From Octopus sinensis (lineage: Eukaryota): a DNA stretch of 64,000 nt. The DNA is taken from positions 105,061 through 169,060 of the forward strand of contig NW_021832601.1 of the NCBI RefSeq assembly GCF_006345805.1, given 5' to 3'. The notes beneath the pieces were generated by a model that was given only the letters and a program-made list of their open reading frames with translations, searched no databases and had not been told where the DNA came from. The position numbers were made by a program, and so were the translations under genes. Of this stretch, positions 1 to 64,000 are shown one piece after another (position 1 is the stretch's first letter; each line of letters begins with the position of its first letter).

Positions 1-430
1 CTTCGAATGGAATGCAGATGAAAACAGTCTTACAAGCGTACACCATCCTTTCACAATCCCCAATCCCAATGATTTCAAACTTCTCGAATCCAGCCCTCTA
101 AAAATACAATTACAAGCCTATCACATCATTATTAGTGGGTGGAAGATTTCAAAGAATTTCAGATTCTCTACCTCATTAAAAAATCTTTAAAGCACTTAAA
201 ATCAGTGAAGGGATCTAAAAAGAATGTTTAGTGTTTTTCTCAAAGCCCTTCAATATGGGACACTCTGCATCCTTGAGTCGCAATCAGCTTCGATAGACTC
301 ATCATGATTCTGACTAAAACAGCAAAAATATTCGTGATATCATCGTTTTCCCAAAAACGCAATTAATGATTCAGTGCTTTTCCTCTGTTATTCCTGGGAA
401 GCTCCATGAGCTCGAGCTAGAAACTGAGCC
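1..430 (+). pseudogene. aspS: Bacterial (chlamydial-type) aspartyl-tRNA synthetase, C-terminal remnant, copy 1 (runs off the window start)
   Basis: Frameshifted translation FEWNADENSLTSVHHPFT..AYHIIISGWKI..KALQYGT..FDRLIMILT..RDIIVFPKTQ..GKLHELEL follows bacterial AspRS (HHPFT; motif 3 GLDR; IRDVIAFPKT). No introns; many stops and indels. Confidence 0.9.
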
Positions 431-504
431 CAAAAAATTACTCGGATATAAATCGAGGATATTAAAGTTTAATTTTCAAGAGGATTTGATTAAGAGAAAT
501 CAAA

Positions 505-990
505 AGTATTTAACAAACTTACAAGTCACTTTCGAGTTTTATTTGTTAGGTCTTTTACACTTAGTTATGCTACTGTAACCCAATGAAGAGAGGCTCCGCA
601 GCCCAACAAGAGCCAAAGAAAGAGCAAGAAATCGATATTAATAAAGTCTCTAAAGCTTTCGGTCATTTAATTGGTAATAACCTCGAAACTTTGGGATTTG
701 AGTTAGATATCCAAAAAGTGATTTAAAGAATGAAAGACTTCCTCTGGAAGACTCTCCGAGTGTGTTCAAGCCACCTCAATTGTTCAGGAAGAAGCTTTTC
801 AAAACCCCGCGAGCAAAAACCTAACTCAAGCAAATGAATTACTTTCTACTAATGTTAGTCAAAAAGGAGTTATCAAACTTGAGAAACACAAACTCAATAC
901 CGCATTGAAAACGAGGAAAAGGCCTGCAAAATACAAAGTTCCAAGCGATGCAACTCTGCAATAGATTTTCCAAAGTGGTTAGGATAGCAG
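505..990 (+). pseudogene. mip: Chlamydial-type Mip (FKBP PPIase) 5' remnant, copy 1
   Basis: Signal-peptide-like start, then EIDINKVSKAFGHLIGNNLETLGFELDIQKVI*..EEAFQNPASKNLTQANELLSTNVSQKGVIKLEKHKL(QYRI). This resembles the Mip N-terminal dimerisation region of Chlamydiae (SEALGH..; ENLSLAEKFLKEN..KLQYKIIKEG). Lies directly after aspS; the FKBP domain is lost. Confidence 0.78.
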
Positions 991-999
991 TTTTTTTCT

Positions 1000-2340
1000 T
1001 TATAAAAACACCTGAAATTTTAGTCTAATCTAAGAAGTCAAAGCAACAGTTGGAGCTTGTACTAACGAGTCTTCTGATAAGTTGATGTTAAAAAGATTAA
1101 GATAGCCGATTTTAGTCATAGATAGTGTCTCCATACTATTTAACGATAAGATGGTAACATAGGCTTGGCAATTTTTTTATTACAAAATTAAAAGAGACCA
1201 CCTGATAAACAACCTGATTACGAAGTCGACAACATAGGAAGTACTTTCTTCCTGTATTGAGAAAGTGACTTCTGCTAGTTCCAATGATCTTTAACAGGAG
1301 GAATCTGAAAAGTAAAAACACTTAAGTATCCTTCAATCGAACGATCTTGGCGAAAATGAATTCTAGAAGAACTCCTTTATGTGCTGAAGTAGGAAGATAA
1401 GAGAGCTTTGCCATCTGAATTGCGAATTGCTGTATGTTGCTAAGGCTATTTTCTGTGGCAATTAATAAAGACAAGGGGGAGTAAAACGAGTAGCCATTTT
1501 ATTTGTGTGAAGAAGAATTTCCGTGCTTTACTGTATTATTTCCTGATACAAAAAGCCCAATAATTACGGCAGATGCAGTTCCAATCATAACAGCAGCGGC
1601 TGTTTTAATATAGGCACAGCCATCTTTAACTAAAATAGCTTGAAGAATGCGAATTTTGCCCCCGTATATTTTTAGTATCGATTCGGAGAAAGTGAGAATT
1701 TTTACTTTCGATCTGAATGATCGATATAGGTTTTTTCATCGCATGGGATTTTTTTAATTGAGGGGCTAATCTCAGAGGTGAAGATTATACGTTCGGATTT
1801 GACAAACCAAATTTTGACATCATTTTTAATGTGCATAGGATTTGACATCAGCCATCATTCTGGTGGATAAATATAGGTAAAGAGGATTGCTTCTCCACTT
1901 AAAAGACAAGAGAATAATAAAAAGGTGTCTTATAACTTTCCCCAATATACTTAACTATCAGTGATCAGGATGCGTAGAGGCATAAGAGCAATTGCTAAGG
2001 CAATCCCTAATCCCCACTCTATCATAGACAGGCTGCAGCATCATTCCAGTATCCAAGTTTTCATAAGTTTTGTTTGTTTCCTACTCACACTCTGATAGTG
2101 CATGGTCTGCTGCCTTTAGAGGCAAGGTTGAAGTCGCAAAGATAAAATCCAGTAGAAGCGTCAGAACCTTCTTTGTCAAAATTTCCTAAATTAATTCTTT
2201 TAAAGTGATTATGCTGCCCTAAGTTTGGTTTTTTGGTAAAGTCCAGATTGAATTTTTTATATTGAAGTGAATTCAAAAATTGGGAGTTTAACAAAATCAT
2301 CGGATTAACTTTTGAGCAGCAAATCAGCCCTAGAGCAGCT
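1000..2340 (-). pseudogene. Intronless bacterial-like ORF remnants: small membrane protein, secreted hypothetical, putative lipoprotein
   Basis: Minus-strand fragments read KKVLTLLLDFIFATSTLPLKAAD..IEWGLGIALAIAL; LLFSCLLSGEAILFTYIYPPE*W..; RIDTKN..RILQAILVKDGCAYIKTAAA; KWLLVLLPLVFINC (lipobox-like). Tightly packed with N-terminal signal peptides and no introns. Resemblance to environmental-chlamydial hypotheticals is from memory only. Confidence 0.5.
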
Positions 2341-2559
2341 TATTTTGAATAAATTGTATTATGAAAATGGCTTAAAAGATATGACCAATTTTTGAGTTTA
2401 TTTCAGTTTATCAGTTGCGTTGTTAGAGATTAAGAATTTCGTTCTACAAAAACTGAAATTTATTTTTTTGAAAATAATTTTACTCTCCAAAAATGACCAC
2501 AAATCTCGAGCCTAAATTTTTTTGAACACTGACGGAAATTAGTAAATCAGTTTTTTGAA

Positions 2560-3030
2560 AAATTCGATTTATAAAAGATGAATTACTTAAATCTGATTCC
2601 TCTGACATTCTTACTGTGGACAACGTTTCAAAAAGTCATTTTCATCGAGTAGGGGGTACAAAGTTATGCCAACTATCATTAAATTGCCCATAAAATATAC
2701 CTAAGTCTTATTTTATATATTTTAACCTAGTCGAGGCCGTACAAAAGTCCGGTTGTTTCACCCATGCTGTGCCCGATTATTCTAATTTTATCATGCCTTA
2801 ATTTATTTCGGAGTTTTTCGACGTCGAAGACTATATTTTGGTAACTATGTTTGCCACAAAATGAATTTTGAGCATCCATGACAGAGACTTGAAATTTTAT
2901 GTTAGTGAGACTTGTATTCCTATATGTGACAGTTTCTTTACTATTGACTAGCATTTATATTTGGTGCCCTGAAAGCCGTAAAGTATGTAAATTGGGTAAG
3001 GGTAGTTAAATTTGTCCATGTTACTTTTTG
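2560..3030 (-). pseudogene. ABHD11: ABHD11-like alpha/beta hydrolase, degenerate, copy 1
   Basis: PIYILYGFQGTKYKC*SIVKKL..VSVMDAQN..IRIIGHSMGETTGLLYGLD matches the ABHD11 pattern HGLFGSK..DARNHG..GHSMGG. In-frame TAG and an apparent frameshift. Confidence 0.6.
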
Positions 3031-3282
3031 AACTAAAGAGGTGAGGAACCCGAAATTAAATGATAACAGAAACGAATTACCTAAAATTTCTTCTGGGCGA
3101 CCCAAAAGATGCTATCAGAGCGATCACATCATTCTTTTGGATTAAGACAACGCTGTAAGGTTTTCTCGCCACCCATCACTCAACTAAATCATGAAGAGAG
3201 ATGCGGCAGGACTATTGAGAAAATAAATCAAATTTTATATTCGTTAGAATGTTAAAAAATGTTAATTTACTGTTAAAGATGA

Positions 3283-5100
3283 TCATTGAGAATAATTTTG
3301 CAGAACTCTTGCTGATGGATCAGTAGCTGAGCACCATTTAGGCATCCATTGATACGGAATGACACTGGAGTTGTCTTTGTAATATTTTTCAAAAATATCT
3401 CTATAGTACAACGCTTCTTTGGTCAAAGGAGTGTTAAATGGATATTTTTCAGAAGCTTTAGCCAGCTGATCGTCTGAAATCTAAAATCACTGACAATATT
3501 TTAAACCTTATCTTCCAAATATTCTTGAATCATTGAATACCAGGATCGTCTTAAGGAAGAAACACCGTCACTAAATGCTTCTTTTTTCCTCCAAAGAATT
3601 TCATCTGGCAAAAGCCCACGGTCACTAAAAGCCTGTCGCAGCAATTTTTTTTCAATGTCATTTTCACTTCCACGTCGGATGGAGGAAGAAAGTGATAGAT
3701 AATACGCGGTAAATCGATGATCAAGAAAAGGTACCCTTAATTCCAACCTCATCGTCAGATCAAAAAAAGTTACCCAGAGTTTGCAGTGGTCCTATCTGCT
3801 CTAAGTCCGTCGTACAAATAAATATCGTTTAACAGTCTTCGGGACTCTTTATCTGCTTCTTCTGCCGATGGGGCATTCTTAAAGTATAAATATCCTTGGC
3901 ATAGTTCGTCAGAGCCTTCTCCCGACATAATAACGGCACATTTGGAGTTTTCGGATATCCATTTGCTTATTAAATACATTGCTAAAAAACAAAATTAACA
4001 AAAAAGTAAAAAACCAGTAGACGCCCTCACCGTAGTTACATCATAACTTTCTATACATTTAATCACCTCATCTAAATGGGATATTCCTTCTTCCTCTGTA
4101 AAGAGAATTTCTTTGTGACAACTTCCAATATGATTCGCCATCAACCGTGCTGCCTCGACATCAGGACTTGCCTTCATTCCGATTGTGAAAGTATAGAGTT
4201 TTGCAGAACTGTCAACCCGTTTCAGTTCTTCATTCACTAAAGCTGCAATCAGACTCGAATCCAGTCCTCCAGAAAGAAGACATCCAATTTCTCTATCTCC
4301 CATCATTCTCTTAGCTACTGCTGACTGAAGTAAATTTCGGATATTTTCCAATATTTCATTTCCTGTATGTTAAATATATCGATAAAACCTAAATTTTCGA
4401 CTACCTCATCCATTGTCTTATAAAGCGGGAAATCCCCAATACTATGAAATTTGACAGAAGTAACAAATCGTGTTAGTCCTTCCTTATCTATACTATATTC
4501 TTGATAAAATCCAGGTTTTAAAGGTTCAAGAATAGCTTTATCTTTTTTGAGTGAAACCAATCCTAGAGATTTAATGACACATATAACCTTTTAATTCTGA
4601 ACAAACACCTAATTTACTTCCATCATACAAATAAAAAACTGGTCGAACACCAAATGTGTCCCTTCCAATGAATATTTTTCCTTCCAAAGCATCAAAAATA
4701 CAAAAAACAAATTCCCCATCAAGGCTTTCAACTAATTTTTGTATCCCACCTTTTGCATATAGGTGAATCAAGACTTCAGAATCACATTTAGTTTTGAATT
4801 GAAAATCGTATTGAGATTCAAGCTAATAATAACAAATTAAGGTGAAAATACTTTTCTGTAGTTATATATTTCTCCATTGAATATTAAATGATAGTGGGGA
4901 TATTCATTGAGATTCATTGGCTGCTTCCCGTAGAGAGAATCAACTACTGCCAACCGATGAAAGCACATGTAAGCTTTTTTTTGTCTAGGGACTGTTTCAA
5001 AGCATGTCGAGTCTGGTCCTCGGTGGGATATTTTCATTGAAATATCAAAATATGACGACAAATCCCCATCAAAACCAAAAAGAGCCCATATTCCGCACAT
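3283..5100 (-). CDS. ASNS: Asparagine synthetase (glutamine-hydrolysing), 7 exons, copy 1
   Basis: [63 protein letters not shown]. Six GT-AG introns of 25-34 nt (e.g. 4823-4851, 4563-4587) restore the frame. Stop at 3283-3285. Confidence 0.96.
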
Positions 5101-5623
5101 TTGGTTATCGCTTTCAATATGTCGATTTAGATAAACCTTTTTTATTATTCTATAAATGAAAATAATAAAATTATTTTATTTTTATATATTATATAATTAT
5201 CGGGTTAATCTTTCCAAATATTTTTTAGGCTTTAAAAAATAATAGTAAATAATTTCACTAACCAAAAACGCAAATCATTATAATTGACCATTAATCAAAC
5301 CACAATCACTTTTTACTAATTCGATTAAGAGGAATTCACAATCTGACGTTAATTTAGATGAGATTACATACTCCTAGAGAAATTGGGGATTCATTTTGTC
5401 ACAACTCTTAAATACTCTAAGACTCCCAAATATAGTCAAATTTTCATAATACTCCAACACATTTATGAAAAAGTTATTAAATTTGCAAGATAAATATAAA
5501 TTTATTTTATGCTTCATTTTTTCATTTTCCATTTATAAAATTTAATTTTTGGAAAATTACAAATAATATTTTAATTGATATTAGTGGTTAAATTTTAAAT
5601 AAATTCTGGCCTTATTAAATTTT

Positions 5624-6044
5624 ATGATGCAGCTGCCATTTTATGAATACTTTGGTAAAGTATGGATGACCATTGGCCCATTATTGGGATCTATTTCAGT
5701 TTTATTAGCAGCATTTGACCATCATAGTATTAAAGTCTGTTTATCTTTTAGTCTTTCAGAAGAGATGTCCGGACCCAAGACGAAAAAAAGCATTTTCTGT
5801 TGGAAATTTAATTCACATGATACACAGTATAATTCTTGTTGTCGCTTCTCTTTCATTAAATCATTATTTGGTACTTTTGATAATTAGTTCTTAATAGTCT
5901 TCATATTTGTTTACTGCTGGAATTTTTCTGTTTTCTGGATCTTGCTATCTTTATGCAGTCACTGGATACTATAAGATTGGATTTTTGGCTCCTTTTGGGG
6001 GAACTATTTTGAGTATTGCTTGGTTCTCTATGGCTTTTCGTTAA
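5624..6044 (+). CDS. TMEM256: TMEM256/DUF423 membrane protein, 3 exons, copy 1
   Basis: Removing intron 5727-5751 and a second short intron gives ..AFDHHIFQKRCPDPRRKKAFSVGNLIHMIHS..GIFLFSGSCY..LAPFGGTILSIAW, typical of DUF423. Confidence 0.85.
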
Positions 6045-6359
6045 AATTGACAAATTTACTTAGCATCTAATATATTCGAATTTCTGGGATTTTTTAATTT
6101 TCTCTAATTAATGCTTTCTAAGAGCACTTAGTATGAAAATTTTCATAGGATTAAGATTTTGAAAGCATGATTGATTATAAGATATTTAAATAGGTAACGA
6201 GGCTTAATTTTTTAAGAATTTTAAAAATTGAACAGTTTGAATCATATTACGTTAAATATTATTCCATAAATATGAATCGATGCTTCAATTGCTATTATCA
6301 TGTCGAATAGTGTGTCATGTGATTGAATGATGCTCAACAATCAGAAAATGAAGATATAT

Positions 6360-6451
6360 GAAATTATAGTTAATGGAAAAATCAGAAATTATAGTTAATG
6401 GAAAAATCAGAAATTATAGTTAATGGAAAAATCAGAAATTATAGTTAATGG
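6360..6451. repeat. 25-bp tandem repeat (about 3.7 units; about 1.7 units in copy 3 near 49689)
   Basis: Unit GAAATTATAGTTAATGGAAAAATCA read directly. Confidence 0.9.
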
Positions 6452-7597
6452 GGGCTTGGATAAACAGACAATTGCTAGTTGACTACAAATAAAATATAAC
6501 AAGCCATACTTATTTACCCCAAAATAGCGAATTTAACAATCAATTAAGTTTACCTTCTGGCATTCAATACGCAGTGCGGCGTTGTTGAGCTAACCCTAAG
6601 GCTTTCGACTACCTTTTTAGCCACTTACCTTAGCTATAGCATCTAACCCTGTTTTTTAATAAATACTAAGTGTAACTTTAATAAATTGTTTGAAATTAGT
6701 TGGAGTAGAAACACTTCACAAATATGACACAATTGGTACAATTTTCAATAAATTATGCTATTATCTAATCTTTTACATTAAACAATAACAGCCTTGTCAC
6801 GTATTATGTTAAAAAATGATTGTTAGACATTTTAAGTACCAAAACGATATTTTAAATCAGAAGGGCCTTTTATGTATAAGGTAATTTATCAGATTAAAAG
6901 TATTGAAATTATTATGTTAGCTAATCACTCATCTTTTTTATAGGGGTCTTGTGAGCTGGAAGAACTGAAGTGTGCCTTCTCTGAGAAACTTTGATGTCAG
7001 AAAAAATAAAGAAACGTAGCTATTTTAATTACTTTTTGTATTTTAGAAATAGATTTATCATCTAAACTCTCGCTGGCCTAAAGATCTTTCAAATAGGCAA
7101 GGGACTACAGCTATGTCTTTCAGAATTATTAATCTATTAGGCCGCTCATCTTCCTAAATGATACTCCAAAGGTCACGTTTGGGACTAGTCTTCAGTAGTT
7201 TTTAGAATCTTACAAGCTGTCAGAATCAAGCTAATGGATTTTCTTGGTTTACCCACAAAAACAACTTCTGCAATTATTGGTAGCACCTTAAATGGAAACT
7301 TTGTTAAAAGTATCCTAATGATTCAAACAAAATATAGGCAAATATTTGAAACGCCATCCATGAGAACCGTAACGGGCTTACCATTGAAATAGTCTGTAGA
7401 ATCTTTTCTTTGAAATAACATTTGTTTGCTATATAATATTACAAATGTTTTAATTTATTTTAAAATTTAAGTAAATTTAGAGTAATAAAATTCCGGAAAT
7501 TTAAACAAACAAGTTTTTACGTAGTGCATTAGATTTTGCCGTCAATTTTATAAAGTATGTTAATTTAAAGCAATTTTTAATATAGAATAAACTCTAA

Positions 7598-10500
7598 ATG
7601 TCAGAAAACCTTCTTTTTTCAATGTGTAATAAAATGGTGGACAATTGTGTGCGAAATAAATACAATAAGAAAAAGAATTATGTAAAATTCAAAGAAATGT
7701 TGTTCAGAAAACTTTTAACCTATAAAGCGTAAATTAAAAAATAACTTATTAAAGAACTCAAGTCGATATTGCTTCTATTTTTGACAAAGATATTTTAAAC
7801 ATAATGAGGAGATTAACGCCGTATCTGTCATATGTTGATCAAAGAGTGGTAGAAATAAGCAACATTTTTATAAAAAGTATAAAATTATTTTATTATGTGG
7901 TAGCTAACAAGAAAACAGAATGTCTTACCGTTGTCTATTTTTTACTTTTAATAAAACAAGAAAATAAAAAGAATGTGACGGAATGGCCTTTAAGGAAATT
8001 TTTTGAGGTTTTAATTTACTTTTAAATCATCAGCCGGACACTAGATCTTATTATTTTCAATCAAATAACGAACTCTCATTCCTTTTTAAACCTCTGATGG
8101 AAGATCGGAACCGAAGAGATCAAAGCAAAGATATTGCGATTATTTCAAAACCCGAAACAAAAAAGAATAAAATACTACATTTGTCGTGGGACGCACTGCT
8201 TGGGTTAAGAATTTGGTCTTTAAAATAGTGGAGAAAAACTCATTATGGCGAACAGGTTTCGTTTAAGCACAAACTTTAAACCAATTGCTGTGGAAACCAT
8301 TTCAGCGACTTGTTTAAAGGATGAAGTTCAAGATTGGGGAACATTTGAGCCATCTCCACTGATAAAAACAGTCCAAAATTTTAAAAAGGAATTTGAAATT
8401 TTGAAGTTTTATTTGACTATTCGTCACGTGTCATCGACTCGGCCAATTCAAAAAATTATTTTTGAAAAATTTTTTAAGCCATATTCCTGGTTGTGTTTTT
8501 GAAAATTATTTTTAAGTTTTCTCCAGGAAGCGTTAGATTCTGTGATGAAAAGTCCCCAATCAGTTTTTAAATTTTTTAGTTTTTTTAGTTCATTGAATTT
8601 TTGGAAGAAAAATTTTGCAATTTTGTATTTTTTACTCCCCATTTTACACGATTTATCTCAGTGTTCATGACTACGGTTTATACTCCCATATTAGAGTATA
8701 TTTGTCAGTTCTGTTTTTATTTGGTAGTTCTATTCTCAGATCCATATCGAGACCAGAAAATACTTCTCTTTTGACTGCCATCAATTTTCAGTTTTATTCA
8801 CAAAAAGGTTGGCATTTACATGGATAATTATTTGATCGTAATTTTTGGATGTACGCAATCGAGTCAAAGGGATCATTCAAAAAGGAATTTATTTTTCAAA
8901 AATATTTAAAGAATATTATTACATGTGTCAAGATTATTTCTTTATTAGATGTTTCCAACGCTGTATATATTTAAAGTTTAATTTAGTTTCAAATGGAATA
9001 TGAATTTTTTAGCAAAACAATTTTCCCGAGCTTTGAAATTGATTTTTTCGCCAAAGAGGAAGGTTACAGGCTAAGAGACGAAACTAGTCGTTTTTTTGAA
9101 AACCTGAACAGTCAATTCGATAATTTACTTAAAAAACGGTTCTCATAATGCTTTATTTTCAGTCAAGCTGATGAAAAGAGAAAGGAAAGGGAAAGAGTAT
9201 CCGCAATAGTACGAAGAATTAGAGAAGCACGAAGGAGAAGAAAAGAGATGATATGCTCATTGGAAAACTCCAATGAAAGAATTAAAGAACTCAAAGAATC
9301 ATATCGTCTTGAACTTGTGCAGCAGATTGAGGATAACGTTGTTAGAAGGGTTGAAGAAGAACTCAAATCAAGAATATTCCAGATCAATCAGATTTAATTG
9401 AAAGAGAAATAACAGAAGAAATTAAGAGAGAGTTGATTGAACTATACCAAAGAGAGATGGAACAAGTTAATTTGGATATCGAAAAGAGAAACTGGCAAAT
9501 TAAACGTCGGTCATTAAGTAAAAAACGCGCTGAAGCTCTTCACACTTTCCCTGAGATGAATTTTGAATCATTTAAAGCGGCTGAGAACAATATTTTAACA
9601 TCCAGCGTTGATTTTAGTCATGAAAATGTCCCTTTTCTCTCTGAACCCCCAGAGGAGTATACTAAATCAGAAATGGTGCTCGGAGCTAACGAAACAGTCG
9701 AATGTCACACAACCTTGACTGATAATTCTAAAGAAATAACATGCACTTATTATTTGAAAAATAAAGACGATGATATTATTCATCAGTTCACATTTCATTC
9801 GTATGCACACAGATTTCCAAAGTTATATATTTTTTATATAGTTTCAGGAAAGATCCATCAATTGTTAATACAACAGATGAATTTTCGGATGATCCTATTG
9901 AACCAGTGAAGAGAATATACTTTATGATGACTGGAAAGTTCAAAATCGAGTAGAAAATTTGGATAAACCTTCTTTTGACTTTAAAAAATTTGCCTCAAGT
10001 ATTTTTGGTCGTGAGGAAAAATCAAAGTCTCATTATGAGAGGAAACATGGAAAGAATGATGAAAACTTGTATTTTATTGGGAGGGTAAATATCGACAATT
10101 GGATGAGTAGTGTTGTCATTCCACAGTATAGTTATTCCTTTAAACATGTAGATTCAAATTTCTGAATCGACTGGCTTTTGATTATGTTTTTAACGTTTGC
10201 AGATTTTTTGAGAATTTTGAAGCCATTCGTGTCTCAATGTTATTTGGAAATAGTGATTTTCGCAGGCATTTTTTGAAAAAGATTTATAACTATCTTGTAT
10301 TTTTCATTTAATTAATTTTAAAGTATTCGGATAAATCAATTTCTTCTAATAATGGAAGTGTGAGTAATTTTTATTAAATCGATTTTTATCTTCTTCTTTT
10401 GCCCTTGCTGCCTTGGATTCTCCAATTTATAATAATCTTACATTTGTCGATGATGTTATGTTCAAAAATTATTGTAAATTTTTGTTAATTTGTAAATTTT

Positions 10501-10706
10501 TATAGCAATTGATTTTTCTAAATTTAATTGGAAAGTTACTTGGCATTAAACATAATCATGACGGCTGGCTGTATAGAAAAGTATTCAGAAACGTTTTTTG
10601 TTTTTAACTCGTCTGGAATTATCAATTTTTCAGCTTTATGAAATGAGAAAAACATTAAGAAAAATGTTATCAAATATTTCAGAAGATTCTAATAAATTGG
10701 CTTTTC
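7598..10706 (+). pseudogene. TUBGCP6: Gamma-tubulin complex component 6, 3'-truncated copy 1
   Basis: Near-identical to 51624 onward, but with 1-nt deletions near 9370 and 9905. Cut at 10706 by Helitron DNA, before the C-terminal GRIP2 region is complete. Confidence 0.8.
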
Positions 10707-12205
10707 AAATTAAAAAAAAATTTTCTGCATTTTGGTTAAAATGAACAACTACAATGTCCTCGACTTACATGATGAAGTCCTTAAAACCTTTCCCCCAAAA
10801 AATCAAAAAATTATTTTCTGCATTTTGATTAAAATGAACAACGCGAATGTCCTCGACATTCATGATGAGGTCCATTAAAACCTTCAAGGCAAAAATCTCA
10901 CGTATTAAAAATATCCTTGATGAAAACGACAGCGAGAATATTAACAATGATGAACTCCCAATTATTCGCGATAAAGAAATTCAATTCATCCTATGTTTTC
11001 TCTTTAAAATTAATTGCATATATCATTATCGACCATGAATCAAAATTAAAGCTATTATCATATTGACTTTGACAGAATGTGCAATCACAGATTGCACGAC
11101 TTGAATAGAGTGTGCAATTAACAGATTTTGAAAAACCACTTTGGATAGTTGAAACCACATTAGCACAATCATTAACACAATTTACCACCAATTGACGCAC
11201 GACCTTGAATAGAGTGTGCAATTAACAGATTTTGAAAAACACTTTGATAGTTGAAACCACATTAGCACAATCATTAACACAATTTACCACCAATTGACGC
11301 ACGACCTGAATAGAGTGTGCAATTAACAGATTTTTAAAAACACTTTGATAGTTGAAACCACATTAGCACAATCATTAACACAATTTACCACCAATTGACA
11401 GCGCAATCAGAAGAATTTGCGTAAAAATGTTAGCTATTTAGTTAAGTTTTTTCGTAAAGATAGAATTTATTTGCTGTATGCCTCTTTTCCTAAATTTTTT
11501 TATTATTCAAAAATAATTTTTTCAATAGATAACCGAAGGAGGGAAGACGACCTTAAGAAAAGAAGTTTTTCGTAAAGATAGAATTTATTTTCGGTATGCC
11601 TCTTTTCCTAAACTTTTTATTATTCAAAAATAATTTTTTAAATAGATAACCGAAGGAGGAAAAACGAAGCTGAAGAAAAAACGGTCTGCTTAATAAGGTA
11701 ATTAATTAAATCTTTTTGTGTGTCGCTTTTTTGTGTGTCGCTTTCTTGCCTGCCGCATCTCTGCCTGCCGCATTTCCGCCTGCCGCATCTCCCCTGCCCC
11801 ATTTCCGCCAGTAAAAACACAAAAAAAAAAAAAAGAAAAAAAAGGAAATTACAAAGGAAAAATGAAAAAATTAAATATAAAAAAAAAATAAACCACAAAA
11901 AATGAAAAAAAAAGTTTGCAATGACAATAAACAAGGCCCAGGGACAGTCATTAAAGGTAGTTGGGTTATTTTTAGAGAGTGAGTGCTTTTCACATGGACA
12001 GCTGTATGTGGGATGCTCGAGGTAGGCAGAAGAGAAAATTTATTCATATATGCCAAGGAAGGACGGACGACAAACATCGTTTATCAACAGGCGATAGAAT
12101 AGGGTACATAACCAGGTAGTTTTATACATCTACATAAACTTATAGTTGTTTGATGAAACAGGCCCTCCGCAGGAGCTAGTCGCGGTGAGCGAAGCGAGCT
12201 GCCGA
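10707..12205 (+). mobile_element. Helitron fragment at the copy 1/copy 2 junction
   Basis: Reverse-complement match to the 22374-27325 Helitron: internal repeats, helicase tail ([18 protein letters not shown], frameshifted), 3' hairpin. The terminal GCTAG is missing and the sequence reads straight into the duplicated host block. Confidence 0.85.
11095..11400. repeat. About 88-bp tandem repeat (3+ units) inside the Helitron fragment
   Basis: Repeated TGAATAGAGTGTGCAATTAACAGATTTT..GATAGTTGAAACCACATTAGCACAATC..CAATTGAC. Confidence 0.85.
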
Positions 12206-12660
12206 TATAGAAAAAATAAGATTCATCATCGATCGAATGTAGAAGAGAGGACGGTATCTCACTGGTCCTAAACGACTCGGCCAAAGGCCGGAGGGGTAAG
12301 CTTTATTCGTGAATATGTTTTTCAATTGTCTTATTTCCGCAAGTTCTCTAATTAAGACTCTCAGCTCTCGTATTTTTCTAATTGATCTATCTTTTTTAGA
12401 CAAATTGAACAGGAGTAAACACAAATATCTAATCTAACTTATAAAAATAAACTTGTTTAGCATACAATTCAAATTTTAAAAAGTTCAAAGAAGTTTCCTA
12501 AAATTGATTATGATATTTTCTGACAGCTATTTTCTAGTTTTTGTAGATATCGATTGTCTTAAGAATATGCACGAGAATCAAGAATTTCCTTGAATAATAA
12601 ACATATGCAAAAATGATGCGGAAAAATCTTAAAATTCATCTAAAATCCATTCATCTAATT

Positions 12661-13159
12661 CAGCGTTTCCCAACCTTTTTGTGCTCGCGGTATCTAAAAC
12701 TAGGTTTTTTTTCTCCTGGCACTTAAAAAATCAATATCCATTAGAAATGTTTTTTTAATTAATATATTCAAGCAACTTAACAAAAAATTACCAAAAGTAA
12801 TTATAATAACTGAGACACTTGTGCTTATTTATATGCACACAAAATTCCAGACGGGAACGAATTTGCGACAAACATACGCGGAGGTCATCTTCAACTGATA
12901 ACAATATTCTCAGATGTCTTGTAGACGGCGACTGATAGTATTGTTCGATAATGGAATCTTATTAATCTGTTTGGTTGCTTCCTCCCCAAGAATTTTACTA
13001 ACAATAATTTTGCAGGCGGGTAATATCAATTTTCTCCAATAGTGTGATTCTTACGGTTTAAAATATTATTATACAACTATAAATAATTTTCAATTTTAAT
13101 ATTAAAGATCTTGCGGCACCTAAAACCAGACCTCGCGGCACCCCGGTTGAGAATCGCTG
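12661..13159 (-). mobile_element. Non-autonomous hAT (Buster-type) deletion derivative, copy 2
   Basis: TIRs CAGCGTTTCCCAACC / GGTTGAGAATCGCTG, 8-bp TSD ATCTAATT on both sides. Internal antisense transposase piece IGEKLILPACKII..PLSNNTISRRLQDIS. Confidence 0.9.
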
Positions 13160-13830
13160 ATCTAATTAGTCAGCTACAAAATTGCTATAGTCTATTCGAG
13201 AACGATTTTATTTCTGAAATTACATATACTTGATTATTGACGGCCAATATTAAAATCTGTGTATCAGATTTGTGAAAAGCCTTTTTATTATCATTTCACC
13301 CCATGATAACTAATAGACTGAGTGATCACTACAAAAAAAACATTCAACTAAGTAATCACAGACTTGTATGAGATGATTCGTGTCTTGCGGGAGCGACGGT
13401 TCAGTACTGCCCTTATCATAGGGAATCGTAAGGTTCGTCTGTTTGACTGTTTTGAAGTATTCAGAGAAAATTTTCAATAAAGGCTTACAATAGAGTTAGA
13501 TCTCTGACGAATTTTTTCTGCTTGTCAATATTCAGATCATCTATGGTGGTTGATTAAAAGCAATAGTAGTGAGAAACCTTTTCCGTGCATTCAAATGAAT
13601 CTTATCAAAATTTTATTCATAGACAAGTCTATAGACGTTTCTATGGAGTTTTTGATTTCAAATGTTATTTCCTTGGGCCTAAATTTTTAAATCATTTAAC
13701 TTTTTGTGGTTGTGCATGTCTAGGCATTTAGCACCGCATAAAAATATATTTTATATTATGAATTGTTTAGTTTATACAATTGAAATATAATAATTAAAAA
13801 CATAATTGAGTAATTAATATCTATCTAGGT

Positions 13831-14369
13831 ATGCCTGTAATATTTTCTGTCATGATTGTTAATAAATACGGATCTCTACTCTATTTTTACGAAAAACCAC
13901 AAAAAAACGTACTTGACAACATATCTAACGATAAGAGAATTCAAAAAGAAAAAAATCAGGTTTAAACAACATTTATACAAAACAGAATCATGCAATAACA
14001 GCGGAGTCTAATGGTCAGATTTCGCAGGCTAAAAATATGAAACTCTCTGACAACGAAAGAATAATAATGGCAAGTACAATGCATTCACTTTTCCACATAA
14101 GTTGTCAATTGGCTGGTGAAAACGTGGGAAACGGAATACAAGTCATTGAGTCTCCAAATGTTCGAGTTCACTGCTACCAAACTACTACGAGTCTTAAATT
14201 TGTAGTCGTATCTCAGCCAATAACGTTTCGTATACAACAGCTCATGACCAAGTTGTACATGATCTACGTTGATTTTGCCTTAAAGGACCCTTTTTATATT
14301 CTTGACATGCCTATTACGTCTCAACTCTTTGAGTCTGCTGTCCACGCTGCACTGGATTTTTATTCATAA
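13831..14369 (+). CDS. TRAPPC4: TRAPP complex subunit 4 (Trs23/synbindin), copy 2
   Basis: IFSVMIVNKYGSLLY..LSDNERIIMASTMHSLF..HCYQTTTSLKFVVV..IYVDFALKDPFYILDMPI..LF matches TRAPPC4. Short introns in the 5' part. Confidence 0.9.
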
Positions 14370-14849
14370 TGAATTTGTAAAGAAATTAACTTTTTAATTG
14401 TTTCAAGATGTAAACTGATCTTTATGTTCTCCATATATTTATAATTTCAAATAAATAACTTTCATTTTGATAAGTTCTACACATTAGTATTTACGCATTT
14501 TAGGGTACTTTTTAGATTATAAAACAATGATTATTGCAACTAAAACTATATTCAATAGGAGATGTATTGCTTTTATTGTCATCGTCTTATAGTTGATCTT
14601 TTTACTGCCCTACATTGTTTTTCTGAAAATGTTTTAAATGAATACAGTTCAGATTAATACATATTCCGTGATATATATCTTTCTCAAGGTTGAACTTAAA
14701 AAAGTTTGTTTTGTTGCTAAAAAAACTTAACAAATAAAACTCGAAATTATCAGTTTATGAACAACTCTTGTAATTTACGTTTAAATTTGACGTGATATTA
14801 ATTTTTTAGATTTTTAATTAAAGAGCTAAAATTTGTAATAGTTAAAATA

Positions 14850-15259
14850 TCAATTCTGGAACCGACTGGCCTTTCCTTGAAGATGCCAAACGTCCAGACG
14901 GCTGTACACTTTTCGCTTTTGAATCCGGGAAGCAGCTCGTTTGGGACGTCACCTGTGCCGACTCTTTCGCCAAGGAAGCCTTGAATTCCACGGCTTGTCG
15001 TCTCGGTTCGTCGGCCAAGAAGGCCGAATTCGCGAAACTAACGAAATACGAGGATTTTTGCGATCGATTTTGCTTTTGGGCAATTGCCGTCGAAATTTCC
15101 TGTGTTTTTGGGGCCAAGACGCTTGCTCATTTTAAGAAACTTGGCAGTCTGTGTACCCATCGCTTCAGAGATCCCAGGGAATTTATATTCCTTATTCAGA
15201 GGATCTCGATGGCTGTTTTACGCGGGAATTGTCTTTCAATCCTGCGAGCCAGTACTTAA
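14850..15259 (+). mobile_element. 3' fragment of a CRE-like RLE non-LTR retrotransposon, copy 2
   Basis: LEPTGLSLEDAKRPDG..LVWDVTCADSF..AE..K..KY..AVE..RISMAVLRGN restriction-like endonuclease motifs. Confidence 0.85.
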
Positions 15260-15408
15260 TAGCTAGATTTTTTAATAATTCCATTAATAAAAAAAATTAT
15301 TGTTAAAATATTTTTATAATAATATTTCATTGAATTGAAACTGTCTAAATAGTTTGGATAATCGTAAAAGTCGTTTAATAATACACTATTATTAATATTT
15401 GAAATAAT

Positions 15409-17264
15409 ATGTTTGGCGTTGTAAATCATGGAGTATACAATGATGGCCAAAATGTGGTCGTCTACAGCGGACACTTTATGGTAAGCACATTTGTCAACTT
15501 CAATTTAAATACAACCAGTAATAGCTGATATTTTTATTTTGAGGTTTATCTTCCTTTCCCTATCATGTGCCCGACGTACCTCTTAACACTCTAATTGACT
15601 TTTTGTGGTGTAGTTATCGGTTTGTGTGTATTTTGCTTTCTATTCGAAGAGGCGTCTTGATTTCTTCAAAATGGAGAAATTTTACTGGTTATTCAATTCC
15701 AGGATGCCTTAAAATTCGACTTAATAATGCAATTTGGAGAGAATGGTGCCGACAGAGTTATATTTAAATGTTTCTTTATTTCTTTAGATTACTACAATAA
15801 AAAGCCGCTGGTATGTAAATTTAATGACAAGTTAAATGACATCCATCATGGAAAAAATGTTAATCTAAAACAATCATCTTAGAGCATTATTTTTGAGCAA
15901 AACTTTCTTAATATGAAACCAACTCTGTTTCGCAAAGAATATAACAAACTGAGAAAGTATTTCTGTGAACGAATTAACGTTCAAATTTCATGTAACGAGA
16001 GCAATCAATTCGTTAGAATATAAATTCCTTAATTATTTGATAGGACGAGCAATCACAATTGACAGAAACTAAAACACCAACTATCTACGAAGATATTAAC
16101 CTACCTCTATGTGACGAAATTGACGGGATACAGAAACCAAATTATTTTTTTCCGAGAACATCATTCGACGACACTGATTTTTTTTCAAAACAACCTCATT
16201 ATTTTGGAAATTACAAGGCTGTCGAGTCTGACACAAAATACAAAAACACGCCGCAAAGAGATTTTACTAATCTTTGGAATCATCCAAATTGTTCATCTTC
16301 AAAAATATCACAAAATCAACAAGATTTTTCGAGAAATCATTTTGTGCCAAACTATAGTTACGGGTAAATAAATTAATGCCAATTGGGCGTGCCTAACCAC
16401 ATAAATTATAAATTATAATTAACATTTAGAAATCATGTCATTGGACAACAAGAGTATAATTACCCTGGCTATCCAATGTTGTTTACTAAGGTTTCTTATT
16501 TTAGTAATTTTTAGCCATCGGTTTCTTGTTTTTCAGAGGAAGATCAACGAAAAAGGAAAAGACATATTATTCATTTAAAATCTGAAAAACACAGACGTAA
16601 TGAAATTAAAGTCTATTAATCTGAAAAGATTTTATAGAATTGGATTCATACACTTTACCTGTGTATCAAAGACTCAAAAATAAATTCAAGTACCTGCAAA
16701 CAGAGCTATGCAAATATACTACGAGAAGGTACAGTCGACTATTTATCTGTTTAGCGTCAGACTTGTTAACCTGTAACCAGAATGAAATTTTAAAAAACGA
16801 AGCAAAACTAGAAGTAATTAAATCAGAAATCGAATCAAAAACTGAAAAAACGAGGTAATGATATAAATTTAAATACAAGATATCTGCAAGAATTGATTCC
16901 CGATGAATCTATTTCAAATACTGACATTGTGAAAAGAGAATATTCTGAATATTTAAAATATATTTATGACCGTTCATTAATTAATCAAAAATATGCATTA
17001 TTTGGACTAATTATGGAGAAAATGTTCAAGTCATTCATAGGTCAGAAAATGACTAATAATTCGAAAATAAATGATATAGAATCCTGGTTAAACGATAACG
17101 TCTCCCTCCAAATGTCTAGAGAAGGTATTTAATTGTCATATTTGATAGATTCAATGCGCGTATTGCGAACATTTTCCAAAGATACCTCTATAATCAAAGA
17201 TCCCTCTTTGCTTGGCAGCGAATCTATTCAAATTGTAAAAAATCTTATTGAGAAACACAAGTGA
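15409..17264 (+). CDS. MLXIP: MondoA/ChREBP-family bHLH-ZIP transcription factor, multi-exon, copy 2
   Basis: VYSGHFMVS (MCR1), LISSKWRNFTG..KIRLNNAIWREW (MCR2/3), KEYNKLRKYF, basic region IHLKSEKHRRNEIK, WMC/DCD region KYALFGLIMEKMFKSF..SWLNDNVSL..TSIIKDPSLL. The MLXIP versus MLXIPL distinction is not resolvable. Confidence 0.88.
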
Positions 17265-17419
17265 TTCAAAATAATCATATATTCTTACTTTATTATTTTA
17301 ATCACAATGTAAATAAAAATTTATTCATTTTGAGGTTTTAGAAAAATCAAACATGTTTATTAGCCAGGATAATCAATTACATTTTTTTAAACCATAATAG
17401 TTATTTGATCTTAGAAAAA

Positions 17420-17590
17420 CGCGCTTGTGTACTTTTGCTGATCTGGAACTACTGGTTTCAAAATAATATTTAATCAGAAGGTTTCCAACCTCGACTGACA
17501 GGTCCAAATGGTTCGAGCATTAAAAGAAATCCGGACGCAACTATTGCTCTCTTCACAATTTGTTACGAATTCCTTCAAAAATGTATATAT
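17420..17590 (-). mobile_element. Highly degenerate CRE-like fragment (duplicate near 39023-39190)
   Basis: IVKRAIVASGFLLMLEPFG.. resembles VVKHALEAAGFPCQLEPPG of the 25062 element. Confidence 0.45.
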
Positions 17591-17706
17591 CACTTTTTGA
17601 TTAAAAAAATTTAGAAATTCATTAAGTGTAATAAAACATTAAATAACCATATAATTGAATAAACCAATACAACTATGCGAAAATTATTATAAGAAACAGA
17701 ACAAGA

Positions 17707-20116
17707 TCATTTATTATTTATTCCAGCTATCTTGGACTGTGTCTCAAATACCAATAACCTCCACAATTTAATCACAAAAACTTCTGCCTCGTTATCAAAA
17801 ATCTATTAAATATCTCACAAAAAAAGCACCGTCCAAATATCTTTAACCAAACTTGTCGGAGATGTCTGAGATAAAAGCTTTTCACATATAAAGTCGTTCA
17901 AACTTGGTTCTTCCTCTCCGATATACTCAATAATCTTCTTATTTACCCAACTACGAATGCGAGTATCGACAAGATTCTTGGAAAATTAAAACTTTAAAAT
18001 ACCTGATCGACCACTGTCCAGTCAATTTCGACAGAAAACAATGATTCAGAATCAGTAGGTATCTTGTCAATAATTTGCCGAATCATCCTCTTCTTCTCCT
18101 CAGCAGAAATGTATTTGAAATGATCAGTCATATCCAATTTTGGTTTCACGACTTCTGGTTTTACTTCGGGGACTTCCTCCTCCTCTTCTTCGTCCTCTTC
18201 AAACACTTGAAATGTTGAAAGGACCGGAGTTGTCTTTGCATCCGACGGAACTTCAAAGCACGTGGCAACTGGGGCCGTCGTTGTCGTTTGCGCATCTTAA
18301 ATCACAAAAAATTAAATCCACTTAGTTTTAGAGCCGTAAAACCAATTTGTTTATCTTCAATAACTTCGGAAACTTCAGTAAATTGGACAATGTCCTCTTC
18401 CTCGTTGTTAGTTAGATCAACAGTTTCGCCAGGCTCTTCGTCTTCAGTTGTAGAAATGATTTCCTCTTCCACTTCTTTGTCTGTCAAATGTTTAAAAGCT
18501 CTCTTCTCGATCTTAAAATGTAGATCATTGGGGAAAACCTGTACTAAACGTTCTTCGACATGTTTTCCTCCTCGTTCAACCACACTTCTCCTCATATCTT
18601 CCACTTCAGCTAATTCCCTTTCTCTATCTCTCTTATCCCACTCAATCTCACGATCACGTGCATGTATTAGTCTTGCCAATTGACTTCCTCTGAAAATAGT
18701 CACAATACATATCCAACTTGTAATATTTTCCGTCGTCTCGATCGTCATTGTAAGACATTAGAAAGTCATATTTATGCTTGGTATCTTTCATCTATAAACG
18801 GAATGTTATGGCTAGAATACATTCGACTTATTCCTCTCTTCTATCCGCTCAGCCTCCTTTTCAAATTCTTTCTTCTTCTTCCGTTCTCTTGATTCCCAAT
18901 TCCGCAAACACTATCAGGATTGACCGGGTAAATATATACATTAATATACGAGTTTTCCTTTTCCTGGGCTTCCCTGTCCAACCGAGTTTGTTCTTCCTCA
19001 TCCTCAAGCTCACTGTTCGTAGTAATAAAAACAAAAAACCTTGAATTCCTTGACCTTTTAGACGCAGAACTCAATCCACAGTCATTGTCCTCCTAAATGG
19101 AAATATACAACAATTGTTAACGAGATGCTTGTCCAGGGAACACACGTCCTTTGCTTCCCTTGCGTCCTAGTAGTTTACAGTAGTTTGTCTACCTTTCTCA
19201 TATTTTTAATAGCGATTGGATCTCCTGCAAGTACACCAGCATATTCTACGAGGAGTGCGTCAAACTCTGCCTTCACGGCAGCCATTTCTGCATTCATTGG
19301 AGGCTTCGACTCAACTTTGGGAATGGGGACTCCGGGCATTTTGTGCCTCATGTAATCTTCCAAATGATTCCGACTTTTAGAATTCACTTTGACCTTAAAT
19401 GAGTATATCTAGACTACCAAAAGGGGTTTCCCCGCAATGACATATCCATTAAGAAGTCTGAGAGAACAAAGAGTAGACTCCGGGTGCTTGTAGTCACAAA
19501 ATGCAAAAGCTATTCAAAAATTTAGCACTAAACTCAATTACCTTGTAATTTACCAGCACTGGTATAAGTTCTCTTCCAATTAAGCACATTCCCACATTTC
19601 TAAAAATAAGATGAGTCAGCCAACCTCGGCCAATTGCCTAATAAGAGTATCTGGACAACATTCTGGAATGTTCCCAATAAAGACAGTAGTTGTAGTATAC
19701 GGAATTTCCTTGAATATGAAATAATGAAAACTACCTTTGGAACGGCGTACTGCATTGGTTGAGACATGACAACGCCGAAATTAGGAGAAGGAGTCATAAT
19801 TGGAGTTTGAACAACTGAAGGCTGAACTGGAGTAGGTATAAACGGTACTTGCATTGGCTACAATATAAACAATAGATCCCAACGTTTACTGGGGCAGGGA
19901 CTCCGTAGGGAAGGAAACCTAACAAATTGTTAGCCAACATTAGAAATTATAATCTATAAGTTATCTAAATATGAAAATCTAATGAAACCTGAAGATTAAA
20001 AGCTAAAATTCTACAAATTTATAATTCCTGATAGTTTATAATTATTATTAAGAATTACCGGTATTGTATGAAGATGTCATTTGAGGTACACACGGAATAC
20101 GATTAGGAAACGACAT
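17707..20116 (-). CDS. RBM25: RNA-binding protein 25 (Pro-rich N-terminus, RE-rich region, PWI domain), copy 2
   Basis: Starts MSFP. C-terminal EEKKRMIRQIIDKIPT..LFSVEIDW..IRSWVNKKIIEYIGEEEPSLNDFICEK..EAEVFVIKLWRLLVFET is the RBM25 PWI domain. Confidence 0.92.
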
Positions 20117-20504
20117 AACAATCACAAGAACAATACACAACACGATATTAATTTAAATTAATATTACTTTACAAAATTAATAATTTATTTATATTTTACT
20201 TATACGTATGATAGTAGTATAATAAAATTTTTAGTTACATTTTTGGAATCAAATATTTTTTTTAATAAATTAACAAGCACGTCGCAAATCCAGAGGCCCA
20301 TAGATGTCAGCCACACAAAAATTCAAAAGCAAGAAAGAGAACAAGCAAGCTAATCATTTTAATCAATTCTGAATTGAGACGTGAATAAGTGTGCAGCTGG
20401 TGAAAAATTTAAATTAAAATAAAATTAAAATTAATTCAATTTGATTTAATTTAAATGTTCTAAATTTATATGTTTTAAATTTAAATATACAAAATAAAAT
20501 TCAG

Positions 20505-20839
20505 ATGGTTAAAATCGAATTATATGGGTTGGTCATTATGTAAATATTTCATTAATTAGATCAGAAGAATGCGGAATTTTATTAGAGTTACAGGGTCAAG
20601 TCAAATTTGAGGATAAATGTAATTGTTATTTTTTTCTAGACAAAAATGTAAGTAATTTTTCTTCACTTTTAAAGGGTGTTCCTTACCTTGTAATGGGTCG
20701 TAAAATTTTAGTTGGACAAGCCAGTGAAGACGATATTAACATGGCTTTAATTTCTTGTGATTCCGGAAAAACACATTTTGTCGTAAAAAAGAAATTTATA
20801 TTCAAGGATAAACCAATACAAATACTAAAAAATAAGTGA
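20505..20839 (+). CDS. CHTF8: Chromosome transmission fidelity factor 8, 3 exons, copy 2
   Basis: Spliced product MVKIELYGSEECGILLELQGQV..GVPYLVMGRKILVG..KKKFIFKDKPIQI matches Ctf8 (LMELQG..GIPVLIVGHHILYG..KILFKTRP). Confidence 0.75.
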
Positions 20840-21049
20840 TCTATTAAATTTTGCTCTATTTTGTATTTTTTTTGGTGTAAAATTTCGTAGAAATAGTTTA
20901 TGTACCTAGGATGTTTTCATTGAGGATCGTGTGATATTAACGGATCAATGATTTAGAAAAATTTTAAACATTATTATGCTTTTCCTACTATTAGGGACAT
21001 TCTTATTCATTAGACTGTTTGTGATTCGGCGTGAATATGTGACCTAGTT

Positions 21050-21502
21050 ACGCCCCTGGGCTGTCCTTCTGTTTAGTAAATTGCACATCTGCCGAAAATA
21101 TGGGATAAAGCAGTCTAGGAAGTTAAAGATCCACTGCTTCAGTAGACTGTCTCTAATAAGATGGTCGAAATACGGGTGGACACGACGATAAAGACGGATA
21201 CTAAAGTCAATAATAATAAACCGGACATTTTTGTCTAAGACATCATTATGCTGATCAAAGTTGGGATTACTTCTCAACAATCTTTGAAGCATGTGGAAGT
21301 TGAGAAATTACATAAATACGACCTTTTGGGAAGCGAATTGAGGTTAATTCACAATGCAAATGTGAATTTCGTACCGTTGGTTCTCACATGGGATGGAATA
21401 ACATCCAAATTTTACAAGCAATACCAAAACTCTCTACAAGTCCATGACTCAACGCGTGCACATGTTCAGACAATCGTGATCAAAAAAACACTGGAGAGCA
21501 TG
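21050..21502 (+). mobile_element. Decayed RLE-endonuclease non-LTR retrotransposon fragment (same family as 50180-50963), copy 2
   Basis: HICRKYGIK..VEIRVDTTIKTD..NKPDIFV*..GITSQ..VEVEKLHKYDLLGSEL..VPLVLTWDG..KKTLESM. Joins the hisS remnant immediately after ESM. Confidence 0.85.
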
Positions 21503-22276
21503 CGCCCTGAGTACAAACTCTTACCTACAACGGCAAAACATGCAATCTGTTCGGATAGTCTTCCAGGGCTTTCGAGTGATGTTCTTATTTCCGGACGACA
21601 AACATCGATTATCAACAGGTATTAGAATATGACTACATCAAACCAGGTCGTTTTATATATCTTTAAAGAGCAAGCACTCCTCCTCGAAACTCCTACCATT
21701 CTCGACGAATTCTATGATGAGAGCCGCACACATTTTTATGGCCTTTGCCACCTCTTGAAGAAACAAAACATCCCCTTTAAGATCGAATCCAAACTCTTTC
21801 GCGGTCTTGACTGTTACAAACAAACCGTTTTGAAATCAGATCTGATGTTCTTGGTGCACAAAATACCATTGGTGCGGGAGGACGTTACAATGGGATTACA
21901 GTTATGCTCGGCGGCCCAGATTTTCCTAGTATTGAATATTCCACTGGTATCGAACTAATCTTACAAACAATAAATAGGCAAAATGCATTCCTTTTCGTCT
22001 GTCTCATTCCTTTTATAAAAAAAAGTTAAATCTGTATGTATTAAAGCACTGTATGAACTCCGACATGGAAAAAAACAGCTCAACTTACCTCTGCAAAAAA
22101 TATAAAAAGTCCCTCAAGCTGCTAGTGATCTGGGAACTACTTTTTCTCTCATCCTTGTAGATGAAGAGCATTCAAAAAGACTTGTCCAAGTTAAAAATAT
22201 GAAAACTCGAGACTCAATTGAAATTCAATTAGAAGAGCTCACTTCTGTCCTCTTAAAAAATAGGAATAACAAATGA
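21503..22276 (+). pseudogene. hisS: Bacterial (chlamydial-type) histidyl-tRNA synthetase, 3' two-thirds, copy 2
   Basis: ETPTILDEF..IPFKIESKLFRGLDCYK..TVFE..DVLGAQNTIGAGGRYNG..LGGPDFPSI..TGIE.ILQTI..VQVKNMKTRDS..KNRNNK* matches bacterial HisRS (LVRGLDYY, GGGRYDGL, anticodon domain VKNM). Frameshifted. Confidence 0.92.
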
Positions 22277-22317
22277 CCTTTGACTATAGAAGAACCACCT
22301 CTCTCACGTACTTAATA
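22273..22317 (+). pseudogene. aspS: aspS start codon and first codons, copy 2 (left of the Tc1 insertion)
   Basis: ATG ACC TTT GAC TAT AGA AGA ACC (MTFDYRRT-H) fits the AspRS N-terminal YRTH motif. ATG 22273-75 overlaps the hisS TGA at 22274-76. Confidence 0.8.
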
Positions 22318-22485
22318 CAGCGATACAAATAAAAAACGGAACACTCATTTTCTCGATTTTTTTTATTAAATGACTAGCTCGGCAGCTCGCTTCGCTCACC
22401 GCGACCTAGCTCCTGCGGAGGGCCTGTTTCATCAAACAACTATAAGTTTATGTATATGTATAAAACTACCTGGTTTAATGTAACC

Positions 22486-22917
22486 CTATTCTATCGCCTG
22501 TTGATAAACGATGTTTGTCGTCCGTCCTTCCGTGGCATATATGAATAAATTTTCTCTTCTGCCTACCCTCGAGCATCCCACATACAGCTGTCCATGTGAA
22601 AAGCACTCACTCTCTAAAAATAACCCAACTACCTTTAATGACTGTCCCTGGGCCTTGTTTATTGTCATTGCAAAACTCATCCTCAAAGGAAATTGCAGCC
22701 TTTTAAATCTAAATGGTAATTCATCAGAAATTATCGGAATTCGTGGAATATAAACATCCTCACCTCTATACTTACCTGTTAATATCGTCGCCTCTATTAC
22801 GTTAGGCATCAAATTTTTGAGAACTAACCCCGTTCCGTTGCATAATTTAGGTGGCGCAAGATTTCGTAATAAAACCACTGGAACGCCTATCTTTAACTTT
22901 AAAAGATGATTCGGCAT
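22486..22917 (-). pseudogene. Helitron PIF1-like helicase C-terminal remnant
   Basis: [62 protein letters not shown]. Confidence 0.92.
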
Positions 22918-23274
22918 TCCAGAGGGATCTAAGGAGTTTAAAAATTCAATCCGGTTGAATTTTTAGAAAATAACAAAAAAATAAAGAAAAACAAATAAAA
23001 ATAAATAATTTAAAAACAAAAAAATAAAAAAAACTTTAAAAATTTGTAAAATAGTATAAACAAAAAAAATCTCTGCCGCCACGGCAACAACCAGTCTAAT
23101 TTTTTAACAGCCAATTAAGATAATGTTTAAGAGCCTTTATAGTACGGAGATTTAGCTTAGTGACCTTGATTAGACAAACCACTGGCGGAAATGGGGCAGC
23201 CGGAGATGCGGCAGGCAGAGTAGCAGCAGCCAAAAAAGCGACACACAAAAAAGATTTAATTAATTACCTTAAGC

Positions 23275-24833
23275 CAGAGGTTTCCAAATGGGGAGGCGCG
23301 CCTCCCTAGGGAGGCGTTGACTCGTGTCAAGGGAGGCGCGAAAAGTATTTCAGAAACATTTTTTAGAAAATTATATCTATGTAAAAAACGTGACTATATT
23401 CCGATAATAAGAGTTATTAATTTAAAAATTATATTTTTTCAAAAATTTATTTAATTTATTAGACAATTAAATAATTTTAACACATGAATAAATTCTTGAG
23501 TGGTTGCAAAAGAAAATTCACGAATAATAAAGATTTTGACGATGGTTCAAAAAATCAAAATGATTGGAATATAATCAATACCACTCCAAAGACAAGAAAA
23601 TACTTTCCATCTTACTTATTGTTAGGATTCACACGTATCTTTGTTGATTCTATGGAAAAACCCCTCTGTTTGCTTTGCCTCAAAACACTTGCAGCAGATA
23701 GTATGAGGCCATGCAAATTAAGAAGACATTTTGAAACGATGCATTCTGAACATGTCCATAAGTCTGAAGAATTTTTTAAAAGAAAATTAGAAGAGTTTGA
23801 TAACCAAACGAAATCGTTAAAAAAACTTGTTTCTGTCTCTTCAAATGCTTTACTAGCATCGTACAAAGTTTCTTACAGGATTGCAAAATGCAAGAAACCG
23901 CACAATATCGGAGAAACTCTAGTTTTGCCAGCAGCTATCGATATGGTTGAAGCAATGTTTGGCGAATCCTATGCAAAACAATTACAGCAAATACCGCTTG
24001 CTGATAACACAGTCGCTAGAAGAATTGATGACATATCTGAAGATCTTTGTGATCAGTTGGTTTCTCGACTACGTAACTGTAAATTTGCTATACAAGTTGA
24101 TGAGGGAGCTGACATAAATAAAAATGCACATTTAATTGCATATGTCAGATATGCTGAAGAAAGTACAATAATAGAAGATCTATTATTCTGCAAACCATTT
24201 CCTGGAAGGAGCACGGCCAATGAAATTTTTAATATAATTGATACTTTTTTTGAAGAAAATAACATAGAATGGATCAATTGTGTTGGACTTTGTACAGACG
24301 GAGCACAGTCAATGTCAGGAAATAAATCTGGTCTTCAAGCTCTTGTAAAAAACAGAGCACCAGAAATTATCCGGACGCACTGCATGCTGCACAGATCAGC
24401 ACTTGTCTCAAAGAATATGAGTCCAGAACTGAACGATATTTTTGCGCAAATTACAAAAGTTATAAACTACATAAAACACAGTCGAAATTTGAACGGAATA
24501 TGAAATTTTGTCGAATAAAGCAATGAAAGTTTTGTTGCCATTTGCTACTTCATATTTATGCGAAACTGGATTTTCTGCACTAGCTGCAATTAAATCTAAA
24601 TATCGAACTCGTTTAGTAGTGACTAATGAGCTAAGAGTAGCACTCTCTGCGATGACACCAAGATTTGAAAAACTTTGCGCCAAGATGGAAAAAAAATTAT
24701 CTCATTAACTTTTTGTTTTAAAAAATTGTTTTTGATAAAATAATAATTGTATTATATTATGGAATATAAAGGGAGGCGCAAGATTGTACTTTTTCTCTAA
24801 GGGAGGCGCGTAAAAAAAGCTTGGAAACCTCTG
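23275..24833 (+). mobile_element. hAT (Buster/ZBED5-like) element, internally deleted transposase, nested in the Helitron
   Basis: TIRs CAGAGGTTTCCAA / TTGGAAACCTCTG, TSD CCTTAAGC at 23267-74 and 24834-41. ORF 23484-24503 has a BED finger, DE catalytic motif, CTDGA and HCMLHR. C-terminal FATSYLCETGFS..KYRTRL. Confidence 0.95.
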
Positions 24834-25061
24834 CCTTAAGCTGACCGTTTTTTCTTCAGCTTCGTTTTTCCTCCTTCGGTTATCTATTTAAAAAATTATT
24901 TTTCAATAATAAAAAAGTTTAGGAAAAGAGGCATACCGAAAATAAATTCTATCTTTACGAAAAACTTAACTAAATAGTTAATATTTTTACGCAAATTCTT
25001 CTGATTGCGCTGTCAATTGGTGGTAAATTGTGTTAATGATTGTGCTAATGTGGTTTTAACT

Positions 25062-26522
25062 AACAATATAATCCCCGCACTTTTTTCCCTTGGCCTGTCT
25101 ATAAACCCTTCGAAATCTGAGATTTTTAACATCTCTTATGATCCCAATTATTTTAACACATCTATCTATCCATTATTTAATTCGCTTCTCCCTAATATCA
25201 AGGCTGTTACATCCTCTGATCTTATTGTCCTTGGCTCCCCAATCTTTTCCTCGGCTATCCCTTCCTTCCTGGAGCTTAAGCTCACAAAAATACAAGAATC
25301 TATAGCCACACTTAAAACAGTCGACGCACATGCTGCCTTCTTCCTGATCAAAAATTTCCTTGCTTTCCCCCGGTTACAATTTTTCTTACAGTCCGCCCCT
25401 TGTCACCGCCATCATTGTGCTCTTCAGCACTTCGATCTTTTGCTAAGAAACTCAATTTCGGCTAATACTAATGTCAATTTTGATGATGCCGGGTGGCAAC
25501 AAGCGATCCTGCCAGTCCGTCACGGCGGACTAGGTCTGCAAGCTCCTTCTGTTTTGGCTCTCCCTTTCTACCTTTCTTCGTCATACCGCTGTAGTCCGCT
25601 TGTCCTTAGGATTCTTTCTCCCCATTCCGAATCCGTTCTGGACCAAGAGCTTTCTCATGGTATCGAAGTTTGGTCTTCCCGTGGCTTCGACATTCCTTGC
25701 TATCCCTGCTATACAAAGGCGTGGACGGAAACAATGTTTCTTCAGTTATACAATTCGCTATTATCCTCCTGTGATCAACACCGGCGCGCTTGTCTTTTGG
25801 CCGCATCCTCCGAATGGAGTGGCGCTTGGCTCAACGCATACCCTTCCGGAAATACGGGAACCCTGCTGGACCCAAAAAGTGTGCAGATTGGCATTTCTCT
25901 TAGACTTGGTCTGGACATCTGCTTTCCACACACTTGCCGCTGTGGTTCTGTCGTAGATCGGAAAGGTCTCCATCCACTTTCCTGTCGCAAAAGCCCTGGC
26001 CGGATTCCCAGGCATTCTGAATTAAATTCCGTAGTAAAACATGCACTTGAAGCAGCCGGATTTCCCTGTCAGCTGGAGCCTCCTGGCCTTCTAAGGGAGG
26101 ATGGTAAGAGACCTGACGGGGTCTCACTCTTTCCCTACAAGAACGGGAAAGCAATCGTCTGGGATGCGACATGCTCTGATACTTTCGCATCATCATGTCT
26201 TTCCTTGTCGGCGGTCGAGGCTGGCTCAGCAGCCAAGAGGGCGGAGACGAAGAAGGCATCTAAGTACGCCTCCCTGATGGACCGTTTCATCTTCGAACCG
26301 GTGTCAGTGGAAACTTCCGGTGTACTTGGCCCGTCTACTCTCCGTTTCCTCTCGAAGATCGGAAGGTCATTGGGAAGGCGAGGAACGACCCCCGTGAACT
26401 GATGTGGCTTTTTGAGCGCATCTCTCTCGCAGTTCTAAGGGGGAACTGTTCCTCGATCCTCCTCTCGGCTGCGGTTCCGCCTCTTAATTAGTGATTTCTT
26501 TACCTTATAAACTGTCATTTAA

Positions 26523-26558
<36 letters not shown>
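25062..26558 (+). mobile_element. 5'-truncated CRE-like RLE non-LTR retrotransposon with poly(A) tail, nested in the Helitron
   Basis: Open RT C-terminus (LGSPI, GGLGL), C-x-C..H..C knuckle, RHSELN, KRPDG..WDATC, 34-nt poly(A) at 26525-26558, short AACT duplication. Empty site visible in the 11095-11400 repeats. Confidence 0.92.
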
Positions 26559-26560
<2 letters not shown>

Positions 26561-26859
26561 ATCAAAGTGTTTTTCAAAATCTGTTAATTGCACACTCTAT
26601 TCAAGGTCGTGCAATCTGTAATTGCACATTCTGTCAAAGTCAAATATGATAATAGCTTTAATTTTGATTCATGGTCGATAATGATATATGCATTTAATTT
26701 TAAAGAGAAAATCATAGGATGAATTGAATTTCTTTATCGCGAATAATTGGGAGTTCATCATTGTTAATATTCTCGCTGTCGTTTTCATCAAGGATATTCT
26801 TAATACGTTAGATTTTTGCCTCGAAGGTTTTAATGGACCTCATTATGAATGTCGAGGAC

Positions 26860-27298
26860 ATTAACGTTGTTCATTTTAATCAAATGCAGAAAATAATTTT
26901 TTGATTTTTTGGCGGGAAGGTTTTAAGGACCTGATCATGTAAGTCGAGGACATCGTAGTTGTTCATTTTAACCAAAATGCAGAAAATTTTTTTTTAATTT
27001 TTTTTGGGGGGGAAGGTTTTAAGGACTTCATCATGTAAGTCGAGGACATTGTAGTTGTTCATTTTAACCAAAATGCAGAAAATTTTTTTTTAATTTTTTT
27101 TGGGGGGGAAGGTTTTAAGGACTTCATCATGTAAGTCGAGGACATTATAGTTGTTCATTTTAACCAAAATGCAGAAAATTTTTTTTTAATTTTTTTTGGG
27201 GGGGAAGGTTTTAAGTACCTCATCATGTAAGTCGAGGACATCGTATTGCCAATTTGAAGTTGGTGTGCACACACAGACAGACAGACAGACAGACAGAC
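26860..27298. repeat. About 98-bp tandem repeat array plus (CAGA)n microsatellite near the Helitron 5' end
   Basis: Repeated CATCATGTAAGTCGAGGACAT..GTTCATTTTAACCAAAATGCAGAAAA..GGGGGGAAGGTTTTAAG; CAGA repeats near 27273-27298. Confidence 0.88.
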
Positions 27299-27529
27299 AC
27301 ACACCATACCATTTTATTATTAAGATTGATTTATTTTAACAAAAATAGAATTTTTAGAAGACAAACATAACTTTAGCCTTTAAAAAAATAAAAACAACTT
27401 ATATTTCGGACCGTAGTTAAATCCAGTTTTGTCCAAACAAAATAAAAAAGAGAACAAAATAAAATTCTCTATTTTTACAGAGTTTTTTAAACCACTTTTT
27501 ATTTTATTACACGTGTTGATTCTTGTTAC

Positions 27530-28215
27530 ATGGTTTTACAACTTACATTACAAGAAAAAGCAGAAATTATTACGTATTATAAAGTCGGAAAGTCATATCG
27601 GGAAATAAGAAATTTGACCGGAAGATCTCTGAGTGCCATCTCGAGAGTCATTCGAAACTTCACCATGAATGATTCCTTCCAGAGAAAAAAAGGCTCAGGA
27701 CGAAGATTTAAACTTAACTCTGATGATCTCGGAATAATTCAACGTGAACAAAAGTTTGGAAAAGGGAACGTAATGGTTTGGGGCGCATTTACATCGAAAT
27801 GTTTTTCGGAACTTGTTTGGATAAAGGGAATTATGAATGGGAACTTATATGTAAGTATCTTGGCGGACTATTTGTTGCCTTTTTTGGAGAAAACCGGAAT
27901 CCGGTCTCCAATTTATCAGCAAGATAATGATCCAAAGCACACATGCAAGGTGGCTAAAGATTTTTTTGATGAACACCGAATTGAGTTATTACAATGGCTT
28001 CCTCAAAGTCCCGATTTGAATCCAATCGAGCACGTGTGGGCCTTCATGAAACATAAAATAAAAGGGACTGAATTTAAAAAAAAGAGTGACCTATTTGAGG
28101 AATTAAAAAATATTTGGAATGATCTTTCAATAGAATATGCGACATCCCTTGTTGAACAATGCGGAACAGAATTTTAGACGCAATTAATGCTCAGGGGGGT
28201 CATACTAAATTTTGA
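27530..28215 (+). pseudogene. Tc1 transposase, internally deleted
   Basis: HTH (GKSYREI..SRVI), VMVWGAF, YQQDNDPKHT, WLPQSPDLNPIEHVW (DD34E type), GGHTKF end after a frameshift. The first catalytic D region is deleted. Confidence 0.92.
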
Positions 28216-28412
28216 ACTACCATTGTTCTCTTTTTTATTTTGTTTGAAAAAAATTTGGTTTAAATACATATTAAAATCTTTGACGTTTGGATTTTTATAA
28301 AAGGCAAAAGTTAAGATTATAGCTTGAAATTCGATTTTTTATTAAAATAAATCAATCATTCAATAGAAAAAAATCGAGAAAATGAGTGTTCCGTTTTTTA
28401 TTTGTATCGCTG

Positions 28413-28889
28413 TAAATTCAATGTTGGATAGTCTGTTACTATTTCAGGTTGGATTCACTGCCGACGCGATCACGGTGGACTGTCTTTATTGACCCCCAAT
28501 CATCTCAAATTTTCACGTTGCTGATAATGCTATAATGCAAGGATCGCTAATTTCAAATCGCTCCTTGTTTTTGCAATAAAGATCTTCTTTCCGATCGTCA
28601 GCACGAGTTTATTCTGCTTGATTTAGAAATGAGTTTTTCAACTCCGAAACACTTTAAAAAATCATTCATTATTGCCTAAAAGTTTTTTTCAAAAAGTGCC
28701 TCGATGTTAAGGTGCCGGACACCATTTAAGAAATGACTCAAGCCGACTGTAGTGATATTATAAAATAGATCGTCCAATTGTCTCTTTTCCGCCTTGATGA
28801 AATTGCTAAAAAATGCAAGTTTCCTGTTTTTAAAGTGGAAGGAGACGGGATTGTTAAATGTATTTTTATCAAAGGTAGTGTATTTAAAG
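28413..28889 (+). pseudogene. aspS: aspS segment between the Tc1 and the hAT, copy 2
   Basis: VTISGWIHCRRDHGGLSFID, then a deletion to [32 protein letters not shown] (motif 2), then RLDEIAKKCKFPVF..IVKCIFIKG. Confidence 0.9.
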
Positions 28890-31122
28890 CAGGGGTCGGC
28901 AGGATTTTTGTCTTCGCGGGCCAAAATTTTATTTTTGTATGCGATCCGGGCCAAACGAGAAAAAATCCTTATCGGTCACAAAAATAAAGCAACGCTTGCA
29001 CATTGCGATCTTTCTTTATCAAGTTTTTTTTGCAACTTTCTTACGAAATAAAAATTTATCAGTTAAAAATGATTATAAAGAAGTGAATTTATTTTACTCA
29101 TTAATCTGACTAGTTGCTAAACGTAATATATCGTTAAGATGTGAATCGGTAATCCTCGTTCTCAGACAATTTTTTACATTATTCATTTTAGAGAATAACT
29201 GTTCACATAAAAATGTGCTTCCAAATATACAAGCCATTTTCATAGCATTGTCGGTTAATTGCGGATATTTTCTGACACATACAAAATTTTTGTAGAAGCT
29301 CAAAATATCCATTTCAGAAAAATATTTTGATTTAAGTGTACTGTCGCATTGAATTTCAAGTAATTCCATTTGATAACACCCTGGTACTGTCTCAGTTTCA
29401 ACATCAAATGGGATTGAAAAAATGTTGAAAAGATTTGTATGAGCCTAAAAAATTATATATGCGCATTTTACTCTTAAATCCATAAAACGTGATGAAAATT
29501 CTGATCTCAATTCCATAACTATGTTTGCATATTCTGGAACATCAGTCGGATTCGTAGAAAGAAAATTCACAAAATGCGTCATGTTTCCTTTTTGTAACTG
29601 TAATTCCCACAACTTCAATTTATTTTCAAAAGCAGTAATTTCGGCATACATTTGGTGTATAAATTTATTACTTCCCTGCAGTTTCAAATTTAAGTCATTT
29701 AGATGTGAAGTTATGTCTACAAAAAATGCCAATTTGGAAATATTATCAGTATTTCGGAAATATGAAGCATCATAATTCTTTTCTTCAAGAAAAATTATAA
29801 CATCTTCCCGTATATGAAAAAACCTTTTGAGCATTGATCCTCTACTAAGCCATCTGACATTACAAAAATATAAAAGATCCCCATATTCTGCTTCAGTGTC
29901 GATTAAAAATTGCCTGAAATGCCGATGATTCAAGCCGCGGGATAAAATAAAATTTACTGCATTAACAACAGCATCCATTGTCTCACGTAACCTGACTGAT
30001 TTGGCAACTAACGCCTCTTGATGAACAATACAGTGAATCTTAACCAAATTGTGCTCAATTCCAAATTTTTCCATTTCATTTTGGAGTAATGTAATAGTTC
30101 CCTTTTTGTTCCCAACCATAGATGGAGCCCCGTCTGTTGTAACTCCAACTAATTTTGAAAGTGGAAGATTTAATTCTGTTAAAAGTTGCATTAAATGCAA
30201 GAAAACGTCGGTTCCTGTCACTGTACCCATAATTGGAATAACTTTGACAAATTCTTCAAAAATTTGGTATGCTTCAGTTATCCCTCGAACAAATATGACA
30301 AGTTGAGAAATATCTCTTCTGTCAGTACTAGTATCCAATGCGATAGAAAAATATTTGAAATTCCCAAAAATGTTTTTTAAAGAGTTATTTAAATCGAATG
30401 ACATTTCTTCTACTCTTCTTGTTACCGTTCTTGGAGATAAACAGATAGATTCAAAAATGTTTCTTTTTGTAGGAAATAGATTTTCAGCTACTGCCATTAA
30501 GCATTGTTTTATAAATTCTCCGTCTGAAAATGGTTTCATTCGTTTCGCAATTATCTTTGAAATTTCGTAACTTGTACGTGGATATCATCTTTTTCACAAC
30601 TCAAATTATTAAAAAATGTTGTTTGCTTTTGGTAATTTTGTTCGAGTCTCTTAATTTCCTTTAAGCGAGATTCTCCTGTAAACTTGCTGAATTTTTCGTA
30701 ATGTCGAGTTTCATAATGTCGCTTGATGTTATAAAGTTTTTTGACAGCAACTTTTTCGAAACATATTAAGCATATACGTTTTCCATAATCCTCAATAAAG
30801 AAATATTCATGAGTCCAATCTGGATTAAACGTACGGGTTTGAAGATCTTTAGTTCTTTTCGAACAATTCGGAATTCAAATTCACCACACAAAATTATTAA
30901 CACGTTTATAAATTTATTTAATTTTTAATAATAGATAAAATGTATGTATAAATCTATATTACTAAAAGTCTAGTACTTTACTAAATTTGCCCGCGGGCCA
31001 TGTTAGTTGGAAAAATTTGTCGGCAGGCCAATTTCCCTTAGTATTATAAAATTTGTTCGCGGGCCATTTTTAAATCTTCCGGGTCCTAATTTGGCCCGCG
31101 GGCCGCGATTTGCCGACCCCTG
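28890..31122 (-). mobile_element. hAT (SPIN/GTF2IRD2-like) element inserted in aspS
   Basis: TIRs CAGGGGTCGGCA / TGCCGACCCCTG, TSD ATTTAAAG at 28882-89 and 31123-30, single ATTTAAAG in copy 3 near 44325. Transposase KPFSDGEFIKQC..ALDTSTD..TTDGAPSM..HCIVHQEAL..VRWLSRG..FGSTFLCEQLFS, frameshifted. Confidence 0.95.
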
Positions 31123-31816
31123 ATTTAAAGGTATTAACCGCTATAACTTTTTTGTCGGAAAGTTTTGTCTTGAAGGAGACGAGCAAATGGTCTGCAATCC
31201 AGCACAATAACTATTAAAAGACATTGAAACTTGTATGAATTCTGAAAGAGACCTTCTCATTTTTGCAGCGGTAGATGAAGCCACAGTCAACCAGGGAATG
31301 GAGCAACTCCGTCGCCTTGTTGCTCTGGAATGCAGCCTCATTGACTCCAATCGCTTTGAGTTTTTTTGGGTCGTTGACTTCTCTTTCTTCGAATGGAATG
31401 CAGATGAAAACAGTCTTACAAGCGTACACCATCCTTTCACAATCCCCAATCCCAATGATTTCAAACTTCTCGAATCCAGCCCTCTAAAAATACAATTACA
31501 AGCCTATCACATCATTATTAGTGGGTGGAAGATTTCAAAGAATTTCAGATTCTCTACCTCATTAAAAAATCTTTAAAGCACTTAAAATCAGTGAAGGGAT
31601 CTAAAAAGAATGTTTAGTGTTTTTCTCAAAGCCCTTCAATATGGGACACTCTGCATCCTTGAGTCGCAATCAGCTTCGATAGACTCATCATGATTCTGAC
31701 TAAAACAGCAAAAATATTCGTGATATCATCGTTTTCCCAAAAACGCAATTAATGATTCAGTGCTTTTCCTCTGTTATTCCTGGGAAGCTCCATGAGCTCG
31801 AGCTAGAAACTGAGCC
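31123..31816 (+). pseudogene. aspS: aspS 3' segment, copy 2
   Basis: GINRYNFFVGKF..FAAVDEATVNQGMEQLRRLVA..EFFWVVDF..HHPFT... The VNQ-x-x-x-LRR-x-x-A stretch matches chlamydial AspRS ANQSLDHLRRLIA as recalled. Confidence 0.9.
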
Positions 31817-31890
31817 CAAAAAATTACTCGGATATAAATCGAGGATATTAAAGTTTAATTTTCAAGAGGATTTGATTAAGAGAAATCAAA

Positions 31891-32376
31891 AGTATTTAAC
31901 AAACTTACAAGTCACTTTCGAGTTTTATTTGTTAGGTCTTTTACACTTAGTTATGCTACTGTAACCCAATGAAGAGAGGCTCCGCAGCCCAACAAGAGCC
32001 AAAGAAAGAGCAAGAAATCGATATTAATAAAGTCTCTAAAGCTTTCGGTCATTTAATTGGTAATAACCTCGAAACTTTGGGATTTGAGTTAGATATCCAA
32101 AAAGTGATTTAAAGAATGAAAGACTTCCTCTGGAAGACTCTCCGAGTGTGTTCAAGCCACCTCAATTGTTCAGGAAGAAGCTTTTCAAAACCCCGCGAGC
32201 AAAAACCTAACTCAAGCAAATGAATTACTTTCTACTAATGTTAGTCAAAAAGGAGTTATCAAACTTGAGAAACACAAACTCAATACCGCATTGAAAACGA
32301 GGAAAAGGCCTGCAAAATACAAAGTTCCAAGCGATGCAACTCTGCAATAGATTTTCCAAAGTGGTTAGGATAGCAG
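31891..32376 (+). pseudogene. mip: mip 5' remnant, copy 2
   Basis: Near-identical to 505-990 (offset 31386). Confidence 0.78.
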
Positions 32377-32385
32377 TTTTTTTCT

Positions 32386-33182
32386 TTATAAAAACACCTG
32401 AAATTTTAGTCTAATCTAAGAAGTCAAAGCAACAGTTGGAGCTTGTACTAACGAGTCTTCTGATAAGTTGATGTTAAAAAGATTAAGATAGCCGATTTTA
32501 GTCATAGATAGTGTCTCCATACTATTTAACGATAAGATGGTAACATAGGCTTGGCAATTTTTTTATTACAAAATTAAAAGAGACCACCTGATAAACAACC
32601 TGATTACGAAGTCGACAACATAGGAAGTACTTTCTTCCTGTATTGAGAAAGTGACTTCTGCTAGTTGCAATGATCTTTAACAGGAGGAATCTGAAAAGTA
32701 AAAACACTTAAGTATCCTTCAATCGAACGATCTTGGCGAAAATGAATTCTAGAAGAACTCCTTTATGTGCTGAAGTAGGAAGATAAGAGAGCTTTGCCAT
32801 CTGAATTGCGAATTGCTGTATGTTGCTAAGGTTCTTTTCTGTGACAATTAATAAAGACAAGGGGGAGTAAAACGAGTAGCCATTTTATTTGTGTGAAGAA
32901 GAATTTCCGTGCTTTACTGTATTATTTCCTGATACAAAAAGCCCAATAATTACGGCAGATGCAGTTCCAATCATAACAGCAGCGGCTGTCTTAATATAGG
33001 CATAGCCATCTTTAACTAAAATAGCTTGAAGAATGCGAATTTTGCCCCCTTATATTTTTAGTATCGATTCGGAGAAAGTGAGAATTTTTACTTTCGATCT
33101 GAATGATCGATATAGGTTTTTTCATCGCATGGGATTTTTTTAATTGAGGGGCTAATCACAGAGGTAAAGATTTTACGTTCGG
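32386..33182 (-). pseudogene. Bacterial-like ORF remnants, partial copy 2
   Basis: Duplicate of about 1000-1797; breaks off at 33182. Confidence 0.5.
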
Positions 33183-33430
33183 TTACCTACCCCACATCTA
33201 CAAGAAGAAAAACTAGGCCACAGCAACCTTTTGTTCCCTAAGGAATCTGCACTTGGATCCGAAGGCCTTACACTAGAGAAAGAGACACAGGAATACATTC
33301 AGTCCTACCTGAAATGAACCCGGGTCAGAGGACTATATATACAAAGCAATAAAGAATTTAATTTCCCTCAATTGCTTCCAGGACGTATCTTAGAAGAGAT
33401 CGGCCGTCATCAACAACTATTTTGCAATTT
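33183..33430 (+). mobile_element. Possible Helitron Rep/helicase-linker remnant at the copy 2/copy 3 junction
   Basis: Frameshifted GLPTP..QEYIQSY-PEMNPGQRTIY.AI resembles the stretch just upstream of the Helitron helicase Walker A (LN.EQR.IY). Confidence 0.4.
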
Positions 33431-33529
33431 TATCGTCTAGTTAATCATCTCAACGTTTTCGCTGCTTTATTATTAGCACTTTCTAAGAACCAAAAGTAAT
33501 TTATTTAATTGATTTTGTTTATGCGTGCC

Positions 33530-33760
33530 ACAGAACGAGTTATTCACTTCTAAACAGAAATAGTTTTCCATTGCTATGTTGACAGGTGGCATCTGGCTTA
33601 TTTGAAGGAGTGACCAAGTAGATGCCATCTTGATTCAATGATACCCAGGCTCAATGGTCTTGCATTACATATTTTGTATAGATTTTTGTTTGACATTTTA
33701 TTTGGCCAGTTAATGCCAAGCAACAGTCAGAGCTTTTCTACAGTAAACCAAAACTGACTT
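33530..33760 (-). mobile_element. Degenerate LINE (RTE-like) RT C-terminal remnant
   Basis: LYKICNARPLSLGIIESRWHLLGH..PVNIAMENYF resembles the RW.LFGH..PA..AM..YF tail of RTE-type ORFs. Confidence 0.55.
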
Positions 33761-34254
33761 AATAGTGTTTTTTAACATTGTTCTAGATTTTTGTAGATAT
33801 ATAAAAAAATAAGATTCATCATCGATCGAATGTAGAAGAGAGGACGGTATCTCACTGGTCCTAAACGACTCGGCCAAAGGCCGGAGGGGTAAGCTTTATT
33901 CGTGAATATGTTTTTCAATTGTCTTATTTCCGCAAGTTCTCTAATTAAGACTCTCAGCTCTCGTATTTTTCTAATTGATCTATCTTTTTTAGACCAAATT
34001 GAACAGGAGTAAACACAAATATCTAATCTAACTTATAAAAATAAACTTGTTTAGCATACAATTCAAATTTTAAAAAGTTCAAAGAAGTTTCCTAAAATTG
34101 ATTATGATATTTTCTGACAGCTATTTTCTAGTTTTTGTAGATATCGATTGTCTTAAGAATATGCACGAGAATCAAGAATTTCCTTGAATAATAAACATAT
34201 GCAAAAATGATGCGGAAAAATCTTAAAATTCATCTAAAATCCATTCATCTAATT

Positions 34255-34758
34255 CAGCGTTTCCCAACCTTTTTGTGCTCGCGGTATCTAAAACTAGGTT
34301 TTTTTTCTCCCGGCACTTAAAAAATCAATATCCATTAGAAATGTTTTTTTAATTAATATATTCAAGCAACTTAACAAAAAATTACCAAAAGTAATTATAA
34401 TAACTGAGACACTTGTGCTTATTTATATGCACACAAAATTTCCAGACGGGAACGAATTTGCGACAAACATACGCGGAGGTCATCTTCAACTGATAACAAT
34501 ATTCTCAGATATGTCTTGTAGACGGCGACTGATAGTATTGTTCGATAATGGAATCTTATTAATCTGTTTGGTTGCTTCCTCCTCAAGAATTTTACTAACA
34601 ATAATTTTGCAGGCGGGTAATATCAATTTTTCTCCAATAGTGTGATTCTTACGGTTTAAAATATTATTATACAACTATAAATAATTTTCAATTTTAAATA
34701 TTAAAGATCTTGCGGCACCTAAAACCAGACCTCGCGGCACCCCGGTTGAGAATCGCTG
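34255..34758 (-). mobile_element. Non-autonomous hAT, copy 3 of 12661-13159
   Basis: Same TIRs and ATCTAATT TSD, so it predates the duplication. Confidence 0.9.
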
Positions 34759-35432
34759 ATCTAATTAGTCAGCTACAAAATTGCTATAGTCTATTCGAGA
34801 ACGATTTTATTTCTGAAATTACATATACTTGATTATTGACGGCCAATATTAAAATCTGTGAATCAGATTTGTGAAAAGCCTTTTTATTATCATTTCACCC
34901 CATGATAACTAATAGACTGAGTGATCACTACAAAAAAAACATTCACAACTAAGTAATCACAGACTTGTATGAGATGATTCGTGTCTTGCGGGAGCGACGG
35001 TTCAGTACTGCCCTTATCATAGGGAATCGTAAGGTTCGTCTGTTTGACTGTTTTGAAGTATTCAGAGAAAATTTTCAATAAAGGCTTACAATAGAGTTAG
35101 ATCTCTGACGAATTTTTTCTGCTTGTCAATATTCAGATCATCTATGGTGGTTGATTAAAAGCAATAGTAGTGAGAAACCTTTTCCGTGCATTCAAATGAA
35201 TCTTATCAAAATTTTATTCATAGACAAGTCTATAGACGTTTCTATGGAGTTTTTGATTTCAAATGTTATTTCCTTGGGCCTAAATTTTTAAATCATTTAA
35301 CTTTTTGTGGTTGTGCATGTCTAGGCATTTAGCACCGCATAAAAATATAATTTTATATTATGAATTGTTTAGTTTATACAATTGAAATATAATAATTAAA
35401 AACATAATTGAGTAATTAATATCTATCTAGGT

Positions 35433-35971
35433 ATGCCTGTAATATTTTCTGTCATGATTGTTAATAAATACGGATCTCTACTCTATTTTTACGAAAAACC
35501 ACAAAAAAACGTACTTGACAACATATCTAACGATAAGAGAATTCAAAAAGAAAAAATTCAGGTTTAAACAACATTTATACAAAACAGAATCATGCAATAA
35601 CAGCGGAGTCTAATGGTCAGATTTCGCAGGCTAAAAATATGAAACTCTCTGACAACGAAAGAATAATAATGGCGAGTACAATGCATTCACTTTTCCACAT
35701 AAGTTGTCAATTGGCTGGTGAAAACGTGGGAAACGGAATACAAGTCATTGAGTCTCCAAATGTTCGAGTTCACTGCTACCAAACTACTACGAGTCTTAAA
35801 TTTGTAGTCGTATCTCAGCCAATAACGTTTCGTATACAACAGCTCATGACCAAGTTGTACATGATCTACGTTGATTTTGCCTTAAAGGACCCTTTTTATA
35901 TTCTTGACATGCCTATTACGTCTCAACTCTTTGAGTCTGCTGTCCACGCTGCACTGGATTTTTATTCATAA
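35433..35971 (+). CDS. TRAPPC4: TRAPPC4, copy 3
   Basis: Near-identical to 13831-14369. Confidence 0.9.
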
Positions 35972-36452
35972 TGAATTTGTAAAGAAATTAACTTTTTAAT
36001 TGTTTCAAGATGTAAACTGATCTTTATGTTCTCCATATATTTATAATTTCAAATAAATAACTTTCATTTTGATAAGTTCTACACATTAGTATTTACGCAT
36101 TTTAGGGTACTTTTTAGATTATAAAACAATGATTATTGCAACTAAAACTATATTCAATAGGAGATGTATTGCTTTTATTGTCATCGTCTCTATAGTTGAT
36201 CTTTTTACTGCCCTACATTGTTTTTCTGAAAATGTTTTAAATGAATACAGTTCAGATTAATACATATTCCGTGATATATATCTTTCTCAAGGTTGAACTT
36301 AAAAAAGTTTGTTTTGTTGCTAAAAAAACTTAACAAATAAAACTCGAAATTATCAGTTTATGAACAACTCTTGTAATTTACGTTTAAATTTGACGTGATA
36401 TTAATTTTTTAGATTTTTAATTAAAGAGTTAAAATTTGTAATAGTTAAAATA

Positions 36453-36862
36453 TCAATTCTGGAACCGACTGGCCTTTCCTTTGAAGATGCCAAACGTCCA
36501 GACGGCTGTACACTTTTCGCTTTTGAATCCGGGAAGCAGCTCGTTTGGGACGTCACCTGTGCGACTCTTTCGCCAAGGAAGCCTTGAATTCCACGGCTTG
36601 TCGTCCCGGTTCGTCGGCCGAGAAGGCCGAATTCGCTAAACTAACGAAATACGAGGATTTTCGCGATTGATTTTGCTTTTGGGCAATTGCCGTCGAAACT
36701 TCCTGTGTTTTTGGGGCCAAGACGCTTGCTCATTTTAAGAAACTTGGCAGTCTGTGTACCCATCGCTTCAGAGATCCCAGGGAATTTATATTCCTTATTC
36801 AGAGGATCTCGATGGCTGTTTTACGCGGGAATTGTCTTTCAATTCTGCGAGCCAGTACTTAA
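36453..36862 (+). mobile_element. CRE-like RLE 3' fragment, copy 3
   Basis: Duplicate of 14850-15259 with extra indels. Confidence 0.83.
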
Positions 36863-37011
36863 TAGCTAGATTTTTTAATAATTCCATTAATAAAAAAAAT
36901 TATTGTTAAAATATTTTTATAATAATATTTCATTGAATTGAAACTGTCTAAATAGTTTGGATAACCGTAAAAGTCGTTTAATAATACACTATTATTAATA
37001 TTTGAAATAAT

Positions 37012-38867
37012 ATGTTTGGCGTTGTAAATCATGGAGTATACAATGATGGCCAAAATGTGGTCGTCTACAGCGGACACTTTATGGTAAGCACATTTGTCAA
37101 CTTCAATTTAAATACAACCAGTAATAGCTGATATTTTTATTTTGAGGTTTATCTTCCTTTCCCTATCATGTGCCCGACGTACCTCTTAACACTCTAATTG
37201 ACTTTTTGTGGTGTAGTTATCGGTTTGTGTGTATTTTGCTTTCTATTCGAAGAGGCGTCTTGATTTCTTCAAAATGGAGAAATTTTACTGGTTATTCAAT
37301 TCCAGGATGCCTTAAAATTCGACTTAATAATGCAATTTGGAGAGAATGGTGCCGACAGAGTTATATTTAAATGTTTCTTTATTTCTTTAGATTACTACAA
37401 TAAAAAGCCGCTGGTATGTAAATTTAATGACAAGTTAAATGACATCCATCATGGAAAAAATGTTAATCTAAAACAATCATCTTAGAGCATTATTTTTGAG
37501 CAAAACTTTCTTAATATGAAACCAACTCTGTTTCGCAAAGAATATAACAAACTGAGAAAGTATTTCTGTGAACGAATTAACGTTCAAATTTCATGTAACG
37601 AGAGCAATCAATTCGTTAGAATATAAATTCCTTAATTATTTGATAGGACGAGCAATCACAATTGACAGAAACTAAAACACCAACTATCTACGAAGATATT
37701 AACCTACCTCTATGTGACGAAATTGACGGGATACAGAAACCAAATTATTTTTTTCCGAGAACATCATTCGACGACACTGATTTTTTTTCAAAACAACCTC
37801 ATTATTTTGGAAATTACAAGGCTGTCGAGTCTGACACAAAATACAAAAACACGCCGCAAAGAGATTTTACTAATCTTTGGAATCATCCAAATTGTTCATC
37901 TTCAAAAATATCACAAAATCAACAAGATTTTTCGAGAAATCATTTTGTGCCAAACTATAGTTACGGGTAAATAAATTAATGCCAATTGGGCGTGCCTAAC
38001 CACATAAATTATAAATTATAATTAACATTTAGAAATCATGTCATTGGACAACAAGAGTATAATTACCCTGGCTATCCAATGTTGTTTACTAAGGTTTCTT
38101 ATTTTAGTAATTTTTAGCCATCGGTTTCTTGTTTTTCAGAGGAAGATCAACGAAAAAGGAAAAGACATATTATTCATTTAAAATCTGAAAAACACAGACG
38201 TAATGAAATTAAAGTCTATTAATCTGAAAAGATTTTATAGAATTGGATTCATACACTTTACCTGTGTATCAAAGACTCAAAAATAAATTCAAGTACCTGC
38301 AAACAGAGCTATGCAAATATACTACGAGAAGGTACAGTCGACTATTTATCTGTTTAGCGTCAGACTTGTTAACCTGTAACCAGAATGAAATTTTAAAAAA
38401 CGAAGCAAAACTAGAAGTAATTAAATCAGAAATCGAATCAAAAACTGAAAAAACGAGGTAATGATATAAATTTAAATACAAGATATCTGCAAGAATTGAT
38501 TCCCGATGAATCTATTTCAAATACTGACATTGTGAAAAGAGAATATTCTGAATATTTAAAATATATTTATGACCGTTCATTAATTAATCAAAAATATGCA
38601 TTATTTGGACTAATTATGGAGAAAATGTTCAAGTCATTCATAGGTCAGAAAATGACTAATAATTCGAAAATAAATGATATAGAATCCTGGTTAAACGATA
38701 ACGTCTCCCTCCAAATGTCTAGAGAAGGTATTTAATTGTCATATTTGATAGATTCAATGCGCGTATTGCGAACATTTTCCAAAGATACCTCTATAATCAA
38801 AGATCCCTCTTTGCTTGGCAGCGAATCTATTCAAATTGTAAAAAATCTTATTGAAAAACACAAGTGA
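37012..38867 (+). CDS. MLXIP: MondoA/ChREBP-family transcription factor, copy 3
   Basis: Near-identical to 15409-17264 (offset 21603). Confidence 0.88.
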
Positions 38868-39309
38868 TTCAAAATAATCATATATTCTTACTTTATTATT
38901 TTAATCACAATGTAAATAAAAATTTATTCATTTTGAGGTTTTAGAAAAATCAAACATGTTTATTAGCCAGGATAATCAATTACATTTTTTTAAACCATAA
39001 TAGTTATTTGATCTTAGAAAAACGCGCTTGTGTACTTTTGCTGATCTGGAACTACTGGTTTCAAAATAATATTTAATCAGAAGGTTTCCAACCTCGACTG
39101 ACAGGTCCAAATGGTTCGAGCATTAAAAGAAATCCGGACGCAACTATTGCTCTCTTCACAATTTGTTACGAATTCCTTCAAAAATGTATATATCACTTTT
39201 TGATTAAAAAAATTTAGAAATTCATTAAGTGTAATAAAACATTAAATAACCATATAATTGAATAAACCAATACAACTATGCGAAAATTATTATAAGAAAC
39301 AGAACAAGA

Positions 39310-41719
39310 TCATTTATTATTTATTCCAGCTATCTTGGACTGTGTCTCAAATACCAATAACCTCCACAATTTAATCACAAAAACTTCTGCCTCGTTATCA
39401 AAAATCTATTAAATATCTCACAAAAAAAGCACCGTCCAAATATCTTTAACCAAACTTGTCGGAGATGTCTGAGATAAAAGCTTTTCACATATAAAGTCGT
39501 TCAAACTTGGTTCTTCCTCTCCGATATACTCAATAATCTTCTTATTTACCCAACTACGAATGCGAGTATCGACAAGATTCTTGGAAAATTAAAACTTTAA
39601 AATACCTGATCGACCACTGTCCAGTCAATTTCGACAGAAAACAATGATTCAGAATCAGTAGGTATCTTGTCAATAATTTGCCGAATCATCCTCTTCTTCT
39701 CCTCAGCAGAAATGTATTTGAAATGATCAGTCATATCCAATTTTGGTTTCACGACTTCTGGTTTTACTTCGGGGACTTCCTCCTCCTCTTCTTCGTCCTC
39801 TTCAAACACTTGAAATGTTGAAAGGACCGGAGTTGTCTTTGCATCCGACGGAACTTCAAAGCACGTGGCAACTGGGGCCGTCGTTGTCGTTTGCGCATCT
39901 TAAATCACAAAAAATTAAATCCACTTAGTTTTAGAGCCGTAAAACCAATTTGTTTATCTTCAATAACTTCGGAAACTTCAGTAAATTGGACAATGTCCTC
40001 TTCCTCGTTGTTAGTTAGATCAACAGTTTCGCCAGGCTCTTCGTCTTCAGTTGTAGAAATGATTTCCTCTTCCACTTCTTTGTCTGTCAAATGTTTAAAA
40101 GCTCTCTTCTCGATCTTAAAATGTAGATCATTGGGGAAAACCTGTACTAAACGTTCTTCGACATGTTTTCCTCCTCGTTCAACCACACTTCTCCTCATAT
40201 CTTCCACTTCAGCTAATTCCCTTTCTCTATCTCTCTTATCCCACTCAATCTCACGATCACGTGCATGTATTAGTCTTGCCAATTGACTTCCTCTGAAAAT
40301 AGTCACAATACATATCCAACTTGTAATATTTTCCGTCGTCTCGATCGTCATTGTAAGACATTAGAAAGTCATATTTATGCTTGGTATCTTTCATCTATAA
40401 ACGGAATGTTATGGCTAGAATACATTCGACTTATTCCTCTCTTCTATCCGCTCAGCCTCCTTTTCAAATTCTTTCTTCTTCTTCCGTTCTCTTGATTCCC
40501 AATTCCGCAAACACTATCAGGATTGACCGGGTAAATATATACATTAATATACGAGTTTTCCTTTTCCTGGGCTTCCCTGTCCAACCGAGTTTGTTCTTCC
40601 TCATCCTCAAGCTCACTGTTCGTAGTAATAAAAACAAAAAACCTTGAATTCCTTGACCTTTTAGACGCAGAACTCAATCCACAGTCATTGTCCTCCTAAA
40701 TGGAAATATACAACAATTGTTAACGAGATGCTTGTCCAGGGAACACACGTCCTTTGCTTCCCTTGCGTCCTAGTAGTTTACAGTAGTTTGTCTACCTTTC
40801 TCATATTTTTAATAGCGATTGGATCTCCTGCAAGTACACCAGCATATTCTACGAGGAGTGCGTCAAACTCTGCCTTCACGGCAGCCATTTCTGCATTCAT
40901 TGGAGGCTTCGACTCAACTTTGGGAATGGGGACTCCGGGCATTTTGTGCCTCATGTAATCTTCCAAATGATTCCGACTTTTAGAATTCACTTTGACCTTA
41001 AATGAGTATATCTAGACTACCAAAAGGGGTTTCCCCGCAATGACATATCCATTAAGAAGTCTGAGAGAACAAAGAGTAGACTCCGGGTGCTTGTAGTCAC
41101 AAAATGCAAAAGCTATTCAAAAATTTAGCACTAAACTCAATTACCTTGTAATTTACCAGCACTGGTATAAGTTCTCTTCCAATTAAGCACATTCCCACAT
41201 TTCTAAAAATAAGATGAGTCAGCCAACCTCGGCCAATTGCCTAATAAGAGTATCTGGACAACATTCTGGAATGTTCCCAATAAAGACAGTAGTTGTAGTA
41301 TACGGAATTTCCTTGAATATGAAATAATGAAAACTACCTTTGGAACGGCGTACTGCATTGGTTGAGACATGACAACGCCGAAATTAGGAGAAGGAGTCAT
41401 AATTGGAGTTTGAACAACTGAAGGCTGAACTGGAGTAGGTATAAACGGTACTTGCATTGGCTACAATATAAACAATAGATCCCAACGTTTACTGGGGCAG
41501 GGACTCCGTAGGGAAGGAAACCTAACAAATTGTTAGCCAACATTAGAAATTATAATCTATAAGTTATCTAAATATGAAAATCTAATGAAACCTGAAGATT
41601 AAAAGCTAAAATTCTACAAATTTATAATTCCTGATAGTTTATAATTATTATTAAGAATTACCGGTATTGTATGAAGATGTCATTTGAGGTACACACGGAA
41701 TACGATTAGGAAACGACAT
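39310..41719 (-). CDS. RBM25: RBM25, copy 3
   Basis: Near-identical to 17707-20116. Confidence 0.92.
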
Positions 41720-42107
41720 AACAATCACAAGAACAATACACAACACGATATTAATTTAAATTAATATTACTTTACAAAATTAATAATTTATTTATATTTT
41801 ACTTATACGTATGATAGTAGTATAATAAAATTTTTAGTTACATTTTTGGAATCAAATATTTTTTTTAATAAATTAACAAGCACGTCGCAAATCCAGAGGC
41901 CCATAGATGTCAGCCACACAAAAATTCAAAAGCAAGAAAGAGAACAAGCAAGCTAATCATTTTAATCAATTCTGAATTGAGACGTGAATAAGTGTGCAGC
42001 TGGTGAAAAATTTAAATTAAAATAAAATTAAAATTAATTCAATTTGATTTAATTTAAATGTTCTAAATTTATATGTTTTAAATTTAAATATACAAAATAA
42101 AATTCAG

Positions 42108-42442
42108 ATGGTTAAAATCGAATTATATGGGTTGGTCATTATGTAAATATTTCATTAATTAGATCAGAAGAATGCGGAATTTTATTAGAGTTACAGGGTC
42201 AAGTCAAATTTGAGGATAAATGTAATTGTTATTTTTTTCTAGACAAAAATGTAAGTAATTTTTCTTCACTTTTAAAGGGTGTTCCTTACCTTGTAATGGG
42301 TCGTAAAATTTTAGTTGGACAAGCCAGTGAAGACGATATTAACATGGCTTTAATTTCTTGTGATTCCGGAAAAACACATTTTGTCGTAAAAAAGAAATTT
42401 ATATTCAAGGATAAACCAATACAAATACTAAAAAATAAGTGA
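42108..42442 (+). CDS. CHTF8: CHTF8, copy 3
   Basis: Near-identical to 20505-20839. Confidence 0.75.
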
Positions 42443-42654
42443 TCTATTAAATTTTGCTCTATTTTGTATTTTTTTTGGTGTAAAATTTCGTAGAAATAGT
42501 TTATGTACCTAGGATGTTTTCATTGAGGATCGTGTGATATTAACGGATCAATGATTTAAAAAAATTTTAAACATTATTATGCTTTTCCTACTATTAGGGA
42601 CATTCTTATTCATTAGACTGTTTGTGATTCGGCGTGGATATGTGACCTAGTTAC

Positions 42655-43102
42655 GCCCCTGGGCTGTCCTGTTTAGTAAATTGCACATCTGCCGAAAATA
42701 TGGGATAAAGCAGTCTAGGAAGTTAAAGATCCACTGCTTCAGTAGACTGTCTCTAATAAGATGGTCGAAATACGGGTGGACACGACGATAAAGACGGATA
42801 CTAAAGTCAATAATAATAAACCGGACATTTTTGTCTAAGACATCATTATGCTGATCGAAATTGGGATTACTTCTCAACAATCTTTGAAGCATGTGGAAGT
42901 TGAGAAATTACATAAATACGACCTTTTGGGAAGCGAATTGAGGTTAATTCACAATTCAAATGTGAATGTCGTACCGTTGGTTCTCACATGGGATGGAATA
43001 ACATCCAAATTTTACAAGCACTACCAAAACTCTCTACAAGTCCATGACTCAACGCGTGCATATGTTCAGACAATCGTGATCAAAAAAACACTGGAAAGCA
43101 TG
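42655..43102 (+). mobile_element. Decayed RLE retroelement fragment, copy 3
   Basis: Duplicate of 21050-21502; here LIEIGITSQ is retained. Confidence 0.85.
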
Positions 43103-43817
43103 AGCCCTGAGTACAATCTCCAGGGCTTTCGAGTGATGTTCTTATTTCCGGACGACAAACATCGATTATCAAAAGGCATTAGAATATGACACATCAAACC
43201 AGGTCGTTTTATATATCTTTAAAGAGCAAGCACTCCTCCTCGAAACTCCTACCATTCTCGACGAATTCGATGATGGGAGCCGCACCCATTTTTATGGCCT
43301 TTGCCACCTCTTGAAGAAACAAAACATCCCCTTTAAGATCGAATCCAAGCTCTTTCGCGGTCTTGACTGTTACAAACGAACCGTTTTTGAAATCAGATAT
43401 GATGTTCTTGGTGCACAAAATACCATTGGTGCGGGAGGACGTTACAATGGGATTACCCAGATTTTCCTAGTATTGAATATTCCACTGGTATCGAACTAAT
43501 CTTACAAACAATAAATAGGCAAAATGCATTCCTTTTCGTCTGTCTCATTCCTTTTATAGAAAAAGTTAAATCTGTATGTATTAAAGCACTGTATGAACTC
43601 CGACATGGAAAAACAACAGCTCAACTTACCTCTGCAAAAAATATAAAAAGCCCCTCAAGCTGCTAGTGATCTGGGAACTACTTTTTCTGTCATCCTTGTA
43701 GATGAAGAGCATTCAAAAAGACTTGTCCAAGTTAAAAATATGAAAACTCGAGACTCAATTAAAATTCAATTAGAAGAGCTCATTTCTGTCCTCTTAAAAA
43801 ATAGGAATAACAAATTA
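43103..43817 (+). pseudogene. hisS: hisS remnant, copy 3
   Basis: KLFRGLDCYKRTVFEIRYDVLGAQNTIGAGGRYNG is in one frame here. Its indels differ from those in copy 2. Confidence 0.92.
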
Positions 43818-44650
43818 CCTTTGACTATAGAAGAACCCACCGCTCTCACGTATATAATAGATTCAATGTTGGATAGTCTGTTACTATTTCAGGTTGGATT
43901 CACTGCCGACGCGATCACGGTGGACTGTCTTTATTGACCCCCGATCATCTCAAATTTTCACGTTGCTGATAATGCTATAATGCAAGGATCGCTAATTTCA
44001 AATCGCTCCTTGTTTTTGCAGTAAAGATCTCCTTTCCGATCTTCAGCACGAGTTTACTCAGCTTGATTTAGAAATGAGTTTTTCAACTCTGAAACACTTT
44101 AAAAAATCATTCATTATTACCTAAAAGTTTTTTCAAAAAGTGCCTCGATGTCAAGGTGCCGGACACCATTTAAGAAATGACTCAAGCCGACTGTAGTGAT
44201 ATTATAAAATAGATCGTCCAATTGTCTCTTTTCCGCCTTGATGAAATTGCTAAAAAATGCAAGTTTCCTGTTTTTAAAGTGGAAGGAGACGGGATTGTTA
44301 AATGTATTTTTATCAAAGGTAGTGTATTTAAAGGTATTAACCGCTATAACTTTTTTGTCGGAGAGTTTTGTCTTGAAGGAGACGAGCAAATGACCTGCAA
44401 TCCAGCATTGTAAAATTCTTTGCACAATAACTATTAAAAGACATTAAAACTTGTATGAATTCTGAAAGAGACCTTCTCCTTTTTGCAGCGATAGATGAAG
44501 CCACAGTCAACCAGGGAATGGAGCAACTCCGTCGCCTTGTTGCTTTGAAATGCAGCCTCATTGACTCCAATCGCTTTGAGTTTTTTTGGGTCGTTGACTT
44601 CTCTTTCTTCGAATGGAATGCAGATGAAAACAGTCTTACAAGCGTACACC
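43814..44650 (+). pseudogene. aspS: aspS remnant, copy 3, transposon-free but 3'-deleted
   Basis: Continuous FDYRRTH..GWIHCRRDHGG..motif 2..SLTSVH, then a deletion of about 1.3 kb joining (via TT) to the equivalent of position ~1355, which removes the aspS end and mip. Confidence 0.9.
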
Positions 44651-44652
44651 TT

Positions 44653-45640
44653 AAATGAATTCTAGAAGAACTCATTTATGTGCTGAAGTAGGAAGATAAG
44701 AAAGCTTTGCCATCTGAATTGCGAATTGCTGTATGTTGCTAAGGTTCTTTTCTGTGGCAATTAATAAAGACAAGGGGGAGTAAAACGAGTAGCCATTTTA
44801 TTTGTGTGAAGAAGAATTTCCGTGCTTTACTGTATTATTTCCTGATACAAAAAGCCCAATAATTACGGCAGATGCAGTTCCAATCATAACAGCAGCGGCT
44901 GTCTTAATATAGGCATAGCCATCTTTAACTAAAATAGCTTGAAAAATGCGAATTTTGCCTCCGTATATTTTTAGTATTGATTCGGAGAAAGTGAGAATTT
45001 TTACTTTCGATCTAAATGATCGATATAGGTTTTTTCATCGCATGGGATTTTTTTAATTGAGAGGCTAATCACAGAGGTGAAGATTATACGTTCGGATTTG
45101 ACAAACCAAATTTTGACATCATTTTTAATGTGCATAGGATTTGACATCAGCCATCATTCTGGTGGATGAATATAGGTAAAGGGGATTGCTTCTCCACTCA
45201 AAAAAAACAAGAGAATAATAAAAAGGTGTCTTATAACTTTCCCCAATATACTTAACTATCAGTGATCAGGATGCGTAGAGGCATAAGAGCAATTGCTAAG
45301 GCAATCCCTAGTCCCCACTCTATCATAGACAGGCTGCAGCATCATTCCAGTATCCAAGTCTTCATAAGTTTTGTTTGCTTCCTACTCACACTCTGATAGT
45401 GCATGGTCTGCTGCCTTTAGAGGCAAGGTTGAAGTCGCAAAGATAAAATCGAGTAGAAGCGTCAGAACCTTCTTTGTCAAAATTTCTTGAATTAATTTTT
45501 TTAACGTGATTATGCTGCCCTAAGTTTGCTTTTTTGGTAAAGTCCAGATTGAATTTTTTTATATTGAAGTGAATTCAAAAATTGGGAGTTTAAAAAAAAG
45601 CATCGGATTAACTTTTGAGCAGCAAATTAGCCCTAAAACA
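44653..45640 (-). pseudogene. Bacterial-like ORF remnants, copy 3
   Basis: Duplicate of about 1355-2340. Confidence 0.5.
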
Positions 45641-45869
45641 GCTTATTTTGAATAAATTGTATTATGAAAATGGCTTAAAAGATATGACCAATTTTTGAGT
45701 TTATTTCAGTTTATCAGTTGCGTTGTTAGAGATTAAGAATTTCGTTCTACAAAAACTGAAATTTATTTTTTTGAAAATAATTTTACTCTCCAAAAATGAC
45801 CACAAATCTCGAGCCTAAAATTTTTTTGAACACTGACGGAAATTAGTAAATCAGTTTTTTGAAAAATTC

Positions 45870-46335
45870 GATTTATAAAAGATGAATTACTTAAATCTGA
45901 TTCCTCTGACATTCTTACTGTGGACAACGTTTCAAAAAGTCATTTTCATCGAGTAGGGGGTACAAAGTTATGCCAACTATCATTAAATTGCCCATAAAAT
46001 ATACCTAAGTCTTATTTTATATATTTTAACCTAGTCGAGGCCGTACAAAAGTCCGGTTGTTTCACCCATGCTGTGCCCGATTATTCTAATTTTATCATGC
46101 CTTAATTTATTTCGGAGTTTTTCGACGTCGAAGACTATATTTTGGTAACTATGTTTGCCACAAAATGAATTTTGAGCATCCATGACAGAGACTTGAAATT
46201 TTATGTTAGTGAGACTTGTATTCCTATATGTGACAGTTTCTTTACTATTGACTAGCATTTATATTTGGTGCCCTGAAAGCCGTAAAGTATGTAAATTGGG
46301 TAAGGGTAGTTAAATTTGTCCATGTTACTTTTTGA
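45870..46335 (-). pseudogene. ABHD11: ABHD11-like pseudogene, copy 3
   Basis: Duplicate of 2560-3030 with the same in-frame TAG. Confidence 0.6.
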
Positions 46336-46592
46336 ACTAAAGAGGTGAGGAACCCGAAATTAAATGATAACAGAAACGAATTACCTAAAATTTCTTCTGG
46401 GCGACCCAAAAGATGCTATCAGAGCGATCACATCATTCTTTTGGATTAAGACAATGCTGTAAGGTTTTCTCGCCACCCATCACTCAACTAAATCATGAAG
46501 AGAGTACTAGATGCGGCAGGACTATTGAGAAAATAAATCAAATTTTATATTCGTTAGAATGTTAAAAAATGTTAATTGACTGTTAAAGATGA

Positions 46593-48410
46593 TCATTGAG
46601 AATAATTTTGTAGAACTCTTGCTGATGGATCAGTAGCTGAGCACCATTTAGGCATCCATTGATACGGAATGACACTGGAGTTGTCTTTGTAGTATTTTTC
46701 AAAAATATCTCTATAATACAACGCTTCTTTGGTCAAAGGAGTGTTAAATGGATATTTTTCAGAAGCTTTAGCCAGCTGATCGTCTGAAATCTAAAATCAC
46801 TGACAATATTTTAAACCTTATCTTCCAAATATTCTTGAATCATTGAATACCAGGATCGTCTTAAGGAAGAAACACCGTCACTAAATGCTTCTTTTTTCCT
46901 CCAAAGAATTTCATCTGGCAAAAGCCCACGGTCACTAAAAGCCTGTCGCAGCAATTTTTTTTCAATGTCATTTTCACTTCCACGTCGGATGGAGGAAGAA
47001 AGTGATAGATAATACGCGGTAAATCGATGATCAAGAAAAGGTACCCTTAATTCCAACCTCATCGTCAGATCAAAAAAAGTTACCCAGAGTTTGCAGTGGT
47101 CCTATCTGCTCTAAGTCCGTCGTACAAATAAATATCGTTTAACAGTCTTCGGGACTCTTTATCTGCTTCTTCTGCCGATGGGGCATTCTTAAAGTATAAA
47201 TATCCTTGGCATAGTTCGTCAGAGCCTTCTCCCGACATAATAACGGCACATTTGGAGTTTTCGGATATCCATTTGCTTATTAAATACATTGCTAAAAAAC
47301 AAAATTAACAAAAAAGTAAAAAACCAGTAGACGCCCTCACCGTAGTTACATCATAACTTTCTATACATTTAATCACCTCATCTAAATGGGATATTCCTTC
47401 TTCCTCTGTAAAGAGAATTTCTTTGTGACAACTTCCAATATGATTCGCCATCAACCGTGCTGCCTCGACATCAGGACTTGCCTTCATTCCGATTGTGAAA
47501 GTATAGAGTTTTGCAGAACTGTCAACCCGTTTCAGTTCTTCATTCACTAAAGCTGCAATCAGACTCGAATCCAGTCCTCCAGAAAGAAGACATCCAATTT
47601 CTCTATCTCCCATCATTCTCTTAGCTACTGCTGACTGAAGTAAATTTCGGATATTTTCCAATATTTCATTTCCTGTATGTTAAATATATCGATAAAACCT
47701 AAATTTTCGACTACCTCATCCATTGTCTTATAAAGCGGGAAATCCCCAATACTATGAAATTTGACAGAAGTAACAAATCGTGTTAGTCCTTCCTTATCTA
47801 TACTATATTCTTGATAAAATCCAGGTTTTAAAGGTTCAAGAATAGCTTTATCTTTTTTGAGTGAAACCAATCCTAGAGATTTAATGACACATATAACCTT
47901 TTAATTCTGAGCAAACACCTAATTTACTTCCATCATACAAATAAAAAACTGGTCGAACACCAAATGTGTCCCTTCCAATGAATATTTTTCCTTCCAAAGC
48001 ATCAAAAATACAAAAAACAAATTCCCCATCAAGGCTTTCAACTAATTTTTGTATCCCACCTTTTGCATATAGGTGAATTAAGACTTCAGAATCACATTTA
48101 GTTTTGAATTGAAAATCGTATTGAGATTCAAGCTAATAATAACAAATTAAGGTGAAAATACTTTTCTGTAGTTATATATTTCTCCATTGAATATTAAATG
48201 ATAGTGGGGATATTCATTGAGATTCATTGGCTGCTTCCCGTAGAGAGAATCAACTACTGCCAACCGATGAAAGCACATGTAAGCTTTTTTTTGTCTAGGG
48301 ACTGTTTCAAAGCATGTCGAGTCTGGTCCTCGGTGGGATATTTTCATTGAAATATCAAAATATGACGACAAATCCCCATCAAAACCAAAAAGAGCCCATA
48401 TTCCGCACAT
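46593..48410 (-). CDS. ASNS: Asparagine synthetase, copy 3
   Basis: Same exon structure as copy 1; the coding differences I found are synonymous. Confidence 0.96.
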
Positions 48411-48952
48411 TTGGTTATCGCTTTCAATATGTCGATTTAGATAAACCTTTTTTATTATTCTATAAATGAAAATAATAAAATTATTTTATTTTTATATATT
48501 ATATAATTATCGGGTTAATCTTTCCAAATATTTTTTAGGCTTTAAAAAATAATAGTAAATAATTTCACTAACCAAAAACGCAAATCATTATAATTGACCA
48601 TTAATCAAACCACAATCACTTTTTACTAATTCGATTAAGAGGAATTCACATTCTGACGTTAATTTAGATGAGATTACATACTCCTAGAGAAATTGGGGAT
48701 TCATTTTGACACAACTCTCAAATACTCTAAGACTCCCAAATATGGTCAAATTTTCATAATACTCCAACACATTTATGAAAAAGTTATTAAATTTGCAAGA
48801 TAAATATAAATTTGAAATTTATTCATATTTTTATTTTATGCTTCATTTTTTCACTTTCCATTTATAAAATTTAATTTTTGGAAAATTAAAAATAATATTT
48901 TAATTGATATTAGTGGTTAAATTTTAAATAAATTCTGGCCTTATTAAATTTT

Positions 48953-49373
48953 ATGATGCAGCTGCCATTTTATGAATACTTTGGTAAAGTATGGATGACC
49001 ATTGGCCCATTATTGGGATCTATTTCAGTATTATTAGCAGCATTTGACCATCATAGTATTAAAGTCTGTTTATCTTTTAGTCTTTCAGAAGAGATGTCCG
49101 GACCCAAGACGAAAAAAAGCATTTTCTGTTGGAAATTTAATTCACATGATACACAGTATAATTCTTGTTGTCGCTTCTCTTTCATTAAATCATTATTTGG
49201 TACTTTTGATAATTACTTCTTAATAGTCTTCATATTTGTTTACTGCTGGAATTTTTCTGTTTTCTGGATCTTGCTATCTTTATGCAGTCACTGGATACTA
49301 TAAGATTGGATTTTTGGCTCCTTTTGGGGGAACTATTTTGAGTATTGCTTGGTTCTCTATGGCTTTTCGTTAA
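48953..49373 (+). CDS. TMEM256: TMEM256/DUF423, copy 3
   Basis: Near-identical to 5624-6044. Confidence 0.85.
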
Positions 49374-50179
49374 AATTGACAAATTTACTTAGCATCTAAT
49401 ATATTCGAATTTCTGGGATTTTTTAATTTTCTCTAATTAATGCTTTCTAAGAGCACTTAGTATGAAAATTTTCATAGGATTAAGATTTTGAAAGCATGAT
49501 TGATTATAAGATATTTAAATAGGTAACGAGGCTTAATTTTTTAAGAATTTTAAAAATTGAACAGTTTGAATCATATTACGTTAAATATTATTCCATAAAT
49601 ATGAATCGATGCTTCAATTGCTATTATCATGTCGAATAGTGTGTCATGTGATTGAATGATGCTCAACAATCAGAAAATGAAGATATATGAAATTATAGTT
49701 AATGGAAAAATCAGAAATTATAGTTAATGGGGGCTTGGATAAACAGACAATTGCTAGTGGACTACAAATAAAATATAACAAGCCATACTTATTTACCCCA
49801 AAATAGCGAATTTAACAATCAATTAAGTTTACCTTCTGGCATTCAATACGCAGTGCGGCGTTGTTGAGCTAACCCTAAGGCTTTCGACTACCTTTTTAGC
49901 CACTTACCTTAGCTATAGCATCTAACCCTGTTTTTTAATAAATACTAAGTGTAACTTTAATAATTGTTTGAAATTAGTTGGAGTAGAAACACTTCACAAA
50001 TATGACACAATTGGTACAATTTTCAATAAATTATGCTATTATCTAATCTTTTACATTAAACAATAACAGCCTTGTCACGTATTATGTTAAAAAATGATTG
50101 TTAGACATTTTAAGTACCAAAACGATATTTTAAATCAGAAGGGCCTTTTATGTATAAGGTAATTTATCAGATTAAAAGT

Positions 50180-50963
50180 TGACCACATGGCTACTCAGTG
50201 TGGTAAAATGCTCAACAGTGATTATCTCCGGAGACACAACGAAGTTGTGAAGTGTATTCACCTTAACTTGTTCCGAATGTATGGACTCAAAAAAGCAAGA
50301 CGATTGAAGGGACATTCTGTTCAGTCAACACTGTCGACGGGAAAAGTTGAAATCAGGGTTGATTCTACAATCCTCACCGAAACAAAAGTAGAATATAACA
50401 AGCCAGATATCTTTGTCCACGACAAAGCCAGAAACGAAATAAATCTAATTGAAGTGGGTATTACTTCACAGGATCGCCTCAAGCAAGTGGAGGTTGAAAA
50501 GTGTCACAAGTATGACCTATTGGCAAGTGAGCTTTCGCTTCTGTATAGCTGTCAAGTAAAAATAATTCCTGTGGTTATGACATGGGATGGAGTTGTCTCG
50601 AAATGCTTCAAAAATTATATGAAGAAATTATCTATTGAAGCAGGAACGAGGACATACATCCAATCCGTTGTACTGAAAAGAACGCTCGAGAGTATGATGA
50701 TCGAACACAAGCACGGAATGAAGGTATCTGGTGAAGAATACGCTTCTGCTTCCAACTGGTATGTGGAGATGGCATGCAAAAATGAAGACGACCCAATGAA
50801 TGCTAAAGAAGATGCAATGGTTAAATCAGATGTGGTAGTGGGGAGTAAGAGGCAGCTGGAAGTAGACTCTTCTTCCAAGAGAAGGAGAGTGGATATCAGC
50901 GAGCTGGAGTGAGATCTGCTTAGTTTCTGATTAACTATTAAGTTATTATTGGTTTAAAAACGA
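50180..50963 (+). mobile_element. 5'-truncated RLE non-LTR retrotransposon insertion with a 14-bp TSD
   Basis: TSD ATCAGATTAAAAGT at 50166-50179 and 50964-50977, single copy at the empty site near 6887. Uninterrupted ORF with C..YLRRHNEVVKCIH..NKPDIFV..LIEVGIT..EKCHKYDLLA. Confidence 0.93.
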
Positions 50964-51623
50964 ATCAGATTAAAAGTATTGAAATTATTATGTTAGCTAA
51001 TCACTCATCTTTTTTATAGGGGTCTTGTGAGCTGGAAGAACTGAAGTGTGCCTTCTCTGAGAAACTTTGATGTCAGAAAAAATAAAGAAACTAGCTAAAA
51101 GATCTTTCAAATAGGCAAGGGACTACAGCTATGTCTTTCAGAATTATTAATCTATTAGGCCGCGCATCTTCCTAAATGATACTCCAAAGGTCACGTTTGG
51201 GACTAGTCTTCAGTAGTTTTTAGAATCTTACAAGCAATCAGAATCAAGCTAATGGATTTTCTTGGTTTACCCACAAAAACAACTTCTGCAATTATTGGTA
51301 GCACCTTAAATGGAAACTCTGTTAATAGTATCCTAAGGATTCAAACAAAATATAAATGTATAGGCAAATATTTGAAATGCAATCCATGATAACCGTAGTA
51401 GGCTTACCATTGAAGTAGTCTATAGAATCTTTTCTTTGAAATAACACATGTCTACTATATAATATTACAAATGTTTTAATTTATTTTAAAATTTAAGTAA
51501 ATTTAGAGTAATAAAATTCCGGAAATTTAAACAAACAAGTTTTTACGTAGTGCATTAGATTTTGCCGTCAATTTTATAAAGTATGTTAATTTAAAGCGAT
51601 TTTTAATATAGAATAAACTCTAA

Positions 51624-54600
51624 ATGTCAGAAAACCTTCTTTTTTCAATGTGTAATAAAATGGTGGACAATTATGTGCGAAATAAATACAATAAGAAAAA
51701 GAATTATGTAAAATTCAAAGAAATGTTGTTCAGAAAACTTTTAACCTATAAAGCGTAAATTAAAAAATAACTTATTAAAGAACTCAAGTCGATATTGCTT
51801 CTATTTTTGACAAAGATATTTTAAACATAATGAGGAGATTAACGCCGTATCTGTCATATGTTGATCAAAGAGTGGTAGAAATAAGCAACATTTTTATAAA
51901 AAGTATAAAATTATTTTATTATGTGGTAGCTAACAAGAAAACAGAATGTCTTACCGTTGTCTATTTTTTACTTTTAATAAAACAAGAAAATAAAAAGAAT
52001 GTGACGGAATGGCCTTTAAGGAAATTTTTTGAGGTTTTAATTTACTTTTAAATCATCAGCCGGACACTAGATCTTATTATTTTCAATCAAATAACGAACT
52101 CTCATTCCTTTTTAAACCTCTGATGGAAGATCGGAACCGAAGAGATCAAAGCAAAGATATTGCGATTATTTCAAAACCCGAAACAAAAAAGAATAAAATA
52201 CTACATTTGTCGTGGGACGCACTGCTTGGGTTAAGAATTTGGTCTTTAAAATAGTGGAGAAAAACTCATTATGGCGAACAGGTTTCGTTTAAGCACAAAC
52301 TTTAAACCAATTGCTGTGGAAACCATTTCAGCGACTTGTTTAAAGGATGAAGTTCAAGATTGGGGAACATTTGAGCCATCTCCACTGATAAAAACAGTCC
52401 AAAATTTTAAAAAGGAATTTGAAATTTTGAAGTTTTATTTGACTATTCGTCACGTGTCATCGACTCGGCCAATTCAAAAAATTATTTTTGAAAAATTTTT
52501 TAAGCCATATTCCTGGTTGTGTTTTTGAAAATTATTTTTAAGTTTTCTCCAGGAAGCGTTAGATTCTGTGATGAAAAGTCCCCAATCAGTTTTTAAATTT
52601 TTTAGTTTTTTTAGTTCATTGAATTTTTGGAAGAAAAATTTTGCAATTTTGTATTTTTTACTCCCCATTTTACACGATTTATCTCAGTGTTCATGACTAC
52701 GGTTTATACTCCCATATTAGAGTATATTTGTCAGTTCTGTTTTTATTTGGTAGTTCTATTCTCAGATCCATATCGAGACCAGAAAATACTTCTCTTTTGA
52801 CTGCCATCAATTTTCAGTTTTATTCACAAAAAGGTTGGCATTTACATGGATAATTATTTGATCGTAATTTTTGGATGTACGCAATCGAGTCAAAGGGATC
52901 ATTCAAAAAGGAATTTATTTTTCAAAAATATTTAAAGAATATTATTACATGTGTCAAGATTATTTCTTTATTAGATGTTTCCAACGCTGTATATATTTAA
53001 AGTTTAATTTAGTTTCAAATGGAATATGAATTTTTTAGCAAAACAATTTTCCCGAGCTTTGAAATTGATTTTTTCGCCAAAGAGGAAGGTTACAGGCTAA
53101 GAGACGAAACTAGTCGTTTTTTTGAAAACCTGAACAGTCAATTCGATAATTTACTTAAAAAACGGTTCTCATAATGCTTTATTTTCAGTCAAGCTGATGA
53201 AAAGAGAAAGGAAAGGGAAAGAGTATCCGCAATAGTACGAAGAATTAGAGAAGCACGAAGGAGAAGAAAAGAGATGATATGCTCATTGGAAAACTCCAAT
53301 GAAAGAATTAAAGAACTCAAAGAATCATATCGTCTTGAACTTGTGCAGCAGATTGAGGATAACGTTGTTAGAAGGGTTGAAGAAGAACTCAAATCAAAGA
53401 ATATTCCAGATCAATCAGATTTAATTGAAAGAGAAATAACAGAAGAAATTAAGAGAGAGTTGATTGAACTATACCAAAGAGAGATGGAACAAGTTAATTT
53501 GGATATCGAAAAGAGAAACTGGCAAATTAAACGTCGGTCATTAAGTAAAAAACGCGCTGAAGCTCTTCACACTTTCCCTGAGATGAATTTTGAACCATTT
53601 AAAGCGGCTGAGAACAATATTTTAACATCCAGCGTTGATTTTAGTCATGAAAATGTCCCTTTTCTCTCTGAACCCCCAGAGGAGTATACTAAATCAGAAA
53701 TGGTGCTCGGAGCTAACGAAACAGTCGAATGTCACACAACCTTGACTGATAATTCTAAAGAAATAACATGCACTTATTATTTGAAAAATAAAGACGATGA
53801 TATTATTCATCAGTTCACATTTCATTCGTATGCACACAGATTTCCAAAGTTATATATTTTTTATATAGTTTCAGGAAAGATCCATCAATTGTTAATACAA
53901 CAGATGAATTTTCGGATGATCCTATTGAACCAAGTGAAGAGAATATACTTTATGATGACTGGAAAGTTCAAAATCGAGTAGAAAATTTGGATAAACCTTC
54001 TTTTGACTTTAAAAAATTTGCCTCAAGTATTTTTGGTCGTGAGGAAAAATCAAAGTCTCATTATGAGAGGAAACATGGAAAGAATGATGAAAACTTGTAT
54101 TTTATTGGGAGGGTAAATATCGACAATTGGATGAGTAGTGTTGTCATTCCACAGTATAGTTATTCCTTTAAACATGTAGATTCAAATTTCTGAATCGACT
54201 GGCTTTTGATTATGTTTTTAACGTTTGCAGATTTTTTGAGAATTTTGAAGCCATTCGTGTCTCAATGTTATTTGGAAATAGTGATTTTCGCAGGCATTTT
54301 TTGAAAAAGATTTATAACTATCTTGTATTTTTCATTTAATTAATTTTAAAGTATTCGGATAAATCAATTTCTTCTAATAATGGAAGTGTGAGTAAATTTT
54401 TATTAAATCGATTTTTATCTTCTTCTTTTGCCCTTGCTGCCTTGGATTCTCCAATTTATAATAATCTTACATTTGTCGATGATGTTATGTTCAAAAATTA
54501 TTGTAAATTTTTGTTAATTTGTAAATTTTTATAGCAATTGATTTTTCTAAAGTTAATTGGAAAGTTACTTGGCCATTAAACATAATCATGACGGCTGGCT

Positions 54601-55197
54601 GTATAGAAAAGTATTCAGAAACGTTTTTGTTTTTAACTCGTCTGGAATTATCAATTTTTCAGCTTTATGAAATGAGAAAAACATTAAGAAAAATGTTATC
54701 AAATATTTCAGAAGATTCTAATAAATTGGCTTTTCTTATTCATCGCGAAATGCTAATTTTTGTTGAACAGATTAAAGGTTACTTCTACACTCAAATACAT
54801 TGTATTTCTTATAATGAATTCATTGGAGAATTGAACGGAATAATGGATATTGACAGTCTTCATGATTTTCATTTTTCTTTCGTTGCTAAGATGTATTCAA
54901 GGTTTGAAATAATTTCACATAATTAAGATGCTTTTTGAACATAGAACCGATTTCTACGGCACTTGGAAAACTTTTTGATTTTATTCGGGAATTTATAGTT
55001 TGTTATGAATGCGAGAAACAGGAAAATTTCAGTTATTATTTGGAAGGATTTAGAAGTTATTTGCAGATTTTACTATCGGGTTTTTATTAATTTAGATTAT
55101 CTTTCTAGTTGCTCAGAAATATTCAAATCAATCTTATCTGCCTTTTGTTGATGAATTAGTCCTGAGGCTTAATTTTAATAGCTTTTACATTTCATAA
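51624..55197 (+). CDS. TUBGCP6: Gamma-tubulin complex component 6, full-length, multi-exon
   Basis: N-terminal MSENLLFSMC..LFRKLL. Central coiled coil KRELIELY..NWQIKRRSL (cf. RQALVDHY..WRIQRHRL). C-terminal TAGCIEKYSETFLFL..HREMLIFVEQIKGY (cf. TEGCVSKYSGVFSFL..HEMQHFVKVIQGY). Ends LVLRLNFNSFY. Exon boundaries approximate. Confidence 0.85.
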
Positions 55198-55443
55198 ATT
55201 AAAAAACTTTTAAATAATTAAGAAAGATTTAAAATTGAATTTATTTAATTTAAAACTTTAAAATTAAATGTTTGATCATTTGAAAAAGGCGAATTTAATA
55301 AATTTAAACTAAAATGCAAAATTCGAATCTTTTTTAAATCTAAAACTTAATCTAATCTAAAACTCAATTTTTCCCCCACACAATCTAGATATAACCTTTA
55401 TTTTCGAAAAATATTGAATTGTGTTTATAATTTTTATAAATTA

Positions 55444-56996
55444 CAGTACGACCCCGCCCAATAAAACCCCGGCCTTGGGGCACCCTCTGTTTTTGGGGCG
55501 ATTTTTTTAATAAAAATTATTTTGAATGATTTCTCAGTTTTTGTATATTTTTTGACCAATAAGAAGCTTAAATTTGAAATACGAAACCCCGCTTATTGGG
55601 GCACTTTTTCAAATTGATTGATCGATTAGATCGATTAGTCTTTGAAGTTTTTAAAAATTTGAGAGAAGATGGGATTTCAGTTTCAGGATTTCTCCTGAAA
55701 ACAGTTGCAAAAAAAATTGCATCGAACCTTAACTTCGATAATTTTAAAGCATCGAATGGATGGTTGGATCGTTTTAAAAAATGTCACGAATTACTGTTTA
55801 AAGTAATTTCCTGAGAAAAGAACTCGTGCGACAAAGATAAGATCGAAGATTTTTTTAATGATTACGACAATTTATTTGATAAATTCGAGAAAAAAATATT
55901 TTCAACTGTGACGAAACATCCCTTTTTGTCAAAAAAAATTTATGTAAATCATTTGTATCTTCGAATGATGACTGTTTCGGTAAAACAAAAAGTAAAGAAC
56001 GAGTTTTGATTCTTTTATGCTGCAGCCTTGAAGGTGAGAAATTAAAGCTTCTTGTTATTGGGAAATTCAAATCCCCAAGATGCTTAAAAAATATAAAAAC
56101 TGAAGATTATGGAGTATGTTGTATTAGATTATTTTTAGGTTTTGTACACTGCATCAAAAAATGCTTGGATGACGATTGATATTTTCGATAAATGGTTACA
56201 GAATATAAACTTCGAAATGGCTCAAAAAAACAGAAAAATTTTGATTCTTATGGATAATGCACCGTGCCACAAATTACAAGAATATTCAAACTTATCATTT
56301 CTTAAATTTCCTAAAAATACAACAGCACTTCTTCAACCTTTAGATATGGGGATCATAAATTCGTTTAAAGCCTATTATAGCAACGTTCTTTATGAAATGA
56401 TATGTACCGATGATCTTAAAAAATGAAAATTAATATAAGGCAAATAATCGCATATACAGATCAATCAGATGTGGGAGAAGCATGGAGTCGAGTAACAACA
56501 ACAACAATTGTCAATTGTTGGATGAAAATAAACGAACAGAGAACATGTTTTCCTGAAATTAATTCAAAAAAAAGAATCTGAATTAATTGATAAGCATGTT
56601 TTAGCTTTAATGGATCTTGAAATAAACGGAATTGAGGATAATGATACTTTGTATAATGGAAATGATGAAATTGAAGGCTCCGACTTAAAAGATTCAATGA
56701 GAATAATTAATGATCCTGAAACTTCCTTATTCAACACTTGCCCTGAAGGACTCAAAGAATACTATGAATTCAAGATAAAAATGTCGAAGATTCTAAGAAA
56801 TAAATATAATACTGGATTCAAAATAACTGATTATTTTTCATAGAATAAATTAATTCCTCTTTTTTAATACGAAAAAACATATTTTATTATTAAAAAATAC
56901 AGATATTTGCTTTTAAAATGTAAAAATTATATATACCTCTATCTTAGGGGCACCCTCTATATTAGGGGCACTTTTCTATTGGGTGGGGTCGTACTG
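55444..56996 (+). mobile_element. pogo/Tigger-family DNA transposon, decayed transposase with a 25-nt intron
   Basis: TIRs CAGTACGACCCC(G/A)CCCAATA, TA TSDs, CENP-B HTH (FKASNGWLDRFKK), NCDETSLF, KERVLILLCCS..GEKLKLLVIGK, SKNAWMT, LILMDNAPCH, NTTALLQPLDMGII. Confidence 0.93.
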
Positions 56997-56999
56997 TAA

Positions 57000-57880
57000 T
57001 TATAAAACTATTTTTATTTTTAGAATTAGCATATCATTGATTAAATATTCATCAGTTAATGATTTTAAATATGAGAGTTTAACAAATTTAGCAAATCCTA
57101 ACAGAATTAAATGTTAATTTACAACCAAATGAAGGATTTCTAGGTTTCGAAGGTTTATCGAGAAAAACTGAATTATTACTGCAATTAGGCTTCAAAATTC
57201 TTTTTAAATCTTTTCCTTGGCTCTTAATATTTTGGTTCACAATATAAAATATAATATCTTTATCAAAAGGCCATCTGTTAATATCGTCATATTCACCTTT
57301 TACGATTGATATAAAAACAGATAGAAAATTTCCAACAACTAAATAGTCAATTTAACTAAGTTTCTGACCACCAATGTCACCATTAAGGCAAACGATCACT
57401 TGCATTTTATATCCTCCAGGATGTGTGTAAAAAACTGGACTAAACAAAGGTTTATTTTCTTCAATTTTTTGACTGAAATTATCTATTCTAAAAATAAATT
57501 GAAAATCGGGAAAATTTTGTTTTAATATATCAAATTCTTTCGATAACTATAAACATTATTAAATTGATATTGTTTGACTTCTAAAGTATTTCGTTGCACT
57601 TCAGAAATAGTCTCTATCAGCTCATCAATTTCATCATTTAGTTCAAAAAATTGTTCCATAATTTTTACGGAATTGTTAAGTACAAACTAAGTAATTAATA
57701 TTTATTTATATTACCATGCCGGAGGGAACGAACGCATTAATTCACTCATGTTTAATGCAACAAAACAATATACCTAAATGATAATTTTCCTAACGTTCAA
57801 CATGCAATCTAAAAAATTACTAAAACATGCTTTTTATTTGATCTAGCTTGGAAAAAAATATCTTACTGTTTATTTTCAAT
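57000..57880 (-). CDS. TRAF-type gene fragment (coiled coil plus MATH domain); 5' part not found, possibly a pseudogene
   Basis: IDNFSQK..LFSPVFYTHPGGYKM..CLNGD..LSVFISIVKGEYDDINRWPFDKDIIFYIVNQ..INDMLILKIKIV* is the TRAF-C MATH signature, split by short introns. Confidence 0.75.
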
Positions 57881-57889
57881 TGTTTATTC

Positions 57890-58600
57890 CAGTTGAAAGT
57901 GGAATCCAGCAGTACTAAGTGACTGGCAAATGATCTGGTTCAGTTTTGTCTGTCGTGAGAAGCATCAAATTCCGTGCTGACATTAGAAGGAGTGGTAACT
58001 GAGTTCGTCGGTAGATAAACCGCATCGACATTGGTACTTGGCCGATACGGGTAGACCGATGGGTATGTAGATTTCTATTTTCACAGATTGGTTATACAAA
58101 AGGCAGGCAGTTGTCTCACAAGCGTAAGAATTCAGCCAAGCACTGCTCAGGGGCCGACTACTTATTCTCAAGCAAACCAGCTGGAATTGAAAAAAGGCCT
58201 TCCAGGGTATCTGAAGCTGAAAAAATACGGCGACAAGTACGACCTAAACTCGTGGATAAAGATTTCATAGCCGTTTTCCGCGCCATATTCTCAGATCTGA
58301 AAAGCCTTCCACACAGCTTTGTGACTCTCTCCGTATTGAAGTCGAAACATTCCAGCCCTCTGAGGATTATCGTGATTTATCTGGAGGTCTCGACGGACTA
58401 AGACCGAAACATATCCGTGATAAGATAAGATGGGCGGCTAAAAAACCAGGACTAACCAGCTTAAAGAATCGTTGGAATCTCTAGCAGGATCCTATTCAGC
58501 GAAATATACCTGTTCTCCCGAGAACAGATTCTCCCATGCCTAACAAAACTAATAAATGGGTCGAAAAACCGCATATAAGCGAGCATTAGTGTTTTTACGG
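57890..58600 (-). mobile_element. Degenerate CRE-like RLE retrotransposon fragment
   Basis: SSAWLNSY..IGLPV..CRCG..YHSF..LNQIICQSLSTAGFHFQLE parallels the 25062-26558 ORF. Confidence 0.8.
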
Positions 58601-59552
58601 AAATCAGAATAACATTTTTTAAAGAATCAAAGTTCTATTTATTAATTGTTACTTTTTACTGTCACATGGGCTCCTTCTTACATTTTGACATTGAAAATAT
58701 CTTTTAATTATCAGACATTTAATTTGTATATCCGATTTTTATCGTGATTTTATTTTATTAGATTAGTTTTTTATTTATAAATGTTAAGATTATAAAGATT
58801 TTATTTTTTTATAGCGCCAAACCTTAATTTCTAGCGTGATATTTATCAATGAAAGATTATTTTGTTTCAATGGCTTCTTAAAATGTTTTTGTAAAAAATT
58901 TCGTAGAATATCAAATTTTAAAAAATGCTTTACATGAAAAATTTCCCGAAAATCTTGCGAGGGACCGAAAATATAGACTTTTAATGAAGATGGAGAATTT
59001 CACCATTATCACTGACAGGTATTGTAAACTTTCAATAAATTGACATACTTTATCTTAAATCAAGTGATCTAAGTTAGTCACACCCTTCGATAATGAAACC
59101 GAAATGGAGCTTGTGGCAAATTTATTACACGAGTTTTTATACGGAGAAGTAAATAAAATCGAATAAGAATGTCGACATAAATATTTCACTGTCAAGAATG
59201 AGATTATCAGAAAAGTCATTCTAAATTTTTACGTTTACAAATTTTTGCATCCTTTAAAAGTTCAAGATTTCTTTTCATTGTAGATTGGAGATATAAATCA
59301 CCATGTGTTCGCTTCTTATTTAAATGAACGTTTTCAAATAGGCATAATAGATCTGAAAAAAAATTAGCATTAAACAAAAATTTCAAATGGATTTAGAAGT
59401 TTGCCGATTGGCGTTTATTCTAATGGGACACTAGATGTCCCTTCGACAAAATAATGACTCATTGCACTACTATTTGTTCAATAGATCGTACATATCCCTC
59501 TAACTTTTGGGTTAGTTTAAATTTTAAATCCAAGCAATGCGTCTATTTAATG

Positions 59553-60817
59553 CAGGGGTGCGCAAGCTTTTTGGGTTTGCGGCCGCATAGCATTTTTTTC
59601 CTTCTCTTCCACGGCCGCACATTTTCTGCATTATTTTTTCGATATTAATATAGTAATTTTTTTTAATTATTAAAAGTGACCGCATAAGTTGCCCATTGTC
59701 ATCGAGACCGAATGAGTTCTTGGACAGGAAATGCTCTCGTTCATCAGGGACATCATATTATTAAAATAAATAATTATTTCATGGACAAAAGATAAGAAAG
59801 AAGGAAAATTAATTAAAAGAAATGTATTATACAAGTTATTCTAATGACGGCCAGGATCTTTGGTATTTTTTGCGAGCTTATTGAAATCCACTGGTAGGGT
59901 AGATATCATTATGCGCAAACATGACTCTAAGTTTGCATCCGTTATCCGAGATCTATATTGACTTTTTAAATATTTCATTTTGGAAAATGTAGACTCACAT
60001 AGATATGTGCTTCCGAATAAAACGAGAATATTTCTTGCTATTTCACGTAAATTTGGATAATCTGTCGCTGATTTCCATACATTCAACAAATCTTCGCTTT
60101 CATTAAATTTATTTATCAAAATTAAATCATTTTTTAATTTCAATAATTCAATTTGAAATTCGAAACTGTCTATGTCTCAATGCATTGTTTCGGATGTATA
60201 TAATAATTTGTTTTACTTCATTAAGTGTATCTTCAAATTTTTTCATTTGTGAACAAAGTGCTTGTTGGTGAATAATACAATGTACACCAATAACTGATTT
60301 ATTGTTATACTCTTCTGAGACATATTCAGTTAGGCGTGCAACAAATCCTTGTTTTCTACCCAACATTTCTGGTACGCCATCTATGCATATTCCTCTTAGA
60401 CATGTCATGTCCAATTTGAATTTCAAACAACATTGTTTAACTATTTCAAATATATACATTTCCAGGTAGTGACTTCATGGATAGAAAATCCACATGTCGA
60501 AGGATAGAGTATGAATATGATCAGCTGAGCAGAATCACATATATCATTCGACTCATCAATGCCAAGTGAAAATAACGTAGTTTGAGAATTTATTTTTTGT
60601 AGGAGTGATAGATTAAGATGCTCGGCAATATGAAACTGTCGGCGCTGAATTGTGTCACGTGAAAGTGGAATTGCTTCAAAGTTATGCTCCTTGTCGGGAT
60701 CAATGCATTTAACTGATTCCATGGGTTTTTCTTGATTAATTAACACTATGAGCATTATATTTAAGATTAGTTGCTCGATGACCTAATTGTGCCCACGGCC
60801 GCACTTGCGCACCCCTG
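59553..60817 (-). mobile_element. hAT (SPIN/GTF2IRD2-like) deletion derivative
   Basis: TIRs CAGGGGTGCGCAAG / CTTGCGCACCCCTG, TSD ATTTAATG at 59545-52 and 60818-25. Fragments IDESNDICDSAQL, HCIIHQQALC, FGSTYLCESTFSKM. Confidence 0.93.
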
Positions 60818-60849
60818 ATTTAATGGCATGTTTCTCCTTTTTCTACAAA

Positions 60850-62050
60850 AGCGTGTTTTTTTCCTTCACAGCTTTTGAATTATTCTTGAAATCCGTAGAT
60901 CAGGAAAGGCTCCATACACGCAGAGTATAGGTATAGGAATGTTTCCGGTTTCAACCGAAATTGTATAAGAGCTTTTAACATTGCGGTGGATTTGTTCTTT
61001 CTGTTGATTATATGAGTCTTAAATGATCCAGATGCATCCACAACTACTCCGAGATATTTTAGATTTTCCAGGGATTTTATAACTCCAGTGTTAACACAAC
61101 GATCAGCTTTCCTTCTGTTCTTGTCAATCCTGTAAACAGTCTTTTTTAAAAGATAAGAACAAGCCTTCATCTTGACACAATTTTAAAATTTTTTCATTAT
61201 GATAATTAGTTCTTTTCCATGATATTGATTTGCTCATAGAAAAATCGACATTAAAATATCAGCTCCGTAAATGATTATCTCCATGTTATGGTGATACACT
61301 CGAGGAATTTCACACCTCACAGAATTACATTAAAGTGGACTGATGACAGATCTCTATCAAACTCCTCTCTTAAGCAAAATTCTCTTCGACAATTGGTTTC
61401 CGAACGATTCTCTTCCCGAGAGGAAGCTCTTTCCAACGTTAAAATTTTATAAAATTCGTAGTAACCCGGCAGTCCAGACGCCATCAAATGCTTTTGATAT
61501 GTCTATACATGCAGCTGTAAAATATTCTTTATCCTTTGTGCTGTAAATATAGTCTCCTTTAGCAGTGAAAAGCAATTTCCAGTCCCTTTGTTACGCCAAA
61601 ATCCCCATTTCTCTTACAAAAGACACTGTTTATCTTCGATATAAGATAGTCTTTTAAAACAATTTTTTCAACAATTTCTGAGTAGAACATATAAGGCTGA
61701 TGAACATATAAGGTAATTTTTAGGATTAGAACTTGGTTTTCCTTCTTTCGGAATCATGCGAATAATTTTTTTCATTGTTGTGGAACATGTCCAATATTCC
61801 ACGAAGAGTAAAATAACTTCCATAGTTCATATAATAAAGGCATTTCCGTCTTTTTGAAGATAGTCATCAGTATGTAGTCCCAATTAAGGAATTTATTTTT
61901 ATATCTGTGTATTTCTAACTTTATTTCTTTAATAGGAATAGCTCCATGGTCTCTCCGTAAGCAAATAATTCCTAAATACACGTATCATTTTGTATAGTTT
62001 GTGAAATCATCGACGAAGAGTCCACTTTTTGAATCCTAGATAGCTGCTCT
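60850..62050 (-). mobile_element. Degenerate APE-type LINE reverse transcriptase
   Basis: LFYSSWNIGHVPQQ*K..IPKEG, CIDISKAFDGVW, YGAD (YADD-like), LKYLGVVVD..LYLYSACMEPFLIYG. Confidence 0.8.
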
Positions 62051-62430
62051 TTTAACTTCTCAGGTATTTCCTCTCTTGCGATCAGATTGCCTTCGCTGAA
62101 CTTGAGTTTTATCTCTCCACCCTATTTATCAGAACTCATCTTTGAGAAAAGCTTCCGAAAATTCGGATTTTTAGAAAAAGATTAGAACATTTTTTCCAGC
62201 TCTCCTCTACTATATTCTTAAATAATTTGTCTGATAAATTTTTAATCGATTTGATTCTTTGCTTAAAAAGATAGCGTAAGCGCGGTCACACAGACCACTT
62301 AAAGCATTTGCAACAATGGACAATCCTAATCGATCACCACTTTGCTGCTTAAAGTGGTTAAGCTTTTCAGACGTTAAAATTTGTTTTTGGTATTTGTTCA
62401 TTTGATCACGGCGTTTTTCTTCATTTAGAT

Positions 62431-63660
62431 CAGTGTTTCTTAATTTTTTTGACCGGGGACCACTTTAGTCTGTTCAATTTTTCTAGGGACTACATGTAAC
62501 AAACTAATAAAAAAACTAACAAAATTAAAAAATCATTATATTTATTTTTAGTATTATATTTATTGTCTTGCTTTTAGAAACTAGCTGTTCAATTTTTGGT
62601 GCAATGTTTGTAAGTGCCATTCTCATATCGTCTTCAACCTTAAGTCGGTTGTGAACTTTACTCTTCAGAATAGCAAGACAAGACACTGAAATTTTGCATA
62701 AATAAGTAGTTGGAAAAGGAATTATCACTTCAGGTGCATTTTTACTTAAGATTGGATATTCATTAATAACAGAAATCCAAAATTCCATAAGTGAAAGTGA
62801 ATTAAATGTCAACTTCCAAAACTGCGAATTTCGCAATTCAATCGACTGTTCTTGGAAATTAATTTCTTGGCTGTCGTAAATTTATTTATTGGTTTCCGGA
62901 ATAAAAGGGTGTATTATCCAAGTCGCAATTGGTTCAGTAACTGGGAATTAATCTCATATTTTATTTTCAAGTTTTTCAAGATAATCAATAATTAAAGAAG
63001 AAAACCATTTTTAGGTTCATTATCACCAATCTTATTTTTCACCATCGGAAACATTGAAACGTTGTTATTTCGTACTTTTTTCCTCTATAGTGACAATTTT
63101 TCTTTAAACGCAGACATTTTATCTATATTTTAGATATTTTTTCATCTAATACAGAGGTTTTCAAACTACTTATTTTGCAGACATAGACATTGAAAAATAT
63201 GATTGGGTATTTATTCAAATAATTAGTTTTAGATACGGAATCCATTTTTGGTTAATCATAGTAATGAGTTATTACCTGTCGAAAATATGGAGCTTATTGA
63301 ACTATTTAATGATCGTACCTTAAAATTATCACATACAGAATTAAATATTGGCGAATTTTGGATCAAAATTCGATCTAGATTTCCAAAAATAACAGATAAA
63401 AAACCAATGAGGATCATTCTACAATTTTCAACAACTTATTTTTGTGAAAAGGGATTTTCTGCATTTCAAAACAATAAAACCAATAAGCGGGAAAATCTAC
63501 TGGATTTAGAATCAGATAAATGCGACTGGCCTTGTCAAATATTGAGCAGACATAGAAAAATTATGTAAAAATAATAAATTTGGAATTTTATAATTTGTTT
63601 TAATTTTTGATTATGTGCCGCGAGATTATTTTTTATTAGCATTTGCTCCGCGAGAAATTT
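62431..63660. mobile_element. Two fragmentary Buster-type hAT 3' ends in opposite orientations
   Basis: CAGTGTTTCT terminus at 62431. Minus strand FWISVINEYP..PFPTTYLCK..KVHNRL; plus strand FWIKIRSRFP..FSTTYFCEKGFS..KRENLL. Partner TIRs not found. Confidence 0.7.
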
Positions 63661-63669
63661 CTCGTGAAA

Positions 63670-64000
63670 ACCTATGGTCTAAAGCGACTGCAAGTGCCTT
63701 GGGCGCATGGCACTGTGCCCGCTGCCTCTTTAACTCAAAGGGCGCTGGGCCAAATCGGCGACCCTCTCGTACTACTACCCCCCACAATCTCTCGACTGAG
63801 GAATTTATTATGTCCCTGTCTTCGCTTCGTGGCACAAGAGACATCCCTCTCCGTATCCCCAAACAAGCTCTCCTGACGGCCGCTTCCTGCCTCGAACAAA
63901 TTATCTCAGAAGCACTCAGTTCCGAAGAAGACCTCCCGTGGTTCCGTATCTTCCTGTTTGCCCCTCTCGTCCTTGGAAACAAGCACGAGCCGACCAATCC
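63670..64000 (+). mobile_element. 5' part of a CRE-like RLE retrotransposon ORF, open to the window end
   Basis: GC-rich, stop-free frame ..WHCARC..IPLRIPKQALLTAASCLEQII..LPWFRIFLFAPLVL resembles the pre-RT IPK-AR..W..L..F region of this clade. Confidence 0.6.

Follow-up and report, generated by a model that had tools for sequence, protein, structure and literature searches.

The 64,000-nt window analysed here is AT-rich animal DNA with three copies of one bacterial fragment. Translation and frame-aware alignment to chlamydial proteins show that each copy derives from a stretch beginning midway in hisS (3' half preserved), covering aspS and breaking off midway in mip (5' half preserved), with every gene on the + strand. 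Stops and frameshifts break the three remnants (6-13 per copy across the three genes, plus a 471-bp deletion), and none contains an intron. An earlier note, made from the letters of the sequence, had described bacterial-type HisRS, AspRS and Mip remnants of this kind. It placed them at 21503-32376, and the core of that interval stands; its ends do not, as the bacterial DNA of this copy (copy 1) starts at about 21660 and ends at about 32301. Two eukaryotic transposons (22318-28412 and 28890-31122) make up 8.3 kb of the 10.6-kb span. The preserved stretch corresponds to about 2.9 kb of L082, a 108-kb metagenome contig that is 82-89% identical to the insert at the nucleotide level over 82-1256 bp (blastn). 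The further copies lie at 43216-44650 (copy 2, compact and truncated) and 1-915 (copy 0, aspS 3' end and mip). The evidence base is this one assembled sequence.

Gene remnants

The hisS remnant of copy 1 (21660-22276, + strand) lacks the 5' half of the gene; it encodes HisRS residues 221-430 of 430 (aligned at 21665-22273) and contains one stop and four frameshifts. It is 86.3% identical to L082 5371-6046 (blastn), with 78% amino-acid identity in the frame-aware alignment, and the HisRS of L082 matches the window at E = 8e-51 to 5e-57 (tblastn). Upstream of about 21660 there is no similarity to L082, and the tail of another ORF (21248-21625, + strand) abuts the left end of the insert. This ORF tail has no Pfam match; it probably belongs to a retroelement, given its likeness to a paralogous 241-aa ORF (50187-50912) and to the C-terminal domains of such elements. 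The hisS remnant of copy 2 (43216-43817, + strand) is truncated at the same point, is 95% identical to that of copy 1, and has two private frameshifts; copy 2 matches L082 5371-6126 at 84.8% (blastn).

The aspS ATG (22273-22275) overlaps the hisS TGA (22274-22276) as ATGA, exactly as the earlier note had it. L082 has the same overlap, and its junction sequence is nearly identical to that of copy 1.

In copy 1, aspS is split into three pieces on the + strand. The first (22273-22317) codes for MTFDYRRT, with 8/8 residues matching in the frame-aware alignment. The second (28413-28889) encodes AspRS residues 16-38 and then 200-334, is interrupted by four stops and three frameshifts, and matches L082 6045-6126 at 89% and 6597-7002 at 82.8% (blastn); its 471-bp internal deletion has its junction at 28493/28494. 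The third (31123-31844) encodes residues about 341-596, has three stops and four frameshifts, and includes a 113-aa ORF (31235-31576). Beyond the first piece, the AspRS-aligned parts are 28414-28876 and 31202-31826. From the third piece onward, copy 1 is 83.5% identical to L082 7020-8273 (blastn), and the AspRS of L082 matches the window at E = 2e-51 and 4e-68 (tblastn). In copy 2, aspS (43814-44650, + strand) has a mutated start codon (ATT), shares the 471-bp deletion with copy 1 (junction 43938/43939) and shows an empty site for each of the two transposons. It stops at AspRS residue 453, and a block of host DNA (block X) joins directly at 44653. Copy 0 (1-915, + strand) is truncated by the left edge of the window. 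It consists of the 3' end of aspS (from 1 to about 458) followed by a mip remnant (506-915), and matches L082 7317-8273 at 85.2% (blastn).

The mip remnant of copy 1 (31892-32301, + strand) encodes Mip residues 1-143 of 266, covering the signal/lipobox region and the FKBP_N part, with two stops and three frameshifts. The Mip of L082 matches the window at 53% over 139 aa (tblastn, E = 2e-28), and identity rises to 79% once frames are corrected. Similarity to L082 breaks off abruptly at about 32300; the FKBP_C half was undetected in the remnant, and there was no Pfam FKBP_C match. The motifs quoted in the earlier note (MTFDYRRT, VNQGMEQLRRLVA, TGIELILQT and KVSKAFGHLIGNNLE) are all present.

Transposons within the insert

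The larger element in aspS of copy 1 is a Tc1/mariner-like composite transposon (22318-28412, 6095 bp), bounded by 46-bp terminal inverted repeats (CAGCGATACAAATAAAAAACGG...) and flanked by a TA target-site duplication; its empty site is at 43858-43859 in copy 2. It contains a Pif1/Helitron fragment (22486-22917, - strand; Pfam Pif1_2B, 4e-10), a hAT-like ORF (23484-24503), a 465-aa ORF (25005-26402), tandem repeats (26557-27248) and a DDE_3 transposase ORF (27530-28177; Pfam DDE_3, 3.5e-12). Pfam also matched HTH_38 among its ORFs (5e-6). The 465-aa ORF has no Pfam match and may encode a retroelement protein, judging from its resemblance to such proteins.

The second element (28890-31122, 2233 bp) ends in 12-bp terminal inverted repeats (CAGGGGTCGGCA) and is flanked by an 8-bp target-site duplication (ATTTAAAG); copy 2 has the corresponding empty site at 44326-44333. 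Its 364-aa ORF (29445-30539, - strand) has no Pfam match. We assume that the element is hAT-like from the 8-bp duplication and from the likeness of the ORF to hAT transposases.

Host DNA around the insert

A host asparagine synthetase gene (ASNS) lies at 3286-5100 (- strand) with GT-AG introns of 29, 33 and 26 nt, as mapped from tblastn exons, and a second copy lies at 46596-48407 (- strand). The best 120 protein matches to ASNS are all animal ASNS (43-55% identity), with spiralians on top, and its exons read in the standard code with no in-frame stops. The presence of this intron-bearing gene shows that the insert is flanked by nuclear DNA of an animal. The window also holds Tc1/mariner, hAT-like, Helitron and retroelement sequences. 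Among the other neighbours proposed in the earlier note, an ABHD-like exon has a weak Pfam match (Abhydrolase_1, E = 0.003). CHTF8, a tentative call made on resemblance to the human protein, found no confirmation in Pfam and PDB searches.

The recipient could instead be a protist host of chlamydiae, such as an amoeba or ciliate whose introns are very short. Protists commonly harbour chlamydiae, and animals seldom have introns of 26-33 nt (PMC13644364). However, the all-animal ASNS matches, the standard code of its exons and the presence of transposon types common in animals make a protist recipient improbable, and we regard the recipient as an animal.

Donor of the fragment

Protein searches and trees identify the donor as a member of the Chlamydiota, family Simkaniaceae, very close to the L082 organism. 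This agrees with the chlamydial origin proposed in the earlier note and bears out its guess of an environmental lineage. Gene order in L082 is hisS-aspS-mip-spoU-DUF2905-trxA, and other chlamydial contigs are only 63-74% identical to the insert. An exhaustive, unbiased HMMER scan with the raw 113-aa ORF gave one clear best match (58% identity vs 45% for the next), and the contig of this match shows the mip-spoU-trxA synteny of chlamydiae. Among the best 120 matches to the frame-corrected AspRS, all named ones are Chlamydiota except one MAG labelled Verrucomicrobia; Simkania and Simkaniaceae lead, with the top match 64% identical, Simkania sp. 57% and S. negevensis 56%.

Distance-based neighbor-joining (NJ) trees were built for AspRS and HisRS from an 80-locus sample drawn from up to 600 listed matches. 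The window is sister to a Simkaniaceae MAG in 198/200 bootstraps for AspRS (397 columns, 78 taxa) and in 199/200 for HisRS, figures slightly biased toward the chlamydial protein that guided extraction of the window rows. In the same sample among the matches listed, hisS, aspS and mip are adjacent in 5 of 80 bacterial aspS loci, only chlamydial-type ones. The corresponding block of C. trachomatis is CT543-CT541.

One could also ask whether the fragments are decayed host genes for the mitochondrial synthetases (DARS2, HARS2), since the PDB search of the third aspS piece found human mitochondrial AspRS at 1.6e-12, vs 5e-16 for bacterial AspRS. We give this practically no credence: the fragments are intronless whereas the host genes have many introns, hisS and aspS overlap in operon fashion with a chlamydial Mip directly 3', nucleotide identity to a bacterial contig reaches 82-89%, and bootstrap support for chlamydial placement is about 99%. 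The fragments are of Simkaniaceae origin.

Decay and integration

Differences between the window and L082 are spread over codon positions 1/2/3 at 12.8/9.9/10.0% (chi-square p = 0.13). Between L082 and two live relatives, the corresponding values are 17-21/9-13/50%. Because codon positions differ equally in the window while live chlamydiae differ by about 50% at third positions, nearly all of the divergence is neutral decay after transfer. Such scarce third-position change on the bacterial side since transfer would require a host neutral rate several-fold higher than the chlamydial synonymous rate, a plausible assumption. GC>AT changes outnumber AT>GC changes by about 4:1 with no dinucleotide context effect, and the GC content of the insert (35-38%) lies between that of L082 (41%) and that of the host flanks (31-33%). 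The insert is a fossil without function. With its end genes truncated, no eukaryotic signals and no selection, the fragment never functioned in the host; it has since evolved neutrally, accumulating about 11% substitutions with a GC>AT bias toward host composition, the 471-bp deletion and many stops and frameshifts.

Chlamydiae are often sequenced together with invertebrates, as in Xenoturbella, where one chlamydial "HGT" candidate was traced to a bacterial contig (PMC11521371). Reads of a live chlamydia mis-joined to host contigs would, however, lack the 6-13 lesions per copy, the large deletion and substitutions without codon-position structure. They would also not explain two eukaryotic transposons with target-site duplications within aspS, both sites empty in copy 2, or breakpoints repeated beside host DNA (the left breakpoint and internal deletion in copies 1 and 2, the right end in copies 0 and 1). 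Contamination or chimerism is thus very improbable, and the same observations uphold the earlier claim of integration into an animal nuclear genome.

Probable duplication of the locus

Copies 1 and 2 have in common the hisS truncation point, the 471-bp deletion, two frameshifts and at least four stops (43874=28429, 43978=28533, 43993=28548, 44171=28727), and copies 0 and 1 have the same right end. Copies 0 and 1 are 99.4% identical in self-BLAST, with 0 substitutions over 1-1200. The units are ordered copy0-X-Y-copy1-x'-Y-copy2-X, x' being a degenerate block at 32740-33798. Their divergence is a mosaic: many kb of host block Y and positions 1-1200 show 0.0%, the insert and some flanks 2-5%. 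Gene conversion fits this mosaic; two haplotypes stitched in tandem by the assembler fit equally well.

If the layout is an assembly artefact of allelic haplotypes placed in series, only one or two copies are real, one haplotype having both transposons and the other having neither but a 1.3-kb deletion; the insert itself would still be real. The mosaic and the transposon presence/absence plus deletion, typical allelic differences, speak for such an artefact, but each copy has different neighbours on its two sides, unlike a simple A-B-B'-C haplotig pattern, and real tandem repeats with gene conversion yield the same mosaic. We consider an artefact possible though doubtful. Under true duplication, the locus and about 10-20 kb of flanking host DNA would have been duplicated after partial decay to give at least three copies in the assembly. 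The Tc1/mariner-like and hAT-like transposons would then have entered one copy, and a 1.3-kb deletion would have removed the aspS 3' end and mip from another.

Discussion

We read the locus as fossil lateral DNA transfer, in which a contiguous stretch of a Simkaniaceae chromosome was integrated in an animal nuclear genome, decayed neutrally and was probably duplicated; we put the probability of this reading at about 0.9. Integration probably occurred by end-joining of bacterial DNA set free in an infected germ-line cell.

The Chlamydiota hisS-aspS-mip(-spoU-trxA) block, seen in contigs L082, L002, L003, L004 and L027, has the same gene order, strand and ATGA overlap, as well as an AspRS that begins with M(T)FDYRRTH and a Mip with the same N-terminal motif. 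In the window version hisS lacks its first half, aspS is 471 bp short, mip has no FKBP_C half, and stops and frameshifts abound.

Wolbachia nuclear insertions in arthropods and nematodes (PMC3798261), including Drosophila ananassae (PMC4558871), are similar multi-gene segments that keep donor gene order in an animal chromosome. They too are mostly non-functional, decay neutrally, and are later duplicated and invaded by host transposons. Wolbachia is an alphaproteobacterium known for transovarial transmission, whereas the donor here belongs to the Chlamydiota; in addition, the preserved insert is small, and the host is apparently an animal outside the arthropods whose introns are ultra-short.

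A full-text literature search found no description of such a chlamydial insert. The Trichoplax adhaerens genome project reported genes of chlamydial origin, namely rsmE, a lateral gene transfer candidate, and an fkpA-trmH fusion found in trace reads (PMC3641634). Donor and recipient types are alike, and fkpA-trmH (mip-spoU) comes from the same chromosomal neighbourhood. The Trichoplax candidates, however, are intact coding sequences, and integration of fkpA-trmH was unproven in that study, whose authors doubted the presence of chlamydia. The present insert is clearly integrated and consists of a pseudogenised operon fragment, and its donor has an identified close living relative. Chlamydial genes of Archaeplastida, such as those of vitamin K metabolism, likewise passed from Chlamydiota to a eukaryotic nucleus, but they are ancient, functional, intron-bearing and kept by selection (PMC6189191), whereas the window fragment is comparatively recent, dead and in an animal. 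The insert suggests that a chlamydia-like bacterium once reached the germ line of this animal's lineage.

Origin of the bacterial fragment

Three remnants of one bacterial fragment lie in the window: copy 0 (1-915), copy 1 (21660-32301), and copy 2 (43216-44650). The fragment comprises the 3' half of hisS, aspS, and the 5' half of mip. The earlier note had read hisS, aspS, and mip in this order on one strand, and both translation of the window and its match to metagenome contig L082, the closest match to the fragment, bear this out. The remnants it described are real, but the borders it gave for copy 1 (21503-32376) move to approximately 21660 and 32301. It was also right that the AspRS ATG (22273-22275) overlaps the HisRS TGA (22274-22276), forming ATGA at 22273-22276; the AspRS start reads MTFDYRRT.

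Translation of the + strand gave the C-terminal half of HisRS with motif 3 and the anticodon-binding domain, additional AspRS pieces, and a Mip-like N-terminus. Gene pieces were placed by a purpose-written frame-aware protein-to-DNA alignment, and all are on the + strand. HisRS residues 221-430 of 430 fall at 21665-22273 in copy 1 and 43221-43814 in copy 2. AspRS is represented in copy 1 by residues 1-8, 16-38, 200-334, and 377-593 (22273-22296, 28414-28482, 28494-28876, and 31202-31826, respectively), in copy 2 by residues 1-44 and 200-453 (43814-44649), and in copy 0 by residues 440-593 (2-440). Mip residues 1-143 of 266 fall at 31892-32301 in copy 1 and at 506-915 in copy 0. The remnants contain no introns, and each gene remnant carries 2-13 stops or frameshifts, so that reading frames are not intact; the end genes are truncated. 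In the PDB, the AspRS piece matched the bacterial type of the enzyme (5e-16), and Pfam searches of X-masked frames gave weak matches to tRNA-synt_2 (2.8e-10) and HGTP_anticodon (1e-3), with no match for Mip. Rfam and tRNA scans of the whole window gave no match. The window also showed no trace of spoU, of the 5' half of hisS, or of the gene that precedes hisS.

Searches with uncorrected sequence already pointed to Chlamydiota. The raw 113-aa AspRS ORF found no match in a word-indexed protein search. Exhaustive HMMER comparison of the untouched ORF 31235-31573 with 1.84 billion representatives placed P0001, a protein on metagenome contig L001, at the top (58% identity, 2.7e-28; next match 45%). 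P0001 is followed on L001 by mip (FKBP_N and FKBP_C), spoU, DUF2905, and trxA. The protein itself (L001:5573-6400) joins the N-terminus of a plsC-type acyltransferase to an AspRS C-terminus, and the same plsC segment is repeated in inverted orientation at the contig end (L001:8997-9500); the chimera reflects either faulty assembly or a genuine rearrangement that broke aspS in that chlamydia. When the AspRS alignment was scanned against one genome per species, a Simkaniaceae MAG ranked first (51%), followed by Candidatus Acheromyda pituitae (Rhabdochlamydiaceae, 49%) and a Rhabdochlamydiaceae MAG (46%), with other PVC bacteria and then Firmicutes and others at lower ranks.

The frame-corrected AspRS query retrieved P0271 as top match (64% identity, 6e-149). 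Named proteins among its best 120 matches were headed by Simkania sp. and S. negevensis, and all were chlamydial except one from a MAG labelled Verrucomicrobia. P0271 is encoded on L082 (108 kb, 41% GC, JGI metagenome 3300018080), where the gene order is hisS-aspS-mip-spoU-DUF2905-trxA-tpk-plsC-cmk-cdsA-uppS and the hisS/aspS overlap is ATGA, compared with overlaps of 11 nt in L002 (a Simkaniaceae MAG) and 8 nt in L004. Adjacency of hisS and aspS was common among the 80 loci listed, while hisS-aspS-mip occurred in just five of them (L002, L003, L004, L005, and L027 from Waddlia) and in 0/75 others. Locus L005 is labelled "uncultured Verrucomicrobiae", but its hisS-aspS-mip synteny is chlamydial and its place in the trees is within Rhabdochlamydiaceae. 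Another locus grouping with Chlamydiota is L022 ("uncultured bacterium"), and both labels are probably wrong.

At the DNA level, L082 is 82-89% identical to the window, compared with just 63-74% for L001 and L002. L082 5371-6126 aligns with window 43220-43938, 6597-7360 with 43938-44650, and 7020-8273 with 31126-32297; copies 1 and 0 match in corresponding pieces. In neighbor-joining trees from Kimura distances, the window proteins were sister to L002 in 198/200 (AspRS) and 199/200 (HisRS) bootstraps, and the window's sister group was chlamydial in all replicates. These trees are rough, being distance-based, with taxa drawn from the matches listed and a frame correction guided by a chlamydial protein; the donor call does not depend on them, given the nucleotide match to L082. 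Mip, compared piecewise without a mended frame, was best matched by L082 (53-62%) and L001 (53%). The sequence is of bacterial rather than host descent, and the DNA identity to L082, tree placement, and protein matches together uphold the chlamydial donor suggested earlier.

Metagenomes 3300018080 and 3300023220 are, we presume, from Salton Sea sediments. Neither identifier appears in the supplements of the chlamydial pangenome paper. Metagenome 3300018080 is credited to D. Valentine's project (PMC7449369).

Decay of the insert

With L082 as a proxy for the donor, 244/2243 compared sites differ, and the three codon positions contribute about equally (12.8, 9.9, and 10.0% at positions 1, 2, and 3; chi-square p = 0.13); this equal substitution frequency gives no sign of purifying selection. 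Comparison of L082 with L001 and L002 served as control and gave 17-21, 9-13, and 50%. The flat profile indicates that almost none of the divergence arose under purifying selection in a living bacterium. The donor would then be nearly the L082 lineage itself, with the changes having built up in the host.

Substitutions are biased from GC to AT: C>T changes affect 12.5% of C/G sites vs 2.6% of T/A sites for T>C. Hypermutation of the RIP, APOBEC, or CpG type was considered as a cause of this bias and was ruled out, because C>T ranges only from 9.5 to 14.4% across every dinucleotide context; this absence of a context effect points to plain mutational bias toward AT and not to a hypermutation defence. 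GC content of the insert (35-38%) lies between that of L082 (41%) and that of the host flanks (31-33%); the window mean is approximately 32%. A functional, domesticated acquired gene was likewise rejected, given the broken frames, truncated end genes, and equal codon positions. From its substitution pattern, the insert is best read as dead on arrival and decaying neutrally since.

Integration and duplication

Transposons within the bacterial DNA are informative about its residence in the host chromosome. Compared with copy 2, where each target site is present once and unoccupied, copy 1 carries two extra insertions. The first (22318-28412, 6095 bp) is Tc1/mariner-like, as judged from its 46-bp terminal inverted repeats, TA duplication, and a transposase with HTH_38 (5e-6) and DDE_3 (3.5e-12) Pfam matches. 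Nested in it are a Pif1/Helitron piece, a hAT-like ORF, tandem repeats, and a 465-aa ORF, which had no Pfam match and which we take to resemble a retroelement protein. The second (28890-31122, 2233 bp) was called hAT-like because of its 12-bp inverted repeats and the 8-bp duplication ATTTAAAG; its 364-aa ORF had no Pfam match. An approximately 96-bp tandem repeat, seen as staggered self-BLAST matches, occurs inside the composite transposon (26557-27248) and at 10707-11150.

The breakpoints are also shared. In copies 1 and 2 the bacterial DNA starts at an identical point, next to the tail of a retroelement ORF; in copies 0 and 1 similarity to L082 stops on the right at an identical base; and each end lies beside host DNA, with the intron-bearing host gene for asparagine synthetase (ASNS) in the flank of the insert. 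Between the end of L082 similarity and host sequence common to the three copies is a stretch of about 440 bp (32302-32740 = 916-1353); it is missing from copy 2, its origin is not recognisable, and it gave no FKBP_C or SpoU signal. Integration into an animal genome, as first proposed, is thus supported at the assembly level by continuity with host DNA, by transposons with target-site duplications in the insert, and by empty sites in the paralogue. The nested transposons and approximately 11% neutral divergence imply, indirectly, long vertical residence.

Self-comparison of the window (self-BLAST) showed that the copies are part of a larger repeat structure. Segment 1-1796 equals 31387-33182 (99.4%), 1354-6401 equals 44653-49730 (98.5%), 7080-10706 equals 51098-54735, and 12205-21520 equals 33799-43120 (99.55%). 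Within the insert, 21562-22317 equals 43119-43859 (95%), 28413-28889 equals 43858-44333 (97.7%), and 31123-31430 equals 44326-44650 (92%). With X and Y denoting repeated blocks of flanking host DNA, the unit order is copy 0, X, Y, copy 1, X remnant, Y, copy 2, X, and unique DNA. The spacer between X and Y (10707-12205) repeats the Tc1-like composite interior in inverted orientation and with internal deletions (matching 27000-26557, 25066-24850, 23271-23184, and 22674-22379), so this composite is a repeated family or was partly duplicated. The spacer of unit 2 (33183-33798) contains a diverged piece like the ABHD-like exon of X (NSFCGTHKQNQ vs NSFCGKHSYQN), indicating that this unit retains a degenerate, largely deleted block X.

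Divergence between the duplicated units is mosaic, with kilobases at 0.0% beside patches at 1.4-4.7% (12205-21520 vs 33799-43120, 1354-10706 vs 44653-54735, and 1-1796 vs 31387-33182). The bacterial remnants sit in divergent patches, the insert differing by 1-5% between copies while long host stretches are identical. Gene conversion in a true tandem array or two haplotypes assembled in series would fit this mosaic equally well. Copies 1 and 2 have in common the hisS truncation point, a 471-bp aspS deletion (L082 6127-6596), and, in aspS, at least four stops and two frameshifts; these common lesions indicate that decay began before duplication. Lesions unique to each copy occur as well, such as differing hisS frameshifts, and 31431-32739 is missing from copy 2 alone.

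Identity of the host

Host genes flanking the insert had been named as CHTF8, ABHD11, and ASNS. ASNS was borne out, on the minus strand of block X at 5100-3286 and 48407-46596; an ABHD-like exon with a GHSMG motif in block X gives weak support for the second gene, and CHTF8 was not confirmed by Pfam and PDB searches. The best 120 protein matches to the window ASNS are all animal ASNS (43-55% identity), with molluscs, a brachiopod, a nemertean, an annelid, and crinoids at the top, and nothing in the collections exceeded 55%. Seven ORFs of the window, looked up exactly, had no identical entry. Three ASNS introns could be read directly; they are GT-AG and just 29, 33, and 26 nt long.

Placozoa, myxobolids, and orthonectids, which presumably all have proteins in NCBI, were judged unlikely hosts, as none gave a close ASNS match. 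Among animals, a 2026 survey found introns below approximately 30 nt in Dicyema japonicum and myxobolid myxozoans alone (PMC13644364), which suggests that the host may be a member of one of these groups or something similar. The D. japonicum genome has 36.7% GC and 49% repeats (PMC6736024). Because the ASNS matches are biased toward spiralians and include no close myxobolid, a dicyemid-like host is our best guess from the sequence, and it remains a guess. Xenoturbella bocki, host of a Simkaniaceae chlamydia, was rejected because its GC content is too high (43% vs approximately 32%) (PMC11521371).

A metagenome scan with ASNS found just low-GC contigs with intronless ASNS genes at 41-43% identity (L083-L088), which are not the host. 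These contigs, which may belong to giant viruses or protists, have 25-34% GC, reach 130 kb, and have a C-terminal YQWMPKWC motif in common with the host ASNS; three of the six come from the JGI project of L082 (Ga0180433, Ga0180432).

Significance

Chlamydiota have a very wide animal host range, and to our knowledge they are not germ-line residents. Heritable bacterial inserts in animals are, as far as we know, almost confined to germ-line-transmitted symbionts such as Wolbachia. Like Wolbachia nuclear inserts, the present insert kept donor gene order, has no function, and underwent neutral decay followed by transposon invasion; it differs in having a donor phylum unusual for an animal recipient (PMC3798261; PMC4558871). 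The nearest precedent found is from the Trichoplax genome project, which reported chlamydial-origin rsmE and a fkpA-trmH piece (PMC3641634). Full-text searching of the literature turned up no account of an animal with an integrated chlamydial operon fragment, a result that falls short of proving novelty.

The observation is confirmed, and its interpretation as a chlamydial insert is supported. At somewhat below even odds (about 0.45), we consider that no piece of a chlamydial chromosome had before been seen so clearly integrated and vertically inherited in any metazoan; the recipient here, with its 26-33 nt introns, would perhaps be a dicyemid-like parasite, and the insert would come from a donor lineage that survives almost unchanged (L082, in a public sediment metagenome). 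For annotation, chlamydia-like matches in invertebrate assemblies should not always be taken as contamination. The decayed operon fragment would be physical evidence of past delivery of Simkaniaceae DNA to host germ-line nuclei. Given a near-identical living relative of the donor and almost purely neutral divergence, the locus records approximately 11% neutral host change, and if our reading is true it would be a dated molecular marker of a bacterium-animal association. The L082 match points to a bacterium worth looking for in the present-day host: a Simkaniaceae bacterium would have had, and may still have, access to the germ line of this animal.

Follow-up and report, generated by a model that had tools for sequence, protein, structure and literature searches.

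Transfer of DNA from bacteria to animals is an already known phenomenon, to which the octopus locus described here adds one more instance. The closest described systems are the nuclear copies of endosymbiont DNA found in animals, e.g. the Wolbachia fragments of insect and nematode chromosomes: the DNA stems from an obligate intracellular bacterium, is non-functional and keeps its gene order, and it is pseudogenised, with host repeats on its flanks and within it. Integration is classically proven by host transposons that lie inside the bacterial sequence. The octopus locus resembles these insertions in each of these respects.

The elements that interrupt it resemble two described groups of transposons. 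Members of the Tc1 family (Tc1/mariner) duplicate a TA and have long inverted ends starting with CAG; their DDE_3 transposase binds DNA through paired HTH domains and has its second D and its E spaced by 34 residues. The hAT elements of Buster type, of which SPIN is one (PMC12637253), are characterized by an 8-bp duplication, short inverted ends starting with CAG and a C-terminal hAT dimerisation domain.

We analyzed a 64-kb stretch of assembled Octopus sinensis DNA (hereafter, the window). In the assembly, the same N-free 64 kb carries eukaryote-only genes on the flanks of the bacterial remnant, namely Sybindin/TRAPPC and a gamma-tubulin complex component (GCP_C_terminal), as well as an Asn_synthase ORF and many animal transposons; exact-ORF look-ups found no other contig.

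A decayed chlamydia-like gene cluster and its copies

The bacterial DNA of the window is a decayed chromosome piece of a chlamydia-like bacterium; it comprises aspS, preceded by the 3' half of hisS and followed by the 5' part of mip. Its copies, together with the Helitron-like sequences associated with them, are distributed as follows:

1–985, plus strand: copy 1, cut by the window edge, with the aspS 3' end (1–443) and a mip remnant (577–985); equals 31387–32371
10707–12204, plus strand: element X, a 1.5-kb member of a Helitron-like family, at the junction of repeat segments B and C
21592–21662, plus strand: fragment of the Helitron-like family (end of a Pif1-type helicase ORF), adjoining the left bacterial edge of copy 2
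21663–22272, plus strand: hisS remnant of copy 2, about codons 221–432, with in-frame stops (tblastn to the HisRS of contig L001)
22273–22317, plus strand: aspS remnant of copy 2, first 15 codons (MTFDYRRT...), the ATG overlapping the hisS stop
28413–28889, plus strand: aspS of copy 2, middle piece, codons ~16–38 and then directly 200–~335
31123–31829, plus strand: aspS of copy 2, 3' piece, codons ~341–592, with stops and frameshifts (Pfam tRNA-synt_2)
31963–32371, plus strand: mip remnant of copy 2 (N-terminal domain of the FKBP-type isomerase), about codons 35–160 (tblastn/tblastx to the mip of L001)
43219–43813, plus strand: hisS remnant of copy 3
43814–44650, plus strand: aspS remnant of copy 3, start codon mutated to ATT, both insertion sites empty

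The order hisS–aspS–FKBP (mip), with all three genes on the same strand as in the window, is found on a Simkania-like chlamydial metagenome contig (L001) and on a second Simkania-like contig (L002). Residues 221–426 of the L001 HisRS, 1–38 and 200–592 of its AspRS and 35–137 of its Mip are matched in the window. For the hisS remnant of copy 2, the tblastn match covers residues 221–425 with four stops, and Pfam tRNA-synt_His was found on the copy 3 equivalent. The ATGA at 22273–22276 in copy 2 corresponds to the hisS stop overlapping the aspS start; at the other end, the extension of the mip remnant to 'QYRIE' was read from the frames and puts the right bacterial edge near 32371. In tblastx comparisons of the window with all 62 bacterial loci fetched, matches were confined to hisS, aspS and mip, bar three further short, isolated, single-locus matches that were judged spurious. 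Among these 62 loci, mip homology downstream of aspS occurs in chlamydial or PVC loci only.

The best matches of all three remnants are Simkania-like loci. In a neighbour-joining tree that left out eukaryotic AspRS, the aspS remnant falls inside the chlamydial set (100/100 bootstraps), with the Simkania-like pair (99/100 bootstraps). Its branch is long, and identity to the nearest relative is only 41–47% in protein; the donor lineage is therefore unsampled.

In copies 2 and 3 alike, aspS codons 1/18–38 run straight into codons 200–255 (the junction lies at ~28483–28493 in copy 2), which confirms the shared loss between 'FID' and 'QSSQIF' that an earlier, sequence-only reading of this DNA had pointed out. 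Both copies lack codons 39–199, and at least six in-frame stops of aspS and four of hisS are common to them. Decay therefore preceded duplication. When both elements and one copy of each target duplication are removed, as that reading had suggested, copy 2 aligns with copy 3 end to end and collinearly, with 1,477 matches, 35 mismatches (2.3% substitutions) and 8 gap openings, the largest gaps being 43, 17 and 16 bp; the middle piece, 28413–28889, is 97.7% identical to 43858–44333. Copy 1 matches 31387–32371 with 0 mismatches in 985. The aspS of copy 3 breaks off at codon ~453, and the sequence continues with the counterpart of copy-1 position 1354. The Helitron-like fragment at 21592–21662 has its copy 3 counterpart at 43149–43218, was aligned by eye and is 84% identical to 12064–12131 of element X, which itself has an 84% match in another octopus locus (L063).

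We infer that the copies are paralogous, not allelic. Alternatively, copies 2 and 3, possibly along with copy 1, could be two haplotypes of one locus laid in tandem by the assembler; the Tc1-type and hAT elements described below would then be insertion polymorphisms, so that integration would hold and the order 'duplicated, then hit' would be wrong. Such an origin would fit the mosaic divergence of the units, which ranges unevenly from 0 to 2.7%, a spread that a single simple duplication does not predict: units 1 and 2 are identical in the bacterial tail and differ by 0.28% in segment C, while copy 3 differs from copies 1 and 2 by 2.5–2.7% at 1354–1796 and by only 0.6–0.9% further along segment B. 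It would also fit the large insertions and deletions that set the units apart. However, there are at least three remnant copies, not two, the units are joined by specific sequences (element X in one case, a unique 616-bp filler at 33183–33798 in the other) with no gaps or N runs, and unit 3 alone continues into an intact GCP exon. Tandemly assembled haplotypes thus seem improbable as the whole explanation, although they may account for part of the duplication history, which is a mosaic.

Still less probable is that a Helitron-like element captured the fragment and that the copy number results from its transposition instead of segmental duplication. The left bacterial edge is indeed fused to a Helitron-like family member, at an internal site close to that member's 3' end, and another member, element X, occupies a unit junction. 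Nevertheless, ~9 kb of non-element sequence upstream and 1–9 kb downstream, including pieces of host genes, were copied along with the remnant, no Helitron 3' end follows mip, and the Helitron identity of the family derives only from a Pif1 remnant and a CTAG terminus.

Two elements in copy 2 and their empty sites in copy 3

The aspS of copy 2 is interrupted twice, and the first interruption is a composite:

22316–22317 (left) and 28413–28414 (right): TA target-site duplication of insertion 1
22318–28412, plus strand: insertion 1, an internally deleted Tc1-type element with nested material, 6,095 bp, absent from copy 3
22375–27312, minus strand: Helitron-like block nested in the left repeat of the Tc1-type element, boundaries approximate (Pfam; termini)
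23275–24833, plus strand: second hAT element, nested, with ends CAGAGGTTTCCAA/TTGGAAACCTCTG (tblastn to hAT protein P0124)
25067–26558, plus strand: 5'-truncated retroelement fragment, left edge approximate, ending in an A run of ~35 bases
27530–28177, plus strand: Tc1 transposase remnant, 215 aa (Pfam DDE_3 and HTH_38; alignment to P0242)
28890–31122, minus strand: insertion 2, a frame-shifted hAT of nearly full length, with a GTF2IRD2/FAM200/ZBED5-like transposase, 2,233 bp

Insertion 1 begins with CAGCGATACAAATAAAAAACGG and closes with the exact reverse complement of this sequence. As inverted repeats, the two ends agree at every base for 46 bp (48 bp with the flanking TA) and continue at 73–74% identity over 27324–27457 and 28223–28357; with the nested block set aside, they extend imperfectly to ~190 bp. 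The Tc1 element proper is ~1.16 kb long (22318–22374 plus ~27313–28412), and its left inverted repeat harbors a further ~4.9 kb of nested sequence. Its transposase remnant is without ~85–95 residues (roughly 62–76 to 158 of a 338-aa relative), a deletion that takes in the first catalytic D and the Tc3-type HTH; what is left contains DDE_3 and one HTH, and the surviving D132 and E167 are separated by 34 residues. The remnant is 47–50% identical (E 1e-44) to 338-aa Tc1-type proteins, its best named relatives being Tcb1-type transposases. Searches of the window, of octopus loci L063–L065 and of JGI metagenomes gave no second copy of this exact family, a weak negative given that the search covered only 38 kb of octopus DNA; L064/L065 contain a different Tc1-like element.

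The nested block is characterized by a Pif1 2B remnant (22486–22917) and by the terminus ...GCCGAGCTAG, followed by T, at 22375, and it has three collinear pieces in common with element X. It itself contains the second hAT, which is flanked by an 8-bp duplication (CCTTAAGC at 23267–23274 and 24834–24841), and the poly(A) retroelement fragment, which breaks the collinearity with element X and is associated with a 465-aa ORF (25005–26402) without a Pfam match.

Insertion 2 has 12-bp inverted ends, CAGGGGTCGGCA, and is flanked by the 8-bp duplication ATTTAAAG at 28882–28889 and 31123–31130. The C-terminal hAT dimerisation domain (PF05699) was detected on ORF 29094–29369, and the coding capacity of the element spans residues 2–583 of a 600-aa relative (P0124; domains zf-C2H2_12, DUF4371 and Dimer_Tnp_hAT). 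The hAT family is of octopus origin: the ORF is 96–98% identical to three Octopus sinensis proteins, the family is present at other loci of this species (L063 and L064/L065) with 97–99% DNA identity, and two of these copies lie beside an ECSIT gene. The L063 copy, 2,273 bp long, has its own 8-bp duplication, AACTAAAC.

In copy 3, a single TA (43858–43859) and a single ATTTAAAG (44326–44333) stand at the corresponding positions, with no extra bases and no excision footprint at either site. Within the window, each terminal repeat of the two insertions occurs only as its own pair, for a chance expectation of 0.00 and 0.02 matches. The sequence-only reading, which had described a TA-flanked and a ATTTAAAG-flanked element in the aspS of copy 2 and single target sites in copy 3, is therefore correct to the base. 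It had taken insertion 1 for a Tc1 element, which agrees with the TA, the inverted ends and the Tc1-type protein match, but the insertion is a composite and not a plain element; the check it had proposed, that the same families lie elsewhere in the flanks of host genes, holds for the hAT and gave no second copy of the Tc1 family in the 38 kb of octopus DNA searched.

Because copy 2 is split by two animal elements whose sites are clean and empty in copy 3, the locus reflects a real transfer. Contamination, or a chimeric assembly join that would leave the bacterial stretch outside the octopus chromosome, is hardly credible: its only support is the general expectation that bacterial sequence found in an animal assembly is usually contamination, whereas no living bacterium could have supplied an essential gene that has 161 codons deleted and carries more than ten stops, the bacterial DNA holds two animal transposons with target-site duplications, one of them with further nested animal elements, the three diverged copies sit within repeated sequence of the host, and the GC content of the remnant is 36–38% as against 45% in the nearest bacterial contig. 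The idea that both elements are bacterial IS already present in the donor genome has a negligible probability, for although IS630 elements also duplicate TA and match DDE_3, the plasmid-borne IS630 transposases show only 26–27% identity to the remnant (E 5e-5 to 4e-4, i.e. ~1e-4), far below the Tc1-type proteins with their Tc3-type HTH, the hAT family recurs at unrelated octopus loci, and copy 3 shares the post-transfer lesions while its sites are empty, so that the insertions postdate the transfer.

Proposed order of events

We consider it highly probable that chlamydia-like DNA entered the octopus germline, decayed and was copied in tandem, and that two host transposons then inserted into copy 2. 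A ~3-kb chromosome fragment of a Simkaniaceae-related, chlamydia-like bacterium, carrying a complete aspS between the 3' half of hisS and the 5' part of mip, would have entered nuclear DNA, presumably in the germline, and joined existing repeat sequence, its left edge against a Helitron-like element fragment. It would never have been functional in the host, losing aspS codons 39–199 and gaining many stops and frameshifts. The surrounding region of ~22 kb, host genes included, would then have been copied to give at least three tandem copies. After the copy 2 and copy 3 lineages had split, two cut-and-paste transposons of the host would have landed in copy 2: the Tc1-type element at a TA in aspS codon ~15, and the hAT at ATTTAAAG, in the region matching the GAD-domain insertion of AspRS. 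The nested ~4.9 kb, made up of Helitron-like, hAT and retroelement sequence, would either have entered the Tc1 element afterwards or have been brought in by it.

Entry, decay, duplication and insertion of host elements, in that order, had already been proposed from the sequence-only reading; tests support each step, with the qualification that the duplication may have been less simple, or in part an artefact of the assembly. Its view that neither contamination nor a chimeric join can produce this arrangement is upheld by the stops, the deletion, the animal transposons inside and the three diverged copies, and bacterial IS, which it had named among the observations that would overturn it, are contradicted by the protein comparisons and the octopus loci.

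A wider interpretation is more tentative. The locus may be the first documented germline transfer of Simkania-like chlamydial DNA to a cephalopod, recording a past intracellular infection of the octopus germline by an unsampled lineage, and the fusion with a Helitron-like sequence might indicate that rolling-circle transposons assisted in capturing or amplifying the bacterial DNA. No report of a chlamydial-to-octopus transfer was found in the literature searched.

Comparison with known systems

Relative to the chlamydial hisS–aspS–mip cluster of L001 and L002, with which it shares genes, order and strand, the octopus remnant is without the 5' half of hisS, codons 39–199 of aspS and the FKBP_C domain of mip, and all three remnants are full of stops.

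Insertion 1 differs from typical Tc1 elements by its internal deletion, with the first catalytic D gone, and by the 4.9 kb nested in its left repeat; no protein found exceeds 50% identity to its transposase. Insertion 2 is likened to Buster-type hAT elements by general features, its ends CAGGGGTCGGCA being assigned to no named family. The name 'SPIN-like', which the sequence-only reading gave to it, may apply only in so far as SPIN too is a Buster-type hAT. Its relatives carry DUF4371 and a FAM200-ZBED5 RNase-like domain, and the closest named proteins are 'GTF2IRD2-like' octopus proteins. A TA at positions 4–5 of the duplication is the Buster-family pattern, and both ATTTAAAG and AACTAAAC have it.

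Finally, the locus differs from Wolbachia-type nuclear insertions in its donor, a Simkania-like member of the Chlamydiota in place of Wolbachia or Rickettsia, and in its recipient, a cephalopod; the piece is also small (~3 kb) and amplified together with its host flanks.

Filled and empty sites in the aspS remnants

The sequence-only reading had claimed that a Tc1 element (TA duplication) and a hAT element (ATTTAAAG duplication) split the bacterial aspS in copy 2, and that copy 3 has each target once; both claims were borne out. The copies are those of a decayed chlamydia-like hisS–aspS–mip remnant. Insertion 1 (22318-28412, 6,095 bp) has inverted ends that are perfect over 46 bp and a TA on both sides, and insertion 2 (28890-31122, 2,233 bp) is bounded by 12-bp inverted repeats, CAGGGGTCGGCA, and flanked by a copy of ATTTAAAG on each side. 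The terminal sequences of both are present in the window solely as their own pair, chance expectation being about 0 matches. In copy 3, the corresponding empty sites consist of one TA (43858-43859) and one ATTTAAAG (44326-44333), without footprint. When copy 2, minus both elements and minus one copy of each duplication, was aligned to copy 3, the two proved collinear: of the 1,512 bases aligned, 35 (2.3%) differ by substitution, and the alignment contains 8 gaps, of which the three longest measure 43, 17 and 16 bp. Excision from copy 3, as opposed to sites that were never filled, was rejected because both sites are clean and lack a footprint. For copy 1, the equivalent of the hAT site would lie 265 bp to the left of the window start, so that the insertion state of this copy falls outside the window.

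The deletion said to be common to both aspS copies is indeed found: codons 39-199 are missing from each. Copies 2 and 3 also have in common in-frame stops in aspS (NVG*SV, IML*CKDR*FQ, DTI*EM, IIK*IV, AQ*LL) and in hisS (VSN*SYKQ*IG, L*KK, KI*K). Since both carry the same deletion and stops, decay preceded copying. Each copy also has private lesions: a 17-bp deletion in copy 2 that is absent from copy 3, and, in copy 3, the loss of the aspS start codon and of everything beyond codon ~453.

Origin and edges of the split sequence

When the aspS remnant was conceptually translated, a single relative stood out, P0001, with 41% identity across 93% of the query. P0121, a full-length AspRS from the same cluster, is encoded on a 38.8-kb metagenome contig, L001, where hisS, aspS and a FKBP_N/FKBP_C (mip-type) gene follow one another on one strand. 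By tblastn, L001 proteins matched the window over HisRS residues 221-426, AspRS 1-38 and 200-592, and Mip 35-137, in the L001 order and strand in every copy, as far as the copy extends. The genomes nearest P0121 are a Simkania MAG (73%), other Chlamydiae, Waddliaceae and Chlamydia, and Simkania-like loci gave the best match for all three window remnants. In a neighbour-joining analysis of 31 AspRS sequences, the remnant was sister to the Simkania-like pair in 99/100 bootstraps and fell inside the chlamydial set in 100/100. In copy 2, the four bases ATGA (22273-22276) contain both the stop of hisS and the start of aspS, an overlap characteristic of bacterial operons; copy 3 reads ATTA there. 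A host mitochondrial-type AspRS pseudogene was rejected: the gene's neighbours are hisS and mip, arranged as in chlamydiae, and the tree places the remnant among chlamydial sequences. Judged from these comparisons, the sequence split by the insertions is bacterial and, more precisely, chlamydial.

Compared by tblastx with 62 bacterial loci, the window matched only hisS, aspS and mip, if three short and isolated single-locus hits, taken to be spurious, are set aside. A scan of JGI metagenomes with 8-residue peptides of the aspS remnant returned no closer donor relative, and exact-product look-ups of P0001 and of the window hAT, Tc1 and aspS ORFs returned no contig.

The surviving bacterial sequence amounts to ~3 kb in the fullest copy. 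Its left edge is sharp, hisS codon ~220 directly following a Helitron-like fragment: 43149-43218 (copy 2: 21592-21662) is 84% identical to the helicase ORF end of a Helitron-like family that also occurs at 10707-12204 and, inverted, within insertion 1. We rejected 43137-43220 as additional hisS, since it matches the end of that helicase ORF. The bacterial DNA is joined to the family member within the latter's sequence, close to its 3' end, and no match to the remainder of this member was found to the right of the bacterial DNA. Directly upstream of the fragment lies an ORF (42839-43118; copy 2: 21239-21516) with no Pfam match, which we take to resemble the C-terminal part of a retroelement ORF; a 43-bp indel between the copies (21517-21559) falls exactly where the two meet. 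The right edge lies near 985 (copy 1) and 32371 (copy 2), past mip codon ~160.

The two insertions and their host context

The hAT of insertion 2 is nearly full-length: it can encode, albeit with frameshifts, residues 2-583 of the 600-aa hAT protein P0124, and it includes the hAT dimerisation domain. Its 364-aa ORF shares 96-98% identity with three Octopus sinensis proteins that bear the annotation 'GTF2IRD2-like', and the same element is present at three octopus loci, L063, L064 and L065 (GCA_006345805.1), at 97-99% DNA identity. The L063 copy (2,273 bp) has its own 8-bp duplication, AACTAAAC, and those of L064 and L065 adjoin an ECSIT gene. These last two loci, ~35 kb apart on VCDQ01013315.1, are local duplicates of one block in which the hAT and a Tc1-like element accompany ECSIT; the window is therefore not the only place in the octopus genome where a duplicated segment contains transposons. 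Relatives of insertion 2 carry zf-C2H2_12, DUF4371 and a FAM200-ZBED5 RNase-like domain. The element has Buster-like traits, and SPIN is a Buster-type hAT (PMC12637253); 'SPIN-like', the label given to it earlier, is tentative. In the literature searched, the hAT terminal sequence had no relevant match.

Insertion 1 is a composite, in which the Tc1 proper amounts to ~1.16 kb (22318-22374 plus about 27313-28412), with long inverted repeats that extend inward imperfectly. Its 215-aa ORF has HTH and DDE_3 domains; compared with the 338-aa Tc1-type protein P0242, ~85-95 residues are missing (from about 62-76 up to 158). The second D and the E still have 34 residues between them, which is the Tc1 spacing. 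The best relatives are Tc1/Tcb1-type proteins (47-50% identity), bacterial IS630 transposases reaching only 26-27%. No second copy of this exact family was found in the window, in L063-L065 or in JGI metagenome contigs (0 matches to its terminal 27-mer), and the sole Tc1-like find was the different element at L064/L065. Thus, of the two families expected elsewhere in octopus, the hAT was recovered in L063-L065 and the exact Tc1 family was not.

A ~4.9-kb block is nested in the Tc1 left repeat.

Components of the nested block
Minus strand: Helitron-like element, with a Pif1 2B remnant and terminus CTAG|T
23275-24833: second hAT, inside the Helitron-like element, duplication CCTTAAGC
Also inside the Helitron-like element: retroelement fragment ending in an A run of ~35 bases

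Just upstream of the A run, a 465-aa ORF (25005-26402) shows cysteine/histidine and 'RPD' motifs and no Pfam match; the motifs resemble those in the C-terminal endonuclease region that certain site-specific non-LTR retrotransposons have. The block is bordered by an imperfect direct repeat of ~12-14 bp, TTTTATTAAATGA / TTTTATTATTAAGA (22362-22374 and 27313-27326), which is itself Tc1 inverted-repeat sequence; it misfits Helitron insertion, because Helitrons make no duplication. One end of the nested Helitron-like element holds a 96-bp tandem array (~4.5 copies, 26813-27248), beside an (ACAG)n microsatellite (27245-27300).

The surrounding 64 kb is AT-rich (33% GC), with no N and few long ORFs, and contains eukaryote-only genes and further transposon remnants, along with a piece of asparagine synthase.

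Host features in the window
14037-14369: Sybindin/TRAPPC ORF, eukaryote-only gene
54588-54926: exon of a gamma-tubulin complex component (GCP), eukaryote-only gene
56142-56426: pogo-type DDE_1 remnant, in the unique right flank (54736-64000)
59844-60722 and 62582-62857, minus strand: hAT remnants, at least two, in the same flank

A series of arginine/glutamate-rich ORFs without Pfam matches (39597-41457, minus strand; equivalent to 18000-19860) presumably represents parts of a host splicing-factor-type gene or retrocopy.

Repeat architecture, history and significance

Self-comparison of the window revealed a ~22-kb unit in three partial tandem copies (units 1, 2 and 3, holding copies 1, 2 and 3; B and C are repeat segments).

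Repeat matches in the window
1-1796 = 31387-33182: 99.4%
1354-10706 = 44653-54735: 98.5-99.6%, three aligned blocks
12205-21520 = 33799-43120: 99.55%
21562-22317 = 43119-43859: copy 2 vs copy 3
28413-28889 = 43858-44333: copy 2 vs copy 3
31123-31430 = 44326-44650: copy 2 vs copy 3

Divergence between units
Units 1 vs 2, bacterial tail (1-985 vs 31387-32371): 0/985 positions
Units 1 vs 2, segment C (12205-21520 vs 33799-43120): 0.28%
Units 1 vs 3, most of segment B: 0.6-0.9%
Units 1 vs 3, 1354-1796: 2.7%
Units 2 vs 3, 32740-33182 / 44653-45095: 2.5%
Units 2 vs 3, bacterial part: 2.3%

The stretch 43119-44650 is unbroken in copy 3, its copy 2 counterpart being cut into three by the two insertions. 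Unit 3 is the native right end of the array, because the GCP exon crosses the repeat end at 54735. Unit 2 has a unique 616-bp filler (33183-33798) in place of ~10.4 kb (segment B plus element X); neither the rest of the window nor the octopus loci examined contain anything that matches this filler. Element X (10707-12204), a 1.5-kb member of the Helitron-like family with a 103-bp tandem repeat (11094-11399), sits exactly at the segment B/C junction; it has three collinear pieces in common with the nested block of insertion 1, and L063 (9221-9463) holds a piece 84% identical to it.

The units diverge in mosaic fashion, by 0% in some parts and up to 2.7% in others, compatible with multi-step duplication, gene conversion or tandem-assembled haplotypes; this unevenness points to several duplication or gene-conversion steps. 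The assembler may instead have strung haplotypes together, filled and empty sites then being alleles, and the mosaic fits this reading; however, there are three copies, the sequence has no gaps, and the specific junction sequences (element X and the 616-bp filler) favour real rearrangement. The integration conclusion stands whether the copies are paralogues or haplotypes: the proof of integration is in the sequence itself, where host transposons with target duplications lie inside bacterial genes, with empty sister sites and common lesions. In the simplest order, transfer would have been followed by decay, copying and transposon hits in the copy 2 lineage. Of the history proposed from the sequence alone (entry, decay, duplication, host-element hits), integration and decay before copying hold, and the duplication step may partly reflect assembly haplotypes.

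Bacterial DNA claimed for an animal genome is frequently contamination. The remnant is a caution for decontamination pipelines, which would remove genuine host sequence. Because it is dead, no physiological role is ascribed to it; it could serve as a dated fossil of an old octopus–chlamydia association and as a neutral marker to date transposon activity and duplication at this locus. Although Chlamydiota live as obligate intracellular bacteria, few of their transfers to animal germlines are known, to our knowledge; in the literature searched, no cephalopod genome was reported to contain chlamydial DNA. Among 12 functional transfers in O. bimaculoides, none is a tRNA synthetase and none has a chlamydial donor (PMC6011040). 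We regard the present case as a new and well-proven instance of a phenomenon already known, in which the pairing of donor and recipient is unusual.
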